Shown here: positions 1-64,000 of the stretch, one piece after another
How positions within the stretch are numbered: the stretch's first letter is position 1
How the letters are laid out: each line of letters begins with the position of its first letter
Source: Gammaproteobacteria bacterium
GTDB lineage: Bacteria > Pseudomonadota > Gammaproteobacteria > Steroidobacterales > Woeseiaceae
Assembly: GCA_009937445.1 (NCBI GenBank)
Contig: JAACFM010000002.1
Coordinates: 11,551-75,550 of the forward strand
Length of the DNA stretch: 64,000 nucleotides
Direction of reading: 5' to 3'
The notes under the pieces: model-generated
Seen by the model: only the letters and a program-made list of their open reading frames with translations
What the model was told of the DNA's origin: nothing
Databases searched by the model: none
Program-made: the position numbers and the translations under genes

Positions 1-1482
1 GCTCTGGCCATTGCGCAGGCAGCAAAGAAAGCTGGCGCCGATATCGAACTGATCCGCAACGGGTCATGGGGTGCATCCTGGCTTGAACCACTCGTCGAGG
101 TCGAGGTTGATGGCGCTCGCATCGCTTATGCCAATGTATCTGCCAGTGATATCCAGAGTCTGTTCGCGGCCGACCTGCTGCAAGGTGGTCCGCACGAGCG
201 TCGTCTGGGCCCGACCGTCGAAATTCCGTATTTGATCAATCAGGATCGCTGGACCTTCTGGCGCTGCGGCCTGATCGACCCGTTGTCCGTAGAGGACTTT
301 GAATTACATCAGGGCTTCAAGGCCTTGAGCAAAGCGCTTGCAGAGGGCGCGGAGTCTGTTCTCGACGCTGTCATGGCATCGGGCCTGCGTGGCCGTGGCG
401 GCGCCGGATTCCCGACCGGGATAAAGTGGCGCACTGTTGCCGACGCGCCGGGCGAGCAGAAATACATCGCCTGCAACGCGGACGAAGGCGATAGCGGTAC
501 GTTCTCCGATCGCATCCTGATGGAAAGTGACCCGATGGGCCTGATCGAGTGCATGGCGATCGCCGGCTTCGCCGTTGGCGCGAACAAGGGTTACATCTAT
601 CTCAGGTCTGAATACCCGCTGACGCATTCCATCCTGTCGCGGGCGATTGCAACGGCCCGTGATGCGGGGTGGCTGGGTAACAACATCAAAGACAGTGGCT
701 TTGATTTCGACATCGAGCTGCACCTGGGTGCCGGTTCCTACGTGTGTGGCGAGGAAACCGCCATGCTCGAAAGCCTTGAGGGCAAAAAAGGCATCGTCCG
801 ATTCAAGCCACCCTTGCCGGCCCATGAAGGACTGTTCGGCAAGCCGACGGTCGTCAATAACGTTGTCACGCTGGCATCTGTTGCCAATATCGTGAACATG
901 GGTGGCGCACGTTATGCCGGTATGGGAATCGACAGATCCAAGGGCACACTGGCGTTCCAGCTGGCCGGCAATATCAAGCGTGGCGGCCTGGTTGAGAAGT
1001 CCTTTGGCATCACTTTGCGCGAACTCATCGACGACTTCGGTGGCGGCACGGCCAGCGGCCGACCGATCAAAGCAGTCCAGGTCGGCGGCCCATTGGGCGC
1101 CTATATCCCGGCTGAGCAGCTTGATACGCCGCTGGATTACGAGGCATTTATCGGTATCGGCGCGATGGTTGGCCATGGTGGCATCGTCGTTTTCGACGAT
1201 ACAAGCAACATGGCACAGCTTGCACGCTTTGCCATGGAGTTCTGTGCCATTGAGTCCTGCGGCAAGTGCACACCCTGCAGAATTGGCTCCACACGTGGGT
1301 TTGAGGTGATCGATCGCATGATCGCCGGCGACAATCGTGAGGAAAATTATGACCTTTTGGTCGATTTGTGCGACACGATGGAAAGCGCTTCCTTATGTGC
1401 AATGGGCGGAATGACACCTTATCCGGTTAGAAGTGTTCTAAAATACTTCGCAGAAGATTTTTCGTCTTCCGAAGAGGCTTAA
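1..1482 (+). CDS. fdsB: NAD-dependent formate dehydrogenase beta subunit (NuoF-like flavoprotein); 5' end lies outside the window
   Basis: Frame 1 is open from base 1, so the ORF-track start at 232 is an internal TTG. Motifs GRGGAGFPTGIKW (NuoF-type FMN/NADH site) and ESCGKCTPCR (4Fe-4S). Followed 3 nt later by fdsA. Confidence 0.9.
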   Translation, partial: ALAIAQAAKKAGADIELIRNGSWGASWLEPLVEVEVDGARIAYANVSASDIQSLFAADLLQGGPHERRLGPTVEIPYLINQDRWTFWRCGLIDPLSVEDFELHQGFKALSKALAEGAESVLDAVMASGLRGRGGAGFPTGIKWRTVADAPGEQKYIACNADEGDSGTFSDRILMESDPMGLIECMAIAGFAVGANKGYIYLRSEYPLTHSILSRAIATARDAGWLGNNIKDSGFDFDIELHLGAGSYVCGEETAMLESLEGKKGIVRFKPPLPAHEGLFGKPTVVNNVVTLASVANIVNMGGARYAGMGIDRSKGTLAFQLAGNIKRGGLVEKSFGITLRELIDDFGGGTASGRPIKAVQVGGPLGAYIPAEQLDTPLDYEAFIGIGAMVGHGGIVVFDDTSNMAQLARFAMEFCAIESCGKCTPCRIGSTRGFEVIDRMIAGDNREENYDLLVDLCDTMESASLCAMGGMTPYPVRSVLKYFAEDFSSSEEA

Positions 1483-1485
1483 TAA

Positions 1486-4320
1486 ATGAATAAGACCCGT
1501 CAGACAGATCTCGGCACCCCCGCCGTCAACACCCAGAAAACCGTCCAGGTCGAAATCGACGGCTTGCCGGCGACAGTTAATGCTGGCAGCAGTATATTGC
1601 GAGCTGCGCGTGAATCCGGCGTGGACATTCCGAAACTGTGTGCAACGGACAGTCTCAAACCTTTTGGCTCATGCCGCATGTGCCTGGTCGAGGTTGAAGG
1701 GCGCAAAGGTTATCCAGCGTCGTGCACCACACCCGTCGAAGCCGGTATGAAAATTCGTACGCAAACCAGCGAGCTGTCGAAGATTCGACGCAATGTGATG
1801 GAGCTTTACATCTCCGACCATCCGCTGGATTGCCTGACCTGTTCGGCCAATGGCGATTGCGAATTACAGGACATGGCGGGTGCCGTCGGCCTGCGCGATG
1901 TGCGCTATGGCCTCGACGGCAAGAACCATCTGGATGCGCCTGTCGACACCAGCAACCCGTACTTTCAGTTCGACGCCAGCAAATGCATCGTCTGCTCACG
2001 CTGTGTGCGCGCTTGCGACGAGGTCCAGGGTACTTTTGCGCTAACGATTCAGGGTCGTGGTTTTGACTCCAAAGTGTCGGCCGGTATCGGCGAAGACTTC
2101 CTCGATTCCGAATGCGTTTCCTGTGGTGCCTGCGTACAGGCCTGCCCGACCGCAACCTTGATGGAAAAGAGCATCGTCGACCACGGTCTACCGGATCACA
2201 AAGTCGTAACGACCTGCGCTTATTGCGGCGTCGGTTGTTCATTCCAGGCCGAAATGAAAGGCGATCAGGTCGTGCGTATGACACCGTACAAAGACGGTGA
2301 AGCCAACCACGGCCACTCCTGCGTCAAAGGTCGTTTTGCCTGGGGCTACGCCTCGCATAAAGACCGCGTGATGAACCCGATGGTTCGCGAGAGCACGGAT
2401 GATCCATGGCGTGAAGTGAGCTGGGAAGAAGCCATCCAGTACTCGGCGAAACGCTTCAAGGAAATTCAGGCGAAATACGGCCGCAAGTCCATTGGTGGCA
2501 TCACCTCGTCTCGCTGTACCAATGAAGAAGTTTACGTCGTGCAGAAGATGATCCGCACAGCGTTCCTCAACAACAACGTTGATACCTGCGCGCGCGTCTG
2601 CCATTCGCCGACGGGTTACGGTCTGAAAACCACACTCGGCACGTCCGCCGGCACACAGCCGTTCGACAGCGTCATGGACGCCGACGTGATCCTGGTAATC
2701 GGCGCCAATCCGACAGTTGCGCACCCGGTATTCGCGTCACAAATGAAGCGCCGGCTGCGAGAAGGCGCCAAACTCATCGTGGTGGATCCGCGCGAGATCG
2801 GCTTGGTTCGTTCACCGCATATTGCCGCCGACTACCATCTGCCGCTTTCCCCGGGAACCAATGTTCCGATCGTCAACTCGCTCGCGCACGTGATTGTCAG
2901 CGAAGGCTTGCTCGACGAACAATACGTTCGCGAACGTTGCGATATCGAATCGTTCGAGTCCTGGAAAGAGATGATCCTGAAACCCGAGAACGCGCCCGAA
3001 GAAGTTGCCAAGGTTGCTGGTGTTGATGCCGAGGCAATTCGCGGTGCAGCTCGCCTCTACGGCAATGCGAAAAACGGCGCTATCTACTACGGCCTCGGCG
3101 TAACAGAACACAGCCAGGGTTCGACCATGGTCATGGGCATGGCCAACCTGGCCATGTTGACCGGTAACATCGGTCGTTCCGGTGTTGGCGTGAACCCGCT
3201 GCGCGGTCAGAACAACGTACAAGGCTCCTGTGATATGGGCTCCTTCCCGCACGAGTTGCCGGGGTACCGTCATGTTTCGGGAGACGATGTAAGGACGGAA
3301 TTTGAAAAGCATTGGGGCGTAACGATAGATCCGGAACCCGGATTCCGAATTCCCAACATGTTCGATGCGGCCATCGCGGGTGAGTACATGGGCATGTACA
3401 TCCAGGGCGAGGATCTTGCGCAGTCGGATCCCAACACCCATCACGTTGAAGCCGCTCTCAGCAACATGGAATGCATCGTCGTTCAGGACCTGTTCCTGAA
3501 CGAGACCGCGAAGTTTGCACACGTGTTCCTGCCCGGCACGTCCTTCCTCGAGAAGGACGGCACGTTCACGAACGCCGAGCGTCGAATCAATCGAGTGCGC
3601 CCTGTCATGCCAGCCCAACAAGGGAAAGACGAGTGGCAGATCACGCAGGATCTCGCACAGGCGATGGGCTACAACATGAACTTCGAGACTTCGGCAGCGA
3701 TCATGGATGAAATTGCAGAACTCACGCCGACTTTCCGCAACGTAAGCTTCAAGATGCTCGATGACATCGGCAGTGTGCAGTGGCCCTGTAACGAAGCCGC
3801 GCCGGAGGGCACCCCGATTATGCACATCGACCAGTTCGTGCGTGGCAAGGGCCTATTCGTCGAGACCGACTACGTGCCGACGGAAGAAAAAGCGAACCGG
3901 AAGTTCCCGTTGTTACTGACGACGGGTCGAATTCTGTCGCAGTACAACGTCGGCGCACAGACGCGGCGTACTGACAACAATATCTGGCACACCGAAGACC
4001 TTTTGGAGGTACACCCGTCCGACGCAGAGGCTACGGGCGTCAGAGATGGTGAGCTCGTATCGCTGACAAGTCGCAAAGGCGACATTACGCTCAGGGCGGC
4101 AGTGACAACGCGTGTGAAACCCGGCGTTGTCTATACGACTTTCCACAACCCCGAAACGGGTGCCAATGTTGTCACCACCGAATACAGTGACTGGGCGACA
4201 AGCTGTCCTGAATACAAAGTGACGGCAGTGCGAATCGCGCCGGCAACCCATCGATCCAGCTGGCAGGAAGGATTTGCAGAGCGCGCCGAGAAGCAGGGCA
4301 AGATCGCCGAAACGAGCTGA
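1486..4320 (+). CDS. fdsA: NAD-dependent formate dehydrogenase alpha subunit (molybdopterin, Fe-S)
   Basis: N-terminal Fe-S cysteine clusters (SCRMCLVEV, CLTCSANGDCELQ, CIVCSRCVRAC, CVSCGACVQACP, CAYCGVGCSF). Long molybdopterin-oxidoreductase body with a Cys (not Sec) active-site context, CARVCHSPTG. Confidence 0.92.
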   Translation: MNKTRQTDLGTPAVNTQKTVQVEIDGLPATVNAGSSILRAARESGVDIPKLCATDSLKPFGSCRMCLVEVEGRKGYPASCTTPVEAGMKIRTQTSELSKIRRNVMELYISDHPLDCLTCSANGDCELQDMAGAVGLRDVRYGLDGKNHLDAPVDTSNPYFQFDASKCIVCSRCVRACDEVQGTFALTIQGRGFDSKVSAGIGEDFLDSECVSCGACVQACPTATLMEKSIVDHGLPDHKVVTTCAYCGVGCSFQAEMKGDQVVRMTPYKDGEANHGHSCVKGRFAWGYASHKDRVMNPMVRESTDDPWREVSWEEAIQYSAKRFKEIQAKYGRKSIGGITSSRCTNEEVYVVQKMIRTAFLNNNVDTCARVCHSPTGYGLKTTLGTSAGTQPFDSVMDADVILVIGANPTVAHPVFASQMKRRLREGAKLIVVDPREIGLVRSPHIAADYHLPLSPGTNVPIVNSLAHVIVSEGLLDEQYVRERCDIESFESWKEMILKPENAPEEVAKVAGVDAEAIRGAARLYGNAKNGAIYYGLGVTEHSQGSTMVMGMANLAMLTGNIGRSGVGVNPLRGQNNVQGSCDMGSFPHELPGYRHVSGDDVRTEFEKHWGVTIDPEPGFRIPNMFDAAIAGEYMGMYIQGEDLAQSDPNTHHVEAALSNMECIVVQDLFLNETAKFAHVFLPGTSFLEKDGTFTNAERRINRVRPVMPAQQGKDEWQITQDLAQAMGYNMNFETSAAIMDEIAELTPTFRNVSFKMLDDIGSVQWPCNEAAPEGTPIMHIDQFVRGKGLFVETDYVPTEEKANRKFPLLLTTGRILSQYNVGAQTRRTDNNIWHTEDLLEVHPSDAEATGVRDGELVSLTSRKGDITLRAAVTTRVKPGVVYTTFHNPETGANVVTTEYSDWATSCPEYKVTAVRIAPATHRSSWQEGFAERAEKQGKIAETS

Positions 4321-4359
4321 CACCGGCTAGCGCGGAATTCGCCTCGATTTGCAGGTATC

Positions 4360-6654
4360 ATGTGCGGATCCTCAGTCGGACGAATAAGAACCTTGTCAGT
4401 CATCGCCGAACTTAGACGTCGAAATGTTGTGCGAGTCGGTCTCGCTTACACCGTCATATCCTGGCTGCTCGCCCAGGTTGGCGAGTTTGCGTTCGAAAAC
4501 TTTGGCGCGCCTGAATGGGTGTTGAAAACTCTGGTCGTCGTCTTGTTGCTCGGACTTCCGCTGGTTTTGATTTTTTCGTGGGTGTTTGAGATGACACCGG
4601 AAGGCCTCAAACGCGAAAAGGATGTCGACAGAAGTAATTCGATCACTTCAACGACAGGTAAGAAACTGGAGTACGTGACGATCATAGGCATCGTACTCGT
4701 GCTCGGAGTGGTACTAAGCGATCGAATATCCTCTGATGATCCCGCCATACTGGACTCTCCAGCCGTGGCAACTGAAACCGTTGCCGCTGCGCCCGCAGAA
4801 ACCGTCAGCGATAAATCTATCGCGGTCTTGCCTTTTGTTTCGATGACAGCGTCGCAAGAAGACGAATTTTTCGCAGATGGCTTGTCCGAAGAATTACTCA
4901 ATGTTCTGGCGAAAATTGAAGGGCTGAAAGTCGCGGGTCGCACCTCTGCCTTTTACTACAAGGGCAGAAACGAAGACTTGCGATCGATCGCAGAATCGCT
5001 GGGCGTCGCGCACATTCTCGAGGGTAGCGTACGCCGCTCCGGTAATCAGATTCGTGTCACCGCACAGCTCATTAAAGCGGATGACGGTTTTCATCTGTGG
5101 TCCGAAACCTATGATCGTGCGGATGGCGACACGTTTGTTATCCAGGACGAGATTTCAGGCAGTGTTGCCAGGGCGCTGCAGGCCGAAATTCTCGGTGGCT
5201 CCGCTCCGGCTGCCAGTGGAGACAGCGGCTCCGTAGAAGCGCGAAACCTTTTTCTGATCGCCCAGGCCTCTCTTGCCCGGCGGACTCTGGTCGACATCCG
5301 CGCCGCGCGGGATCTCTATGCGCAAGCTTCCGAACTGGATCCGACCAACCCCAAGTATCTTGCCGGCTACGCGCAAGCCGTAGCGCTGCAGTACTGGAAT
5401 TTCAGGGACATAATGCCGGATGAGGCGATTTCGGATGCGGGTGCCGCGATCAATCGTGCGCTGTCGATGCAAATTCCGAGCGCCGATACACTGGCAGTTG
5501 CTGGCCTGGTCGAAGAGCTAAAGGCATCTACAGCAGAAGATCCCGACGCGAAAGCAGCGGCATTATCGTACTATCAACAAGCTATCGCCCTCGACTCAAG
5601 CAACATTCTCGCGTTGCAGTGGCTCGCCTCCATCTATCTCGACATCAACGAAGCGCGAAGCGCCCTTGAGAATTTTGAAAAAGTTGTTGATCTCGATCCG
5701 CTCAACACACTAGCACTCACGGGGCTCGCGAACGCCTACTATGCGGTGGGCATGATCGAGGAATCGCGCCTGCATCTATTCAAAGTCCAGTCGCTATTTC
5801 CACACCTGGGAATGAGTTATCGATACCTCTCACAAACCGAATGGGCTTCCGGTCGGCTCGACAAAGCCAGTTTCTGGATGCAGCGCGCAGCGGACGTTGA
5901 TCCGAATCCACTTGAAATTTATGCGAGCGTCGAGAACTACGCGGCCTTCGGATGGGCCGACGAGGCTCTCGAGGCGGCTGAACGTTATAAGCAATCCAGC
6001 TCAGGAACCGACATATCCAGACTCGTTCAAGCGCGCCTCAATCTCGATTTCGAAAGTCTCGCAATTGAATCGCTGGCGTTGTTCGAGCTTACCGGTGAAT
6101 CCGACTTTGCGGTGCTGAGTGCCTGGGCGGAATCCGTTGCCGGTGATTGCGAAAGTGCTGTTTCCATTCTTGAACGACAATTTCCATCACTAAAAGGTGA
6201 AGTAATTGAGTATATGGACGGTGGTGACCTGATCAATGCCGTATTACTCGCTCATTGCAACAAGGAAATCGGTCGCGATAGTGAGTCGACGCGGCTCACC
6301 GCAGCCCTTCTCGCTTCGGACCTGATATCCGACGAGGCTCTAAAGATCCGGCCAGGCCTGAAGCTGGTGCGCGTTGGCCTGCACGCCGTCGCTGGCGACC
6401 CGCAGTCGGCAATCTATGAGCTGAAACGAATTGACCCGAACAACGCGCCGGTAGCGATTTCAGTACTCTCGCTCCCCCTCGATGATGTACCCATTTTTGA
6501 GGAATTGATCGGCGAAGAGTCATTTACGAAATTCGCCGCCAACCAACGCTACAGAATAGCGCAGCAGGCCAGGATGCTCGCCAGTGGAGAAACAGAGAAG
6601 GAAATTCAGCTCCAGGTAAAGATGGCCGGCTACACTTTGGGTGATTGGCGCTGA
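4360..6654 (+). CDS. Membrane-anchored TPR-repeat protein with TolB-N-like module
   Basis: N-terminal IAELRRRNVVRVGLAYTVISWLLAQV anchor motif plus TM segment. SIAVLPFVSM...FADGLSEELLNVLAK module, then multiple TPR-like repeats (ELDPTNP, ALDSSN, DLDPLN, DVDPNP). Confidence 0.7.
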   Translation: MCGSSVGRIRTLSVIAELRRRNVVRVGLAYTVISWLLAQVGEFAFENFGAPEWVLKTLVVVLLLGLPLVLIFSWVFEMTPEGLKREKDVDRSNSITSTTGKKLEYVTIIGIVLVLGVVLSDRISSDDPAILDSPAVATETVAAAPAETVSDKSIAVLPFVSMTASQEDEFFADGLSEELLNVLAKIEGLKVAGRTSAFYYKGRNEDLRSIAESLGVAHILEGSVRRSGNQIRVTAQLIKADDGFHLWSETYDRADGDTFVIQDEISGSVARALQAEILGGSAPAASGDSGSVEARNLFLIAQASLARRTLVDIRAARDLYAQASELDPTNPKYLAGYAQAVALQYWNFRDIMPDEAISDAGAAINRALSMQIPSADTLAVAGLVEELKASTAEDPDAKAAALSYYQQAIALDSSNILALQWLASIYLDINEARSALENFEKVVDLDPLNTLALTGLANAYYAVGMIEESRLHLFKVQSLFPHLGMSYRYLSQTEWASGRLDKASFWMQRAADVDPNPLEIYASVENYAAFGWADEALEAAERYKQSSSGTDISRLVQARLNLDFESLAIESLALFELTGESDFAVLSAWAESVAGDCESAVSILERQFPSLKGEVIEYMDGGDLINAVLLAHCNKEIGRDSESTRLTAALLASDLISDEALKIRPGLKLVRVGLHAVAGDPQSAIYELKRIDPNNAPVAISVLSLPLDDVPIFEELIGEESFTKFAANQRYRIAQQARMLASGETEKEIQLQVKMAGYTLGDWR

Positions 6655-6995
6655 TCGGGATCGGTCGGTTTCTCGGATTCAGCCGCGTCAGAAAACAGCC
6701 ACGCCTCGATGGGTTTCTTCAGATAGACAGGGAACAGCCAAAAAGCAAGGCCCAGTGCGATCGCTCCCCACGGTGATGCCAGCTGCACCACAAACACCGG
6801 CCACATGAACGCCTGAATGGTGTTCTGGAACGAATCGATAATGAAATTCAGGATGAACGCGACAACCTCTCCGTCCAGTAATAAGCCGATCTCTTTGAAA
6901 TCCTCGATGAACGAACCGGCTTCCAGCACGACAAATGTTATAGCGAAGCCGCAGGCGTAAAGCCCGCCGCCACGCACATTCCAGACCTTTCGCAA
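6630..6995 (-). CDS. Small hypothetical membrane protein
   Basis: 121-aa ORF with about 3 hydrophobic segments and no recognisable family. Its 3' end overlaps the convergent TPR gene by 25 nt. Confidence 0.45.
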   Translation of the reverse strand: MRKVWNVRGGGLYACGFAITFVVLEAGSFIEDFKEIGLLLDGEVVAFILNFIIDSFQNTIQAFMWPVFVVQLASPWGAIALGLAFWLFPVYLKKPIEAWLFSDAAESEKPTDPDQRQSPKV

Positions 6996-7075
6996 CCACT
7001 CGCGAAATCGACCGTGCGACTTACCCGGAAGCGCGCGCGCTTCCGCGGTAAGCCGTGCCTTTAAGGATGGTCTGT

Positions 7076-7627
7076 TCAGGACTTATCAAGCTTGGAGAAC
7101 TTCGATCCTTCGAGCGTCAGGTTGTACATCAGGCCTTTGGAGCCGAAGATGAAGCCAACGACCGGGTCCTTGATGTTGGTGCTATCAATCGTCTTGCCGG
7201 CGCCCAGGTCGATCAAAGCAACTGATCCATCAACGCCGACTTTCCAGCCACTGGAATTGCGAAACTTCTGCAACGATTCTTTCGTCATGAACGCGATAAC
7301 GATTGATTTGGCCTGCGCACCGAGCTGAAAACCGATTGAGCCAGCTGAGGTTCGATAATAGGCAACCGTCTGCCCGCCAACGCGCAAGGCGCCTTCGCCG
7401 GTTTCACCACCGATACCGATTCCCGCCTTGATGACTCTTGGGAATATCAGGTAGCCCGCTGCCTGATTAAGGAACACGTCGGCTCCGTTGACGTCTTCAC
7501 GGAAAACCTGGAGTGCCTTGTTGGACTCTGCATCAATCTTCGCAGCTGAGGCCGCCAGTACTGAACTTGATAACAATACCGCGATCAACAGGCCGCAGGT
7601 ACGAATGATCTTGCCGTGATTTTTCAT
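7076..7627 (-). CDS. Exported SYLF (Ysc84-like) lipid-binding domain protein
   Basis: Signal peptide (LLIAVLLSSSVLAASA). SYLF-type blocks GIGIGGETGEGALRV, GFQLGAQ, GWKVGVDGS, GLMYNLTLEGSK. Confidence 0.8.
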   Translation of the reverse strand: MKNHGKIIRTCGLLIAVLLSSSVLAASAAKIDAESNKALQVFREDVNGADVFLNQAAGYLIFPRVIKAGIGIGGETGEGALRVGGQTVAYYRTSAGSIGFQLGAQAKSIVIAFMTKESLQKFRNSSGWKVGVDGSVALIDLGAGKTIDSTNIKDPVVGFIFGSKGLMYNLTLEGSKFSKLDKS

Positions 7628-7725
7628 TGTTTAAACCCTATTTGTGTATTGGCCATTGTCGGCCAGTGGTTGAGGCTATGATAGCCCATTGTGCGACAGC
7701 AGATTAATGCCTCCTCCCTGAACCC

Positions 7726-8070
7726 TTACTGAACCGACTGTACAACTTCTGGCATGAGGCTCGGTGGTATCGGCGCGCGGCGTCTGTTGGCTTGCGGAGG
7801 ATAACTAGCTGCAAGGTAATCAAGTATTTGCGTTTCTACGTCCGGCTGGAATTGCCACAGATTCTGTGTCGCCTGCATCCAGCGAATGATATCCAGCCAG
7901 GTGTTACGGTCCGCTCGCTGACCGGTCACCAGCGCATGCGAGTGACAACCCCCACAATGTGCCCTGACCTGCTCCCAGCCTGGGTTCTTGATCAGTCCGG
8001 AGGCGGCATCGACTTCGGCAGCAATAAGCGTGCCGGGCAATAGCAGAATCACAAACAGCGCGCATCTCAT
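7726..8070 (-). CDS. Periplasmic mono-haem cytochrome c, SorB-like partner of the upstream molybdoenzyme
   Basis: Signal peptide and a single CxxCH motif (HCGGCH). ATGA overlap with the upstream gene at 8067-8070. Confidence 0.75.
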   Translation of the reverse strand: MRCALFVILLLPGTLIAAEVDAASGLIKNPGWEQVRAHCGGCHSHALVTGQRADRNTWLDIIRWMQATQNLWQFQPDVETQILDYLAASYPPQANRRRAPIPPSLMPEVVQSVQ

Positions 8071-9383
8071 GCGTTGACCCTGACCGCGATGCGGTGGCAG
8101 GCGTTGTTGAGATAGCCACGGGGATTCCAGCCCGGTAAGACCATCGGTTGAGAACGACCGGCGTCATCAACGGCCCGTGCCCAGATTTCGTAGTAGCCGG
8201 CTTCCGGAAACCCGGTACTGGCCGACCAGTGCTGCCATGCCAGTCGGTTCGTCGGTTTTTTCAGTTTCGCTTTTTGCCAGGTCGCCCCAAAATCGATGGA
8301 CGTATACATCGCCTTGACCCGCGAGTCGCCCGCCCATGCATGACCTCGCAAGGCCAGTTGTTGGCCCGCACCGACCTCGATTCCGGACTTCGGAAATGTG
8401 ATCAGCGACTTCACGGGCATCGACTCTATGACGCACATATCTTCGTCTGCAACGGCCGTTCCCGGTGGCACCGGCTTGCAGGGCACCCGATAGGACTGCC
8501 CCGTCATTTTCGCGCCATCATGGACTCGGTCGCGAATCAGGATTCGAGTCAGCCACTTGCCACTGACTGATGCGGGCCAACCGGAACACAGCATGCGTAC
8601 CGGAAAGCCGTGCAGTTCAGGCAAGGGCTCGCCATTCATCGCCCAGACGATCATTGACTCGTCTTCAAGCGCTTTGTGCACTGGCACGCCGCGCGAAATA
8701 GCTTGCTTCGTCGGGTCTCCCGACAGGTGAGTGTCGGCCGCTGCGTACGCGACGTAAACCGCGTTGTCGGCAACGCCGCATTCGTCAAGAATGTCGCGCA
8801 ACCTTACCCCGGTCCATTCGGGGCAACCGATCGCGCCGGTCGTCCACTGATTACCTTTAGCGGGCGGATTGAACTCGGATCGGCCATTGCCACCGCATTC
8901 GATCTGCAACTGCAACGTGTGATGCTTGAATCGCTGTTGAATTTCGCCCAGCGTCATCACCTTTGGTCGCTCGCAGGCTTCGCCTTCGATAGTGATTTGC
9001 CATTCGAGCGGATCAATATCCCGGGTTGACGGTGGTACGCCGTTGTTGCGGACAAACAGGCGCGACGCCGGTGTCACCGGGTCATCAAGTAAATGCGCCG
9101 GTGTCTCGGCGTTGATCGGACGATCATTGAGTAACGTCAGACCGGATTTGCCCGGTATAGAAAAAGCTTCATCGCTTTGGGCGAGCGCCGCAGGAATCAG
9201 GCCGCCGGGCATGAACTTCGCGAAGGGAATGCTCGCGCCCAGTACTGCAGTCATCGCGGCCAGTCCGGATCCCTTGACGAAGCCGCGGCGAGAAACACGG
9301 TCAACTTTTCGCCCCCACACCAGCTCATCAGCGTCGCTTGGGTGATCAGCATAGATCTCGTGCAGGCCTTTTTCTTTCTTCAT
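8067..9383 (-). CDS. Sulfite-oxidase-family molybdopterin oxidoreductase (SorA-like sulfite dehydrogenase), Tat-exported
   Basis: Twin-arginine signal SRRGFVKGSGLAAMTAVLGA. Moco-Cys context IECGGNGR. Length is consistent with Moco plus dimerisation domains. Confidence 0.8.
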   Translation of the reverse strand: MKKEKGLHEIYADHPSDADELVWGRKVDRVSRRGFVKGSGLAAMTAVLGASIPFAKFMPGGLIPAALAQSDEAFSIPGKSGLTLLNDRPINAETPAHLLDDPVTPASRLFVRNNGVPPSTRDIDPLEWQITIEGEACERPKVMTLGEIQQRFKHHTLQLQIECGGNGRSEFNPPAKGNQWTTGAIGCPEWTGVRLRDILDECGVADNAVYVAYAAADTHLSGDPTKQAISRGVPVHKALEDESMIVWAMNGEPLPELHGFPVRMLCSGWPASVSGKWLTRILIRDRVHDGAKMTGQSYRVPCKPVPPGTAVADEDMCVIESMPVKSLITFPKSGIEVGAGQQLALRGHAWAGDSRVKAMYTSIDFGATWQKAKLKKPTNRLAWQHWSASTGFPEAGYYEIWARAVDDAGRSQPMVLPGWNPRGYLNNACHRIAVRVNA

Positions 9384-10180
9384 AACTTCTTCGTCGTTGT
9401 TTGTGCGGCATCCAGAAACGTCTTCAGCATCTGTTGCAGAATATCACGCAAAACACTGGCCTTTTTGGTGTCATAGAGACCGGTCTCTTCATTCATGTAC
9501 GCGCGCTGCGCTATTTCCAGTTGCAACGCATGGATGCCGTTCTCCGGCTTGCCATAGTGACGCGTGATGTATCCGCCCTTGAATCGCCCATTCACTACGG
9601 CAGCAAAAGGACTCTTATGTGCCTCGGCTGCAACGGCTGCTTCGATAGAAGATTCGCAACCGGCACCGCTGTTACTGCCAAGGTTCAGCTCGGGCAACTC
9701 GCCCGCAAACAGGCGCGGCACGATACTCGGTATCGAGTGCGCGTCCCACAGCAACGCGAATCCGTGTTCGTCTCGCAGGGACGCCAGCGTTGTTTGAATG
9801 TGCTCATGATAGGGTCGCCAGTATTTTTCGATACGCACTGCCTTTTCCTCTGCGTCGACATCACCCGAGTGGTAAATGGGCTCGCCGGCAAAGGTCTGCT
9901 CTGGACAGAGACCCGTGGCGACCTGCCCCGGATACAGGGCAACATCGGCGGCGGAGCGATTCAGGTCGACAACGTAACGTGAGTAGTTTGCTACGACAGT
10001 GCTCGCACCCAGGTCCGTCGCGAAGTCGTACAGTCTGGCAACGTCCCAGTCCGTATCGGGAATCGACTTCCCGACGTCGGTCATCCGACTCCTGATATCG
10101 GCAGGAATTTCGCGCCCGTCGTGTGGCACGCTGATCAGAAGCGGCAGATCTCCGCCGTGGTGCCGAAACACCAAACTCAT
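9380..10180 (-). CDS. hutG: N-formylglutamate amidohydrolase
   Basis: FGase family sequence (LLISVPHDGREIP...DAHSIPS). I chose the internal ATG at 10180 because it gives an ATGA overlap with the hutH stop; the ORF-track start at 10219 would overlap hutH by 43 nt. Confidence 0.85.
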   Translation of the reverse strand: MSLVFRHHGGDLPLLISVPHDGREIPADIRSRMTDVGKSIPDTDWDVARLYDFATDLGASTVVANYSRYVVDLNRSAADVALYPGQVATGLCPEQTFAGEPIYHSGDVDAEEKAVRIEKYWRPYHEHIQTTLASLRDEHGFALLWDAHSIPSIVPRLFAGELPELNLGSNSGAGCESSIEAAVAAEAHKSPFAAVVNGRFKGGYITRHYGKPENGIHALQLEIAQRAYMNEETGLYDTKKASVLRDILQQMLKTFLDAAQTTTKKL

Positions 10181-11706
10181 GTACTCAGGCTGGGCAATAT
10201 CGATGCGGCATGCGCGCAATAGGCCCCCTGATCAACAATGGCCGCGACGCGCCGGATATCCGAAGACAAAGATCGATCTTCCTCATACCTCGGTGATATC
10301 TCGCGCAACTCAGCGATCACGTCCTCGATCACCGGCGAACTCTTCTTTGGGCGATGAAACTCAATGCCCTGCGCCGCAGCCAGTAATTCGATTGCAATAA
10401 TATCGGCGACGTTATCAATCATCGTATGCAGTCGCCGGCCAGCAAAAGTCGCCATGCTCACGTGGTCTTCCTGATTCGCCGATGTCGGCAAACTGTCCAC
10501 GCTCGCCGGGTGTGCGTGCGACTTGTTTTCGGAAGCCAGGGCCGCCGCTGTTACCTGCGCCATCATGAAGCCGCTGTTAACACCACCGTCTTTGACGAGA
10601 AACGGCGGTAGACCGCTCATATGAGAATCAATCAACAATGCGATGCGACGCTCTGACAAGGCACCTATCTCGGCAATCGCGAGCGCCAGATAGTCTGCTG
10701 CAAGTGCGACGGGCTCGGCGTGAAAGTTACCGCCCGACAATACTGACTTCGAATCCGTGAAGACCAGCGGGTTGTCGGTCACTGCGTTCGCCTCTGTTTG
10801 CAGAACGGAGCACACATGTTTAATCACATCGAGACAGGCACCGACAACCTGTGGCTGGCAACGAATGGAATAGGGATCCTGAACCCGGTCGCAGCCTTCA
10901 TGTGATGCCCGAATATCGCTGCCATGCATGACTTCTCGTAACACGCTGGCAACTGCGATCTGGCCTCCGTGACCGCGCACATTCTGAATCCGCTTGTCGA
11001 ACGGTGTGTCACTACCCTTGATAGCGTCGGAGGACATGGCACCGGCCACCAGTACGGCGGCCAGCAGATTCTCGGTACGGAATACGGCCGCCAAAGTGAG
11101 CGCTGTAGAAACTTGCGTGCCATTAAGCAGGGCCAATCCTTCTTTCGGCGCGAGTTGGATCGGCTCAAGTCCCGCTGCGCCAAGCGCATCAACTGCGGAC
11201 ATCAGGCTGCCGTTTACACGAACCTCACCCTCACCGATGAGTGCCCCGGCCATATGCGCAAGCGGTGCCAGGTCGCCTGACGCGCCAACAGAGCCGCGCG
11301 ATGGAATGCGCGGATAGATGTTGTGATTGATCATGCTGCAAAGCAATTCGACAAGCTCGACACGCACACCGGAAAAACCCTCGGCCAGCGCGATGACTTT
11401 CATCAACATGACAAGCCGAACGATCTCGTCGTCAAGATCCTCGCCAACGCCGACTGCATGCGAACGAACCAGGTTTACCTGCAAGCGCGCCAGCTCACTG
11501 TCGCTGATACGGACCGATGCCAATTGACCGAAACCGGTATTGACGCCATAGACCTGCTCACCGCCCGCTACTACGTCATCGATCAGTTCATTTGACTCCG
11601 CAATACGATGTTTCGCGCTCAGACCCAGCGACACCAACAGCGGTTTCTGCCAGGCGGCGCGAAGAACGTCGAGAGTGACCAGTTGATTGTTTATCGTCAG
11701 TTTCAT
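10177..11706 (-). CDS. hutH: Histidine ammonia-lyase
   Basis: MIO-forming motif [14 protein letters not shown]. 509 aa, full-length family match. Confidence 0.95.
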
Positions 11707-13370
11707 TTGGCGTCTCCTGTCTCGCCAACCATCGGGAGATTGAGTCCGAATTCCTCGGCACAGTCGATCGCTATGTCATAGCCCGCATCGGCGTGGCGCA
11801 TCACACCAGTGGCCGGGTCGTTCCACAGCACTCTTGCGATTCGCTTGTCGGCCTCCGGCGTTCCGTCGCAGACAATGACCAAACCGGCATGCTGTGAGTA
11901 ACCCATACCAACGCCGCCTCCGTGGTGCAGCGACACCCAGGTCGCACCGCCCGCGGTACTCAGTAGTGCATTGAGCAAGGGCCAGTCGGAAACCGCATCA
12001 CTGCCATCTTGCATGCTCTCGGTTTCCCGGTTCGGGCTCGCGACCGAGCCACTGTCCAGATGGTCGCGGCCAATAACGACCGGTGCCTGCAGCTCGCCGT
12101 TTCGCACCATTTCATTGAATGCCAGTCCAAGCCGATGGCGCTGACCAAGGCCGACCCAACAAATCCTTGCTGGCAAACCCTGAAACTTGATTCGATCCCG
12201 CGCAGCATCGAGCCAGTTGTGCAAATGCAGGTCATCGGGAATCAACTCCTTAACCTTCGCATCGGTTTTGTAAATATCTTCGGGATCGCCAGACAAGGCC
12301 ACCCAGCGGAACGGTCCAACGCCGCGGCAGAACAACGGTCGAACGTAGGCGGGTACGAACCCCGGGAAGTCGAACGCATTCTCTACGCCATCATCGAATG
12401 CGACCTGACGAATATTGTTGCCGTAGTCGAACGTCGGTATGCCCTGCTTCTGGAAATCGAGCATTGCCTGAACATGAATCGACATGGATTTGACCGCCGC
12501 CGCAACGACTGCATCCGGGTCGCTGTCGCGTTTTTCATACCACTGCTCGACGCTCCAGCCGATCGGCAGGTAACCGTTTGCCGGATCGTGGGCCGATGTC
12601 TGGTCCGTTACTGCATCCGGCCGGATACCGCGCTTCAGCATCTGGGGCAAAATTTCGGCCGCATTTCCGAGCAGACCCACGGACACGGCTTTCTTATCGC
12701 GTGCTGCTTTTTCGATGATGTCCATCGCCGCGGACAGTGAGTCGGCACGAGTATCCAGATAGCCGGTTGCGAGCCGCATCTCGATGCGATCGATCTGGCA
12801 TTCGATCGCCAGCATTGAGGCGCCGGCCATGGTCGCAGCCAGTGGTTGAGCGCCGCCCATACCACCCAGCCCGGCAGTCAGTATCCAGCGACCGCTCAAA
12901 TCACCGTCGTAGTGCTGCCGCCCCATTTCCACGAACGTCTCGTAAGTGCCCTGCACAATGCCCTGGCTGCCGATGTAGATCCACGATCCGGCCGTCATCT
13001 GGCCGTACATCATCAAGCCCTTCTTATCGAGCTCGCGGAAGTGGTCCCAGTTCGCCCACGCAGGAACGAGATTCGAGTTTGCAATCAGGACCCTTGGCGC
13101 ATCTTCGTGTGTGCGAAACACGCCGACGGGTTTTCCGGACTGCACCAGAAGTGTTTCATCAGACTCGAGATTTCTCAATGACTCGACGATAGCGTCGAAA
13201 CACTCCCAGTTGCGAGCCGCTTTGCCGATGCCTCCGTAAACGACCAGATCCTGTGGCCGTTCCGCAACCTCCGGATCGAGGTTGTTCATCAACATGCGCA
13301 GCGGTGCTTCAGTAAGCCAACTTTTTGCGGTGAGCTCGGTACCGGTTGGCGATTTGATAATCCTGTTCAT
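11703..13370 (-). CDS. hutU: Urocanate hydratase
   Basis: 555 aa. Urocanase blocks ([21 protein letters not shown]). Confidence 0.95.
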
Positions 13371-14131
13371 TGACTCAGGTTCTCCAGTTGAACGACATCG
13401 GCGCTTGCCGTCCGCAATTGTCCAGGTGGCGTGTAATGCCCCATGAGTTCGTAGCGACTACCCGGATGGTGTAGCCGTGCAAAAGTCACTGGTCGTCCCT
13501 CTGACCAGGTTCGACGAATGACGACCAGAGTCGGTTCGTCATCCGCCATGTCGAGTCGTTTCCGCGTCGCCGAATTCGGCACACTGGCACGAACCGACTG
13601 TTCCGCTTCCTGCAACGGCGCGACGCCGGTGAGGTAGGCGCTCGGTGTCATCAAAATAAAGTCCTGCTGCAGACAATCTGGCGCGAAACTCGCCAATACG
13701 TAGCGATCTTCGACCTGAATCGGCACTTCATTCTCCGCATGCACAAGCAGCAGATGGAAGACATCCGTGCCCTGCTCGACATGCAGCGCCTTGGCGATTT
13801 CCCCGCGTGCATGCTGCAGCGACTGGCGCAGCACTGTGCTTGAATGGGTGTGACCGCGGCTTGTGATCTCGTCAGCTATGTTCTGCACTTCCAGAAGATG
13901 CGAACGTGAGCGGTAATCGGAAACGAAGGTTCCGCTCCCGGCGATACGTTCGACGTAGCCTTCATCATTCAATTCCCTGAGAGCGCGATTGGCGGTCATT
14001 CGTGACACGCTTTTCGATTCGACCAGGTCGTTTTCCGATGGAACTCTATCCAGGGGTCGTAGCGCACCACTCGAAATTTGTTCGATGATGAAATCCTTGA
14101 GCTGCTGATAACGTGGCTTGGCTGCATTCAT
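13367..14131 (-). CDS. hutC: Histidine utilisation repressor, GntR/HutC family
   Basis: GntR winged helix ([40 protein letters not shown]) plus a UTRA-type C-terminal domain. Embedded in the hut operon. Confidence 0.9.
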
Positions 14132-15486
14132 TGCTTTGACCCCAGAGTCGCCATCGCTTCGGCGTAGGCAGCGCGAGAGCGGTCACGCGCCACGTGCATC
14201 GCATCGATGACGCGCCACTCGCCGTTCACCATGACTCGCTCGACCGGCAACGGATATCCGGAGAAGACGAGCGCATCAAGTCGCGAGTCATCGCCGTGAC
14301 CGGCAAGCATGGGATCGTCATCTGAGAGAACGACAAAGTCCGCCGCAGCGCCCTGCTCGATGCCGGAACTTTCCTGGCCACTCGCTGCGGCGCCGCCCTC
14401 CAGCGCCCGCAGGAACAGTTCGCTGCCCACGTGGCTGTCCCGAAGCGACACGATGTTGCGAGATTGCGTCGCCAGTCGCTGGCCGTATTCAAGCCAGCGC
14501 AACTCCTCAAATGGATTGATCGATACGTGACTGTCTGAGCCGATCGCGATCCTGCCGCCGTGTGTCAGAAAGTCATGCAACGGAAACAAGCCGTCACCGA
14601 GATTCGCCTCGGTGCTTGGACACAGACTGACAACCGCGCCGGATTCTGCCAGCGCCGCGACCTCTTCAACGTCCATATGCGTTGCGTGCACAAGACACCA
14701 GTTTCGGGCGACATCGCAGTTCTCCAGCAACCAGCGCACCGGACGCCTCCCGTAGGCCACCAGACATTGTTCGACTTCCCGCTGCTGCTCAGCGATGTGC
14801 AGATGCATGGGAATGAAGGCACTGTTCGCAGCGGCCGCTATCGTCTGCAGCGAATCCCGGCTGACCGCTCTCAGGCTGTGGGCACCGATGCCGATGTTGA
14901 TCGCAGCGCTGCTGGTCGCGCTGGCGCGCTCATAGTGCGCCATAAAGTCATCAATCGACATCGCGAAGCTCTGCTGATGAGGCAGTGGTTCTGAGTCATT
15001 GAATCCGGCACGCTCATAATGCACCGGGACATAGGTCAGTCGAATCCCACTCTCTTCAGCCGCTGTTGAAATTGCGGCGAACATCGTATCGACGGCATCC
15101 GGATTTTTGGGATCACGATGCAGGTAGTGAAACTCGGCAACCGACGTATAGCCACTGGTGAGCATTTCGCAGTAGACCTGCCTGGCTATTGCCGTCAGGA
15201 GCGCGGCATCGACGCGCCCTGCCAGTGCGTACATTTTTTCTCGCCAGGTCCAGAAATTGTCCCGGCCGGCCGGCGAACGCTCTTCCGTATGACCCGCCAG
15301 CGCACGCTGAAATGCATGGCTGTGAGCGTTGCACAGTCCGGGAATAACGTAGCCGACGGACGTGTCACCGGGTGACGCAGCAACACCGGATTCAAGACCC
15401 GCAATCAGCCCGCCAGCGACGTGCAGGCGCACGTTTGCAGTCCATCCGGATGCCAGTAATGCTCTCTTTGCAAATACCGTGGCCAT
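14128..15486 (-). CDS. hutF: Formimidoylglutamate deiminase
   Basis: Amidohydrolase fold (CNAHSHAFQR, HLHIAEQ). First gene of the hut operon. Together with hutG it defines the five-step pathway. Confidence 0.88.
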   Translation of the reverse strand: MATVFAKRALLASGWTANVRLHVAGGLIAGLESGVAASPGDTSVGYVIPGLCNAHSHAFQRALAGHTEERSPAGRDNFWTWREKMYALAGRVDAALLTAIARQVYCEMLTSGYTSVAEFHYLHRDPKNPDAVDTMFAAISTAAEESGIRLTYVPVHYERAGFNDSEPLPHQQSFAMSIDDFMAHYERASATSSAAINIGIGAHSLRAVSRDSLQTIAAAANSAFIPMHLHIAEQQREVEQCLVAYGRRPVRWLLENCDVARNWCLVHATHMDVEEVAALAESGAVVSLCPSTEANLGDGLFPLHDFLTHGGRIAIGSDSHVSINPFEELRWLEYGQRLATQSRNIVSLRDSHVGSELFLRALEGGAAASGQESSGIEQGAAADFVVLSDDDPMLAGHGDDSRLDALVFSGYPLPVERVMVNGEWRVIDAMHVARDRSRAAYAEAMATLGSKQ

Positions 15487-15503
15487 ACCTGTCCCATGTA
15501 AGT

Positions 15504-15513
15504 TGTATATACA
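15504..15513. promoter_or_regulatory. Candidate HutC operator in the divergent hutF/hutI control region
   Basis: Perfect 10-bp palindrome TGTATATACA, which fits the GntR/HutC-type GT-N-TA-N-AC core. It is the only intergenic space of the locus (15487-15570). Confidence 0.55.
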
Positions 15514-15570
15514 GGCTAGACCATGATAATTTTCGTTGCAACTGCTGTCGAACCGACATGGATAAACAGG

Positions 15571-16794
15571 ATGTCTGACTGGGATTTACTGCTGACCAAC
15601 GCTCGCATTGCGACGATGCGCGACGATGCGCCCGACTACGGTGTAGTCGGCGAGTCAGCCGCTCTTGCAATCAATGACGGACGGATCGTCTGGATTGGTG
15701 AACAGTCTGCACTGGGGAATCACAAGGTAAAAGAATCGCGCTCGCTCGATGGTCGCTGGATCACCCCCGCGTTGATTGATTGTCATACGCACATCGTATT
15801 TGGCGGTGACCGGGCTGCTGAGTTCGAACAGCGTTTGCGTGGTGCGAGCTACGAAGAGATCGCTCGCGCCGGTGGCGGTATCATGTCGACAGTCAGGGCG
15901 ACGCGTGACGCGTCAGCTGACAAATTATTCAGCGCAGCGATGATTCGGGTGCAATCCCTGGCACGTGAAGGTGTAGCGACGGTAGAGGTAAAGTCCGGCT
16001 ACGGACTCGACCGCGATACCGAAATTCGCATGCTAGAGGTGGCGAGAAAACTTGGGCAAGAATCTGCCGTTGATATTCGAACAACCCTGCTCGCCGCGCA
16101 CACGGTGCCACCGGAATTCGCCAATAATGCCGATGATTACATCGACCTGATTTGCGACGAACTCCTGCCGGAAGTTGCGCAGCGGAAACTGGCGGACGCC
16201 GTCGACGGTTACTGTGAGTCGATCGCCTTCAGCGGACCACAGATCGCGAAATTGTTTGCCACGGCCGCGAAACATGATCTGCCGGTCAAACTTCACGCAG
16301 ACCAACTCAGCGATAGCGGTGGCGCAGAACTCGCAGCTTACTTCGGAGCGCTGTCCGCTGATCACCTCGAATACACCTCACAAAAAGGGGTCAAAGCCCT
16401 TTTTGACAGCGGCTCCGTCGCCGTGCTGCTGCCCGGCGCTTTTTTGACACTGGGAGAAACGCAATTGCCGCCGATCGATGATTTACGATCGAATGGCGTG
16501 CCGATCGCCGTGGCGAGCGACTGCAACCCGGGAACCTCCCCGATCTGCTCATTGCGTACGGCAATGATGCTGGCAAGCCGGCTGTTCCGACTAACACCGG
16601 AGGAGTGTCTGGCCGGCACAACCCGGAATGCCGCTCGTGCCCTTGGTCTTCTGGATGATCGCGGCACACTGGAGCCTGGTAAACGCGCTGACCTGGCCAT
16701 CTGGGACATCAGTCATCCACGCGAACTGGCGTACTGGACCGGCACACCACAGCTGGCGGACCTCATGATAGGCGGGCACACTTACGTTCCTTGA
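15571..16794 (+). CDS. hutI: Imidazolonepropionase
   Basis: IDCHTHIVFGGDRAAEFE and the rest of the amidohydrolase fold. I preferred ATG 15571 (MSDWDLLL, preceded by AACAGG) over the ORF-track start at 15523. Confidence 0.92.
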   Translation: MSDWDLLLTNARIATMRDDAPDYGVVGESAALAINDGRIVWIGEQSALGNHKVKESRSLDGRWITPALIDCHTHIVFGGDRAAEFEQRLRGASYEEIARAGGGIMSTVRATRDASADKLFSAAMIRVQSLAREGVATVEVKSGYGLDRDTEIRMLEVARKLGQESAVDIRTTLLAAHTVPPEFANNADDYIDLICDELLPEVAQRKLADAVDGYCESIAFSGPQIAKLFATAAKHDLPVKLHADQLSDSGGAELAAYFGALSADHLEYTSQKGVKALFDSGSVAVLLPGAFLTLGETQLPPIDDLRSNGVPIAVASDCNPGTSPICSLRTAMMLASRLFRLTPEECLAGTTRNAARALGLLDDRGTLEPGKRADLAIWDISHPRELAYWTGTPQLADLMIGGHTYVP

Positions 16795-18017
16795 ACGCCC
16801 ACCTCGCCCAGTCCCGCAGATTTGTCATCACGCTCGGCCTGCTAACGGCCGTTGCGGCGTTGACTGTGGATCTCAGCCTGCCCGCCATTCCGGCGATGGT
16901 CGACGCACTCAACACGACGCTATCGCGCGGGCAGCAAATCGTTGGCGTATTCATGTTCGGTATGTCACTGGGCCAAATTCCGTCCGGACTGGCGTCTGAC
17001 CGCTTCGGACGAATACCGATACTCTATGCAGGCATGGGGCTCTTCGTCTTTGCCGCCTGCGTTGCCGCAACCGCCGATGACATGGAGTTGCTGCTCATAG
17101 CCCGATTCGTGCAAGGCTTCGGTGCCGCCTCGGCGATTGTCGTTTCTCGTGCTGTCGTCCGTGACATATCTTCCGGCAAAGACGCCGCTCGACTGATGTC
17201 TTTGATGACAATGATTTTCACCGCGGCGCCGGTTATTGCACCGAGTATTGGCGCCTTGCTGGTCTCCAACTGGAACTGGCGCGCACCCTTTATTGTCATC
17301 ACCATCTGCGGCTTCGCATTGTTATTCGGCATTCGCAGCAACCTGGTTGAAACACATGTACCGGATGCGTCGGAACATCCGCTGCGGCAACTGGTTTCCA
17401 GTTTTCGTGAGTATTTCTCTCACCGGCAAAGTATTTTCGGCCTGCTGTTGCTGATTCTGCCGCCGGCCGGATTCATGTCCGTGATTGCTGTGTCGGCCGC
17501 GCTGACGGTTGAAATTTACGGATTTTCGATTACCGAATACGGCATTATTTTCGCCTGTGCAGGATTGTCGATTCTTGCGGGATCAGCCGTAAATCGCTGG
17601 CTCGTCGGCCGTTTCGATGTGATGCAGTTGATCAAGCTCGGCGTTGCCCTGATCTTTGCCTCCAGCGCACAGCTCGCCATCATCGCCTGGTTGGATTCGG
17701 CGCCTTTCTGGTGGGTCTGGGCCTGCGTTTGCCTGTACATGTTCACAATCGCGATTTTGATGCCAAACGCGACGGTTCTGGCGCTCGACCCTCTACCAAA
17801 AATTGCTGGCGTTGCATCGTCGATTATTGGTACTACACAGAACGCGGTCGGCGCGTCAGGCGCCATTCTCGGCGCTCTGATCTACGACGGTTCAGTAAGA
17901 AATGCCGTCATAATTATGGCAACGGCAGGCACCGTAACCGCCGGCATTTTTCTGTTCAGGCCGTTGATCGTCCCGGAACCGCTGGTGCATCACCGCGACG
18001 AACTCGCTCGCGACTAG
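16791..18017 (+). CDS. MFS transporter, Bcr/CflA-like
   Basis: 12-TM-type sequence with N-terminus LGLLTAVAALTVDLSLPAIPAMV and motif GLASDRFGRIP. The TTG start overlaps the hutI stop (TTGA). Confidence 0.8.
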   Translation: MNAHLAQSRRFVITLGLLTAVAALTVDLSLPAIPAMVDALNTTLSRGQQIVGVFMFGMSLGQIPSGLASDRFGRIPILYAGMGLFVFAACVAATADDMELLLIARFVQGFGAASAIVVSRAVVRDISSGKDAARLMSLMTMIFTAAPVIAPSIGALLVSNWNWRAPFIVITICGFALLFGIRSNLVETHVPDASEHPLRQLVSSFREYFSHRQSIFGLLLLILPPAGFMSVIAVSAALTVEIYGFSITEYGIIFACAGLSILAGSAVNRWLVGRFDVMQLIKLGVALIFASSAQLAIIAWLDSAPFWWVWACVCLYMFTIAILMPNATVLALDPLPKIAGVASSIIGTTQNAVGASGAILGALIYDGSVRNAVIIMATAGTVTAGIFLFRPLIVPEPLVHHRDELARD

Positions 18018-18598
18018 GGTAATTCGGTGAATACATCCTCGACGCTTTTGCGTGACTGTGTCGGCGTGAGCTTCGGATAGCCATACCAGATCAGCCCCAC
18101 GACGAAAGACTCCGCCTCGTCAATACCGAGAATATCAAGGAAGCGTGAATCACGCGTGATATCTCCGGTCGTCCACTTCGAGCCGATACCGGCCTTCCAG
18201 AGATACAGCAGAAGATTCTGCACGGCAGCACAACAAGCGGCGTAGTCCTCCTGCTGCAGTAATTCGTCTTGCGACCGCTGGCACGTGACCACCAGCCAAC
18301 CCGGCTTTTCAGACCAGCTCTGACGCTTGAACCTGGCGGCCTTTTCTCCCTTCTTCTCTACAACGATAGCCGCGCACAGGTCCAGGCATTGCTCCCTGGC
18401 CTCTTCACCCAGTGTAAAAAAATGCCACGGCTCGGTGACGTGGTGATTTGGCGCCCAGATCGCCGCATCAACCGCCTCGTAGAGCAGCTTTTCTGGTACC
18501 GGTGTTTGCAGAAACAGCTCTATGGTTCGTCGCTCGCGCAGCACTTCAGCAAACTCGCGAAGTGCCTTTGTCTCGTAGCTCGGCGCAGTCTGTTTCAT
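18014..18598 (-). CDS. Nitroreductase family protein
   Basis: 194 aa. RRTIELF...AIWAPNHHVTEPWHF is typical of the NADH/FMN nitroreductase fold. Confidence 0.75.
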   Translation of the reverse strand: MKQTAPSYETKALREFAEVLRERRTIELFLQTPVPEKLLYEAVDAAIWAPNHHVTEPWHFFTLGEEAREQCLDLCAAIVVEKKGEKAARFKRQSWSEKPGWLVVTCQRSQDELLQQEDYAACCAAVQNLLLYLWKAGIGSKWTTGDITRDSRFLDILGIDEAESFVVGLIWYGYPKLTPTQSRKSVEDVFTELP

Positions 18599-18621
18599 GA
18601 CACGCGTTCGTCGGTCATCGT

Positions 18622-19170
18622 CTACTTGACCCCGGAGGTCATGCGCCGCAGGACATCGTTCTTTGCGATGAAGTGATTATACAGTGCGGCCAGGACATGG
18701 ATGATCAAGAGCAAGGCAAGCGGCTTCCACACAAACTCATGGACTTCCTCCCACCACTCGTGCGCGTCGTGATTTTCAGTCACCGGCAAGGGCACGGTGA
18801 ACAATCCGAACACAGGAAGTCCCTTCCCGCCCGTCCCTACAACCATCGCCCCGGCAAGCAGCTGTGCGAAGACCGTGATATAGAGTCCCCAGTGAACCAC
18901 AGAGGACACCATGCGTTGCAGCGGCGCCATTCCTTCAGGATGCGCCGGCACTTCGTTCATAAACCGCCAGACTATCCGCATGGTCATCAACACGAGGGTT
19001 ATGGTTGCAATCGATGCGTGAATGAATCGAATCCGGCTTTTTTCGTCGCCACTCTCCATATCCGCCTGATCGAGTCCAAGGTAGATCAGGGCAAACAAGC
19101 CAATCGCTATCAGCCAATGCAATGCTTTGGCCAGAGATCCATATTCTGCGCTGGTATTTCTGAGTCCCAC
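18622..19170 (-). CDS. Cytochrome b561 family membrane protein
   Basis: LAKALHWLIAIGLFALIYLG and 4 TM segments with conserved His residues (CybB-like). Confidence 0.8.
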   Translation of the reverse strand: MGLRNTSAEYGSLAKALHWLIAIGLFALIYLGLDQADMESGDEKSRIRFIHASIATITLVLMTMRIVWRFMNEVPAHPEGMAPLQRMVSSVVHWGLYITVFAQLLAGAMVVGTGGKGLPVFGLFTVPLPVTENHDAHEWWEEVHEFVWKPLALLLIIHVLAALYNHFIAKNDVLRRMTSGVK

Positions 19171-19182
19171 AGTATTGCCCTC

Positions 19183-19461
19183 CTAGTCCAGGCCCAGCTC
19201 GAAGCCAGCCTCCAGTTCGTGTTTTGAATACGCCCTAAAAGCGATCATGGTTTCCGTCTCAACGATGCCCTCCAGATGACGCATCTTGTCGCTGATAACC
19301 TCAGCCAGCTCATCGTTTTTTGATACACGGACAATGGCAACAAGGTCGTAGCGACCGGCCACGGAAAATACTTCGGAAATCCCGGGGGTTTCCGCAATTT
19401 GATTGGCAAGATCCGGGATCCGGCTTGTCTCGGCTTTTATCAGGACTATCGCTGTAACCAT
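19183..19461 (-). CDS. Stand-alone Lrp/AsnC-type ligand-binding (RAM) domain protein
   Basis: 92 aa. IVLIKAE...VFSVAGRYDLVAIVRV...ETETMIAF pattern with no HTH. Confidence 0.65.
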   Translation of the reverse strand: MVTAIVLIKAETSRIPDLANQIAETPGISEVFSVAGRYDLVAIVRVSKNDELAEVISDKMRHLEGIVETETMIAFRAYSKHELEAGFELGLD

Positions 19462-19512
19462 CAGGTTCTCCGCGCACCAAAGTTAGTGCACGAAGACTAT
19501 CATCAGCAGACC

Positions 19513-20190
19513 TCAGTCTGCAGCAGCAATCTCGCGGGCAGCCGCCAGCAATTCATCTGCAGGCAATCGAACCTTGTAGTCGGCGTTCGTGTAAGCGAAG
19601 TTGATCACGCCATCACGGTCGATGGCGAATACCGCCGGTACGGGAAGGACACCGTGTTTAAGCATCGATGAGTCCTCAATGTCCTGACCCTTTTCATTGC
19701 GGCGATTTATGGTCCGCTGCGACGCCTTGAACGCAATACCCAGCGCCACCGCTGCCTGTGCATCAGCATCAGACAGAAGCGTGTAATCGAGTCCGTCGAT
19801 ATCCTCTTGCGTTTCCTGGCTCAGGGTCTCAAACAGGAGCTCGGCGCGGTCACCGCTCAGGAACAGAACATCGACTCCCATCGCCCGTATTTCCGGTATC
19901 GCGTGACGCATATCGCTGAGGTAGGCATTGCAGAAAGGGCACCAGCCACCACGAAACGTCAGCAATACTGCGGGACGCTCAAGATTCTCAGGATCGAAAT
20001 CGAACGCTTCGCCGTCGACTGTTTCCACGACAAAGCGAGGTGCCTTGTCGCCCTTGGCGAGCGGTTCGATCAACGCGGCGGACTCTGCTATGGGAACATC
20101 AGCATGGCCGGCTTGAATCGCAATACTGCAAACGATACTCGCGGTCATCATGAGGGCGAAAAGAACGTGTAGTATCGAACGGAAGGGCAT
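19513..20190 (-). CDS. Exported thioredoxin-fold protein (AhpC/TSA / redoxin-like)
   Basis: Signal peptide and the WCPFC active-site motif in FRGGWCPFCNAYL. Confidence 0.75.
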   Translation of the reverse strand: MPFRSILHVLFALMMTASIVCSIAIQAGHADVPIAESAALIEPLAKGDKAPRFVVETVDGEAFDFDPENLERPAVLLTFRGGWCPFCNAYLSDMRHAIPEIRAMGVDVLFLSGDRAELLFETLSQETQEDIDGLDYTLLSDADAQAAVALGIAFKASQRTINRRNEKGQDIEDSSMLKHGVLPVPAVFAIDRDGVINFAYTNADYKVRLPADELLAAAREIAAAD

Positions 20191-20248
20191 GATCAGGTAC
20201 TCCTGCGGATTTCGATAGTTGACCGTTAACAGGCCGGATTTATTTCAA

Positions 20249-21457
20249 CTATTCGTGACGCAGAGCTTCGATGGGGTCGAGCCCGGCTGCGCGCTTGGCT
20301 GGCCAGATGCCGAAAATCATCCCGACAGCAGCACTGAAACCAAAAGCCATGATGGCGGATTCCGACGTGACAACCGTTTGCCAACCGGCGTACTTGGCCA
20401 GCAATGCAGACGCACCGGCTCCAAGTGCGAGGCCGAGCAGGCCACCCAACAGACACAAAATAGTCGACTCAACCAGAAATTGAAGAAGAATGTTGCCCTT
20501 GGTTGCGCCCAAGGCTTTGCGTACGCCGATTTCTCTTGTTCGCTCAGTAACGGTCACGAGCATGATGTTCATGATGCCTATGCCACCAACGACCAGACTG
20601 ACACCGGCGATCCCCGCCAGCAAATAGGTAAACACCTGCGTTGCCTCCTGTCGAGACTGGGCAAATTGCTTGCGATTCATGATGGCGAAATCGTTGTCCT
20701 TGCCTGGAAGAACGCCGTGCTCACGACGCAGTACTCGTTCAATCTCCAGCATCGCCATTGGAACGGTCGAGGCGTCACTCACTTTTGCGCTGATTGTCTG
20801 GACGAACTCATTACCGGTTACACGAAACTGTGCGGTCGACAAAGGGATCCAGATATCGTCATCCGGGTTGCGCCAGCCGGAGCCACCTTTCGCTTCCATG
20901 ACGCCGATAATCTCGAAAGTGATGGAACGAATTTGCACTTTTTGGCCGACCAGCAGGGCCGCATCAACCTCCAGCATGCCAGGGATTTCTGACCCAAGGA
21001 CGACAACCCGACGCCTCGCTGAATTATCCGCCGGTGAAATAAACTCGCCGTGCGCCAGGGTGAATCCGTGCACGTCGGGATAATTAGGTGTTGTTCCGAT
21101 AGTCGTCAGATTGAAATTCTTGTTGCCGTATTTAATCTGAAAACGGGAACTGATCTCAGGAACGACGTCAGAAACATGTTCGGAACCCACCGCCAATGCC
21201 ATAGCGTCATCGGTCGTCAATGTCTGCTGATCTCTGGCAACCCCTCTGCTGAACCAGGACGATGACTGGATCGACAGAATGTCGCCACCCAAAGCTGCCA
21301 TCTGTTCATCAATGGCACGTTGCGCACCTGTACCCAAAGCAACCATAGTAATGACTGCGCCAACGCCTATGATTATTCCGAGCATGGTGAGCAGCGCCCG
21401 GAACAAATTACCTCGAATGGACATCAGGGAGATGCGAATGGTTTCTGTAATCAACAT
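20249..21457 (-). CDS. ABC exporter permease, MacB/FtsX-type with periplasmic domain
   Basis: 402 aa. N-terminal TM, large periplasmic domain, C-terminal FtsX-like 3 TM (REIGVRKALGA). Third gene of the ATPase-adaptor-permease operon. Confidence 0.85.
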   Translation of the reverse strand: MLITETIRISLMSIRGNLFRALLTMLGIIIGVGAVITMVALGTGAQRAIDEQMAALGGDILSIQSSSWFSRGVARDQQTLTTDDAMALAVGSEHVSDVVPEISSRFQIKYGNKNFNLTTIGTTPNYPDVHGFTLAHGEFISPADNSARRRVVVLGSEIPGMLEVDAALLVGQKVQIRSITFEIIGVMEAKGGSGWRNPDDDIWIPLSTAQFRVTGNEFVQTISAKVSDASTVPMAMLEIERVLRREHGVLPGKDNDFAIMNRKQFAQSRQEATQVFTYLLAGIAGVSLVVGGIGIMNIMLVTVTERTREIGVRKALGATKGNILLQFLVESTILCLLGGLLGLALGAGASALLAKYAGWQTVVTSESAIMAFGFSAAVGMIFGIWPAKRAAGLDPIEALRHE

Positions 21458-21460
21458 AGC

Positions 21461-22873
21461 TTAGCCGATTCCTGGAACGCCTCTGACACGACGGTTTATA
21501 AAGTTCTGCAAGTCCTGCTGCGTTTCGACCAAGTGGCTGCTTGGCAGTATCAAGACGCGCTCTGACTCGTCCAGACCACGGATAATCTCAACGTCGCTCA
21601 AGTCGGTAACCCCCGTCGTGACTTTCCGGATTTCCTGTTTTTCAGTGTCAAGAACCACCCAAAACTCACCACCGAAACGATAGTCGGACTTTGGCTGCGA
21701 CCCGGACTTCGACCCGGCGCCCTGAAAAAGTGAGCGGATGAGTTTCTGCTCTTCTGCTGTCAACGTTCCTCCGTTGCGCCCTTTGTCCATCATCTTGCGG
21801 ACGTCCTCGGCTTTCACGCCCTTCGGTAACTCGATTGTCTGCCCTCTCATTTCAATCGTCTCTGGAGCATCCGGATCCGCTTGCTGTTTGTCTCCACCGG
21901 CATCAGCAAGCGCATTGCGAATGTCATCTTCCGACCGGCCGAGAATCCCGGCTGTCGATGTCAGGTCGCGGCTCGTGCGCAACGCCATGACCGGTATCGT
22001 CATAGCGTTTTCACTTCTGGCAATTGAGACTTCGACTTCGGCATTCATTCCCGGCATTAACAGGCCATCGGGGTTCTGGATGGAAATCAAAACGGCGAAC
22101 ATAGTGACGTTCTGCTCGAGCACCGCTTGCGGCTCGATCTTCAGCACCTCGCCCGGGAACGGCTGGTTCGGGTACGCCGCAACCGTAACGCTGGCCGTCA
22201 TGCCGGCCCTGATCTTGCCGATGTCCGTTTCATCCACCAGCGAGCGGATTTGAACCGCGCTCAGATCCGCCATCTGCATCAGCATGGTGCCGCCCGAGAA
22301 ATCCTGTGTCGGTGAAGAAATGACCTGCCCTATTTCAACAGGCTTATAAATAATGGTGCCGGCGATCGGTGCCCTGATATCGGTATCGTCCACCGCGATA
22401 CGGGCATTTTCAACGCTCACTCGGGACGTAACGACCTGTGCTTCCGAGTTCGCAAGATCGAGCTGCGCTTGTTCCAGGTCGGACTGGGTCAGTGTTCCCG
22501 CCTTGACCAGCGATTCAACCCGCGCAATCTGTGTCTGGGCAATTTCGCGCCGCGACAGCGCCGCTTTGAGTTCCGCGTCTGACTGATCCAAACGATTCCT
22601 GACGGTCCGCGGATCAATGCTTACCATCAGCGACCCCTGTTCGACCCTGTCGCCGGTCGCGACAAACAAATCAAGTACCTCACCAGACGCCTTCGATTTT
22701 ACTTCGACCGTTGCGAGTGGCTCGACGATTCCTGCGGAACTGACCACCACCTCAAGAGTTCGTCTTTCAACGCCTGCCGTATCGTATACCGGGCCAGATA
22801 CGGTTTCCTCAGCACACGCCGATATAAGTAAGGGGACTAAAAGTAATGCGTATCGTTTCATTATCGTATTCAA
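21461..22873 (-). CDS. Periplasmic adaptor (HlyD/MacA family) of the ABC exporter
   Basis: Lipoprotein-like N-terminus (LLVPLLISAC), coiled-coil hairpin region and barrel-sandwich motifs. Carries a Lys/Gly-rich insertion of about 90 aa near the C-terminus. Confidence 0.8.
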   Translation of the reverse strand: MNTIMKRYALLLVPLLISACAEETVSGPVYDTAGVERRTLEVVVSSAGIVEPLATVEVKSKASGEVLDLFVATGDRVEQGSLMVSIDPRTVRNRLDQSDAELKAALSRREIAQTQIARVESLVKAGTLTQSDLEQAQLDLANSEAQVVTSRVSVENARIAVDDTDIRAPIAGTIIYKPVEIGQVISSPTQDFSGGTMLMQMADLSAVQIRSLVDETDIGKIRAGMTASVTVAAYPNQPFPGEVLKIEPQAVLEQNVTMFAVLISIQNPDGLLMPGMNAEVEVSIARSENAMTIPVMALRTSRDLTSTAGILGRSEDDIRNALADAGGDKQQADPDAPETIEMRGQTIELPKGVKAEDVRKMMDKGRNGGTLTAEEQKLIRSLFQGAGSKSGSQPKSDYRFGGEFWVVLDTEKQEIRKVTTGVTDLSDVEIIRGLDESERVLILPSSHLVETQQDLQNFINRRVRGVPGIG

Positions 22874-22884
22874 TGTCTAACGTT

Positions 22885-23601
22885 TTAGGATTTTTGATCA
22901 CTCAGAATATCGCCATCACTGAGGCGCACAATTCGTTCCGCGTGATCCGCGATATGCTGCTCATGGGTGACCACGATCAGTGTGTTGCCCTGCTCATGCA
23001 AGCTGTCGAACAACTTCATAATTTCGTTGCCGGTACTCGAATCCAGATTTCCAGTCGGCTCGTCCGCAAGCAAGATGCTTGGATTCGTGACCAGCGCACG
23101 TGCGACTGCGACACGCTGCCGCTGGCCCCCGGACAATTCTGATGGTCGGTGCATCATGCGATCGGCAAGACCTACCGTTTCCAGTGCTGATTTTGCGCGC
23201 ACGTATCGATCTTTTCGATTCAGACCGCTGTAGATCAGCGGCACCTCAACATTGGCAAGCGCCGTCATTCGAGGCAGCAGATTAAAGGTCTGAAAAACGA
23301 AACCGATCGCCTGATTCCTGGCACGGGCGAGCTCGCGATCATTCATCTCCGACACTCGCTGCTGATTTAACCAGTACTCACCTGCGGTCGGTCTGTCCAG
23401 ACAACCGATAATATTCATCAGCGTTGACTTTCCGGAGCCGGACTGCCCCATGATCGCGAGGTACTCGTTTGCTTCGACAGTAAGATCGACGGCACGCAGC
23501 GCATCGATGAACTCTGCGCCCATGACGTATCGACGCTGCAAGCCCTGGAGCCGGATAACAGCGGAAGTATTTGCTTGAGCGTCAAGCGCGGCGGTTTTCA
23601 A
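22885..23601 (-). CDS. ABC transporter ATP-binding protein (MacB/LolD-like, separate polypeptide)
   Basis: Walker [10 protein letters not shown], signature [15 protein letters not shown], Walker [13 protein letters not shown]. Confidence 0.9.
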
Positions 23602-23663
23602 TGGTCGGCCTGTAATTCAGTGGCCGTCAATTAGACCTTAATACAGCGGTCTCTGCATTGATT

Positions 23664-25616
23664 TCACATGGCTTTTTCGAGTAAATCCCGGCGCCGTATC
23701 TTCGTCACACCGCGACATCGTGACTTCGCCCGATACATCGCTTGATCCGCCTCGCGCAACAAGCCGGTCAGTGTATTGGCGTTTTTGGGATAGAGGGCCA
23801 GACCAATACTTGCCGGACAGTGCAGGTTTTCTCGCCCGATCAGGTAGGGTTCTTTAAGCGCTGCGGTAAGACGGGTTGCGAGCTGCTCCGCAACATCGGA
23901 CTCAACATCCGGAACCAGAGCAACGAACTCGTCACCACCCGGACGCCCAATGATGTCGCAAGATCGCAGGCTTTTCCTCAAGCGATCAGATGCCTCAGTC
24001 AACAACTGGTCACCCACCTCGTGGCCGAATGCATCGTTGATCTGTTTGAAGTCATTAAGATCAATGAACAGGAGAGCGCCCGTTGCATCATCCGCGCTAT
24101 CGGTCAGTCGACGAGCAGCATCCCGCTCGAAACCGCGACGATTCAGAACACCGGTCAGCGGATCCGAGGTTGCGATGGATTCCATCTTGCGCTCTTTCGC
24201 TTTGCCGTCGGTTATATCAACGAATGTTGCAGCAATATCGTCACCGACAGGCTCGCAGATCATTCGCAGCCAGCGAACAGGTCCCGTGCGACGATGTCGA
24301 ATTTCGACATCAAGACTGTTACCGCTGTAAACAGCTCGTTCGAACTGCTCAATAATATCGTCCGCTTCGTTACCCTGCATGCCACAAGTGGCCAGTTTGA
24401 CAATCTCCTCGGCCGTATTGTCGACCATATCGTCCGCGTCTTTGCCGAGAAATTTTCCTGCAGCTGCGTTTGCAAAGATCGATCTCAAGCTTTTTTTGCC
24501 GTTGTCATCACGAACCCAACGGAGTCGCACGATGCCATTCACGGAATGATCGATCAGTGTTCGTAATAACTTTTCGCTCTTGCGTACCTCGGACTGAGCT
24601 CTTTCGACGTCGCTTACATCGCGGAACATCAGTACCCGCCCGCCGCGCGTAGATGTTCGATTAGTCGCGATTTTGGAAACCTGCACATGCAGGAAACGAC
24701 CAGTGCTGGTCATCATTTTCTGCGGCTGACCGGAATTCAATGCCTCGAAAACCTCAGGCGCATCGTCTCCGAGTATGTTTTCGAGAGGCCTGCGTAAAGC
24801 GTCCTTTTCGTCGACTAACAGCATGTTTTCCGCAGTGTGGTTCAGGCCAATGACACGACACTGATCATCAATCACCACAACCGGGTCCTGCATGTTCTGG
24901 AAAACCGTCTCGTAGGCAAGCGGCGTAAACTCTATAATTTGTTCGCCGATGATCAGCCAGGCGTAGATCGGCAGCATTGCTGCGAAGACGATGGGCACAT
25001 AGGAAATGGTGTTCGGGCCAAAGCCCAAATCATAGGCCGCTGTCGCCGTTAGCGGAGCCACGCAGGCAGCGATCAGCAGAAACAGGCCCCTACGCTGCGC
25101 CGGTGCGACAGCCGAACTGTGCGCGATCAGTGTCAATATCGCGGCACCGATGACCGCGTAGCTGTAGGGTAAATGGACGAACAGGAACCAGGGTCCCCAG
25201 CGTTCCGGTCGAGTCAGAAATTCTCCTGCCTCGTTGGCGATAGGCAAGAACCACATCGCTTCGTGCTGATGATTAGTGGCCGCGAGCAGTACCGACATAG
25301 TCGGTATGATCATCAAAAGTATCAGGGTGCGTAGCGGCGTTTCAGATCCGGTGTACTCACGGAAACAGACATACGCAACGATCGGAACAAGCGCGGTGCC
25401 AACGAAATGTCCAGTGCGCCCAATCGTGAATACATCGAAGGTGCTGGACATGAGCTCTATAGCACCACCCATTACCCAGATGCTCACCACGATAAGCAGC
25501 GCGCCGATCGGAAAGCTTCCTACCTCACGCTGGCTGGCCACTAGCCGCCAGCCGAGCAGCAGGTAACAGGCGGCACTGAAGATCAGCAGGATGGCAAGTG
25601 CGACGTCCAGGTTCAT
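23664..25616 (-). CDS. Membrane sensor diguanylate cyclase (multi-TM N-terminus, PAS-like regions, GGDEF)
   Basis: About 7 hydrophobic segments in the first ~230 aa. C-terminal GGDEF domain (RPGGDEFVALV, DPLTGVLNRRGF). No EAL or HD-GYP domain. Confidence 0.85.
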   Translation of the reverse strand: MNLDVALAILLIFSAACYLLLGWRLVASQREVGSFPIGALLIVVSIWVMGGAIELMSSTFDVFTIGRTGHFVGTALVPIVAYVCFREYTGSETPLRTLILLMIIPTMSVLLAATNHQHEAMWFLPIANEAGEFLTRPERWGPWFLFVHLPYSYAVIGAAILTLIAHSSAVAPAQRRGLFLLIAACVAPLTATAAYDLGFGPNTISYVPIVFAAMLPIYAWLIIGEQIIEFTPLAYETVFQNMQDPVVVIDDQCRVIGLNHTAENMLLVDEKDALRRPLENILGDDAPEVFEALNSGQPQKMMTSTGRFLHVQVSKIATNRTSTRGGRVLMFRDVSDVERAQSEVRKSEKLLRTLIDHSVNGIVRLRWVRDDNGKKSLRSIFANAAAGKFLGKDADDMVDNTAEEIVKLATCGMQGNEADDIIEQFERAVYSGNSLDVEIRHRRTGPVRWLRMICEPVGDDIAATFVDITDGKAKERKMESIATSDPLTGVLNRRGFERDAARRLTDSADDATGALLFIDLNDFKQINDAFGHEVGDQLLTEASDRLRKSLRSCDIIGRPGGDEFVALVPDVESDVAEQLATRLTAALKEPYLIGRENLHCPASIGLALYPKNANTLTGLLREADQAMYRAKSRCRGVTKIRRRDLLEKAM

Positions 25617-25931
25617 CTCATTTCAAGCTCAACTTAACGATATCTGGTGATTGATATTACTGATCGCAAGTTATCGTTTCCGGGACCTGTCTCTCAGGAT
25701 TGACACGTTTGTTCAGCTGATAGGGTCCTTTTTTTGGCTCCCTGATCGGGCGTCAGCAGGCAACCGGGTTCAGAGAGTCTTTTAACTTATTGTTTTTTAT
25801 TGGGTTTGTTTTTGGAAAATCGCTCTGTGATGGTATTTCGTCCGCATTTGGGAAAGTTGCCGCAATTAATATGGGCCTCGGTTCTCAGAAATGTCGATTG
25901 GTTCCAAATCTGCTGGACATAATCGGTCAAA

Positions 25932-27113
25932 ATGATCTGCTCAATGAGCCGCCTAGTGAAAATAGCGCGAACTGCGACTCCGGGAACCGGGGTTCAGTTT
26001 CGCAAGGACAAATACGGCAGCAGTGGCATCCGTAGCTTTCTGCGTGATGTGCTTGCGTTGGCGAACGCAGCTGTAGACGGACCGCGATACATAGTCGTTG
26101 GCGCTGACTTCGACAGTAAAGGTCGCAGGATCGCGCAGACGATTGACGCGGAGGATTTTCTGGGAAAACCGTCGTATCAATCGCTTGCGAATGAATACAT
26201 CGAGCCGCCGATCAAGATCCGCTACAAGCCTGTAAGCGTTGACGGTCAGCGGGTCGGGGTTTTCGAGATTGGCGATAGCCAGGATCGTCCCTACATGATG
26301 CGAATCGATTACTCGGAGACACTCCGACGCGGTGACGCCTACGTTCGTTCCAAGAACAACGTAATGAAAATGGGCCGACGCCAACTCGCCGAACTCTTCG
26401 AAAAGAAGTTTCGCGATTCAGTATCGGCGGATGACATCGAGATCGGTTTTCCCGGCGAGATCATTCACAAGGACCTGGCGCTAAACTGCTGCGACCTGTC
26501 GCAGCTTCCCTCTGCTCTGGCGAGCCAGAAGCTCAACCAGTTGATGGATATCCGCAGCAATTCTAGAAACACTGGCTCGACGACGGTCATGGCCAGACTA
26601 ACCCACGCACGGCTATTCGGTGCTGACGATCCTTATGTAGACCGAACACCGCAGGATCTCCTGCAGGAGATGAGTGACCTGCGAGCCAAGTACCACGATC
26701 AGGACAATCATTTTCTGCATGAGTCCCACGCCGAGCACTTACAGGTTGTTGTTTACAACCAGGGCGACGAACCGATTATTGATGCCTCGATATCATTGAT
26801 AATGCCGAACCACAATGCGTTTTATCTGGCTGATACCTTGCCGAAGATACCGCGTAAGAGCGGTTTCGCCGATCGTTCACCCGACGAAATCGCCGCCTAT
26901 CCATCCGTCGTTTTGAAGGACGACTCCGTTCACGTAACCAGTAAGATCGGCGATATTCCGGTTGGTGAACCTGTCAAGGTTTTCGCCTTGCCATTGCGCC
27001 TGTGTGCTGGCGAAGACCTGATCGGCAAACGATTTGGCGTCCGCTACGCACTGCATGGCCAGAATCTGCGTTCACCGGCGAAAGGTCAGCTAAGACTGCT
27101 CTTCAGAGGCTAG
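25932..27113 (+). CDS. Hypothetical protein with N-terminal AlbA_2/Schlafen-like (divergent AAA-4) domain and uncharacterised C-terminal half
   Basis: VQFRKDKYGSSGIRSFLRDVLALANAAVDGPRYIVVGADFD fits the AlbA_2 pattern (xEFK...AFANxxGGxLxxGV) by eye. The remaining ~250 aa have no motif I recognise. Start is uncertain (ATG 25932 or 25944). Confidence 0.45.
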   Translation: MICSMSRLVKIARTATPGTGVQFRKDKYGSSGIRSFLRDVLALANAAVDGPRYIVVGADFDSKGRRIAQTIDAEDFLGKPSYQSLANEYIEPPIKIRYKPVSVDGQRVGVFEIGDSQDRPYMMRIDYSETLRRGDAYVRSKNNVMKMGRRQLAELFEKKFRDSVSADDIEIGFPGEIIHKDLALNCCDLSQLPSALASQKLNQLMDIRSNSRNTGSTTVMARLTHARLFGADDPYVDRTPQDLLQEMSDLRAKYHDQDNHFLHESHAEHLQVVVYNQGDEPIIDASISLIMPNHNAFYLADTLPKIPRKSGFADRSPDEIAAYPSVVLKDDSVHVTSKIGDIPVGEPVKVFALPLRLCAGEDLIGKRFGVRYALHGQNLRSPAKGQLRLLFRG

Positions 27114-27685
27114 CTCATCCACTTCTGCACCTTGGGTGCAGTGTAATTTTCGAACTGCCGGACCAGATCCACGGCGGTATTCGCACTCAGCAGCATGTTG
27201 CGGTTCTCCTCCCTGAGGAAGCATTCAGTTGTTGCATGATCGAAATATCGTAAAAGATGGTCGAAATAGCCATCGACGTTTAGCAGACCGCAAGGCTTGT
27301 CGTGAAACTTGAGTTGTCCCCAGGTAATGATTTCGATAATTTCTTCAAGGGTCCCATACCCGCCGGGCATCGCAATGAACCCGTCCGATAATGCGGCCAT
27401 CATGGTCTTGCGCTGGTGCATCGAGGACACGACATGCAACTCTGTCAGATGCTGGTGAGCCAGTTCCTTCTCACAGAGCATTTTCGGTATGACGCCATGC
27501 ACCTTTCCGCCCAGTTCCAGAACGGCGTCGGCGATCACCCCCATAATGCCCCTGTCAGCGCCGCCATAGACCAGTTCAAGATCATGGCGCACCAGCACAT
27601 CTGCGAGTTCGCGGGCGGCGTCAGCGTAAACGGAACGACTTCCCGCGTTAGAGCCACAATAAACACAAATCCTCTTCATACCCAA
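27110..27685 (-). CDS. LOG family (TIGR00730) nucleotide 5'-monophosphate phosphoribohydrolase
   Basis: ICVYCGS, GGADRGIMG and PGGYGTLEE motifs. 191 aa. Confidence 0.88.
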   Translation of the reverse strand: MGMKRICVYCGSNAGSRSVYADAARELADVLVRHDLELVYGGADRGIMGVIADAVLELGGKVHGVIPKMLCEKELAHQHLTELHVVSSMHQRKTMMAALSDGFIAMPGGYGTLEEIIEIITWGQLKFHDKPCGLLNVDGYFDHLLRYFDHATTECFLREENRNMLLSANTAVDLVRQFENYTAPKVQKWMS

Positions 27686-27690
27686 TATCG

Positions 27691-28263
27691 TCAGGCCGAT
27701 TTTTCTCTTGGTTTCACGCCCTGAACAATGGCGGCTATTTCAGGGCGACATTCGCGCAATTCCTCCGGCGTTAAAGCATCAAGCTCGTGGGGAAACACAA
27801 GCCATTCAGCGGTTTCGCGCAGGAAGTACTCTGGCGTAATATCCGTTTCGTTGCGGCTCGGTTTGAACCAGGGCACGGCGACACGAATGTCTGCAGGCGT
27901 ATTGCCCCTCGCGCGACGCGTTATTTCGTCGATCACTGCCACGATCGTATTGCCCGTATCGAATACGTCGTCGACGATCAATACACGATCGTCATGGCAA
28001 ATTTTCTTGATAATGTAGTTGAGGCCATGAACCGCAACCTTCCCACGCTCGTCGACGCCGACATAAGATGAGGTGCGGATCGCGATATGGTCCGACTGGA
28101 CACCGCAGTAAGACATTGTCTCCTGCAGCGCCATGCCGACCGGAGTACCGCCACGCCAGATGGCAATTATCATTGTCGGCTCAAAGCCGCTCTCAAGCAC
28201 CTGGATGCCAAGGTCGATTGAATCCAGGAGCAGTTCCTGAGCTGAAATTACAGTTTTGTCCAT
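27691..28263 (-). CDS. Type I phosphoribosyltransferase (purine PRTase-like), paralog 1
   Basis: PRPP loop VLIVDDVFDTGNT. WRGGTPVG and DHIAIRTSSY blocks shared with the divergent paralog. Confidence 0.75.
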   Translation of the reverse strand: MDKTVISAQELLLDSIDLGIQVLESGFEPTMIIAIWRGGTPVGMALQETMSYCGVQSDHIAIRTSSYVGVDERGKVAVHGLNYIIKKICHDDRVLIVDDVFDTGNTIVAVIDEITRRARGNTPADIRVAVPWFKPSRNETDITPEYFLRETAEWLVFPHELDALTPEELRECRPEIAAIVQGVKPREKSA

Positions 28264-28298
28264 TATTATTCTCTTCTGTGCGGACGGCAGGCGATCGG

Positions 28299-28304
28299 TA
28301 TAAT
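28299..28304 (+). promoter_or_regulatory. Candidate -10 element (TATAAT) for PRTase paralog 2 operon
   Basis: GGTATAAT lies 45 nt upstream of ATG 28349 in the 85-bp divergent spacer. There is no convincing -35. Confidence 0.3.
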
Positions 28305-28348
28305 GCCCGACTCCAATTCTAGCGCAGCATGGCCCGGGAATAACAACA

Positions 28349-28951
28349 ATGAATGAGCGATTTATCGCCGCGGACGACCTGCTTCGAGATTCGTTTCAGC
28401 TGGCAGCCAATATTTACGACGCGGGATTCGAACCTGACTTCCTGGTTGGACTCTGGCGTGGCGGCAGCGCCGTCGGCATCGCGGTGCAGGAAGGCCTCGA
28501 CTACTTTGGCACCAAGACCGACCACATCGCCATTCGCACGTCCTATACCGGCGCTGCCGGATATTCGCAGATGGTCAGCAAAGCGGACTCCATTCGTGTC
28601 CACGGCATGCAGTATCTGCTGGAAAACCTCAGCGCTCATCATTCGCTGCTTATCGTTGACGATGTCTACAGTACCGGTTCAAGCGTCAACGCCGTCATCA
28701 AGCAGCTGGCGAGAAAAACCCGGCGTAACCTGCCTCACGATATCCGGGTGGGAACGGTCTGGTACCGTCCGACCGAGAAAACGCTGCGAACACCGGAGTA
28801 TTTTGTTCACGAAACGAGCGATTGGCTGGTACTTCCGTACGAGCTGTCCGGATTCTCTATCGACGAATTGCGCGAGAATCGGCCGGACATGTCGGGTCTG
28901 ATTGACCGTCTCGCCCCGCACGTAAAACCGGACCGCAATACCCGAGACTGA
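28349..28951 (+). CDS. Type I phosphoribosyltransferase (purine PRTase-like), paralog 2
   Basis: PRPP loop LLIVDDVYSTGSS. About 40% identity by eye to paralog 1 along the full length. Confidence 0.75.
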   Translation: MNERFIAADDLLRDSFQLAANIYDAGFEPDFLVGLWRGGSAVGIAVQEGLDYFGTKTDHIAIRTSYTGAAGYSQMVSKADSIRVHGMQYLLENLSAHHSLLIVDDVYSTGSSVNAVIKQLARKTRRNLPHDIRVGTVWYRPTEKTLRTPEYFVHETSDWLVLPYELSGFSIDELRENRPDMSGLIDRLAPHVKPDRNTRD

Positions 28952-30198
28952 TGTTCGAACCCAAAGCATTTCTTCGGGAGCTGTTCGATACAGCGGTCGC
29001 CTCAGCAGCGCCCGAAAACTGTATGTCGGCATGGCTCCCCGCCAAACCCGAAGGCCGCACCCTCGTCGTCGGTGCCGGAAAAGCAGCTGCCAGTATGGCA
29101 AAACAGCTCGAAGATCACTGGGGTGAACCGCTTGAGGGACGAGTCATCGTGCCCTACGGGCATGGGGACGCCTGCCGCTGGATCGAAGTCATTGAGGCAT
29201 CCCATCCCGTCCCGGATGACGCCGGCATCGATGCGGCAGCCGCAATTTTCGAAAGCGTGTCGAATCTCTCGACAGGCGATACGGTTGTTTGCCTCATCTC
29301 CGGTGGAGGTTCGTCACTGCTGTGCTTGCCTGCTGATGGCGTAGCGCTTGCTGAAAAGCGTGAGATCACATCCCATTTGCTCAAATCCGGTGCGGCGATT
29401 CACGAAATCAACTGTGTGCGCAAGAAGCTCTCAGCCATTAAAGGCGGAAAACTCGCCGCAGCTATCGCACCCGCGGCTGTGATTACGTTAATCATCTCCG
29501 ATGTACCCGGAAACGATCCCGCTATGGTCGCGTCAGGGCCGACACTCACTGATGCGAGCTCGCCTCAGGAAGCTCTGGACATTCTGAAACGCTACAACGT
29601 ACCCATTTCCGGCACGGCTCGATCCGCCATAGAAGGCAGCAAACCGGTCATGGTGAACGACAGCGATGTTCGAATCCTGGCAACCAGCGACGATGCGCTG
29701 CTTGCGGCCGCAGCGATGGCGGCAGGGCAAGACATCACGCCTTACTCTCTCGGCGATCTGACCGGAGACGCCCGATTGCTCGCGATCGAACACGCCGAGC
29801 TTGCGCTGCAAATTGTCGCCGGTAACGGGCCAATCGAAGCACCCTGCGTGATTCTTTCCGGCGGGGAGACGACCGTCAACGTACGCGGTGACGGACGTGG
29901 GGGACGTAATGGTGAATACGCCTTGTCACTGGCGATCGCGCTTGACGGACATCCATCCGTTTATGCGCTCGTGTGCGACACCGATGGCATCGACGGCACT
30001 GGCAACAATGCGGGCAGCTTCGTGACGCCCGATTCTCTGCGACGCGCCGCCGACGCCGGCATTGATGCCGAAAAAATGCTGGACCGAAACGACAGTTTTG
30101 CCTTCTTCACAAAGACACTTGACTTGATCGTTACCGGCCCCACCCGTACCAACGTGAATGATTTTAGAGCGATATTCATCGCCGACAGGAAGGATTAG
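28951..30198 (+). CDS. Glycerate 2-kinase / hydroxypyruvate reductase family (DUF4147 + MOFRL, TtuD-like)
   Basis: VVGAGKAAASMA, ISGGGSSLL and SGGETTV blocks. The ATG overlaps the upstream stop (TGATG). Confidence 0.8.
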   Translation: MFEPKAFLRELFDTAVASAAPENCMSAWLPAKPEGRTLVVGAGKAAASMAKQLEDHWGEPLEGRVIVPYGHGDACRWIEVIEASHPVPDDAGIDAAAAIFESVSNLSTGDTVVCLISGGGSSLLCLPADGVALAEKREITSHLLKSGAAIHEINCVRKKLSAIKGGKLAAAIAPAAVITLIISDVPGNDPAMVASGPTLTDASSPQEALDILKRYNVPISGTARSAIEGSKPVMVNDSDVRILATSDDALLAAAAMAAGQDITPYSLGDLTGDARLLAIEHAELALQIVAGNGPIEAPCVILSGGETTVNVRGDGRGGRNGEYALSLAIALDGHPSVYALVCDTDGIDGTGNNAGSFVTPDSLRRAADAGIDAEKMLDRNDSFAFFTKTLDLIVTGPTRTNVNDFRAIFIADRKD

Positions 30199-30200
30199 AC

Positions 30201-30641
30201 ATGCAAAACCTCCCCCATCAATACCTGGTATCCGCCGACGCAGAGAGCGTCGGCAATGTCATTCTCTCCAGCAATGGCGTTGCTGACCTTAAATCTGCGG
30301 CGCCAGCTGAGTTCGGTGGCCCGGGCGATCAATGGTCTCCTGAATCGCTGCTGGTCGCCGCCGTTGCCGACTGCTTCATTCTATCGTTTCGAGCGATCGC
30401 CAGAGCCTCTCATCTGGACTGGAATTCCCTGAGTTGCAGCGTCGACGGAACGCTGGACAGGGTTGATCGCGTAACTCAATTTACGGGTTTTGAGGTGTCA
30501 GCGACGCTCCATGTGCCACCTGGGACCGATGCGGGAAAGGCGCAGCGATTGCTCGAAAAAGCGGAGCACGTTTGCCTGATTACGAATTCGTTGAAAGCCG
30601 ATTCACACCTCGAAACCAGCGTGCAGACAAGCGCGGCCTAA
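30201..30641 (+). CDS. OsmC/Ohr family peroxiredoxin-like protein
   Basis: 146 aa. Two conserved Cys contexts (AVADCFILSF, EHVCLITNS). Confidence 0.75.
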   Translation: MQNLPHQYLVSADAESVGNVILSSNGVADLKSAAPAEFGGPGDQWSPESLLVAAVADCFILSFRAIARASHLDWNSLSCSVDGTLDRVDRVTQFTGFEVSATLHVPPGTDAGKAQRLLEKAEHVCLITNSLKADSHLETSVQTSAA

Positions 30642-30683
30642 GCAAGCACAGCAATCAAACGAGAGATTTCCCGCTGGGCGCAT

Positions 30684-30689
30684 TATAAT
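30684..30689 (+). promoter_or_regulatory. Candidate -10 element (TATAAT) upstream of icd
   Basis: CATTATAATG lies 56 nt upstream of ATG 30745. Confidence 0.3.
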
Positions 30690-30732
30690 GCCCCGCCCGC
30701 GCGGCATAGCTTTATGTTCAACCTATTGATAA

Positions 30733-34297
<3,565 letters not shown>

Positions 34298-34302
34298 AGT
34301 GG

Positions 34303-34800
34303 TCAGACCGCTTCCAGCAAAATCGGGTCATCGAGCATGTGCGTGTCGCAGTTCGGTTTACCGCCGCGGCGATCGATAATCAGATACTCCTGGCCGGCCT
34401 CAAAGGCGATCAGCGGCATATGCCAGGTACCTCGGTGGTAGTTGATTCCCTGACGACCGTTGGTCACAAAAGCACGCAATGCGCCGGCATCGACGGACTC
34501 TTCCGGCGGTGCAACAACAACGACCATCTTGCAGCGACTGAGCGGAACGAATGCCTGGCTTCCTAAGGGGTGACGCTCAACCATGTCCAGTCGCAGGGGT
34601 AACGATGTCGGCGTTCGGCAACGTGCGATACTGACCGCGATCTGGCTGTCATCATCCAGATCGATTATGCACAGGTCATCGAAACGTTCGAATCTGGCTT
34701 CATTCATCGCTTCCGACCGCTCACGCGATGTTTCGATCACATCACCGTAAGGCGCGAATCGTTGCTTCGTCAAAAGCTCCGGCCGTAACGTAATGGTCAT
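34303..34800 (-). CDS. allA: Ureidoglycolate lyase
   Basis: 165 aa. FAPYGDVIE...HPLGSQAFVP family signature. Confidence 0.85.
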   Translation of the reverse strand: MTITLRPELLTKQRFAPYGDVIETSRERSEAMNEARFERFDDLCIIDLDDDSQIAVSIARCRTPTSLPLRLDMVERHPLGSQAFVPLSRCKMVVVVAPPEESVDAGALRAFVTNGRQGINYHRGTWHMPLIAFEAGQEYLIIDRRGGKPNCDTHMLDDPILLEAV

Positions 34801-35777
34801 TTGCTACCCTCACCAACACGCCCAAATATTCGTAAACGGCTGACGCCGCCATCAGGATAGATGGACATGCGAACATGCGATACGTCGCCGACGGCTTCCA
34901 GATTTTCAAAATAATGCTGCTGGTCCATCTTGAGCTTCGTCTCCGGCAATAACGTACGCCATTGATCGGAGTCAGGTGTTGCATGCGCGTCGCTGTCAAA
35001 CCGCCCCCCCTCAATGGAGACCCGGCCCGGGTAATTACCCTTGAAGTGCGCCGTGTCCACCTCGACACGCGCAATGACGCCCGGTTGTGCCAACGCGACG
35101 ATCACCCAGTCATTGCCGGGCCCGCGTCGTCTCGCCGTCTCCCAGCCGTCCCCCATATTCACGCCGCGCCCGGGTACGTTCAGATTGTGCATGCTGCCGT
35201 AATGTTCGTCGCTACAGGCAATGGCGCGGCCGCCATTTTCAATCGCAGCAAGATCGACAAAACCGTCGACACCTTCAAAGTTGGCCCGTACCTCGCCGAA
35301 AATCCTTAAACGTGCAATTCCGCCGTCGGGATAGATATGCAGTCGCACATGCGTCCAGATCCGGTCATCGTTGATCTCATGAAAATGGTGCGAATCGCCA
35401 GCGAGGTCCGTCCTGCCCAGCACTTCCACCCACCCGTCTTCGGGTGTTTCGTCACCGCTGGCACAAGCTTCGATCGATGCCACTGGCGGATAATTACCGG
35501 TAAAGTGAGATGTATCGATATCGAACCCGCGTATGACCCCCGGTACGCCGAGACGGATGACGCAGAAGTCATGCCCTTCAGAGCGTTTCCGCCGACTTTC
35601 CCAACCGTCCATCCACTTGCCATGGTCATCGTATTTGTCATCGATAAAGACGGGCTCGGCGGCATCAATGACACGCTCTTTCGCTGCAAAAAAATCATCG
35701 GTGGCATACGTTACGCGAGTGCCAAGCCGCGGTTGCTCAAGCTGTATCCAGTGACGGAACGGGTGCGACTGGTTCAT
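34797..35777 (-). CDS. alc: Allantoicase
   Basis: 326 aa with an internal two-repeat structure (DGWESRRKR / DGWETARRR; IDTSHFTGNYP / VDTAHFKGNYP). Confidence 0.9.
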   Translation of the reverse strand: MNQSHPFRHWIQLEQPRLGTRVTYATDDFFAAKERVIDAAEPVFIDDKYDDHGKWMDGWESRRKRSEGHDFCVIRLGVPGVIRGFDIDTSHFTGNYPPVASIEACASGDETPEDGWVEVLGRTDLAGDSHHFHEINDDRIWTHVRLHIYPDGGIARLRIFGEVRANFEGVDGFVDLAAIENGGRAIACSDEHYGSMHNLNVPGRGVNMGDGWETARRRGPGNDWVIVALAQPGVIARVEVDTAHFKGNYPGRVSIEGGRFDSDAHATPDSDQWRTLLPETKLKMDQQHYFENLEAVGDVSHVRMSIYPDGGVSRLRIFGRVGEGSK

Positions 35778-36283
35778 GACGAATTCTCCAACGCCGCGAG
35801 GCGCAGACGTGCAATCTTGTGAATCTCCTGCAACGCCGTCTCAAACTCGGCGTTGTAGTCGTTGTCCATTCGAGCGGCAAACGCTGCAAGAATTTCTCCG
35901 CGCGTACTCTCGCGCACCGCCATGATAAACGGGAAGTCGAACTTCTCTTTATAGGCCGCGTTCAACGACTGGAACGCCTCAAACTCATCTGCAGTACATT
36001 GATCGAGCCCCGCTTTGGACTGCTCTTCGGTGGACTCGGCCGTCAACTCCCCGGCGACCTGCGCTTTGCCAGCAAGATCGGGATGTGCGCGAATCAATTC
36101 GAGTTGCATCTCAACCGCAGCGTTATCGACACAGTCGGCCATCAAGGTCGCCAGTAATTCAGCATCGGCATCACCACCGTCGAGTACGGCCTGCACACGC
36201 TCAGCCACCCACGAAGAATGTTCGTAAATTCCGCCATAGCGCTTTACAAAGTCGTCATTGCTCACCCGTTTTTCACCGTTCAC
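35774..36283 (-). CDS. uraD: 2-oxo-4-hydroxy-4-carboxy-5-ureidoimidazoline (OHCU) decarboxylase
   Basis: IRAHPDLAGK motif. 169 aa. GTG start overlaps the puuE stop. Confidence 0.85.
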   Translation of the reverse strand: MNGEKRVSNDDFVKRYGGIYEHSSWVAERVQAVLDGGDADAELLATLMADCVDNAAVEMQLELIRAHPDLAGKAQVAGELTAESTEEQSKAGLDQCTADEFEAFQSLNAAYKEKFDFPFIMAVRESTRGEILAAFAARMDNDYNAEFETALQEIHKIARLRLAALENSS

Positions 36284-37188
36284 AAGCCGTGGCCCTCTGC
36301 GGAATGCTGTTTTCGCCAGTGGCTCGCGATAGCAAGCCGCGTCGCAAGCCAGACGTCATCGTGCGCCATCACGTAGTCGAGGAATTTCATGACTGCCGCG
36401 GCACGCCCAGGCCGCCCTGCCAGTCGACAATGCAAACCAATCGACATCATCCGTCCACCCTCAGCATGCAGGACGTCGAAACTGTCTTGCAGGTATTCGA
36501 AAAACTGCTGCCCTGAATTAAAGCCCTGCGGCGTCGCGAAACGCATGTCGTTGGCGTCCAGCGTGTACGGCACCATCAGCTGCGGCGTGTCGAAACGGTA
36601 ATCCCAGTAGGGAAGATCATCCGCATAGGTATCGGAGTTATATACAAACTCTCCGAGTTCTGCCGCAATGCGATGACTCCGGGGGCTGCAGCGACCGAGG
36701 TACCACCCGGACGGCCGCTCTCCGGTTACTCTGGCGTGTATCTGCAGCGCTTTTTGCAGGTGTTCACGCTCGGTCGCTTCGTCGACAAACTGATAGTCGA
36801 TCCAGCGGTAGCCGTGACTCGCAATTTCCCAATTGGCGTCCTGCATTGCAGCGACGACATCCGGATTGCGCTCCAGTGCCATAGCAACAGCAAACACCGT
36901 CACGGGAACATTCCGCTCCGAGAACAGCCGCTGCAAGCGCCAGAAGCCCGCTCGAGATCCGTACTCGTAGAGCGACTCCATATTCATGTGGCGCTGCCCT
37001 TCTATCGGCAATGCGCCAATCATCTCGGACAGAAACGCTTCGGATGCAGGATCGCCGTGTAACACACAATTTTCTGCGCCCTCTTCGTAATTGATAACGA
37101 ATTGCACCGCTGTGCGTGCACCCTCGGGCCAGTTTGCCGCCGGCGGGGTGGCTCCGTATCCACGCAGATCTCTCGGATAGTCGCTCAT
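36280..37188 (-). CDS. puuE: Allantoinase, PuuE type (polysaccharide deacetylase fold)
   Basis: 302 aa. YPRDLRGYG...INYEEGAE...SHGYRWIDY are typical of PuuE. Confidence 0.85.
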   Translation of the reverse strand: MSDYPRDLRGYGATPPAANWPEGARTAVQFVINYEEGAENCVLHGDPASEAFLSEMIGALPIEGQRHMNMESLYEYGSRAGFWRLQRLFSERNVPVTVFAVAMALERNPDVVAAMQDANWEIASHGYRWIDYQFVDEATEREHLQKALQIHARVTGERPSGWYLGRCSPRSHRIAAELGEFVYNSDTYADDLPYWDYRFDTPQLMVPYTLDANDMRFATPQGFNSGQQFFEYLQDSFDVLHAEGGRMMSIGLHCRLAGRPGRAAAVMKFLDYVMAHDDVWLATRLAIASHWRKQHSAEGHGL

Positions 37189-38375
37189 TCAGCGCCCCCA
37201 AGCGATTGATACCACGAGGCGATAATCTGCCGCTCCTCGTCCGTCATCGCCGTGAGGTTTCCTATCGGCATCACCCTGGTTACGACGGTCTGTTGATAGA
37301 TACGATCAGCCTCGGCGAGTATCTGCTCGTCGCTGTCGAACATCACGCCCAATGGCGCCGCCGGAAAAGCCGGATGAACCGGTGCCGACGAGTGACAGCT
37401 CGTGCAGCGGGCATTGATGACATTCTGCACCTGCAGGAATGTGACGCTCTCAGTACTTGCGGTTTTCGATTGCGGCGTGAGCAGTGCTGCGATAATGACC
37501 AACAGCAAAACGGCCAGCACCGCCGGCACTTTTGATGCATCACCTTTGTGCCGGGCCACGAAGTAAATACGAATCAGTGCGCCCGCGATAGAAATACCGA
37601 TCAGGACCGCCCAGTTGTACTCGTGACTGTAGGTCATGGCGTAGTGGTTGCTCGTCATCACGAACAGCACTGGCAAAGTGAAGTAGGTGTTGTGGACAGA
37701 ACGAAGTTTGGCGCGCACGCCGTGGGCCGGATCCGGCGCCTCGCCACGTTCGGCCGACTCGACCATCTTCCGTTGTCCGGGAATAATCACAAAGAAAACA
37801 TTTGCGACCATGATGGTTCCCAACGTAGCGCCGAACAGAATGTACGCAGCTCTTCCACTGAACAAATGGCACAAACCCCACGCCAGCGCAGCGCAAAGAA
37901 GCAGCAGCGCCAGTCCGAACAACCTGTCGTTTCCTGCCAGCGGTGACTTACACATCAGGTCATAAACCACCCAACCGCCAACGATGAATCCGATCGCGAT
38001 GCTGATCGCGGCAACAACAGACAGGTCGGCAACCGACCGGTCGATCAGGTAGATCTCGGCACCGAGAAAATACACCAGGCCCAGCAGAAAGATTCCAGAC
38101 AGCCAGGTGGAATAAGCCTCCCATTTAAACCAGTGCAGATGCTCGGGCAGCGTCGTCGGTGATGTTCTGTACTTTTGAGCATGATAGAAGCCGCCGCCAT
38201 GTACCGACCACAACTCACCGCCCACGCCCTTTTGCGAATCGGCCGGCTCGCGCGGTGCCTCCAGATGATTGTCCAGCCAGATGAAATACAGCGACGAACC
38301 GATCCAGGCGATACCGGTAACAAAGTGCAACCAGCGCACCAGAATATTCAACCAATCGAGTAGAAACGCTTCCAT
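37185..38375 (-). CDS. puuD: Urate hydroxylase PuuD (integral-membrane cytochrome c urate oxidase)
   Basis: Multi-TM body plus a C-terminal CxxCH (CTSCHS). I chose the internal ATG 38375 (MEAFLLDWL), which abuts the xdhC stop; the ORF-track extension to 38513 would overlap xdhC. Confidence 0.8.
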   Translation of the reverse strand: MEAFLLDWLNILVRWLHFVTGIAWIGSSLYFIWLDNHLEAPREPADSQKGVGGELWSVHGGGFYHAQKYRTSPTTLPEHLHWFKWEAYSTWLSGIFLLGLVYFLGAEIYLIDRSVADLSVVAAISIAIGFIVGGWVVYDLMCKSPLAGNDRLFGLALLLLCAALAWGLCHLFSGRAAYILFGATLGTIMVANVFFVIIPGQRKMVESAERGEAPDPAHGVRAKLRSVHNTYFTLPVLFVMTSNHYAMTYSHEYNWAVLIGISIAGALIRIYFVARHKGDASKVPAVLAVLLLVIIAALLTPQSKTASTESVTFLQVQNVINARCTSCHSSAPVHPAFPAAPLGVMFDSDEQILAEADRIYQQTVVTRVMPIGNLTAMTDEERQIIASWYQSLGGAE

Positions 38376-38376
38376 G

Positions 38377-39417
38377 CTAGCTCCGCAGTGGTCGTACGTT
38401 GTCGGGATAGTCTTCCACAACGGGTGCCACAGACCGCTCGCGGACCTTGAGGATCTCCGCGGCGGCCGAAACCGCAATTTCTGCGGGCTTTTTGCCACTG
38501 ATTCCATCGACACCGATCGGGCAAACCAACTGGTCGATCACTGCTTGCGACATGCCCTGTTGCCGATAGCGCTTTTCAAAGCGCCGTCGTTTCGACAGTG
38601 AGCCGATAAGTCCGCAGTATCGCGCGTCACGCCGTCTTAGTATGCGATCGCAGATATCGAAATCCATCGCATGACTGTGTGTCATCACAAGATAGAAACT
38701 GTCTGCTGGCATTGCTGCAACCTCCAGTGCCGGATCCGGAGCATCTATCGCCCGAACGTTCACCGGTACTTTGCGGAACATTTTCGCGCGGCTGTCTATC
38801 CAGCGGATATTGCAGTCGAGTTCGGACAGGGCATTAACCACAGCGGCGCCAACATGGCCCGCGCCGAATACCGCGATATTCAGATCAGGTGCGACAACCG
38901 GCTCGAAAAATTCCTGCACGTCCCTGACGGTCGTCGGAACACCGTCGAGAATTCGGCGCGCTCTTGCCACCAGAGCAGCATCTTCTTCATCCGCACCAAA
39001 TATCTGATCGCCGGTAACGACGAACTTCGCAGGATTTGTCCGTGAAATTCTTGTGGCGATGATGGCCGGTTCGCGCTGACCGTGCAGGGCCGCAAGGTCA
39101 CGTAACCAGACCGGCAGCCCATCAGTCAGCGGTTCGAACAAGATCTCCACAACGCCACCGCAGCACTGCCCCATCGAAGAGCCCAGCGGAAAACTTCGTA
39201 GTGTCGACCCCTGGTCATTGAGCATTTCGACCGCGACGCGGGTGCTTTGATACTCCAGCTGCCCGCCGCCAATGGTCCCAATGGTTTCTGTCGCGGTAAC
39301 GATCATCTTCGCACCGATCTCCCGGGGCGCCGAACCTCGAACCCCGGCGACAGTCACCAACATAGCCGGTTCGCCTGCCGCCGCAAGATCAGACAGTTCG
39401 TCAATCCACTCATTCAT
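38377..39417 (-). CDS. xdhC: Xanthine dehydrogenase accessory/maturation protein
   Basis: XdhC/CoxI family N- and C-terminal Rossmann-like parts (VFGAGHVGAAV). Confidence 0.85.
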   Translation of the reverse strand: MNEWIDELSDLAAAGEPAMLVTVAGVRGSAPREIGAKMIVTATETIGTIGGGQLEYQSTRVAVEMLNDQGSTLRSFPLGSSMGQCCGGVVEILFEPLTDGLPVWLRDLAALHGQREPAIIATRISRTNPAKFVVTGDQIFGADEEDAALVARARRILDGVPTTVRDVQEFFEPVVAPDLNIAVFGAGHVGAAVVNALSELDCNIRWIDSRAKMFRKVPVNVRAIDAPDPALEVAAMPADSFYLVMTHSHAMDFDICDRILRRRDARYCGLIGSLSKRRRFEKRYRQQGMSQAVIDQLVCPIGVDGISGKKPAEIAVSAAAEILKVRERSVAPVVEDYPDNVRPLRS

Positions 39418-41725
39418 GCCGTGATGCCTCGATGGCTTTGAGTATTGCCTCGGGTGTTGCCGGCGCGTTCAGGTCGGGCGCCGGGCAGCTACTGTCAGAA
39501 ATAGCGTCTCGAATAGCGTGGAATGCCGACAAGGCCAGCATCAATGGAGGCTCACCGACCGCCTTCGAACGATAAATTGTGTCTTCGGGGTTCGGGTTAC
39601 TCTGCATCAATTCAACCCGAAAGTCCGGTGCAAGATCCGAACAGGTTGGTATCTTGTAGGTCGATGGCGCATGGGTTCCCAATTCACCGCGGTCATTCCA
39701 CCACAGCTCTTCGGATGTGAGCCAGCCGACACCCTGTACGTAGCCGCCCTCAACCTGTCCAAGATCGATCGCCGGGTTCAGCGAATCACCGCAGTCATGC
39801 AGAATATCGACGCGCAAAGTCCGGTTCTCACCCGTCAATCGGTCGACCACCACTTCCGTGACCGCGGCACCGTAGGCGAAATAGAAAAACGGTCGGCCAC
39901 TAAATGTTTCGCGATCGTAATTAATTTTCGGCGTTTTATAAAAGCCCGTTGCCGACAGTGGTACCCGATCAGCCCAGGCCAATTGCACCAGCGCCGCGAA
40001 AGACACGGTGTTGTCACCCGCCCGGACCTGATTATCAGCGAACTGAATATCCGCCTCGGGCACCGCAAAATGTCGCGCAGCGAATTCGGTCAGCCGGCCG
40101 CGAATCTTCGCCGCCGCTTTCTTCGCCGCCATTCCGTTCATGTCTGCGCCACTCGACGCGGCGGTCGCGGACGCATTCGGCACCTTGCTGGTGTCAGCTG
40201 CAGTGATGCGGATACGGTCGATATCAACCTGAAATTCATCCGCGACCACTTGCGCGACTTTTACATACAAGCCCTGCCCCATCTCCGTGCCGCCATGATT
40301 GAGTTGAATCGTGCCGTCCTTGTACAGGTGCACGAGTGCACCGGCTTGATTCAGCAAGGTGTTCGTAAACGATATTCCAAACTTGACGGGCGTGATGGCA
40401 ATGCCGCGTTTTAAAATGTCATTCTCGGCATTGAATGCCTGGATATCCTCTCGACGCTTCCGGTAGTCGCTGCTGGAGACGAGTTGGTCGAAAATCTCAT
40501 CGATGACATTGTCTTCGATAACCTGCAGATACTGAGTGACGTTGCGCTCGTCCTTCCCGTAGAAGTTACGGCGCCGAATCTCCAGCGGATCCTTGCCGAG
40601 ATTCCGGGCAATGTCTTCTATCGCGTATTCGATCGCGAACATGCCTTGCGGGCCGCCAAAACCGCGGAATGCCGTGTTTGAAACCGTGTTGGTCTTGCAG
40701 CGATGGGAGAGAATTCGAATGTTCTCGAGAAAGTACGCGTTGTCGCAACTGAACATGGCGCGATCATTGACCGGGCCTGACAGGTCCGCAGACATGCCAC
40801 AGCGTGACGCGAGCTCAAAGTCTATGCCGAGTATCAAACCGGTATCGTCGAAACCAACGTCGTAGTCGATGACGAAGTCGTGACGCTTGCCGGTCATCAC
40901 CATATCGTCATCACGATCGAGTCGTAACTTGCAGGCCCGGCCCGTCTTATCGGACGCCAGTGCTGCAACGCAGGCAATCAACGCAGCCTGACTTTCTTTG
41001 CCACCAAAAGCACCGCCCATTCGGCGGCAGATAACCGTAACGTCGTTTGCCGGACGGTTTGTTGTTTGCGCAATCAACATCTGAACTTCGTCCGGGTGCT
41101 GCGTCGAGCTGTAGACCAACAGGCATCCGTCTTCCTGTGGTATCGCCATCGCGATATGGCCTTCAAGGTAAAACTGGTCCTGACCGCCGAGGAATACACG
41201 GCGACGGGTCCGATGTGGCGCCGACGCAATCGCACTGTCCGGGTCGCCTCGCACGAGCGTCTCGCTGGGCAAGACAAAAGACTCTTTCAGAACCGCATCA
41301 AGAGGGTCCAGGATAGCGTCCAGTTCGCGATACTCGATATTCGCCATCCGTGCAGCTTTTCGTGCCGCGTCAACGGTCGTCGCGGCAACGGCAAATATGG
41401 GTTGCCCAACGTACTGCACAAGGTCGGTCGCGAAGATCGGATCGTCTTCGATAATCGGGCCGTAATTATTGGTTCCGACAATGTCGCTGGCGATACAAAC
41501 ATCAACCACGCCGGCTGCCGCTTTGACTGCCGAGAGATCAATCTCGCCAACTTCTGCGTGCGCCAACGAGCTCATTCCGACCGCGACATGCAGCAAATCT
41601 CTCGGCTCCGGGAGGTCATCGGTATACGACGCACGTCCCGTCACATGCAGGTGGGCACTGTCATGCGGTATTGGCGACCCGACGGCGGACTCGCGTTTGA
41701 GTGCAGGCTTCACGCTAGCGCCCAT
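39410..41725 (-). CDS. xdhB: Xanthine dehydrogenase molybdopterin-binding large subunit
   Basis: GGAFGGKE, aldehyde oxidase/XDH a/b hammerhead and Moco blocks. I preferred ATG 41725 (MGASVKP); the ORF-track start at 41863 lies deep inside xdhA. Confidence 0.9.
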   Translation of the reverse strand: MGASVKPALKRESAVGSPIPHDSAHLHVTGRASYTDDLPEPRDLLHVAVGMSSLAHAEVGEIDLSAVKAAAGVVDVCIASDIVGTNNYGPIIEDDPIFATDLVQYVGQPIFAVAATTVDAARKAARMANIEYRELDAILDPLDAVLKESFVLPSETLVRGDPDSAIASAPHRTRRRVFLGGQDQFYLEGHIAMAIPQEDGCLLVYSSTQHPDEVQMLIAQTTNRPANDVTVICRRMGGAFGGKESQAALIACVAALASDKTGRACKLRLDRDDDMVMTGKRHDFVIDYDVGFDDTGLILGIDFELASRCGMSADLSGPVNDRAMFSCDNAYFLENIRILSHRCKTNTVSNTAFRGFGGPQGMFAIEYAIEDIARNLGKDPLEIRRRNFYGKDERNVTQYLQVIEDNVIDEIFDQLVSSSDYRKRREDIQAFNAENDILKRGIAITPVKFGISFTNTLLNQAGALVHLYKDGTIQLNHGGTEMGQGLYVKVAQVVADEFQVDIDRIRITAADTSKVPNASATAASSGADMNGMAAKKAAAKIRGRLTEFAARHFAVPEADIQFADNQVRAGDNTVSFAALVQLAWADRVPLSATGFYKTPKINYDRETFSGRPFFYFAYGAAVTEVVVDRLTGENRTLRVDILHDCGDSLNPAIDLGQVEGGYVQGVGWLTSEELWWNDRGELGTHAPSTYKIPTCSDLAPDFRVELMQSNPNPEDTIYRSKAVGEPPLMLALSAFHAIRDAISDSSCPAPDLNAPATPEAILKAIEASRHE

Positions 41726-43154
41726 ATGTGTACACCGTCTCCACGTCGCCGCGTTCAGACTCGGCAAAGAATCGACGCAACAAATTCTGTACTGCCAACA
41801 AACGAATGTCGGCCGAAGCCCGCATATCCGAGATAGGTGTAAAGTCTTTGGCCAGTGCCACACAGGCGATTTCTATTGTTTCTTCCGCCCACGGCAACCC
41901 CGTTATCGCCGCCTCTGTTTCCTTTGCTCGACGAACAGTTGCCGCCAGCCCGCCACAGGCCATGCGGAACGATTTGACCTTACCGTCGTCGAGTACAAGC
42001 CGGTAAGCCGTACAGATTGCCGAGATATCCTGGTCGAATCGCTTTGACCACTTCTGACTTTTTACCACCGCGTCATCGGACGGCAGCGGCATTTTGATTC
42101 GCGATACGAACTCACCAGGCTGCAGATCGTTAACCATGTAGTCGTGATAGAAGTCACCCAGTGAAATTTCCCTTTCGACTGCACCAACACGCAGCACCAG
42201 GGTCGCATCCACAACCATCAAGGCAGCCATCGAGTCACCAATGGGTGAACCATTGGCAATGTTGCCGCCCAATGTGCCCGCATTTCGAATAGGCGGTGAA
42301 GCGAAACGACGAAACATCTCCGTCAGTCCCGGATAATGCTCGACAATGGTCGGTATCGCGTCGGTCAGAGTCGCTGCCGATCCAATATCGATGTGCGTAT
42401 CAGTGACTTTGACATCGCGAAGGTCGGCAACCCGCCCGGTATAGATGATAGTCGTGAGTTCGCGATGTTGTTTTGTTACCCATAAACCGACGTCGGTTCC
42501 ACCCGCGAGAATGGTCGCGGTTGGGTATTGCGCGAACAGCGCTGCAAACTCATCGGCATCAAGCGGCGCGAAAAACCGGCGGCCGTTGTGCTCAATGTGC
42601 AACGAACTCTCCCGCTGGATCGACTCCAGCTCCGCAGATCGATTGGGACGGTTCACTCGTTTGGCGCTGTACATATCTTTGGCCGCGGCAATGATCGGGC
42701 GGTAACCCGTACAACGGCAAAGATTACCGGACAGCGCATCGTCGATATCCTGACGACCGGGATTTTCGTTCGTTTCGTACAGTGCGTACAGGGACATCAC
42801 AAACCCCGGCGTGCAGAAACCGCATTGCGAACCGTGATTGGCAACCATCGCAGACTGCACCGGATGCAGTGCCCCGTCGGCCGCCAGACTTTCTACCGTA
42901 AGCAACTCTTTACCATCGAGTGTCGGAAGAAACTGGATGCATGAATTGATGGCTTTGAGATTCGTTCCATCGGCATCGAGTTCTGCGACCACCACGGTAC
43001 AGGCACCGCAATCACCTTCAGCACAACCTTCTTTCGAACCCTTGCGACGCAGGTCTTCGCGCAAATACTGCAGTACGGTTCTTGTCGGATCCGCATCGTG
43101 AATCTCGACGACTTCGCCGTCGAGCAAAAACCTGATCGTGGCGGAATCGGTCAT
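41715..43154 (-). CDS. xdhA: Xanthine dehydrogenase small subunit (2Fe-2S + FAD)
   Basis: GCAEGDCGACTV and CRCTGYRPI 2Fe-2S motifs. FAD domain ILAGGTDVGLWVTK. Confidence 0.9.
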   Translation of the reverse strand: MTDSATIRFLLDGEVVEIHDADPTRTVLQYLREDLRRKGSKEGCAEGDCGACTVVVAELDADGTNLKAINSCIQFLPTLDGKELLTVESLAADGALHPVQSAMVANHGSQCGFCTPGFVMSLYALYETNENPGRQDIDDALSGNLCRCTGYRPIIAAAKDMYSAKRVNRPNRSAELESIQRESSLHIEHNGRRFFAPLDADEFAALFAQYPTATILAGGTDVGLWVTKQHRELTTIIYTGRVADLRDVKVTDTHIDIGSAATLTDAIPTIVEHYPGLTEMFRRFASPPIRNAGTLGGNIANGSPIGDSMAALMVVDATLVLRVGAVEREISLGDFYHDYMVNDLQPGEFVSRIKMPLPSDDAVVKSQKWSKRFDQDISAICTAYRLVLDDGKVKSFRMACGGLAATVRRAKETEAAITGLPWAEETIEIACVALAKDFTPISDMRASADIRLLAVQNLLRRFFAESERGDVETVYTYGR

Positions 43155-43159
43155 CGTTA

Positions 43160-43507
43160 TCAGCTACCGCGGTAGGTTGAATAAGACCAGGGAGAGCATA
43201 ACAAGGGCACGTGGTAGTGCTGGTCGCCTTTTACAGAAAACCGAATGACAACCGTATCCAGAAACGCCGGGTCGTCAACCGCGATATCGCTATGACGAAA
43301 GTAATTGCCAATATCGAATTCAAGCTCATAGGTTCCTGTAAGCATTGACTCACCGTCAAGCAGGGCCTGTGCAGTGCGGCCATCGGCATTCGTCACTGTT
43401 TCTGCGATCTGCTCACGCCGCACCCCAATCCTGAACAACCGAATGGCAACTCCTGCAGCCGGGCCGCCCTGTGCCGTATCGAGGATGTGTGTCGTTAGTC
43501 GTCCCAT
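43160..43507 (-). CDS. uraH: 5-hydroxyisourate hydrolase (transthyretin-like)
   Basis: 115 aa. Starts MGRLTTHILD and ends with the family-typical YRGS. Confidence 0.9.
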   Translation of the reverse strand: MGRLTTHILDTAQGGPAAGVAIRLFRIGVRREQIAETVTNADGRTAQALLDGESMLTGTYELEFDIGNYFRHSDIAVDDPAFLDTVVIRFSVKGDQHYHVPLLCSPWSYSTYRGS

Positions 43508-43551
43508 GCCGCTCTCGTATAAAGGTCATTCGCTAAATCGAATATCGCATG

Positions 43552-43557
43552 ATTATA
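43552..43557 (-). promoter_or_regulatory. Candidate -10 element (TATAAT on minus strand) for the uraH-guaD operon
   Basis: Minus strand reads GTATAATC 45 nt upstream of uraH ATG 43507. It forms one arm of a nested inverted repeat spanning 43517-43558. Confidence 0.35.
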
Positions 43558-43618
43558 CTGTGTTAGCTTGCCCCCAATAAAAAAAAGATGGCAGCCCCAA
43601 ATGCTGGAGGAATTTGAG

Positions 43619-44068
43619 ATGAAAAAACTAATCTTGTTAGTGCCACTCTTCGCCTTGTTTGCTTGCGAGGTTCAAGTCGAACATGGACCCGAAGTTACCT
43701 ATCTGAACATGCCCGGCATGGCTGAACTCGATCTGCCGTTTTCCTCGGCCGTGCGCGTCGGCAAGACGCTCTATTTATCCGGCAATCTTGGCAACGTCCC
43801 CGGCACGCTCAATATGGCGGAAGGTGGTATCTCAGGTGAAACGCGTCAGACCATGGACAACATTTCACGAGTGCTCGAAGAATTCGGCTCGTCGATGGAT
43901 GACGTCGTTAAATGCTCGGTGTTTCTCGCCGATATGTCGGAATGGGGCGCGATGAACGACGTTTACAAAACCTATTTCAAGAACCCACCGGCGCGCAGCG
44001 CTCTTGGCGTAAGCGGTCTCGCGCTCAATGCGCGCGTCGAGATCGAGTGCATCGCAGTGACGAAATAG
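43619..44068 (+). CDS. RidA/YjgF family protein with lipoprotein signal peptide
   Basis: MKKLILLVPLFALFAC lipobox after ATG 43619. RidA blocks (VFLADMSEWGAMNDVY, RSALGVSGLALNARVEIECIA). Confidence 0.8.
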   Translation: MKKLILLVPLFALFACEVQVEHGPEVTYLNMPGMAELDLPFSSAVRVGKTLYLSGNLGNVPGTLNMAEGGISGETRQTMDNISRVLEEFGSSMDDVVKCSVFLADMSEWGAMNDVYKTYFKNPPARSALGVSGLALNARVEIECIAVTK

Positions 44069-44077
44069 ACGCCAAGC

Positions 44078-45928
44078 CTATTTTTTTCGCCCCGCTGGCT
44101 GCGATTTGGTCGCCAGCAGTTGGTCCCGGCGGGCCGCCAGCGCACCCAGTCGACGCTTGTCGAGGACATCGCTGAAATTATCCTGCAAAACCTGGTCGGT
44201 CATTTCGGTCAACGCGTTTTTCCAGCCATCGTTGACGGCCAGGCTTACCTTCTTAAGGTGGCTGGGCCGCCCTTTCTTATTGGCGAATGTTCGCTCATGT
44301 TCACTCAGCATCAGGCGCCAGGTCGACTTGTCGTACAGCATCCTCTGTTGCGTGCGACCTTCGTTGTAAACAAGCACATCGAAGACGTACATCGCCGCCC
44401 ACTGATCCGTAATCGAGCAGGACGACGAACTACCTACCTGACCGGACGAGGAGCGTATAGTCTCATCCATTATGTTGTCCGGCATGAATTGCAGTGAACC
44501 GCCGCTGCCTTTGATCTCGCGTTTTACTGTGACCGGGACCATATCGAGCTCCAGGAGCCTATCCATACGGTACGCCGCAACCCCGGGGTAAATACCCTTG
44601 GCTTCGCGTTTATGGAATATGGCGTTAACCGTGTATTTTCCATCACTGATTTCGACCTCTGTGCGTAACGGCATTTTCCTTTTATTTGGAGGCACTTTCC
44701 CAATTGTTAAGATTTCTCCCGTCTCGAGCAGTCGCTGCAATTTCTCCGTGGTCAAGCCGCTCGATCGGCGCCCCACTTGACGCGGGTGATCCGGCACCGA
44801 CGATTTCACTCCAGCCTGGCTAGTCACGGATACTGACTCGCCTTCGAGAATCAAGGCATGACCGGTACCGCTGTAATAGAAATTGAGCATGCCCGTGTCA
44901 ATTTCGATCAGGCGGCCACCAAACCGCTGCAGAACTTTGCGATTCGGGGTCGGTGTATGGCCAACCACAACCCGGTCCGCACCAATCGCAGCAAGCGCCG
45001 CATCCAATCGATGTTCTTCAATTATTCCGGGACACTTGACGTTACTGCGATACCAGAGTGGTCCATCAACGCCGAGAATCTCAGACTCATTCAGTCGAAT
45101 TCCTGCGCTGACCGCGTGCATAATGACCGGGTCCTCACTTAGCGCCGGCATGAAGTTATTGAGTATGCTTTCATATTTATAGTGGCTGTCGGTCGGCGAC
45201 AGGATCTCAGCATCGGTAAGCACATCGAGCACACCAGCAAAATCAGCGAGTTCTTTTTGCAGGCCTTGATTGACACCGTCCAGACCAATTCGCGTCACCT
45301 CTGGAGATAACCCCCCGTGCACAAATGCCGTACCGTTAATCACGACAATGATGTTCTTTTCTAATAACCACCGACCGTAAACGCCATCAGGGCGAAAGGC
45401 CCTGCGCATCGCGAAGTAACCAGGTGGATAGTAACGATCAAACTCAGCACGTACCGTTCCTTCTTCGGCATGCTGTTGCTTCACGTAGATCTCAAACCAG
45501 CGCCTACGTTCCGCGCGGTCTTCATCCTCCGCAAAAGCAGCATATTCCTGAGCACTGACATAACGCATATCACCCGTCAAAATCATCGACTCGTGATTAC
45601 CGATCAACACATGGACACGCCCGCCTGCCGACTCTGCTTCACCTTCCAGCCGCATGAGTAAGTCCATCGCCGCGCGAGACTTCGGCCCACGATCGAGGAT
45701 ATCGCCCACAATGACGAGGTTGGTTGTTCCGCCTGTCCAGGTCAATTCCGCGTCAAGAACATCAGCACTTTGCAGCGTTGACACCATGGCATCATAAGCA
45801 CCATGGATATCAGCGATTGCCACAACTCGATCAACACCATCAAAACGCCACTCTCTTGGCCACGCTGTCTGTGGCAGGGACATCAGAGCAATCAGAATCA
45901 ACAGGTATATATTTATTTTACGTAGCAA
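44078..45928 (-). CDS. Exported PPP-family metallophosphatase fused to a C-terminal PI3/PI4-kinase-/Fam20-like kinase-fold domain
   Basis: Signal-like N-terminus (YLLILIALMSLPQTAWP; TTG start). PPP motifs IADIHG, GDILDRG, GNHE. C-terminal ~230 aa carry AIFHK, GVAAYRMDRLLELDMVPVTV and MYVFDVLVYNEGRTQQR, which are kinase-fold-like by eye. Confidence 0.65.
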   Translation of the reverse strand: MLRKINIYLLILIALMSLPQTAWPREWRFDGVDRVVAIADIHGAYDAMVSTLQSADVLDAELTWTGGTTNLVIVGDILDRGPKSRAAMDLLMRLEGEAESAGGRVHVLIGNHESMILTGDMRYVSAQEYAAFAEDEDRAERRRWFEIYVKQQHAEEGTVRAEFDRYYPPGYFAMRRAFRPDGVYGRWLLEKNIIVVINGTAFVHGGLSPEVTRIGLDGVNQGLQKELADFAGVLDVLTDAEILSPTDSHYKYESILNNFMPALSEDPVIMHAVSAGIRLNESEILGVDGPLWYRSNVKCPGIIEEHRLDAALAAIGADRVVVGHTPTPNRKVLQRFGGRLIEIDTGMLNFYYSGTGHALILEGESVSVTSQAGVKSSVPDHPRQVGRRSSGLTTEKLQRLLETGEILTIGKVPPNKRKMPLRTEVEISDGKYTVNAIFHKREAKGIYPGVAAYRMDRLLELDMVPVTVKREIKGSGGSLQFMPDNIMDETIRSSSGQVGSSSSCSITDQWAAMYVFDVLVYNEGRTQQRMLYDKSTWRLMLSEHERTFANKKGRPSHLKKVSLAVNDGWKNALTEMTDQVLQDNFSDVLDKRRLGALAARRDQLLATKSQPAGRKK

Positions 45929-46063
45929 GTGTGTATTCCAGTTGTTTGCAGACGGCTAAGTGTAGTAGCTCAGTGAAAGGGCGGCAATTTAGAATCGAGT
46001 GCCAAGATGGCCTTATGCTAGAATATTCTCGATTGTGATACTCATCGGCGGGGTTCAAATACA

Positions 46064-47122
46064 ATGTTATTGACGCGTTGGACAGTACTTGGCACCACGT
46101 TGTTCCTGTTTTTTTCAGCTGCATCAGCTGCGTCAGCACAGGAAGCACGTTTACCTGACCCGCTGTTTCAGGATACCCAAGTGCTGGATGTGCGCGTCAC
46201 AGCGCCCTTGACAACGCTTCTTGACGAACGGCCGCTTGATCAGGAATTGCCGGCCAAGCTGCAATACGCTGACTCATCTGGCCAGACAGTAGAATTTGAC
46301 ATAAAGATTCGAACGCGCGGAAAGTTTCGTCGCAAGAAAGACATCTGTTCTTTTCCGCCCATGCGCCTGAACTTCAAAGCATCAGAGACCAAGGGCACGT
46401 TGTTTCACAAACAAAACAAGGTGAAGCTCGTCACGCATTGCGAGAACAACACGCGGTACGAACAGGTCATTCTCCGCGAATACACCGCGTATCGTATTCT
46501 GAACGTAATGACAGATGCGAGTTTTCGGGTGCGGCTATTACGCATCACCTACGTCGACTCTGAAGGCAATAAACGGGACGACGTCAGCCATGGTTTCATT
46601 ATCGAACACAGAGACCGACTGGCCAAGCGACTCGAAAAAGACTACCTCGAATTACCAGGCACGAAAGTCAGCGCCCTCGATCCCGCATACATGAATCTGG
46701 TATCGATGTACCAATACCTGATCGGTAATACCGACTTCTCACCGGTCAAGGCTGCGATAGACCAAAATTGCTGCCACAACCATGTTTTATTCGGCAATGA
46801 TGGCGAGCCAATCTTGTCCATCCCCTACGACTTCGATCAGGCTGGAATTGTCAATGCGCCGCACGCGGGTCCGAACCCAAGGTTCAAACTGCGCAATGTA
46901 AAAGAACGACTGTACAGAGGCCGCTGCACGAATAATGACCGGTTGCCCGAGACAATCGCCCTTTACAATGCGAAACAGGAACAGGTCATGGCTGTTCTGA
47001 GGGAAGTCGAGGATGCAAGCCAGCGCTCTATGAAATTGATGACCAACTACGTTAAAGGCTTCTACAGCACAATAAACTCGCAACGGCGCATCAACGGCGA
47101 GTTCGTCAAAAAGTGTATTTAG
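46064..47122 (+). CDS. Secreted CotH-like atypical kinase family protein
   Basis: Signal peptide (LFLFFSAASAASAQE). By-eye parallels to B. subtilis CotH: IRTRGKFRRKKDICSFPPMRLNF (cf. YRGSHIRDFKKKSYHISF), ILREYTAYRILNVM, HNHVLFGNDGEPILSIPYDFDQAG (cf. HNYALY...IPWDYDATWG). Confidence 0.55.
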   Translation: MLLTRWTVLGTTLFLFFSAASAASAQEARLPDPLFQDTQVLDVRVTAPLTTLLDERPLDQELPAKLQYADSSGQTVEFDIKIRTRGKFRRKKDICSFPPMRLNFKASETKGTLFHKQNKVKLVTHCENNTRYEQVILREYTAYRILNVMTDASFRVRLLRITYVDSEGNKRDDVSHGFIIEHRDRLAKRLEKDYLELPGTKVSALDPAYMNLVSMYQYLIGNTDFSPVKAAIDQNCCHNHVLFGNDGEPILSIPYDFDQAGIVNAPHAGPNPRFKLRNVKERLYRGRCTNNDRLPETIALYNAKQEQVMAVLREVEDASQRSMKLMTNYVKGFYSTINSQRRINGEFVKKCI

Positions 47123-48098
47123 GCGACGCCTCAGTGTCCCCCACCTTCAGCCAATCGGCGAGTATCTTGGTCATACGCGGATGAATGAAGTAACCGATTG
47201 AGCTGTGCGGGTTCGACTTACCGTACCGAACGGCCAGATTAAATATCCTGTAGTCCTGCACAGCGCTGACCACTCGCCGTTGCAGCATCATTTTGAAATC
47301 ATCCGCAAGCGTATTGTCATGACACGTATAGTCATCTTCGGCCGCGACGTTGTGCCACGAAATTACACTCAGCGGAAATTTTGTCTTCGGCTTTTCTTTT
47401 GCGCCAAGCAAGCGCTTGCGGATATTGGCGTCGCCTAGCGGCGCGCCGAGCGTAACCCAGAGCTCGACTTTCTTGTCACCGTATTGCTCCTTCAGATCCG
47501 GGTCGTGAGACAGTTGCCACAATACGTCGTAAGCGACAACGCTGCCGGTCCCATGTGATACCAGTACTATTCGAGCGTCGCGATCCATCAGAGCACACAG
47601 CTGTTCCCTGAGTCGTGCGCGGACCTGCATCGCATACTCCGACTTGCGATCAAAGTATCTCGCAAAATCCTGGGAGACCGTTCGTATCATGGGCACGCAG
47701 AGTCCTATGGCACCCAGTATCGGCGCCGCAATATCCACAATCGCCTCTGGAACAGCCGATTTTCCGGGAAGCTGATCGTACTGCCGAATACCAAATTTCT
47801 TGCGTACGGTTATCTCCCGCAATGCCGTCAGAGCATTGCGTCGATCGCCGATATCGAGATTCTCATCGTAATACTTGCCGCGCGCCTGCAGAACTTCCGC
47901 GTTCAGGTCACCGTACCAGGCAACGCTTTTCTGTATCGCGTCGAAAGACTCCAGCAGGTTCGGGCAGTCGCGCTCTATTCCGGAACGCAGCGCTGCCATG
48001 GACAAGTCCGTATACGCTTCTACCGACGGTTTGAAATCGCGACCATGTACCAGCAATAAACTGCGATCAGTCGTGCCACTCAATGCTTCGAGACTCAT
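47106..48098 (-). CDS. Cytoplasmic alpha/beta-hydrolase-like (lipase-like) protein
   Basis: LLLVHGRDF (oxyanion-type HG). Nucleophile-elbow-like IVLVSHGTGS. Late acidic/His residues (AAEDDYTCHD). No signal peptide. Confidence 0.45.
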   Translation of the reverse strand: MSLEALSGTTDRSLLLVHGRDFKPSVEAYTDLSMAALRSGIERDCPNLLESFDAIQKSVAWYGDLNAEVLQARGKYYDENLDIGDRRNALTALREITVRKKFGIRQYDQLPGKSAVPEAIVDIAAPILGAIGLCVPMIRTVSQDFARYFDRKSEYAMQVRARLREQLCALMDRDARIVLVSHGTGSVVAYDVLWQLSHDPDLKEQYGDKKVELWVTLGAPLGDANIRKRLLGAKEKPKTKFPLSVISWHNVAAEDDYTCHDNTLADDFKMMLQRRVVSAVQDYRIFNLAVRYGKSNPHSSIGYFIHPRMTKILADWLKVGDTEASPKYTF

Positions 48099-48116
48099 AT
48101 AACGATTCGCCGTTGT

Positions 48117-48764
48117 TTAATACTCATCTTCACCGCCGTCACGTCGAGTTAACATCGTAAGAAATGAACCGGACAAGGTTTTTCCGTATTCGAGCTTCCA
48201 GATAACCAGCGTCGCTAACACGAACATCAACGATATGACATACGCCACACCCAGCGCGCCGATTCCCGAGCCGAGCCCGATACCAATCGCTACAAAAATA
48301 TACATCGCATCTGACGGCTGATTCAGAGAAAAACGAAATCGGACAGCCGCGACGACACCGGCAAGGCTGAAAGCAAGTGCGATGCTGTTCAACACGATCA
48401 TCGAGATGCCCGTAACGAGTAAAGGCAGAACAAGGATAGTCTGCAGAAACGACTGATCGATTCGTCGTGCGCGGCTCGTAATGAAATACGCCCAGGACAC
48501 AGGGACCGCGAGGAAGGTTGCGCCGATACTTGCCAAGAGCAGGCGAATCGGTGCTGAGCCTGTCAGCAGATTTCTTTCGACGCTCGTATAAACCGGTTCA
48601 AAAGAATCGAAATTTGACCCGGAGAGTTCGTCGACACCCCCGAGTGGCAGGTATTCATCCAGGCCGGGATACCGATCCGCCAGAAACAGCACCGCACCCA
48701 TAATGATGCCGTAATACATCACGATCAGTGTTAGCGGTATCAGCAAATTTGCAGATCGTCTCAT
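48117..48764 (-). CDS. DUF4956 family membrane protein
   Basis: VAAVRFRFSLNQPSDAMYIFVAIGIGLGSGIG matches the DUF4956 core (xxRFR....D..Y.F.AI.IGL..G). I preferred ATG 48764 over the TTG at 48806. Confidence 0.6.
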   Translation of the reverse strand: MRRSANLLIPLTLIVMYYGIIMGAVLFLADRYPGLDEYLPLGGVDELSGSNFDSFEPVYTSVERNLLTGSAPIRLLLASIGATFLAVPVSWAYFITSRARRIDQSFLQTILVLPLLVTGISMIVLNSIALAFSLAGVVAAVRFRFSLNQPSDAMYIFVAIGIGLGSGIGALGVAYVISLMFVLATLVIWKLEYGKTLSGSFLTMLTRRDGGEDEY

Positions 48765-48893
48765 GGTGGTGTTCCAATTTGCGCGGTGTAAGAACGATAC
48801 AGCCAAGTCAGCAATTACGCCATAGCGTTAGTGGAGCACAACCCGCGCTTCGATGGTAATCTACATTCCGCCTGAAACTACTGAAAGAGACAA

Positions 48894-49871
48894 ATGACCG
48901 ACAAAGTACAGCTACTCGGCATCAGCAACGCTATTGTTGATGTGCTCGCGCACGTGGATAACGCCTTCCTGGATTCGATAGGAGCACCACTGGGGTCGAT
49001 GACACTTATCGACGAGAATCAGGCACACGACATTTATTCGAGGATGGGCCCGGCAACAGAAATGTCCGGTGGTTCTGTCGCCAACACAATTGCGGGATTC
49101 GCAAATCTGGGTGGCGCTACGGCTTACATTGGCAAGGTTCGCGACGATCAATTTGGTGAAATCTTCAATCATGATATGCGGTCGCTTGGCGTCGATATTC
49201 GGCTCGAGCCGGCAACCAGTGGCACGCCGACAGCACGTTGTCACGTGCTGATCACAGAGGGTGGCCAACGCACAATGCAAACCTACCTCGGCGCCTGTCT
49301 TGAACTTGCGTTAGCCGACATCACTCTGTCGACGGTTGGCGCACCGAAAGCACTGTTGCTTGAGGGCTATGTTTGGGACATCGCGGAAGGGCCGGCGCTT
49401 GCCAAAAAAGCAGCAGAAATCGCTCGCGCCAACGGCACCGCTGTTTCGCTCTCTCTCTCAGACTCTTTTTGTGTCGAAAGACATCGCGCTTCATTCCTCG
49501 ATTTTGTGCAAAACGATGCCGATATTGTGGTGGCCGACGAGGAAGAAATACACGCATTGCTGGGCACGGACAACATTGAGACAGCGGTCAGAGATTTGGC
49601 GACTTACGAAGCCCTGTTTGCAGTAACCCGTTCCGCACAAGGATCCGTTATCGTGCATGGCGATACGGTAATCGAACAGGAAGCGGCGTTCGTCAAGAAT
49701 GTTGTCGATACGACCGGCGCCGGTGATGCCTATTCGGCTGGATTCCTCTACGGGTGGGCAAATGGCCGCTCGTTAACTGAGTGTGCCAAATACGGTACCC
49801 GGTGCGCGACGAAGGTTATCCAGCAGGTGGGTGCCCGTGTCGAGAAAGGTCTCCTCGACGGATTTCAGTAA
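48894..49871 (+). CDS. Adenosine kinase / PfkB-family ribokinase-like kinase
   Basis: PfkB motifs GGSVANT and DTTGAGDAYSAGFLYG. 325 aa. Confidence 0.8.
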   Translation: MTDKVQLLGISNAIVDVLAHVDNAFLDSIGAPLGSMTLIDENQAHDIYSRMGPATEMSGGSVANTIAGFANLGGATAYIGKVRDDQFGEIFNHDMRSLGVDIRLEPATSGTPTARCHVLITEGGQRTMQTYLGACLELALADITLSTVGAPKALLLEGYVWDIAEGPALAKKAAEIARANGTAVSLSLSDSFCVERHRASFLDFVQNDADIVVADEEEIHALLGTDNIETAVRDLATYEALFAVTRSAQGSVIVHGDTVIEQEAAFVKNVVDTTGAGDAYSAGFLYGWANGRSLTECAKYGTRCATKVIQQVGARVEKGLLDGFQ

Positions 49872-49876
49872 CGCGT

Positions 49877-50746
49877 TCAGGTGCCGATCGGATGCCAGGT
49901 TGTCTTTACTTCCTGAGTGTCACGAATCAGGTACGGGTCTTGTGCATCGCGCAACCAATCGACCTGGTCTCGCGCAATGACGCGCTTGATATTATCCGCT
50001 GCCAGTTCCTGAACAGTCCTTGCGACCGCTTTGCGGCCGTCGCAGTACACGATTGCGTTCACATCCATATGTGATGCGAAGAACTCGGTGAGCTCGGAAC
50101 GAAAACCGGTCAGTATATTGACCACTCCGCCCGGCACATCGGACGCGTGCAGCACCTCCGCAAAACTCACTGCTGACAGCGGTTTGCTCTCAGATGCCAG
50201 GACAACGCAGGTGTTGCCTCCGACAATTGCTGGCGCAATATTCGAGATAAGCCCGAGTAAACCGGAATCGTCCGGCGCAAGAATAGACACGACACCTGTC
50301 GGTTCCAGGACTGAGAAATTAAAATGCGAGGAGTTGACTGGGTTAACCGCACTGAACACTTGCTGGTACTTGTCCGCCCAACCCGCAAAATAAATCAATC
50401 GATCGATTGACAGATCGACTTCTTTTTCCGCCGCCCGCGCGGCAGCGCCCTGCAGCTGAAGTTCCGCGATAAACTGGTCGCGACGCCCTTCCAGCATCTC
50501 GGCGATTCGATACAGAATCTGGCTGCGAAGATACGCGCTCGCTTTCGCCCAACCTGGTTGCGCTTTTCGCGCTGCGACAACCGAATTTCGAAAGTCCTTG
50601 CGGCTGCCACGACACATATTCGCGACAACATTGCCTTGTTTGTCCTCGAACGAGAAATAACGGCCCGATTCGGTTCTCGGAAATTTGCCGCCGATGTAGA
50701 TTTTGTAGGTTTTGGCTACCGCGAGTCGTTTTGCCGCCATCGTCAT
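49877..50746 (-). CDS. Aldehyde-dehydrogenase-like protein lacking the catalytic domain
   Basis: Aligns to the ALDH N-terminal/NAD-binding part (YIGGKF..., GGNTCVVLASESKP, GVVNILTG) and ends with an ALDH-like tail (EVKTTW). Has no ELGGK motif and no catalytic Cys motif. ATGA overlap with the upstream ALDH. Confidence 0.7.
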   Translation of the reverse strand: MTMAAKRLAVAKTYKIYIGGKFPRTESGRYFSFEDKQGNVVANMCRGSRKDFRNSVVAARKAQPGWAKASAYLRSQILYRIAEMLEGRRDQFIAELQLQGAAARAAEKEVDLSIDRLIYFAGWADKYQQVFSAVNPVNSSHFNFSVLEPTGVVSILAPDDSGLLGLISNIAPAIVGGNTCVVLASESKPLSAVSFAEVLHASDVPGGVVNILTGFRSELTEFFASHMDVNAIVYCDGRKAVARTVQELAADNIKRVIARDQVDWLRDAQDPYLIRDTQEVKTTWHPIGT

Positions 50747-52215
50747 GCTCCCAGCTTCACGTAGGCATCGAGACCGTGCAACCCACCTTCGCGCCCGACA
50801 CCACTTTCCTTGTAACCGCCAAACGGTGACGTCGGATCGAACTTGTTAAAAGTATTGGCCCAGACAACGCCGGCACGAATGTCCTGCGTCATCTTGAAAA
50901 TCTTCGAACCCTTGTCCGTCCATATTCCGCCCGACAACCCGTAAGGCGTATTGTTTGCTTTGGTTAACGCTTCGTCGTAGCGACGGAACGTCTGGATGGC
51001 CAGCACCGGCCCGAATATCTCTTCCTGCACCACGCGGCTCGATTGCGAAACGCCGGTAAAGATCGTTGGGCGACACCAATAACCTTTCTTCGGAAGGCGG
51101 CAGGAGCTCTGGTGCATGTCCCCGCCCTCCGCTTTGCCGATCTTCAGATAGGACTGAATCTTCTCAAGCTGCATCGACGAGTTGATCGCCCCGATGTCCG
51201 TGTTCTTGTCCAGCGGATCGCCGACAATCAAAGTTTCCATCCGATCTTTCAACTTCGAGATAACTTCATCCGCAACCGATTCCTGAACAAATAGCCGCGA
51301 GCCTGCGCAGCAAACATGTCCCTGATTAAAGAAGATACCGTTGACGATGCCCTCAACCGCCTGATCGATGGCGGCGTCAGCAAATATGATGTTGGCCGCT
51401 TTTCCACCCAGTTCCAGCGTGTACTTTTTGTTGGTGCCCGCGAGCGCTTTCTGAATGATTCGACCGACATTTGTTGAACCCGTAAAGGCGACTTTATCCA
51501 CGCCGGAGTGTTCGACAATGGCCGCGCCAGTGGCACCCGCGCCGGTCACAATATTAACAACGCCGGGCGGCAATCCTGCTTCAGCGACGACCTCTGCAAG
51601 CTTCAGCGCCGTTAACGGCGTTGTCTCAGCCGGCTTCAATACAACCGTATTACCACAGGCCAGGGCCGGCGCGATCTTCCAGGCGGCCATCAATAAGGGG
51701 AAATTCCACGGTATTACCTGACCCGCGACGCCCAGCGACTTTGCTGTTCGCCCCGGAAAAGCGTACTCGAGTTTGTCGGCCCAGCCGGCATAGTAAAAGA
51801 AGTGGGCAGCGGCCAACGGCACATCGATGTCACGGGATTCGCGAATCGGTTTGCCACCATCAAGCGTCTCGATAACCGAAAACTCCCGGGCTCGCTCCTG
51901 CATGATGCGTGCAATGCGGTAAATGTATTTGCCTCGCTCCGCGGGTTTCATACGACCCCATGGACCGCGATAAGCCTCCCGTGCCGCTTTGACCGCCTTA
52001 TCAACATCAGCCTGACTCGCGTCGGCGACACGACTGAGCTTTTCCTCGGTCGCCGGATTCACCGTGTCGAAGTACTTGCCTTTTTCGGGCTTTACAAAGT
52101 CGCCGTTAATAAACAGGCCGTAACGACTCTTTACTTTGATGTGGTCCGTACTCTCCGGTGCCGGGTCATATCCCCAGCCACCATCGAACGCGAGTTTATT
52201 CTCAGTTACCGCCAT
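50743..52215 (-). CDS. NAD(P)-dependent aldehyde dehydrogenase
   Basis: 490 aa. LELGGKAANII and FFNQGHVCCAGSRLFV (catalytic Cys) are present. Confidence 0.9.
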   Translation of the reverse strand: MAVTENKLAFDGGWGYDPAPESTDHIKVKSRYGLFINGDFVKPEKGKYFDTVNPATEEKLSRVADASQADVDKAVKAAREAYRGPWGRMKPAERGKYIYRIARIMQERAREFSVIETLDGGKPIRESRDIDVPLAAAHFFYYAGWADKLEYAFPGRTAKSLGVAGQVIPWNFPLLMAAWKIAPALACGNTVVLKPAETTPLTALKLAEVVAEAGLPPGVVNIVTGAGATGAAIVEHSGVDKVAFTGSTNVGRIIQKALAGTNKKYTLELGGKAANIIFADAAIDQAVEGIVNGIFFNQGHVCCAGSRLFVQESVADEVISKLKDRMETLIVGDPLDKNTDIGAINSSMQLEKIQSYLKIGKAEGGDMHQSSCRLPKKGYWCRPTIFTGVSQSSRVVQEEIFGPVLAIQTFRRYDEALTKANNTPYGLSGGIWTDKGSKIFKMTQDIRAGVVWANTFNKFDPTSPFGGYKESGVGREGGLHGLDAYVKLGA

Positions 52216-52259
52216 AACATGCTGCCCCGTAGGAGCGGCCCCAAGGCCGCGATTCCCCG

Positions 52260-53189
52260 TTAATCTTTAGAAAAATAATCAGGCGACTGATAAACACCCG
52301 TCGACTGCTTCATCAATTGCATCAAAACATCATTAGCCAGCGAACTCGCACCAAATCGAAACCACTCCGGCGTCATCCAGGCATTGCCGAGCGTTTCGTG
52401 CAGCATGACCAGGTAATGAATGGCCAGCTTGGACGTCGAGATCCCGCCCGCAGGCTTCATGCCGACCATCTTGCCCGTCTCTTTGTAGAAATCCCGTATC
52501 GCCTGCAGCATAACCAGGGTCACCTGCATCGTCGCCGCGGGTTGTATCTTACCCGTGGACGTTTTGATGAAGTCTGCGCCGGCGTGCATGGCCAGGACGC
52601 TCGCTTTACGCACGCGATCCAGCGTGCCGAGCTCGCCGGTTTCCAGAATCACTTTGAGGTGCACATCGCCGCACGCCTCTTTGACTGCGACAATTTCGTC
52701 GAAAACATATCGATAATCTCCGGCCAGAAACCTGCCTCGCGAAATGACCATATCGATTTCTGTCGCACCCGCTTTCACCGCCATGCGCGTATCATCGAGC
52801 TTTACTTTCAACGTCGACATGCCGCTCGGGAATGCCGTTGCAACAGATGCGATATTGATGTCATGACCAGCGAGTGCTTCCTTGGCGACGCTGACCATTG
52901 TGGGATAAACACACACGGCCGCAACGTGTGGCAAACCCGGCAATGCATCATGCAGATGGATCGCCTTCTGACACAATTGCTTGACCTTGCCCGGCGTGTC
53001 CTGACCCTCCAGCGTCGTCAGGTCAATCATGCTCAGAATAAGTTTTAGTGCTTCGACCTTGGCCGCTTTCTTAATGCTGCGGGTCTGAAACCGCGCAACG
53101 CGCTCATTAACACCGACCTCATCAACGGCCGGAATACGGCTGAGATCGGGCAGCCGCGCCGACTTCTTTTTTAGTGCAGTCAAAGCCAC
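52260..53189 (-). CDS. deoC: Deoxyribose-phosphate aldolase, long (DERA-like) form
   Basis: IDLTTLEG, FIKTSTGK (Schiff-base Lys context), KPAGGI. I preferred GTG 53189 (AGGGG SD-like just upstream; N-terminal length then matches long DERAs) over TTG 53210. Confidence 0.85.
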   Translation of the reverse strand: MALTALKKKSARLPDLSRIPAVDEVGVNERVARFQTRSIKKAAKVEALKLILSMIDLTTLEGQDTPGKVKQLCQKAIHLHDALPGLPHVAAVCVYPTMVSVAKEALAGHDINIASVATAFPSGMSTLKVKLDDTRMAVKAGATEIDMVISRGRFLAGDYRYVFDEIVAVKEACGDVHLKVILETGELGTLDRVRKASVLAMHAGADFIKTSTGKIQPAATMQVTLVMLQAIRDFYKETGKMVGMKPAGGISTSKLAIHYLVMLHETLGNAWMTPEWFRFGASSLANDVLMQLMKQSTGVYQSPDYFSKD

Positions 53190-53193
53190 GCCC

Positions 53194-53868
53194 CTACTTC
53201 CCGGCCACAACGGTTTCGAGCGCGACCAGAATCATCTCATCAAAGGTGGTCGCCCTTTCATCCGCAGTAAGCGCAGCACCGCTTGGGATGTCATCGCTTA
53301 CTGTGCAAATCGCCAGTGCCTCTGCATTATTCTCAGCGGCGATGGGAAAGATCCCGGCCGCTTCCATCTCGATGCCGTATACATTGTATTTCGCCATCGT
53401 TTCGAACATGTCCGGGTCCGGCGTGTAGAAGAGGTCCGCCGAGAAAATATTGCCCACGTGATAGCGGACATTCGCAGCCTTCGCCGCTGCCACCGCTTTT
53501 TCCACGAGATCGAAGCTCGCCAGCGCGGCAAAATCGTAACCGCCGAAACGCATGCGATTGCAGTTTGAATCGGTAGATGCACCCATCGCGATAATGATGT
53601 CCCGTAGGATAACGCGCTTAACGCCGTACTCGGTGATGAGCTCTGTGCAGTAGATCGATGCAGAAGGAATCCCCATGCCATGCGCCATCACGGAGACCGG
53701 CTGTCCTTTGTATTCACCGGTGAATCCCCACATATTGCGCACGTCACTCACACGCCGAACCTTGTCGAGATAGGTTTCGGCGATATATTGGGCACGCAAT
53801 GGGTCACCCGGCATCAGCACCGTTGCGGCGAAATCGCCCGGTGCTGCATTCATATGTTTAGTTGCCAT
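53194..53868 (-). CDS. deoD: Purine nucleoside phosphorylase DeoD-type, with an in-frame ~13-aa gap relative to E. coli DeoD
   Basis: Collinear with E. coli DeoD from MATKHMNA...[15 protein letters not shown] to the C-terminus. The exception is that ...GVKRVI|LRDIIIAMG lacks the [13 protein letters not shown] segment. Confidence 0.8.
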
Positions 53869-53886
53869 TTTTTGTTGTTCTCTTAA

Positions 53887-54654
53887 TTACCACTTACCTT
53901 GTGTCGACATACCCCCATCGACGATCAGGTTGGCGCCACTGATCCAGCGGGCTGCCGGGCTAAGGAGAAACAATACCGCGTCCGCGACGTCATTGGGAGC
54001 CCCGATGCGACCGAGGGGCACCCGCTCCAGCCAGCGAGCAACCCCGTCGGGCCAGTCCTTCTGCAGTCCTTCCCGGTCAATCAGCCCGGGCGATACCGTA
54101 TTGACCCGAATCCGGGCCGCGCCGAATTCCAGCGCTGCGGCGCGCGTCAACATCACCAGGCCCGCTTTGCTGGTCGCATAATGCCCATGGCCCAAAGCCG
54201 GGTCCAGGCCCTCGATAGAAGCAATATTCACGATGGCGCCGCCTCTGTCCGCTGCGGACCAGGCCCCCGCCGCGCGTTGGGTCACAAGAAACGCGCTATC
54301 AAGATTAGCCGCCATCATCAGGCGCCAGTCCGAGAAACTCATGTCGGCAAGATTCTGCACAGTTTGCACAGCCGCATTGTTCACGACCATCGTTGCAGCG
54401 GCAGAATCCAGCATCGCGTCCACGGAGGCTTTGTTGGTCAGATCCGCGCCAATGACCCGGCCTGTCCCCAATCGTTCGATCAACGCTGCCGCCGCAGCCG
54501 CGTTCTGATGATAGTGAGCGATGACGGTCGCTCCCGCCTCGGCCAGACGGGCGGCGATTCCCTGACCAATATTGCCGCTCGCGCCCGTAACCAGAATCTG
54601 TTCACCGGATAAATCCAGTAAATCCACTACCGCCTTCGTTTCCGGCTTTGCCAC
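53887..54654 (-). CDS. Short-chain dehydrogenase/reductase (SDR)
   Basis: TGASGNIGQGIA cofactor motif and YATSKAG catalytic motif. GTG start preceded by AGGAGA. Confidence 0.85.
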   Translation of the reverse strand: MAKPETKAVVDLLDLSGEQILVTGASGNIGQGIAARLAEAGATVIAHYHQNAAAAAALIERLGTGRVIGADLTNKASVDAMLDSAAATMVVNNAAVQTVQNLADMSFSDWRLMMAANLDSAFLVTQRAAGAWSAADRGGAIVNIASIEGLDPALGHGHYATSKAGLVMLTRAAALEFGAARIRVNTVSPGLIDREGLQKDWPDGVARWLERVPLGRIGAPNDVADAVLFLLSPAARWISGANLIVDGGMSTQGKW

Positions 54655-54692
54655 ACTAGTCTCCTGTCTTGCAGTCAGGGTATTGTCTACCG

Positions 54693-55043
54693 ATGAACGA
54701 CAAAGCGAAACCTGACGAATTCTGGACCTCGGAACGCTGCTACATCACCGAATTACTGAATCACGGCCAGACGCCCGAGGTCTCAATTGCGCGAACCCGC
54801 GTTGAGCCTACCGTAACAACACAGCTGCATTCACTGTCGGTAGCCGAATGGTACGTCATCGAGGCTGGCACAGGCATCATGACCGTCGGTGAGGAGATGC
54901 CCCGACGTGTTGGCGCCGGCGATGTCGTTTGCATACCCAGAGGGTCGCCGCAAATGATTTTTAACGACGGCGAAAATGACCTGGTATTTCTGTGTGTCTG
55001 CGCACCGAAATTTTCCCCGGAATGCTACACCTCACTGGAATAA
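54693..55043 (+). CDS. Cupin domain protein
   Basis: Small beta-barrel pattern (HSLSVAEWYVIEAGTG...GDVVCIPRG). I preferred ATG 54693 over TTG 54669. Confidence 0.6.
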   Translation: MNDKAKPDEFWTSERCYITELLNHGQTPEVSIARTRVEPTVTTQLHSLSVAEWYVIEAGTGIMTVGEEMPRRVGAGDVVCIPRGSPQMIFNDGENDLVFLCVCAPKFSPECYTSLE

Positions 55044-55083
55044 CGGCGCTATACTCGGCACACGCGTAGTCAGGAGACTCACA

Positions 55084-57408
55084 ATGCGTGGTAAAAAACC
55101 AACAAAAACAAAGCAAGGTGCACTGCGCCTCGGCTTAAGCGCCCTTGCTATAGCCGGTTTCTTTGCGGCGCCAGCGAGCGCCCAGATGGAAGGAATTCTG
55201 GAAGAAATCATCGTCACAGCCCAGAAACGTGAAGAATCGCTGCAGGACGTGCCGATTTCCGTTGCGACGATGCAGGGTGAAAACCTCAATGCACTGTTTT
55301 CCGGCAGTGAGGACATTCTCGCACTTTCGGGCCGCGTTCCCGGCCTCTACGCCGAGTCCTCCAACGGACGTTCGGCACCTCGCTTTTACATGCGCGGCCT
55401 CGGCAACATCGACTTTGATCTGGCGGCATCGCAGCCTGTCTCGCTGATCATGGACGAAGTCGTCATGGAGAACGTCGTACTTAAAGGCTTCCCTTTATTT
55501 GACGTCGCCAACATCGAAGTCATCCGCGGCCCGCAGGGCACGCTGTTCGGGCGCAACACCACAGCGGGCATCGTGAAGATCAATACCCGTCGGCCGAGTG
55601 ATGAGTTTAACGGCTACGTAAGAGGTTCTTACGCGAATTTCGGCACGATGAATGTTGAAGGCGCCGTCGGCGGTAGTCTGATCGACAACACACTGACCGC
55701 ACGCGCATCCGTGCTACATCGCTCCCGCGACAACTGGATCACCAATGGCAATACCGGGCAAAAGTCCCTGGGTCGCTTTAAGGAATCGGCGGTTCGCCTG
55801 CAGTTCGACTGGCAGATTACAGACAGACTATCGGCCCTGGTTTCGCACCAAAACCGCAGCCTTGACGGAACGTCATCTATTTTCCGGGCTAACGTTTTCT
55901 CAACCGGAAGTGCTGCGCTGAACCAGAACTATGATCGTGAAGTGGTTTATTACGACGGCGGTGATAACAATCCGCAGGAATATCAAACCCACGGAACGAC
56001 GTTGAACCTGACCTGGGATCTCGACAACGTCAGTCTCAACTCCATTACGTCATTCCAGAAGGCTGATGGCTACAGCCGCGGCGATATCGATGGTGGCGTT
56101 GTGAATATCTTCTCTACCCCGACACCTCCTTCTGGCATTACGTTCGCGGACATAGAAGTATTCGGACTTCCGGCACGGACGTGGCCGGGACCGATCTTCA
56201 CGCCCTCTGTAACACAGGACGGTGCGGACACCGACCAGTTCACGCAGGAATTCCGCCTCTCGAGCAATGGCGAAGGCCGCTTCAACTGGCAGGTCGGTGC
56301 GTTCTACTTCAGTTCCGACCTCGTGGTGACAACGGACTCATTCGCCTCCTACGGCTTCAACCCAAACAACGTGCAGGACACGAAGATTCAGCAGGAAAAC
56401 ACGGCTTGGGCCGTATTTGGCCAGGGTAGCTACGACGTTACCGACCGCCTCACACTGACCGCTGGCGTCCGCTATACGGATGACGAAAAAGACTTCCGGG
56501 TTCTGCAGTTCGGTCAACTCTGGCTGGATATCGGTATACCGCAATTCCTCGCACCACCGATCAACGAATCCGACGGCCAGGCGAGCTGGGACCTCAGTGC
56601 GAACTTCGCGCTGACAGACCAGTCAAGTTTGTACGCACGCTTTGCGAACGGCTTCCGTGCACCATCGATTCAGGGTCGTGATGTGGCATTCCTGCAGTTC
56701 CCATCGGTCGCCAATGCCGAGACAATCAACTCATTTGAAGCCGGTTATAAGGCCGATTACTTCGACGGACGCGCCCGTCTGAACCTGGCGGTATTCAAGT
56801 ATGAAGTGGACGACATGCAATTGTCGGTCATCGGCGGTGCATCAAATATTAATACCGTCATCAACGCGAACCAGGGAGACGCGCAAGGCTTCGAAATTGA
56901 CGCGGACTTCATGTTGGGCGAATTCATACTGGTCAGCGTGGGATCAGCGTACAACGACACCGAAATCAAGGACCCGACACTGGGTTCCAACCCTTGTGGT
57001 TCAGGACTTTGCACACCACTTGACCCGGTCAACCCGGCAGATCCAAATCAGGTGCTGATCGGCGGTAACCCCTTCCCGCGTGCGCCCAAGACGACGCAAA
57101 ACCTGAACATTCGGGCACACATGCCGTATGGCGATGGTGAGTGGTACGCAGCAACAGACTGGGTCTGGTACGGCAAGATCAATATGCCGCTGTACGAAGC
57201 GGTTGAGTTCCAAACCGACGGCCAGTTTGAAGGCGGTCTTCGCGTCGGCTACCAGCATCACAGCAAAGGCCTTGATGTCTCCGTCTTCGCTCGCAACCTG
57301 ACGGATGAAGATAACGTCCTCGGCTTCGTCGACTTCAGTAACAACACTGGTTTTGTTAACGAACCGCGCACCTACGGTATCCAGGTCAATTGGGAATTCG
57401 GCGACTAA
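55084..57408 (+). CDS. TonB-dependent outer-membrane receptor
   Basis: Signal peptide ending ASAQ and plug (IIVTAQKREESLQDVPISV). Long barrel with a C-terminal aromatic region (VNWEFGD). ATG 55084 is preceded by GGAGA; the ORF-track start at 54976 overlaps the cupin gene. Confidence 0.9.
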   Translation: MRGKKPTKTKQGALRLGLSALAIAGFFAAPASAQMEGILEEIIVTAQKREESLQDVPISVATMQGENLNALFSGSEDILALSGRVPGLYAESSNGRSAPRFYMRGLGNIDFDLAASQPVSLIMDEVVMENVVLKGFPLFDVANIEVIRGPQGTLFGRNTTAGIVKINTRRPSDEFNGYVRGSYANFGTMNVEGAVGGSLIDNTLTARASVLHRSRDNWITNGNTGQKSLGRFKESAVRLQFDWQITDRLSALVSHQNRSLDGTSSIFRANVFSTGSAALNQNYDREVVYYDGGDNNPQEYQTHGTTLNLTWDLDNVSLNSITSFQKADGYSRGDIDGGVVNIFSTPTPPSGITFADIEVFGLPARTWPGPIFTPSVTQDGADTDQFTQEFRLSSNGEGRFNWQVGAFYFSSDLVVTTDSFASYGFNPNNVQDTKIQQENTAWAVFGQGSYDVTDRLTLTAGVRYTDDEKDFRVLQFGQLWLDIGIPQFLAPPINESDGQASWDLSANFALTDQSSLYARFANGFRAPSIQGRDVAFLQFPSVANAETINSFEAGYKADYFDGRARLNLAVFKYEVDDMQLSVIGGASNINTVINANQGDAQGFEIDADFMLGEFILVSVGSAYNDTEIKDPTLGSNPCGSGLCTPLDPVNPADPNQVLIGGNPFPRAPKTTQNLNIRAHMPYGDGEWYAATDWVWYGKINMPLYEAVEFQTDGQFEGGLRVGYQHHSKGLDVSVFARNLTDEDNVLGFVDFSNNTGFVNEPRTYGIQVNWEFGD

Positions 57409-58313
57409 TTCGTCCATTAGTACTTTTGCTGGTTGTCGCTGGCTGCTCAAACGCTGAGCACCCAGCGACACTGGCGTTTGCGGTCAGTGGGCGCCTCGAA
57501 GACTCCAACATCCGCGAAGCCAGCGGCCTCGCTCAATCACAACGACAAGCCGATCTTCTCTGGATCATCAATGACAACGGCGCGAAGGAATGGCTACACG
57601 CCATAGATCACTCCGGCGCCCGCCGCGGTGAATTCAGGCTCAAAAAGTCACGCAACGTGGACTGGGAAGACCTCGCCTCGTTTCGACTCGACGACATGCC
57701 CTACCTGATGATTGCCGACATCGGCGATAACGATGCCAAGCGCGATTTTCGCACGCTGTATTTTGTCGAAGAACCGAAGCCTAAAAAGAAGGCCGACAAG
57801 AAACTCGACTGGCGGATCGATTTCTCCTATCCCGACGGACCCCGCGATGCCGAAGCCGCTGCGGTGGACATGGAGCAGCAACGCGCATTGATTTTGTCCA
57901 AGCGCGACATGCCACCACGTCTGTATGCAGTACCTCTGCGCGACGATTCTGAAACAATTCTGACCGCCACCAAGCTCGGAACCGTCACCAGCCTGCAGAA
58001 ACCCTCACGACGAGATGTTGAATTCGCGCCCAAAACAAAGGACTGGTACTGGCAACCGGTTGGCATGGATATCTCATCTGACAACAAGGCGGCTGTCATC
58101 CTGACTTACCGAGCCGTGTATTTTTATCAACGACAAGCAGATCAAAGCTGGCTGGACGCGCTCAACACGAAGCCCATCCGGGTCAGCCTCGGCAATTTCA
58201 AGAACGCCGAATCGATCGCGTTCGGCAACGACGAGCGATTGATTTTCGTCACGGGCGAAAACAAGCACTCACGAGTATTGCGCATAGACCTTGGCGGAGA
58301 AACAGCACAATGA
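57390..58313 (+). CDS. Lipoprotein of unknown function, possibly beta-propeller (phytase-like / SdiA-regulated-like)
   Basis: Lipobox LLVVAGCS. IREASGLA...LWIINDNG...DWEDLA...IADIGDN pattern. The TTG start overlaps the receptor stop, and an ATGA overlap leads into the next gene. Confidence 0.5.
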   Translation: MGIRRLIRPLVLLLVVAGCSNAEHPATLAFAVSGRLEDSNIREASGLAQSQRQADLLWIINDNGAKEWLHAIDHSGARRGEFRLKKSRNVDWEDLASFRLDDMPYLMIADIGDNDAKRDFRTLYFVEEPKPKKKADKKLDWRIDFSYPDGPRDAEAAAVDMEQQRALILSKRDMPPRLYAVPLRDDSETILTATKLGTVTSLQKPSRRDVEFAPKTKDWYWQPVGMDISSDNKAAVILTYRAVYFYQRQADQSWLDALNTKPIRVSLGNFKNAESIAFGNDERLIFVTGENKHSRVLRIDLGGETAQ

Positions 58314-59374
58314 AAGTCAACTTTTTACGCCTGACACTGATCGTACCGGCGGTCTTTCTAATCGCCTGTTCGACCGAGGAAATTCAGGTGATATCCGTGA
58401 CGGTGATGTCCTTCAATGTGCAAAACCTGTTCGACAACCACGACGACGCTGGCAAAGACGACAAAGCCTATTTGCCGATCGAAGCAAAGCAGGATGAAAC
58501 TCATACAGCAGCATGCAACGAAATCCAGGTCGAAAGCTGGCGGGATGAGTGCCTCAATCTTGACTGGAGCAATCTGGCGATCGAGGTAAAGCTCACGGCG
58601 CTCGCCAGGACCATCCGACAGGTCAATAACGGCAAGGGCGCCGACATTATCGCTTTGCAGGAAGTCGAAAACCTATCGATTCTCGACAAACTACGAACGG
58701 AAAAACTGGCTGACCTCGGCTATCAGGCCCCGATACTGATAGAGGGAACGGATGCGCGCGGCATCGATGTTGCCATTCTGTCCAGGCTGCCTTTGGCTAA
58801 TGAACCGCAATTGCACCCACTTGTCCTGGCGGACTTTCCAGACCGGGCTGGCGATACTCGCGGTGTCTTGCAGGCGACATTTGTTTTGCCGGACGAATCG
58901 CTGTTGACAGCATTCAGCGTGCATTTCCCAGCGCCGTTTCACCCGACCCAGATGCGCGTCGCAGCCTATCAGCATCTCGCCAGTCTGCTCGCCGCGCTGC
59001 CTGACGACCATCACGCGTTTGCAGCGGGTGACTTCAACACAACCAGCAAAGAAGATGCCGACGTCGGCATGCTGGATAAGTATGCCCGCCCACACTGGAC
59101 GCTCGCCCACGACGTCGGCTGTTCCGAGTGCAAAGGCAGCTACTTTTACGGCGGCGACTCGACCTGGTCATTTCTGGATATGATTTTCTTCGCACCGGCG
59201 CGTGGCGGAAAAACAACAGCGCAAATTCGCGGGGATTCCGTGTCGATCGCGAACGACTATGCGCCGCAAGTCGGCGAAACGGGTACGCCGGAACGCTTTG
59301 TGAGTGCAAAAGGGACCGGTGTTTCAGACCACTGGCCAATGATCGCAACGATCGAATTCGCGGAAAAACAATAG
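58310..59374 (+). CDS. Endonuclease/exonuclease/phosphatase (EEP) family lipoprotein
   Basis: Lipobox FLIACS. EEP motifs VMSFNVQNLFD, IIALQEVEN, GDFN, SDHWPMIATI. Confidence 0.85.
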   Translation: MKVNFLRLTLIVPAVFLIACSTEEIQVISVTVMSFNVQNLFDNHDDAGKDDKAYLPIEAKQDETHTAACNEIQVESWRDECLNLDWSNLAIEVKLTALARTIRQVNNGKGADIIALQEVENLSILDKLRTEKLADLGYQAPILIEGTDARGIDVAILSRLPLANEPQLHPLVLADFPDRAGDTRGVLQATFVLPDESLLTAFSVHFPAPFHPTQMRVAAYQHLASLLAALPDDHHAFAAGDFNTTSKEDADVGMLDKYARPHWTLAHDVGCSECKGSYFYGGDSTWSFLDMIFFAPARGGKTTAQIRGDSVSIANDYAPQVGETGTPERFVSAKGTGVSDHWPMIATIEFAEKQ

Positions 59375-59630
59375 CTTGTAAGCATTTCGTAACTTGAATT
59401 ATGGATTTTGATTTTTCGCGCGGTAAAAGTCTTGAGTCTGCCCTGCTAATCTACCCACAAAGCCTTATTGCGTAAGCATTTTCGCTGCGTTAGATTTACG
59501 CCACAAACGCAAAAAGAGTCCGTTATGACGTCGTTTCCGGCTGATTCGGACACCTTAAAGTAATAGAGCGAAACCTCTTTGTCACAATCGTGATACGGAC
59601 TTTCGCATTTTTCCAAAGCGGGGATTCAAA

Positions 59631-62600
59631 ATGAACAACCAATCTCGATTCAATAGATCGACCCTCGCGACGTTACGGCAAGTGACTCTCGCAGCTTTTG
59701 CTGCTGTCATGATGCTGGCGGTACCTGTTGCGGGAAACGCACAGGACACAACGTCGTCAATTCGAGGCAAGATTCTTGACACCTCCGGCAATCCCGTCGG
59801 CGGTGCATCCATAGTCGTGGAAGACTTACGGAGCGGAGTTTCAAGAACATTCACCACTAATAATGGCGGATTGTTTTTTGCTTCCAGGCTTCTGCCAGGT
59901 GGACCGTACAGGGTCACACTAAACGGCACAGACACCACAACGATTCCGTCAATCAGTGTCGGCGACACTTACGGTCTCACTATGAATTTGCAGGAAGAAG
60001 CTCCAATTGATGAGATTGTTACGGTCGGCAGCGCTACAGACATGGTCGAGGTCGCGTCGGGTCCATCGGCAACATTTAACATCGCCGACCTCGAAAATTC
60101 GGTCTCGTTCAGCCGCGACATCTCCGATGTATACGGCATCGATCCCCGCTTGATGATTGACGTCGATGAAGATGGCGTTGGCATCAACTGCGGCGGTAAA
60201 CATCCCCGCTTCAACGCCACGACACTGGACGGTGTCAGCATGGGTGACCGCTTCGGTCTCAACGAGAATGGTTATTCGACAGCGGTTGGCATGCCATTCC
60301 CTTATGACGGTATCGAACAGATCGCTGTTGAGCTTGCGCCATTCGATGTCACCTACGGCGGATTTTCGGCCTGCATCATCAACTCGATTACGAAGTCCGG
60401 AACCAACGAATGGGAAGGCAAGGCGTTTTACGAGTATTCGAACAACAATTTGCGTGGCGACACGGTCAAGGGCGACGACTCTAATCATTCACGCGATTCT
60501 TATGACAAGACCACCTTGGGCTTCAATATTGGCGGCCCAATCATCAAAGACAAACTGTTTGTTTTTGCTGCTTACGAAGAGAGCGAAATTCCGCGATTCC
60601 TCGCAAAGGGCTATTCCGGTTCTGGCAATGGCGAAGAGCGGGCGTGGCTGAGCCAGGCGGATTACGACCGCATCGAGCAGATTGCTCAGAATGTGTACGG
60701 TTATGAGCCGGGCGGTCAACCGGGCGATGGAACACAAGAATCCGAAAAATACATGGTGCGACTCGATTGGAATATCAACGATGACCACAACGCTGCAGTG
60801 ATCTATAACTATTTCGATGGTTTTCAGCTGCGCGATTCAGACGGCGACGATAACGAATTCGAGTTTTCGAATCACTACTACACCAAAGGTGCTGAAGCCG
60901 AGTCGATCTCGATAAAGCTGGCGTCGCAGTGGAATGACAGGTTTTCTACAGAGCTGTTCTACAACAACAGCACAATGGATGACTCGCAGGTAACGGTCGG
61001 CGATGGGGGTTTTGCCGACACGCAAATCACCATTGAAGAAGCCGACGGTACTCGCAATACGGTCTACCTCGGTGCTGATGACTCACGCCAGGCAAACAGT
61101 CTGGACACTGAGGTTTCGTTGATCAAGTTGTCTGCAAGCTACCTGGCTGGCGATCACGTGATCACTGCCGGTTACGACAGAGAGACGCTCGATATTTTCA
61201 ATATCTTCGTGCAGCACTCCAGAGGCGGTGAATACGATTACTTCGACAGCTCACGCTCCAACGACCCCGCCTGCGCCCTTTTGACGGCACAGGAGCGCTA
61301 TGACGGCGTTGATGGCTGTCGCGTGTCAGGTATCGATCGTTTCGAACTGGGTCGACCTAGCCGCATGTATTACGGCAGTGCCGGCGGTACCAACAACGCG
61401 CTCGATGCAGCGGCGGTCTTTCAAAACACGCAGAACACTATTTATCTGCAGGATGAGATCTTCGTCGATCACCTCGGCTTGACTATCGTTGCAGGATTAC
61501 GCTACGAGTGGTGGGAAAGTGATGATCGTCCGACGTTCAATCAGGCTGTTAGCGACGCAACGGGTGTAAGGAATGACGCCAATCTCGATGGAATCGACCT
61601 GGTTATGCCGCGAATCGGTGCCACTTGGGAAGCAACTGACACCCTTACGCTGCGTGGTGGTGTTGGTCTGTATTCCGGCGGCAACCCGAATGTCTGGCTT
61701 TCAAACGCTTGGAGTAACGACGGCATAACCAACGTTCAGCCTGGCGGCAGAAGCGGTTGGGACAGACAGTTCGACGATGATGTAACCGGGGCCTGGACAG
61801 TTCTTCCGGGTTCCCCAGATTCCGTTCCTTTGAGCGGCGAAGGTCGTCCTAACTACGACGTTCCGCAGGCTATCTATGACTATGTCGGTGCTACTACAGC
61901 GGCTGATGCAAGCGTAGAAGGTGTCAATCTTATTGACCCGAACTACAAGCAACCCAGCGAGTGGAAATTTGCTATGGGTGGTACCTGGGATATGCCGTGG
62001 GGCGACTTCACACTGGACTTCGACTATCTGCATACCCGTGGCAAGAATCCTGCTTTTTACCAGGATATCTCGCAGGAAATCGTTGCAACCACGATGGCCG
62101 GCTCACCCATCTATGACTACTACGGCGATGCCGAAGACGTCCTGATGCTAACGAACTCATCGTCTACGCCGGTATCGAATATGGTGTCGTTTGTCCTGTC
62201 AAAAGAGTTTGATTGGGGCCTTGATATGACATTGGGCTACGCTTGGGTTGATGGCGAGGACGTTTCGCCGATGGTTGCCTCGACTGCCGGCTCAAACTTC
62301 AGCGGTGGCGCATTGCTGGACATCAATGATCCGGGCGCTTCTCAGTCGAACTGGACGGTTCCACAACGTCTTACCGCGAGCTTCTACTATTCCAAAGCTC
62401 TGTTCGGAGACAATCTGACCCGCATCATGCTTCAGGGCTACGCTAACGAAGGTCAAGCTCAGTCTTACGTCATGGAAAGCGACAACCTCGAAGGAGACGG
62501 ATTCAGTGATCGTCACTTGTTGTACATCCCGAACGGTGCTGGCGATCCGAATGTCGTATACGGTGATGGCTTCGATCAGTCAGCATTTTTTGCATTCGTA

Positions 62601-62942
62601 GCACGCGAAGGCTTGGCTCCCGGCTTCCACGAGAGAAACTCGAAGAATGCTCGCTGGTCTACGGTCTGGAATCTGAGCATTCGCCAGGACGTACCACTCG
62701 GCAACACGTTGCGCGGAATTGTGTACCTCAAGGTCAAGAACCTTGGCAACCTGCTGAATGATGATTGGGGCCGAGTGACCGATGCTCAGTACTTCCCAAT
62801 TCGAGTCGTGGATGCGGAGGTGGATGACGAAGGTCGTTTCGAATACAACTCGTTTAGCGACCGATCACTCGAGCGCCAATACGTCAACCCAAGCCTTTGG
62901 GAAGTTCGTATGGGTCTTGATATCCGGTTTGGCGGTAACTAA
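59631..62942 (+). CDS. Large TonB-dependent receptor with N-terminal carboxypeptidase-regulatory-like domain (Oar-like)
   Basis: Signal peptide. SIRGKILDTSGNPVGGASIVVEDLRSG (CarboxypepD_reg-like), then plug and an ~900-aa barrel. Confidence 0.88.
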   Translation: MNNQSRFNRSTLATLRQVTLAAFAAVMMLAVPVAGNAQDTTSSIRGKILDTSGNPVGGASIVVEDLRSGVSRTFTTNNGGLFFASRLLPGGPYRVTLNGTDTTTIPSISVGDTYGLTMNLQEEAPIDEIVTVGSATDMVEVASGPSATFNIADLENSVSFSRDISDVYGIDPRLMIDVDEDGVGINCGGKHPRFNATTLDGVSMGDRFGLNENGYSTAVGMPFPYDGIEQIAVELAPFDVTYGGFSACIINSITKSGTNEWEGKAFYEYSNNNLRGDTVKGDDSNHSRDSYDKTTLGFNIGGPIIKDKLFVFAAYEESEIPRFLAKGYSGSGNGEERAWLSQADYDRIEQIAQNVYGYEPGGQPGDGTQESEKYMVRLDWNINDDHNAAVIYNYFDGFQLRDSDGDDNEFEFSNHYYTKGAEAESISIKLASQWNDRFSTELFYNNSTMDDSQVTVGDGGFADTQITIEEADGTRNTVYLGADDSRQANSLDTEVSLIKLSASYLAGDHVITAGYDRETLDIFNIFVQHSRGGEYDYFDSSRSNDPACALLTAQERYDGVDGCRVSGIDRFELGRPSRMYYGSAGGTNNALDAAAVFQNTQNTIYLQDEIFVDHLGLTIVAGLRYEWWESDDRPTFNQAVSDATGVRNDANLDGIDLVMPRIGATWEATDTLTLRGGVGLYSGGNPNVWLSNAWSNDGITNVQPGGRSGWDRQFDDDVTGAWTVLPGSPDSVPLSGEGRPNYDVPQAIYDYVGATTAADASVEGVNLIDPNYKQPSEWKFAMGGTWDMPWGDFTLDFDYLHTRGKNPAFYQDISQEIVATTMAGSPIYDYYGDAEDVLMLTNSSSTPVSNMVSFVLSKEFDWGLDMTLGYAWVDGEDVSPMVASTAGSNFSGGALLDINDPGASQSNWTVPQRLTASFYYSKALFGDNLTRIMLQGYANEGQAQSYVMESDNLEGDGFSDRHLLYIPNGAGDPNVVYGDGFDQSAFFAFVAREGLAPGFHERNSKNARWSTVWNLSIRQDVPLGNTLRGIVYLKVKNLGNLLNDDWGRVTDAQYFPIRVVDAEVDDEGRFEYNSFSDRSLERQYVNPSLWEVRMGLDIRFGGN

Positions 62943-62971
62943 GCCGGACAGTCTATTGTCTTAGACACAAA

Positions 62972-62999
62972 GGGCGGCCTGAAAAGGCCGCCCTTTTTT
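62972..62999. terminator. Rho-independent terminator between convergent genes
   Basis: GGGCGGCC-TGAAAA-GGCCGCCC hairpin followed by TTTTTT, with an A-rich tract on the other side. It could therefore serve both strands. Confidence 0.8.
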
Positions 63000-63025
63000 G
63001 TTGCCTGACAATTATGAGTCGGGCG

Positions 63026-64000
63026 CTAGTCGATGAAACAAGGCTGCTTGCTCTCTCGCAGTTCATGAAAGCGCCTATTCTGCGCATCGACAGCGACACC
63101 AACCTTCAACCCCTGCGCTTGCGCCGCAAGCACCGCATCAAGAACCAGATACTTCAGCTCCGACGCGGGAAGTGATGCCGGGCGATCTTTCGGAATCTGG
63201 TAGCCATCCCCGCCACCGTAGAGAAAATCCGGGACGACGAGGCTGTAGTGTTTGTCGCTGCCAATTTCCTGCCAACCACCATCGCTTGGAACTTGCAGAC
63301 TCACGATACGATCTCCCTCAAAGCGACTGCGGTCCACACACAGTCGAAAACCGGAAACTTGCGGAAAATAGCCCTGGGTCCCGCCGGCACCACGATAACC
63401 CGCTTCCATGATTTGCCGAAACTCCGCACCTGAGACCGTCGTGTGTCTGAGAAACGAGCTAAACCCGAAGGTCCTGCCAATGTCTTCGAAACGAATATCG
63501 TCTTCGATCATATCGTCGATTCGTAAAGTGCCACCGTTGATAAAAGCGAGGTCCGCTGCAGGCTCACCAAACGCCACCCTCATCTGATCAGCGATAAAAT
63601 TACCCCAACTGCTTTCTACACTGCGAACTGCAACTTCGCGTGCGTCCATTGCCAGCGCTGCGGTACCAATGCGGGCTTCGAGAAACGGAAATCTCTCCAG
63701 CAGTTGACCGCGCCATTTGTCCTCGAGCAGCTGGTAATCCGCATCAACCGCGACGCTCTCATCAAGATCCAGCGTCCTTGTTTCGATAAGCGGTAACCCG
63801 GCATCGTCGAAACTCATGTCGATGGTCCAAATCACCCTCGCATTGGACGCCCCTTTCATGACGGCGGCTGAGGTGTCGCTCAGTGGACTGTATTCCGGTT
63901 CGTGATCATGACCACCAACAACAAAGACGAACGTCGGGTGCCTGCTTCTCAAGCGAGCAATTTCCAGATCCTGTGACATATAAAGATGCGTCAGGCCGAC
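63026..64000 (-). CDS. Bifunctional metallophosphatase/5'-nucleotidase (UshA-like); N-terminus outside the window
   Basis: 5'-nucleotidase C-terminal domain blocks (SSWGNFIADQMR, INGGTLRID) and the tail of the metallophosphatase domain (VVGGHDHEPE). The reading frame stays open upstream of the ORF-track Met to base 64000. Confidence 0.85.
   Translation of the reverse strand, partial: VGLTHLYMSQDLEIARLRSRHPTFVFVVGGHDHEPEYSPLSDTSAAVMKGASNARVIWTIDMSFDDAGLPLIETRTLDLDESVAVDADYQLLEDKWRGQLLERFPFLEARIGTAALAMDAREVAVRSVESSWGNFIADQMRVAFGEPAADLAFINGGTLRIDDMIEDDIRFEDIGRTFGFSSFLRHTTVSGAEFRQIMEAGYRGAGGTQGYFPQVSGFRLCVDRSRFEGDRIVSLQVPSDGGWQEIGSDKHYSLVVPDFLYGGGDGYQIPKDRPASLPASELKYLVLDAVLAAQAQGLKVGVAVDAQNRRFHELRESKQPCFID

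Follow-up and report, generated by a model that had tools for sequence, protein, structure and literature searches.

What does a phosphatase do when it is joined to a kinase fold whose catalytic loop has decayed, and is the kinase-like gene next to it part of the same system? Two divergent genes raise this question in the 64-kb stretch of DNA analysed here (the window). A preliminary description read them as an exported PPP phosphatase fused to a degenerate kinase-fold domain, possibly forming a writer/eraser pair with a secreted CotH-like kinase. The genes and the region between them are:

44078..45928, minus strand: phosphatase-kinase-fold fusion gene, product predicted to be exported, 616 aa, TTG start (from the ORF list)
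45929..46063: divergent intergenic region of 135 bp, common to the fusion and CotH-like genes (divergence conserved in Woeseiaceae loci)
46064..47122, plus strand: CotH-like atypical kinase, predicted to be secreted, 352 aa (AF2 model with pLDDT 85; Foldseek)

The fusion ORF is backed by more than 120 full-length homologues with 61-100% identity. The long start is favoured by the conservation of an Arg at residue 3. One gene caller placed an alternative start nine codons downstream (P0001, 607 aa). The N-terminal feature is:

45860..45928, minus strand: signal peptide or signal anchor, residues 1-23, MLRKINIYLLILIALMSLPQTAW (K/R plus a hydrophobic 10-mer)

The signal-like hydrophobic segment previously placed ahead of the phosphatase is present, as the N-terminus (MLRKINIYLLILIALMSL) has K/R followed by a 10-mer with a mean Kyte-Doolittle hydropathy of 3.1. 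Of the close family members 93 of 107, and of the diverse ones 161 of 179, likewise begin with a signal-like segment. Because a clean AxA cleavage site is not visible in the fusion, both a cleaved signal peptide and a signal anchor are possible; AxA sites are clear in its catalytically intact relatives. We infer that the fusion protein is exported to the envelope.

The N-terminal half of the protein is the following domain:

44813..45844, minus strand: Shelph-type PPP metallophosphatase, residues ~29-372 (Pfam Metallophos E 5e-10; PDB 1v73/2z72)

This half had been described as a Shelph- or ApaH-like phosphatase, and our searches settle on the Shelph type. Its best match in the PDB is the cold-active Tyr phosphatase of Shewanella (1v73/2z72, phmmer E 5e-31), with weaker sequence matches to ApaH (E 0.018) and PP2A (E above 1). 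Foldseek on the fusion model returned the Shewanella phosphatase at E 3e-18 versus 1e-6 for calcineurin. The motifs quoted earlier are all in place (IADIHG at residues 38-43, GDILDRG at 75-81, GNHE at 110-113 and, in the second domain, AIFHK at 436-440), and the bacterial-type motifs VHGG (203-206), GHT (323-325) and IDTG (343-346) are conserved. Across 180 relatives, D40, H42, D76, D79, R80, N111, H112, H204, H324 and IDTG are at least 97% conserved, with the exception of T345 of IDTG (88%). In the AF2 model the domain has pLDDT mostly above 90, and a long helical insert (about residues 126-200, up to ~290) separates GNHE from HGG. The PPP motifs, (I/L/V)D(S/T)G, HGG, the metal-binding His, the insert and a nearest relative in Shewanella PPI all place the domain in the Shelph clade, following the Shelph/bacterial-PPP motif definition that includes IDTG (PMC535813). 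The substrate class of Shelph enzymes is not predictable from sequence (PMC535813). The phosphatase domain appears intact and is predicted to be catalytically competent.

The remainder of the protein is less easily recognised:

44105..44749, minus strand: Fam20/SCO1664-like kinase-fold domain, degenerate, residues ~394-608 (profile against PDB, TIGR03843, Foldseek)

By-eye alignment had assigned a kinase fold to this region, and the C-terminal ~220-240 aa do appear to be a kinase-fold domain, with kinase homology that is apparent only via diverse relatives. Pfam and NCBIfam scans of the fusion alone returned only Metallophos and a sub-threshold SCO1664 match (TIGR03843, E 0.0027, 17.1 bits against a cut-off of 172.4). 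A profile built from 25 diverse C-domains matched FAM20A (1.2e-9) and Fam20B (1.2e-8) in the PDB, and more weakly Fam20C (1e-3) and PI4K2B (0.37). Catalytically intact relatives matched TIGR03843/SCO1664 (E 1e-8 to 4e-18), PI3_PI4_kinase (5e-5) and HipA_2 (4e-6). By these profile comparisons, the C-domain is homologous to Fam20 and, via its relatives, to SCO1664 and the PI3/4-kinases. Even the best relatives score below the curated gathering thresholds (TIGR03843 65.6/172.4, PF00454 23.8/27.1, PF20613 26.7/27 and PF06702 14/26.8 bits), so we treat the C-domain as a separate family that has no model of its own. The C-domain profile matches 1,904 clusters at 50% identity, which makes the fusion, as judged from its sequence relatives, a member of a large uncharacterised family of about 1,900 such clusters.

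Structure searches, which had been suggested for this domain, also point to a kinase: after the phosphatases, Foldseek matches are nearly all kinase folds, at a weak E of 0.09-0.4 and probability up to 0.8. The order of secondary structure in the AF2 model fits a kinase, with beta strands at 405-440, alphaC at 448-458, further beta strands at 467-482 and a helical C-lobe. Within the domain, pLDDT is 84-93 in the N-lobe and 53-75 in the C-lobe core (residues 490-560). The two segments quoted in the earlier alignment, GVAAYRMDRLLELDMVPVTV and MYVFDVLVYNEGRTQQR, are residues 449-468 and 513-529.

One subfamily of fusions retains every kinase motif (GxGxT loop, FK, DRxxYE, NxDRxxxN and LIDH). None is left in the fusion of the window, where the Gly-rich loop, beta3 Lys and alphaC acidic residues, the catalytic-loop Asp and Asn and the DFG-like Asp have all gone. 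Three of the affected sites are:

44609..44623, minus strand: AIFHK, residues 436-440, beta3 strand (alignment, column counts)
44342..44365, minus strand: degenerate catalytic loop NEGRTQQR, residues 522-529 (homologue alignment)
44297..44302, minus strand: E543-H544, in the place of D-H in LIDHSRAF, the DFG-equivalent metal-binding Asp (alignment)

The preliminary description had noted a single Gly in N-x-D-R; the loss reaches further. Within the NxDRxxxN motif the catalytic Asp is replaced by G524 and the metal-binding Asn by R529, each of them found in 116 of 121 close homologues, and E543 is shared by 112 of the 121. In a set of 105 diverse sequences, D and G occupy position 524 in 35 and 39 cases and position 543 in 51 and 42 cases, respectively. 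AIFHK does lie on the beta3 (Lys) strand, as had been claimed, but where intact relatives have the invariant FK lysine the fusion has His (H439/K440 shifted). The DRxxYE segment that would follow AIFHK, ~17 aa long, is deleted in the alignment. The Fam20 loop aligned to the degenerate loop is GNMDRHHYE, and LDNARGF is the FAM20A counterpart of the E543-H544 site. The degenerate sequences fall essentially into a single clade, with 33 of 37 in a 41-member NJ clade that holds none of the 125 intact sequences.

By the sequence definition, a pseudokinase is without one or more of three residues, the VAIK Lys, the HRD Asp and the DFG Asp (PMC13519141). In the fusion all three residues are absent, together with the Asn and the Gly-rich loop, and paralogous fusions keep them. 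Because the Woeseiaceae clade has lost all kinase motifs (here G524, R529 and E543), its C-domain, including that of the fusion in the window, is by its residues a pseudokinase.

Could the C-domain be alive nevertheless, with relocated residues performing non-canonical kinase-fold chemistry, as in SelO AMPylation and SidJ glutamylation, and the protein still bifunctional? We find this very doubtful. The near-invariance of E523, R525, R529, D533, E543, H544, K552, R554 and H557 in the close Woeseiaceae clade, where purifying selection is strong (61-100% identity over 120 homologues), would be expected of such an enzyme, but the wider degenerate clade varies at these sites or beside them (E/T/D/A/P at 523, G/A/S at 524, any residue at 529 and mainly Gly at 543). 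With the Gly-rich loop, beta3 Lys and alphaC acidic residues gone, the nucleotide site is also not recognisable.

The two domains may be further connected by a pair of residues:

45032..45034, minus strand: codon of Cys299 in the phosphatase domain, one half of a predicted disulfide (covariation)
44417..44419, minus strand: codon of Cys504 in the pseudokinase domain, with which Cys299 is predicted to pair (covariation)

These are the only two Cys of the fusion protein, and their covariation is perfect in 180 relatives (both present in 139, neither in 41, a single one in 0). This covariation predicts a disulfide between the domains and speaks in favour of export. In the AF2 model both residues are in or beside loops with pLDDT <50 (300-302 and 498-504). 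The two domains are probably joined by this Cys299-Cys504 bond, which would form in the periplasm.

The product of the adjacent gene bears a classic Sec signal peptide (...FSAASAASA/QE), and only structure search identified it as CotH. Pfam CotH (PF08757) did not match it and gave weak matches to 4 of 61 homologues (E up to 0.0019), and single-sequence and profile searches against PDB sequences found nothing. Foldseek matched the model to CotH of B. cereus (5jd9/5jda, E 5e-9, probability 1.0, TM 0.50), the next matches being to VPS34 (E 0.04), which bears out the earlier naming of the neighbour as CotH-like. Invariant in the 61 homologues are K121, E139, D224 (GNTDFS), N239 (HNH), D256/D258 (PYDFDQAG) and six Cys. 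By position in the AF2 model, GNTD224FS, HN239H and PYD256FD258 sit at the expected kinase catalytic loop and DFG; the catalytic and metal-binding Asp of B. subtilis CotH are D228 and D251 (PMC7821199). The kinase motifs of the CotH-like protein are thus apparently intact. We also considered the CotH-like protein as a paralogue of the fused C-domain and rejected this (hhalign probability 2.5%).

Three more genes flank the pair:

47106..48098, minus strand: p330, conserved protein of 330 aa, predicted cytoplasmic, possibly an alpha/beta-hydrolase (weak Pfam LCAT match, E 0.012)
48117..48806, minus strand: membrane protein of the DUF4956 family, encoded upstream of p330 and co-oriented with it (Pfam match E 8e-8, over the cut-off; syntenic)
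43619..44068, plus strand: protein of the RidA/YjgF family whose signal, MKKLILLVPLFALFAC, resembles that of a lipoprotein (Pfam Ribonuc_L-PSP E 9e-32; hydrophobic N-terminus)

The p330 gene is convergent with the CotH-like gene, overlaps it by 17 bp and is syntenic in nearly all Woeseiaceae loci; its product has no signal peptide and no PDB sequence relative even by profile. A genomic association of cotH with DUF4956 is known (bioRxiv 10.1101/768473). Because of the published cotH-VTC-DUF4956 gene set we tested p330 as a VTC/polyphosphate polymerase and rejected the idea, as it has no VTC match, only the weak LCAT match and no PDB relative. The RidA gene is convergent with the fusion, 9 bp from the fusion stop codon, and is downstream of the fusion in about two thirds of related loci. 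No strong sigma-70 consensus was found in the 135-bp intergenic region, and promoter and terminator scans were at shuffle level. Neither a TLC homologue nor a further copy of the C-domain or of the CotH-like gene exists in the 64-kb window, which also has no evident source of ATP for a kinase in the periplasm. Genes of purine/nucleoside catabolism surround the fusion, namely xdhABC, HIU hydrolase and a PfkB sugar/nucleoside kinase, with PNP and DeoC in relatives.

In such a setting the fusion might instead be a periplasmic scavenging or nucleotide-processing phosphoesterase whose kinase fold binds a small phosphorylated substrate, with the CotH-like gene irrelevant. UshA, a metallophosphatase with a C-terminal substrate-binding domain, would be an analogue. 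Intact relatives adjoin a nucleotide (TLC) transporter gene, and bacterial PPPs are often broad in specificity (PMC535813). However, the kinase fold is without any adenine- or phosphate-binding motif, the nearest characterised enzyme is a Tyr-specific protein phosphatase, and distant loci (L078-L083) lose the purine-catabolism synteny and keep the CotH-like block; we consider a scavenging role quite unlikely.

To compare loci we used a 7-sequence C-domain alignment, from which 80 loci were kept, all from Woeseiaceae. The catalytically intact clade was reached through a metagenome scan, and adjacency was counted there only for loci whose upstream flank reached 1.5 kb or more. The CotH-like gene is beside the fusion in about 70 of 73 Woeseiaceae genomes and, among metagenome loci, beside 23 degenerate fusions (7 lack it) and 0 intact ones (16 lack it), counts that are inflated by shared ancestry since the adjacency is mostly within one bacterial family. 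It is missing at four Woeseiaceae loci (L042, L057, L079 and L082) in addition to the seven degenerate metagenome loci. Catalytically intact fusions have a TLC ATP/ADP-transporter gene adjoining them in place of the CotH-like gene. The head-to-head order with the shared 135-bp region persists to about 42% C-domain identity, and the CotH-like/p330/DUF4956 side is kept in the most distant loci (L078-L083), where downstream synteny is gone. The co-occurrence that had been put forward as a check is therefore conserved, and specific to the degenerate clade (23/30 degenerate versus 0/16 intact).

Adjacency could still be lineage-specific synteny with no functional coupling, the pseudokinase regulating or targeting the phosphatase alone. 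The housekeeping flanks PfkB and xdh are syntenic over the same loci, and some degenerate fusions are without the neighbour, three of which carry the TLC gene instead (L130, L148 and L167). Yet housekeeping synteny would have to be squared with the contrast between intact and degenerate fusions, the retention of the head-to-head arrangement at such divergence and the predicted export of both products. We hold an uncoupled neighbour to be somewhat unlikely.

The reading that we prefer, with a probability of roughly 55%, is an envelope-exported, disulfide-linked phosphatase-pseudokinase targeted to the substrates of the CotH-like kinase. The fusion would be a two-domain envelope protein with a competent N-terminal Shelph phosphatase, and its C-domain would derive from a working Fam20/SCO1664-like kinase, of which a sister subfamily of the fusion still has an intact version. 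In Woeseiaceae this domain would have lost all nucleotide-binding and phosphotransfer residues and become a pseudokinase, held to the phosphatase by the Cys299-Cys504 disulfide made in the periplasm. The dead kinase domain would most likely serve as a docking/specificity module, or as an allosteric partner like FAM20A with FAM20C, and may steer the phosphatase to whatever targets the CotH-like kinase, encoded divergently, has phosphorylated. Kinase activity would, in effect, have shifted from the fusion to the adjoining gene. Counting against this reading are the loci without the CotH-like gene, the low pLDDT of the C-lobe core and the weak Foldseek kinase matches, the missing signal-peptidase site in the fusion and the missing ATP source in the window. 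Because a CotH-like kinase gene adjoins it, the fusion may belong to an extracytoplasmic phosphorylation cycle. We consider the proposed writer/eraser pairing plausible, and with it a possible physical or substrate link from the fusion to the CotH-like kinase.

A broader scheme, which we regard as unlikely, would place an extracytoplasmic phosphorylation cycle in many Gram-negatives. Its ancestral form would be an exported, disulfide-stapled Fam20-like kinase/Shelph phosphatase receiving ATP via the adjacent TLC transporter; in Woeseiaceae the kinase half would have died, leaving a FAM20A-like regulatory or docking pseudokinase, and the CotH-like kinase would have taken over writing.

In the textbook view the Gram-negative periplasm is without ATP and hence has no kinase-based signalling, and to our knowledge phosphorylation outside the cytoplasm is almost unstudied in Gram-negative bacteria. 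The window encodes two kinase-fold proteins and one protein phosphatase, all predicted to be exported. The link of the intact form to an ATP/ADP-transporter gene offers a concrete entry to envelope or extracellular phosphorylation in bacteria, the fusion family may be what corresponds in bacteria to the secretory kinases of the Fam20 type, and the two subfamilies provide a natural active-versus-dead pair for pseudokinase evolution. Woeseiaceae are among the most abundant marine-sediment bacteria, so a clade-wide envelope module may matter ecologically.

In the literature on bacterial Fam20-like/Shelph fusions, SCO1664 function and periplasmic kinases we found no description of the fusion family, and its parts are best compared with separate known systems. 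The phosphatase half shares about 50% identity over the N-terminal subdomain with Shewanella PPI (1v73/2z72), the founding Shelph enzyme, as well as all PPP motifs, (I/L/V)D(S/T)G and the insert between GNHE and HGG. The insert of the fusion is longer and helical, and the phosphatase is extended by a kinase-fold domain of ~240 aa to which a disulfide probably links it. Intact fusions match almost the whole SCO1664 profile (TIGR03843, E down to 4e-18), and match PF00454/PF20613 around the DRxxxN-IDH catalytic core. However, all SCO1664 scores are sub-cut-off (up to 66 versus 172 bits, the fusion itself 17 bits), and SCO1664 is a stand-alone protein of about 250 aa without a phosphatase domain.

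The CotH-like neighbour has the atypical kinase fold of Bacillus CotH (5jd9/5jda), and GNxD...N...DxD motifs that would be catalytic. It differs in its Gram-negative origin, its Sec signal, its six conserved Cys, its score under the Pfam CotH threshold, the lack of a VTC polyphosphate-polymerase gene beside it and the absence of spores. Bifunctional kinase/phosphatases such as AceK, HPrK/P, Pnkp and PFK-2/FBPase-2 are cytoplasmic. Like them, the intact subfamily has kinase and phosphatase domains in one polypeptide; unlike them, it is built on unrelated folds, and in the fusion described here the kinase half is predicted to be dead.

The closest parallel is with the Fam20 kinases, which are the top PDB sequence matches of the C-domain family and share with it the E(I/V)AA(F/Y)xLDR alphaC, the FDxLIxNxDR loop, (L)D(N/H)xRxF and the C-terminal helical region. 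The fusion differs from them in being bacterial and joined to a PPP phosphatase, and the C-domain family scores 12-14 bits against Pfam Fam20C (gathering threshold 26.8). FAM20A still binds ATP in published structures, whereas the fusion C-domain has lost each nucleotide motif, and the candidate active partner here is of the CotH type and no paralogue (hhalign probability 2.5%). In both FAM20A/FAM20C and the locus described here, a dead kinase fold would stand alongside an active secreted kinase, as the motifs of the CotH-like protein predict, in what, given the likely export of the fusion, would be an oxidising extracytoplasmic compartment.

The preliminary description placed the fusion gene at 44078..45928 on the minus strand, and the ORF list has a 616-aa frame with a TTG start there, in which each of the quoted motifs was found. 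The gene is real and conserved. We identified >120 full-length homologues with 61-100% identity to the window copy (the query), mostly metagenomic proteins, some of them annotated as “metallophosphoesterase” from Woeseiaceae or Gammaproteobacteria. A scan of GTDB species genomes gave 412 related loci, and the best 80 carry Woeseiaceae, Chromatiales or less specific proteobacterial MAG labels (0 of 80 outside that group), which assigns the window to a Woeseiaceae bacterium. When a profile built from close C-terminal domains (C-domains) was searched against 1.84 billion cluster representatives, it matched 1,904 clusters, 929 of them at E-values up to 1e-10. The best 150 of the 1,904 are mostly ~600-650 aa with the C-domain at ~390-615, and thus phosphatase plus C-domain is the dominant architecture of a large family. 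Four fusions whose C-domains keep their kinase motifs (“intact”; P0293, P0403, P0407 and P0408, 898-907 aa) have an additional C-terminal extension of ~280 aa, with a weak Catalase-rel match in P0293. An identical public protein (P0001) is annotated as 607 aa, nine codons shorter (window 45902-45928), starting at TTG codon 10; conservation of Arg3/Lys4 in the predicted n-region favours the 616-aa start.

Pfam detected Metallophos in the N-terminal half (E 5e-10). By sequence, the closest solved relative is PPI, a cold-active protein-tyrosine phosphatase from Shewanella (1v73/2z72; E 5e-31), in agreement with the assignment to the PPP family. PPI was also the top Foldseek match (E 3e-18) of the AlphaFold2 (AF2) model of the full-length fusion (pLDDT 82.5, pTM 0.78), and ApaH, calcineurin and PP5 scored much more poorly. 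The motifs GDxHG, GDxxDRG, GNHE, HGG, GHT and the bacterial-type IDTG, as defined by Andreeva and Kutuzov (PMC535813), are complete. In 180 diverse family members, conservation of their key residues is 97% or higher, except at T345 (88%). Given the presence and conservation of these motifs, the phosphatase looks active. Its sequence does not reveal a substrate class. With a protein-tyrosine phosphatase as its closest solved relative, the fusion is in our estimate unlikely to be a small-molecule or nucleotide phosphoesterase.

The reported signal-like N-terminus was confirmed in the query and is shared by most relatives, both close (93 of 107) and diverse (161 of 179); intact relatives have textbook AxA cleavage sites. 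The query has two cysteines in all, C299 on the phosphatase side and C504 on the pseudokinase side. Among 180 full-length family members, 139 have both, 41 have neither and none has a single one (Fisher p 1.6e-41, uncorrected for phylogeny). A disulfide would give such a pattern, and we predict an interdomain one; it would in turn place the protein in an oxidising compartment and fix the two domains in their relative positions.

The by-eye placement of the C-domain among PI3/4-kinase-like, SCO1664 and Fam20 kinases is correct as homology. For this half, the query by itself gave a single sub-threshold match, to SCO1664 (TIGR03843, E 0.0027). A profile of 25 diverse C-domains searched against the PDB matched FAM20A (1.2e-9), Fam20B (1.2e-8), Fam20C (1e-3) and, marginally, PI4K type II-beta, with alignments that take in alphaC (EIAAFHLDRIL), the catalytic loop (FDFLIGNMDRHH), LDNARGF and the helices at the C-terminus. 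Ten intact relatives matched TIGR03843 over almost the full model length (E 1e-8 to 4e-18), as well as PI3_PI4_kinase (to 5e-5), HipA_2 (to 4e-6), Fam20C and FAM198, all with scores under the curated thresholds. No curated model covers the C-domain, which lies outside every existing curated family. After phosphatases, nearly all Foldseek matches of the full-length model were kinase folds (VRK1, the bacterial kinase 7vkb, HipT, CtkA, fructosamine-3-kinase and APH), weak at E 0.09-0.4, and the C-lobe core is modeled with low confidence (pLDDT 53-75).

An alignment of 104 diverse C-domains (23-50% identity to the query) resolves two subfamilies. The intact one has a complete kinase motif set: a GxG(I/V)T loop, A(V/I)FK and a ~17-aa segment ending DRxxYE(V/I)AAYRLDR, then FDxLIYNxDRxxxN and LIDHSRAF, with D-to-N (+5) and D-to-D (about +19) distances identical to those of PI3/4-kinases and Fam20. 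From the degenerate one, to which the query belongs, the Gly-rich loop, Lys and DRxxYE segment are missing, as are the catalytic Asp (G524 in the query), Asn (R529) and DFG-like Asp (E543). Gly had been noted in place of the catalytic Asp, and G524 is present in 116 of 121 close homologues; also fixed in these are R525 (121), R529 (116), E543 (112) and H544 (118). Positions 524, 525, 529, 543 and 544 vary freely in the wider degenerate clade, which argues for relaxed catalytic constraint, not a new active site. With these positions free to vary beyond the close homologues, non-canonical catalysis by the C-domain seems very unlikely. In an NJ tree, one 41-member clade holds 33 of 37 fully degenerate sequences and none of 125 intact ones. 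As the D...N...D set is present in all outgroup families, the degenerate state is derived. With the catalytic Asp, Asn, DFG-like Asp and Lys gone, the C-domain is a pseudokinase by sequence definition, one of the two readings that had been suggested.

The genes around the fusion are:

43619-44068, plus strand: RidA/YjgF-family protein with a lipoprotein-like signal, MKKLILLVPLFALFAC
46064-47122, plus strand: CotH-like protein, 352 aa, divergent from the fusion, with a Sec signal peptide
47106-48806, minus strand: DUF4956 membrane protein and p330 (a conserved 330-aa protein), apparently one operon that converges on the CotH-like gene (17-bp overlap)
37185-43507 (minus strand) and 48894-52215: purine/nucleoside catabolism surroundings

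The catabolism genes encode xdhA/B/C, HIU hydrolase, a urate-oxidase-N membrane protein, a PfkB kinase and two aldehyde dehydrogenases; relatives' loci additionally have PNP and DeoC. The RidA gene, convergent with the fusion and 9 bp from its stop codon, is present at roughly two in three related loci; to our knowledge, an exported RidA is unusual. p330 has no recognisable family and a weak LCAT/alpha-beta-hydrolase match. The set of CotH-like, p330 and DUF4956 genes resembles part of a published accessory set of cotH, polyphosphate polymerase (VTC) and DUF4956 (bioRxiv 10.1101/768473), but here the polymerase is absent and p330 is in its place.

The CotH-like protein has no Pfam match and no PDB match by sequence. 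Its AF2 model (pLDDT 85) matched the B. cereus CotH kinase (Foldseek E 5e-9, probability 1.0, TM 0.50), followed by VPS34 (E 0.04). Invariant in 61 homologues are K121, E139, GNTD224, N239, D256xD258 and six cysteines, which fits a predicted active, disulfide-bonded secreted kinase; correspondence to CotH D228 and D251 (PMC7821199) was mapped by motif alone. A paralogous relationship to the fused C-domain was rejected (hhalign probability 2.5%). On one long MAG contig (L003:6822-7866) the gene was called as two ORFs of 195 and 127 aa, possibly through a frameshift, pseudogenization or assembly error.

The Woeseiaceae gene order, PfkB(-), DUF4956(+), p330(+), CotH-like(-), fusion(+), often then RidA(-), is conserved in nearly all loci with sufficient flank, and the CotH-like gene is missing only from L042, L057, L079 and L082. 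This left-hand block outlasts the downstream xdh synteny, being kept in the most distant loci, where xdh synteny is lost. No CotH-like gene was found within 8 kb of four intact fusions on long contigs. When metagenomes were scanned with intact fusions as seeds, and among loci whose upstream flank reached 1.5 kb or more, the gene accompanied 23 of 30 degenerate fusions (7 without) and 0 of 16 intact ones (all 16 without), the loci not being phylogenetically independent. Co-occurrence is conserved in the degenerate clade, and the adjacency counts suggest a functional link, short of proof. In view of the contrast between degenerate and intact fusions, we regard a coincidental neighbour as somewhat unlikely.

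A TLC ATP/ADP-transporter family gene (PF03219, E 8.6e-10, 38.5 bits, above the cut-off) lies directly downstream of the fusion in 22 of 30 intact loci, convergent and overlapping it by ~47 nt. The entries are:

L086:9825-11195 and L088:9801-11177: TLC genes downstream of the fusion
L089-L112, L120 and L140: TLC genes downstream of the fusion
L085:3120-6335: TLC-related entry

The gene also lies beside three degenerate fusions without a CotH-like gene (L130, L148 and L167), and in a more distant clade a TLC-HEAT-cNMP protein is encoded two genes upstream of the fusion. A TLC gene of this kind could supply a periplasmic kinase with ATP; the 64-kb window has no TLC homologue. In a Steroidobacteraceae-like intact clade (L086, L088, L090-L107 and L120), a Crp-type cNMP-binding regulator lies upstream, divergent from the fusion, with a TPR-adenylate/guanylate cyclase just past it. 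With the TLC gene and the fusion, they would make up a neighbourhood combining cNMP signalling, a transporter and a kinase/phosphatase, or the arrangement may be lineage synteny and nothing more.

In combination, the fusion is most likely an exported Shelph phosphatase with a dead kinase module, paired genetically with a secreted CotH-like kinase. The dead domain, disulfide-tethered to the phosphatase, would serve for docking, for specificity or for regulation, and the CotH-like kinase may have taken over the phosphorylating role as genetic partner of the fusion. Both fusion domains fall in known superfamilies, and in the searchable literature we found no description of the fusion, of its pseudokinase clade or of the neighbourhoods in which its gene lies. 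With the fusion and its CotH-like neighbour, phosphorylation outside the cytoplasm of Gram-negative bacteria can be tested directly. The pair is best compared with FAM20A, a pseudokinase, and the kinase FAM20C.
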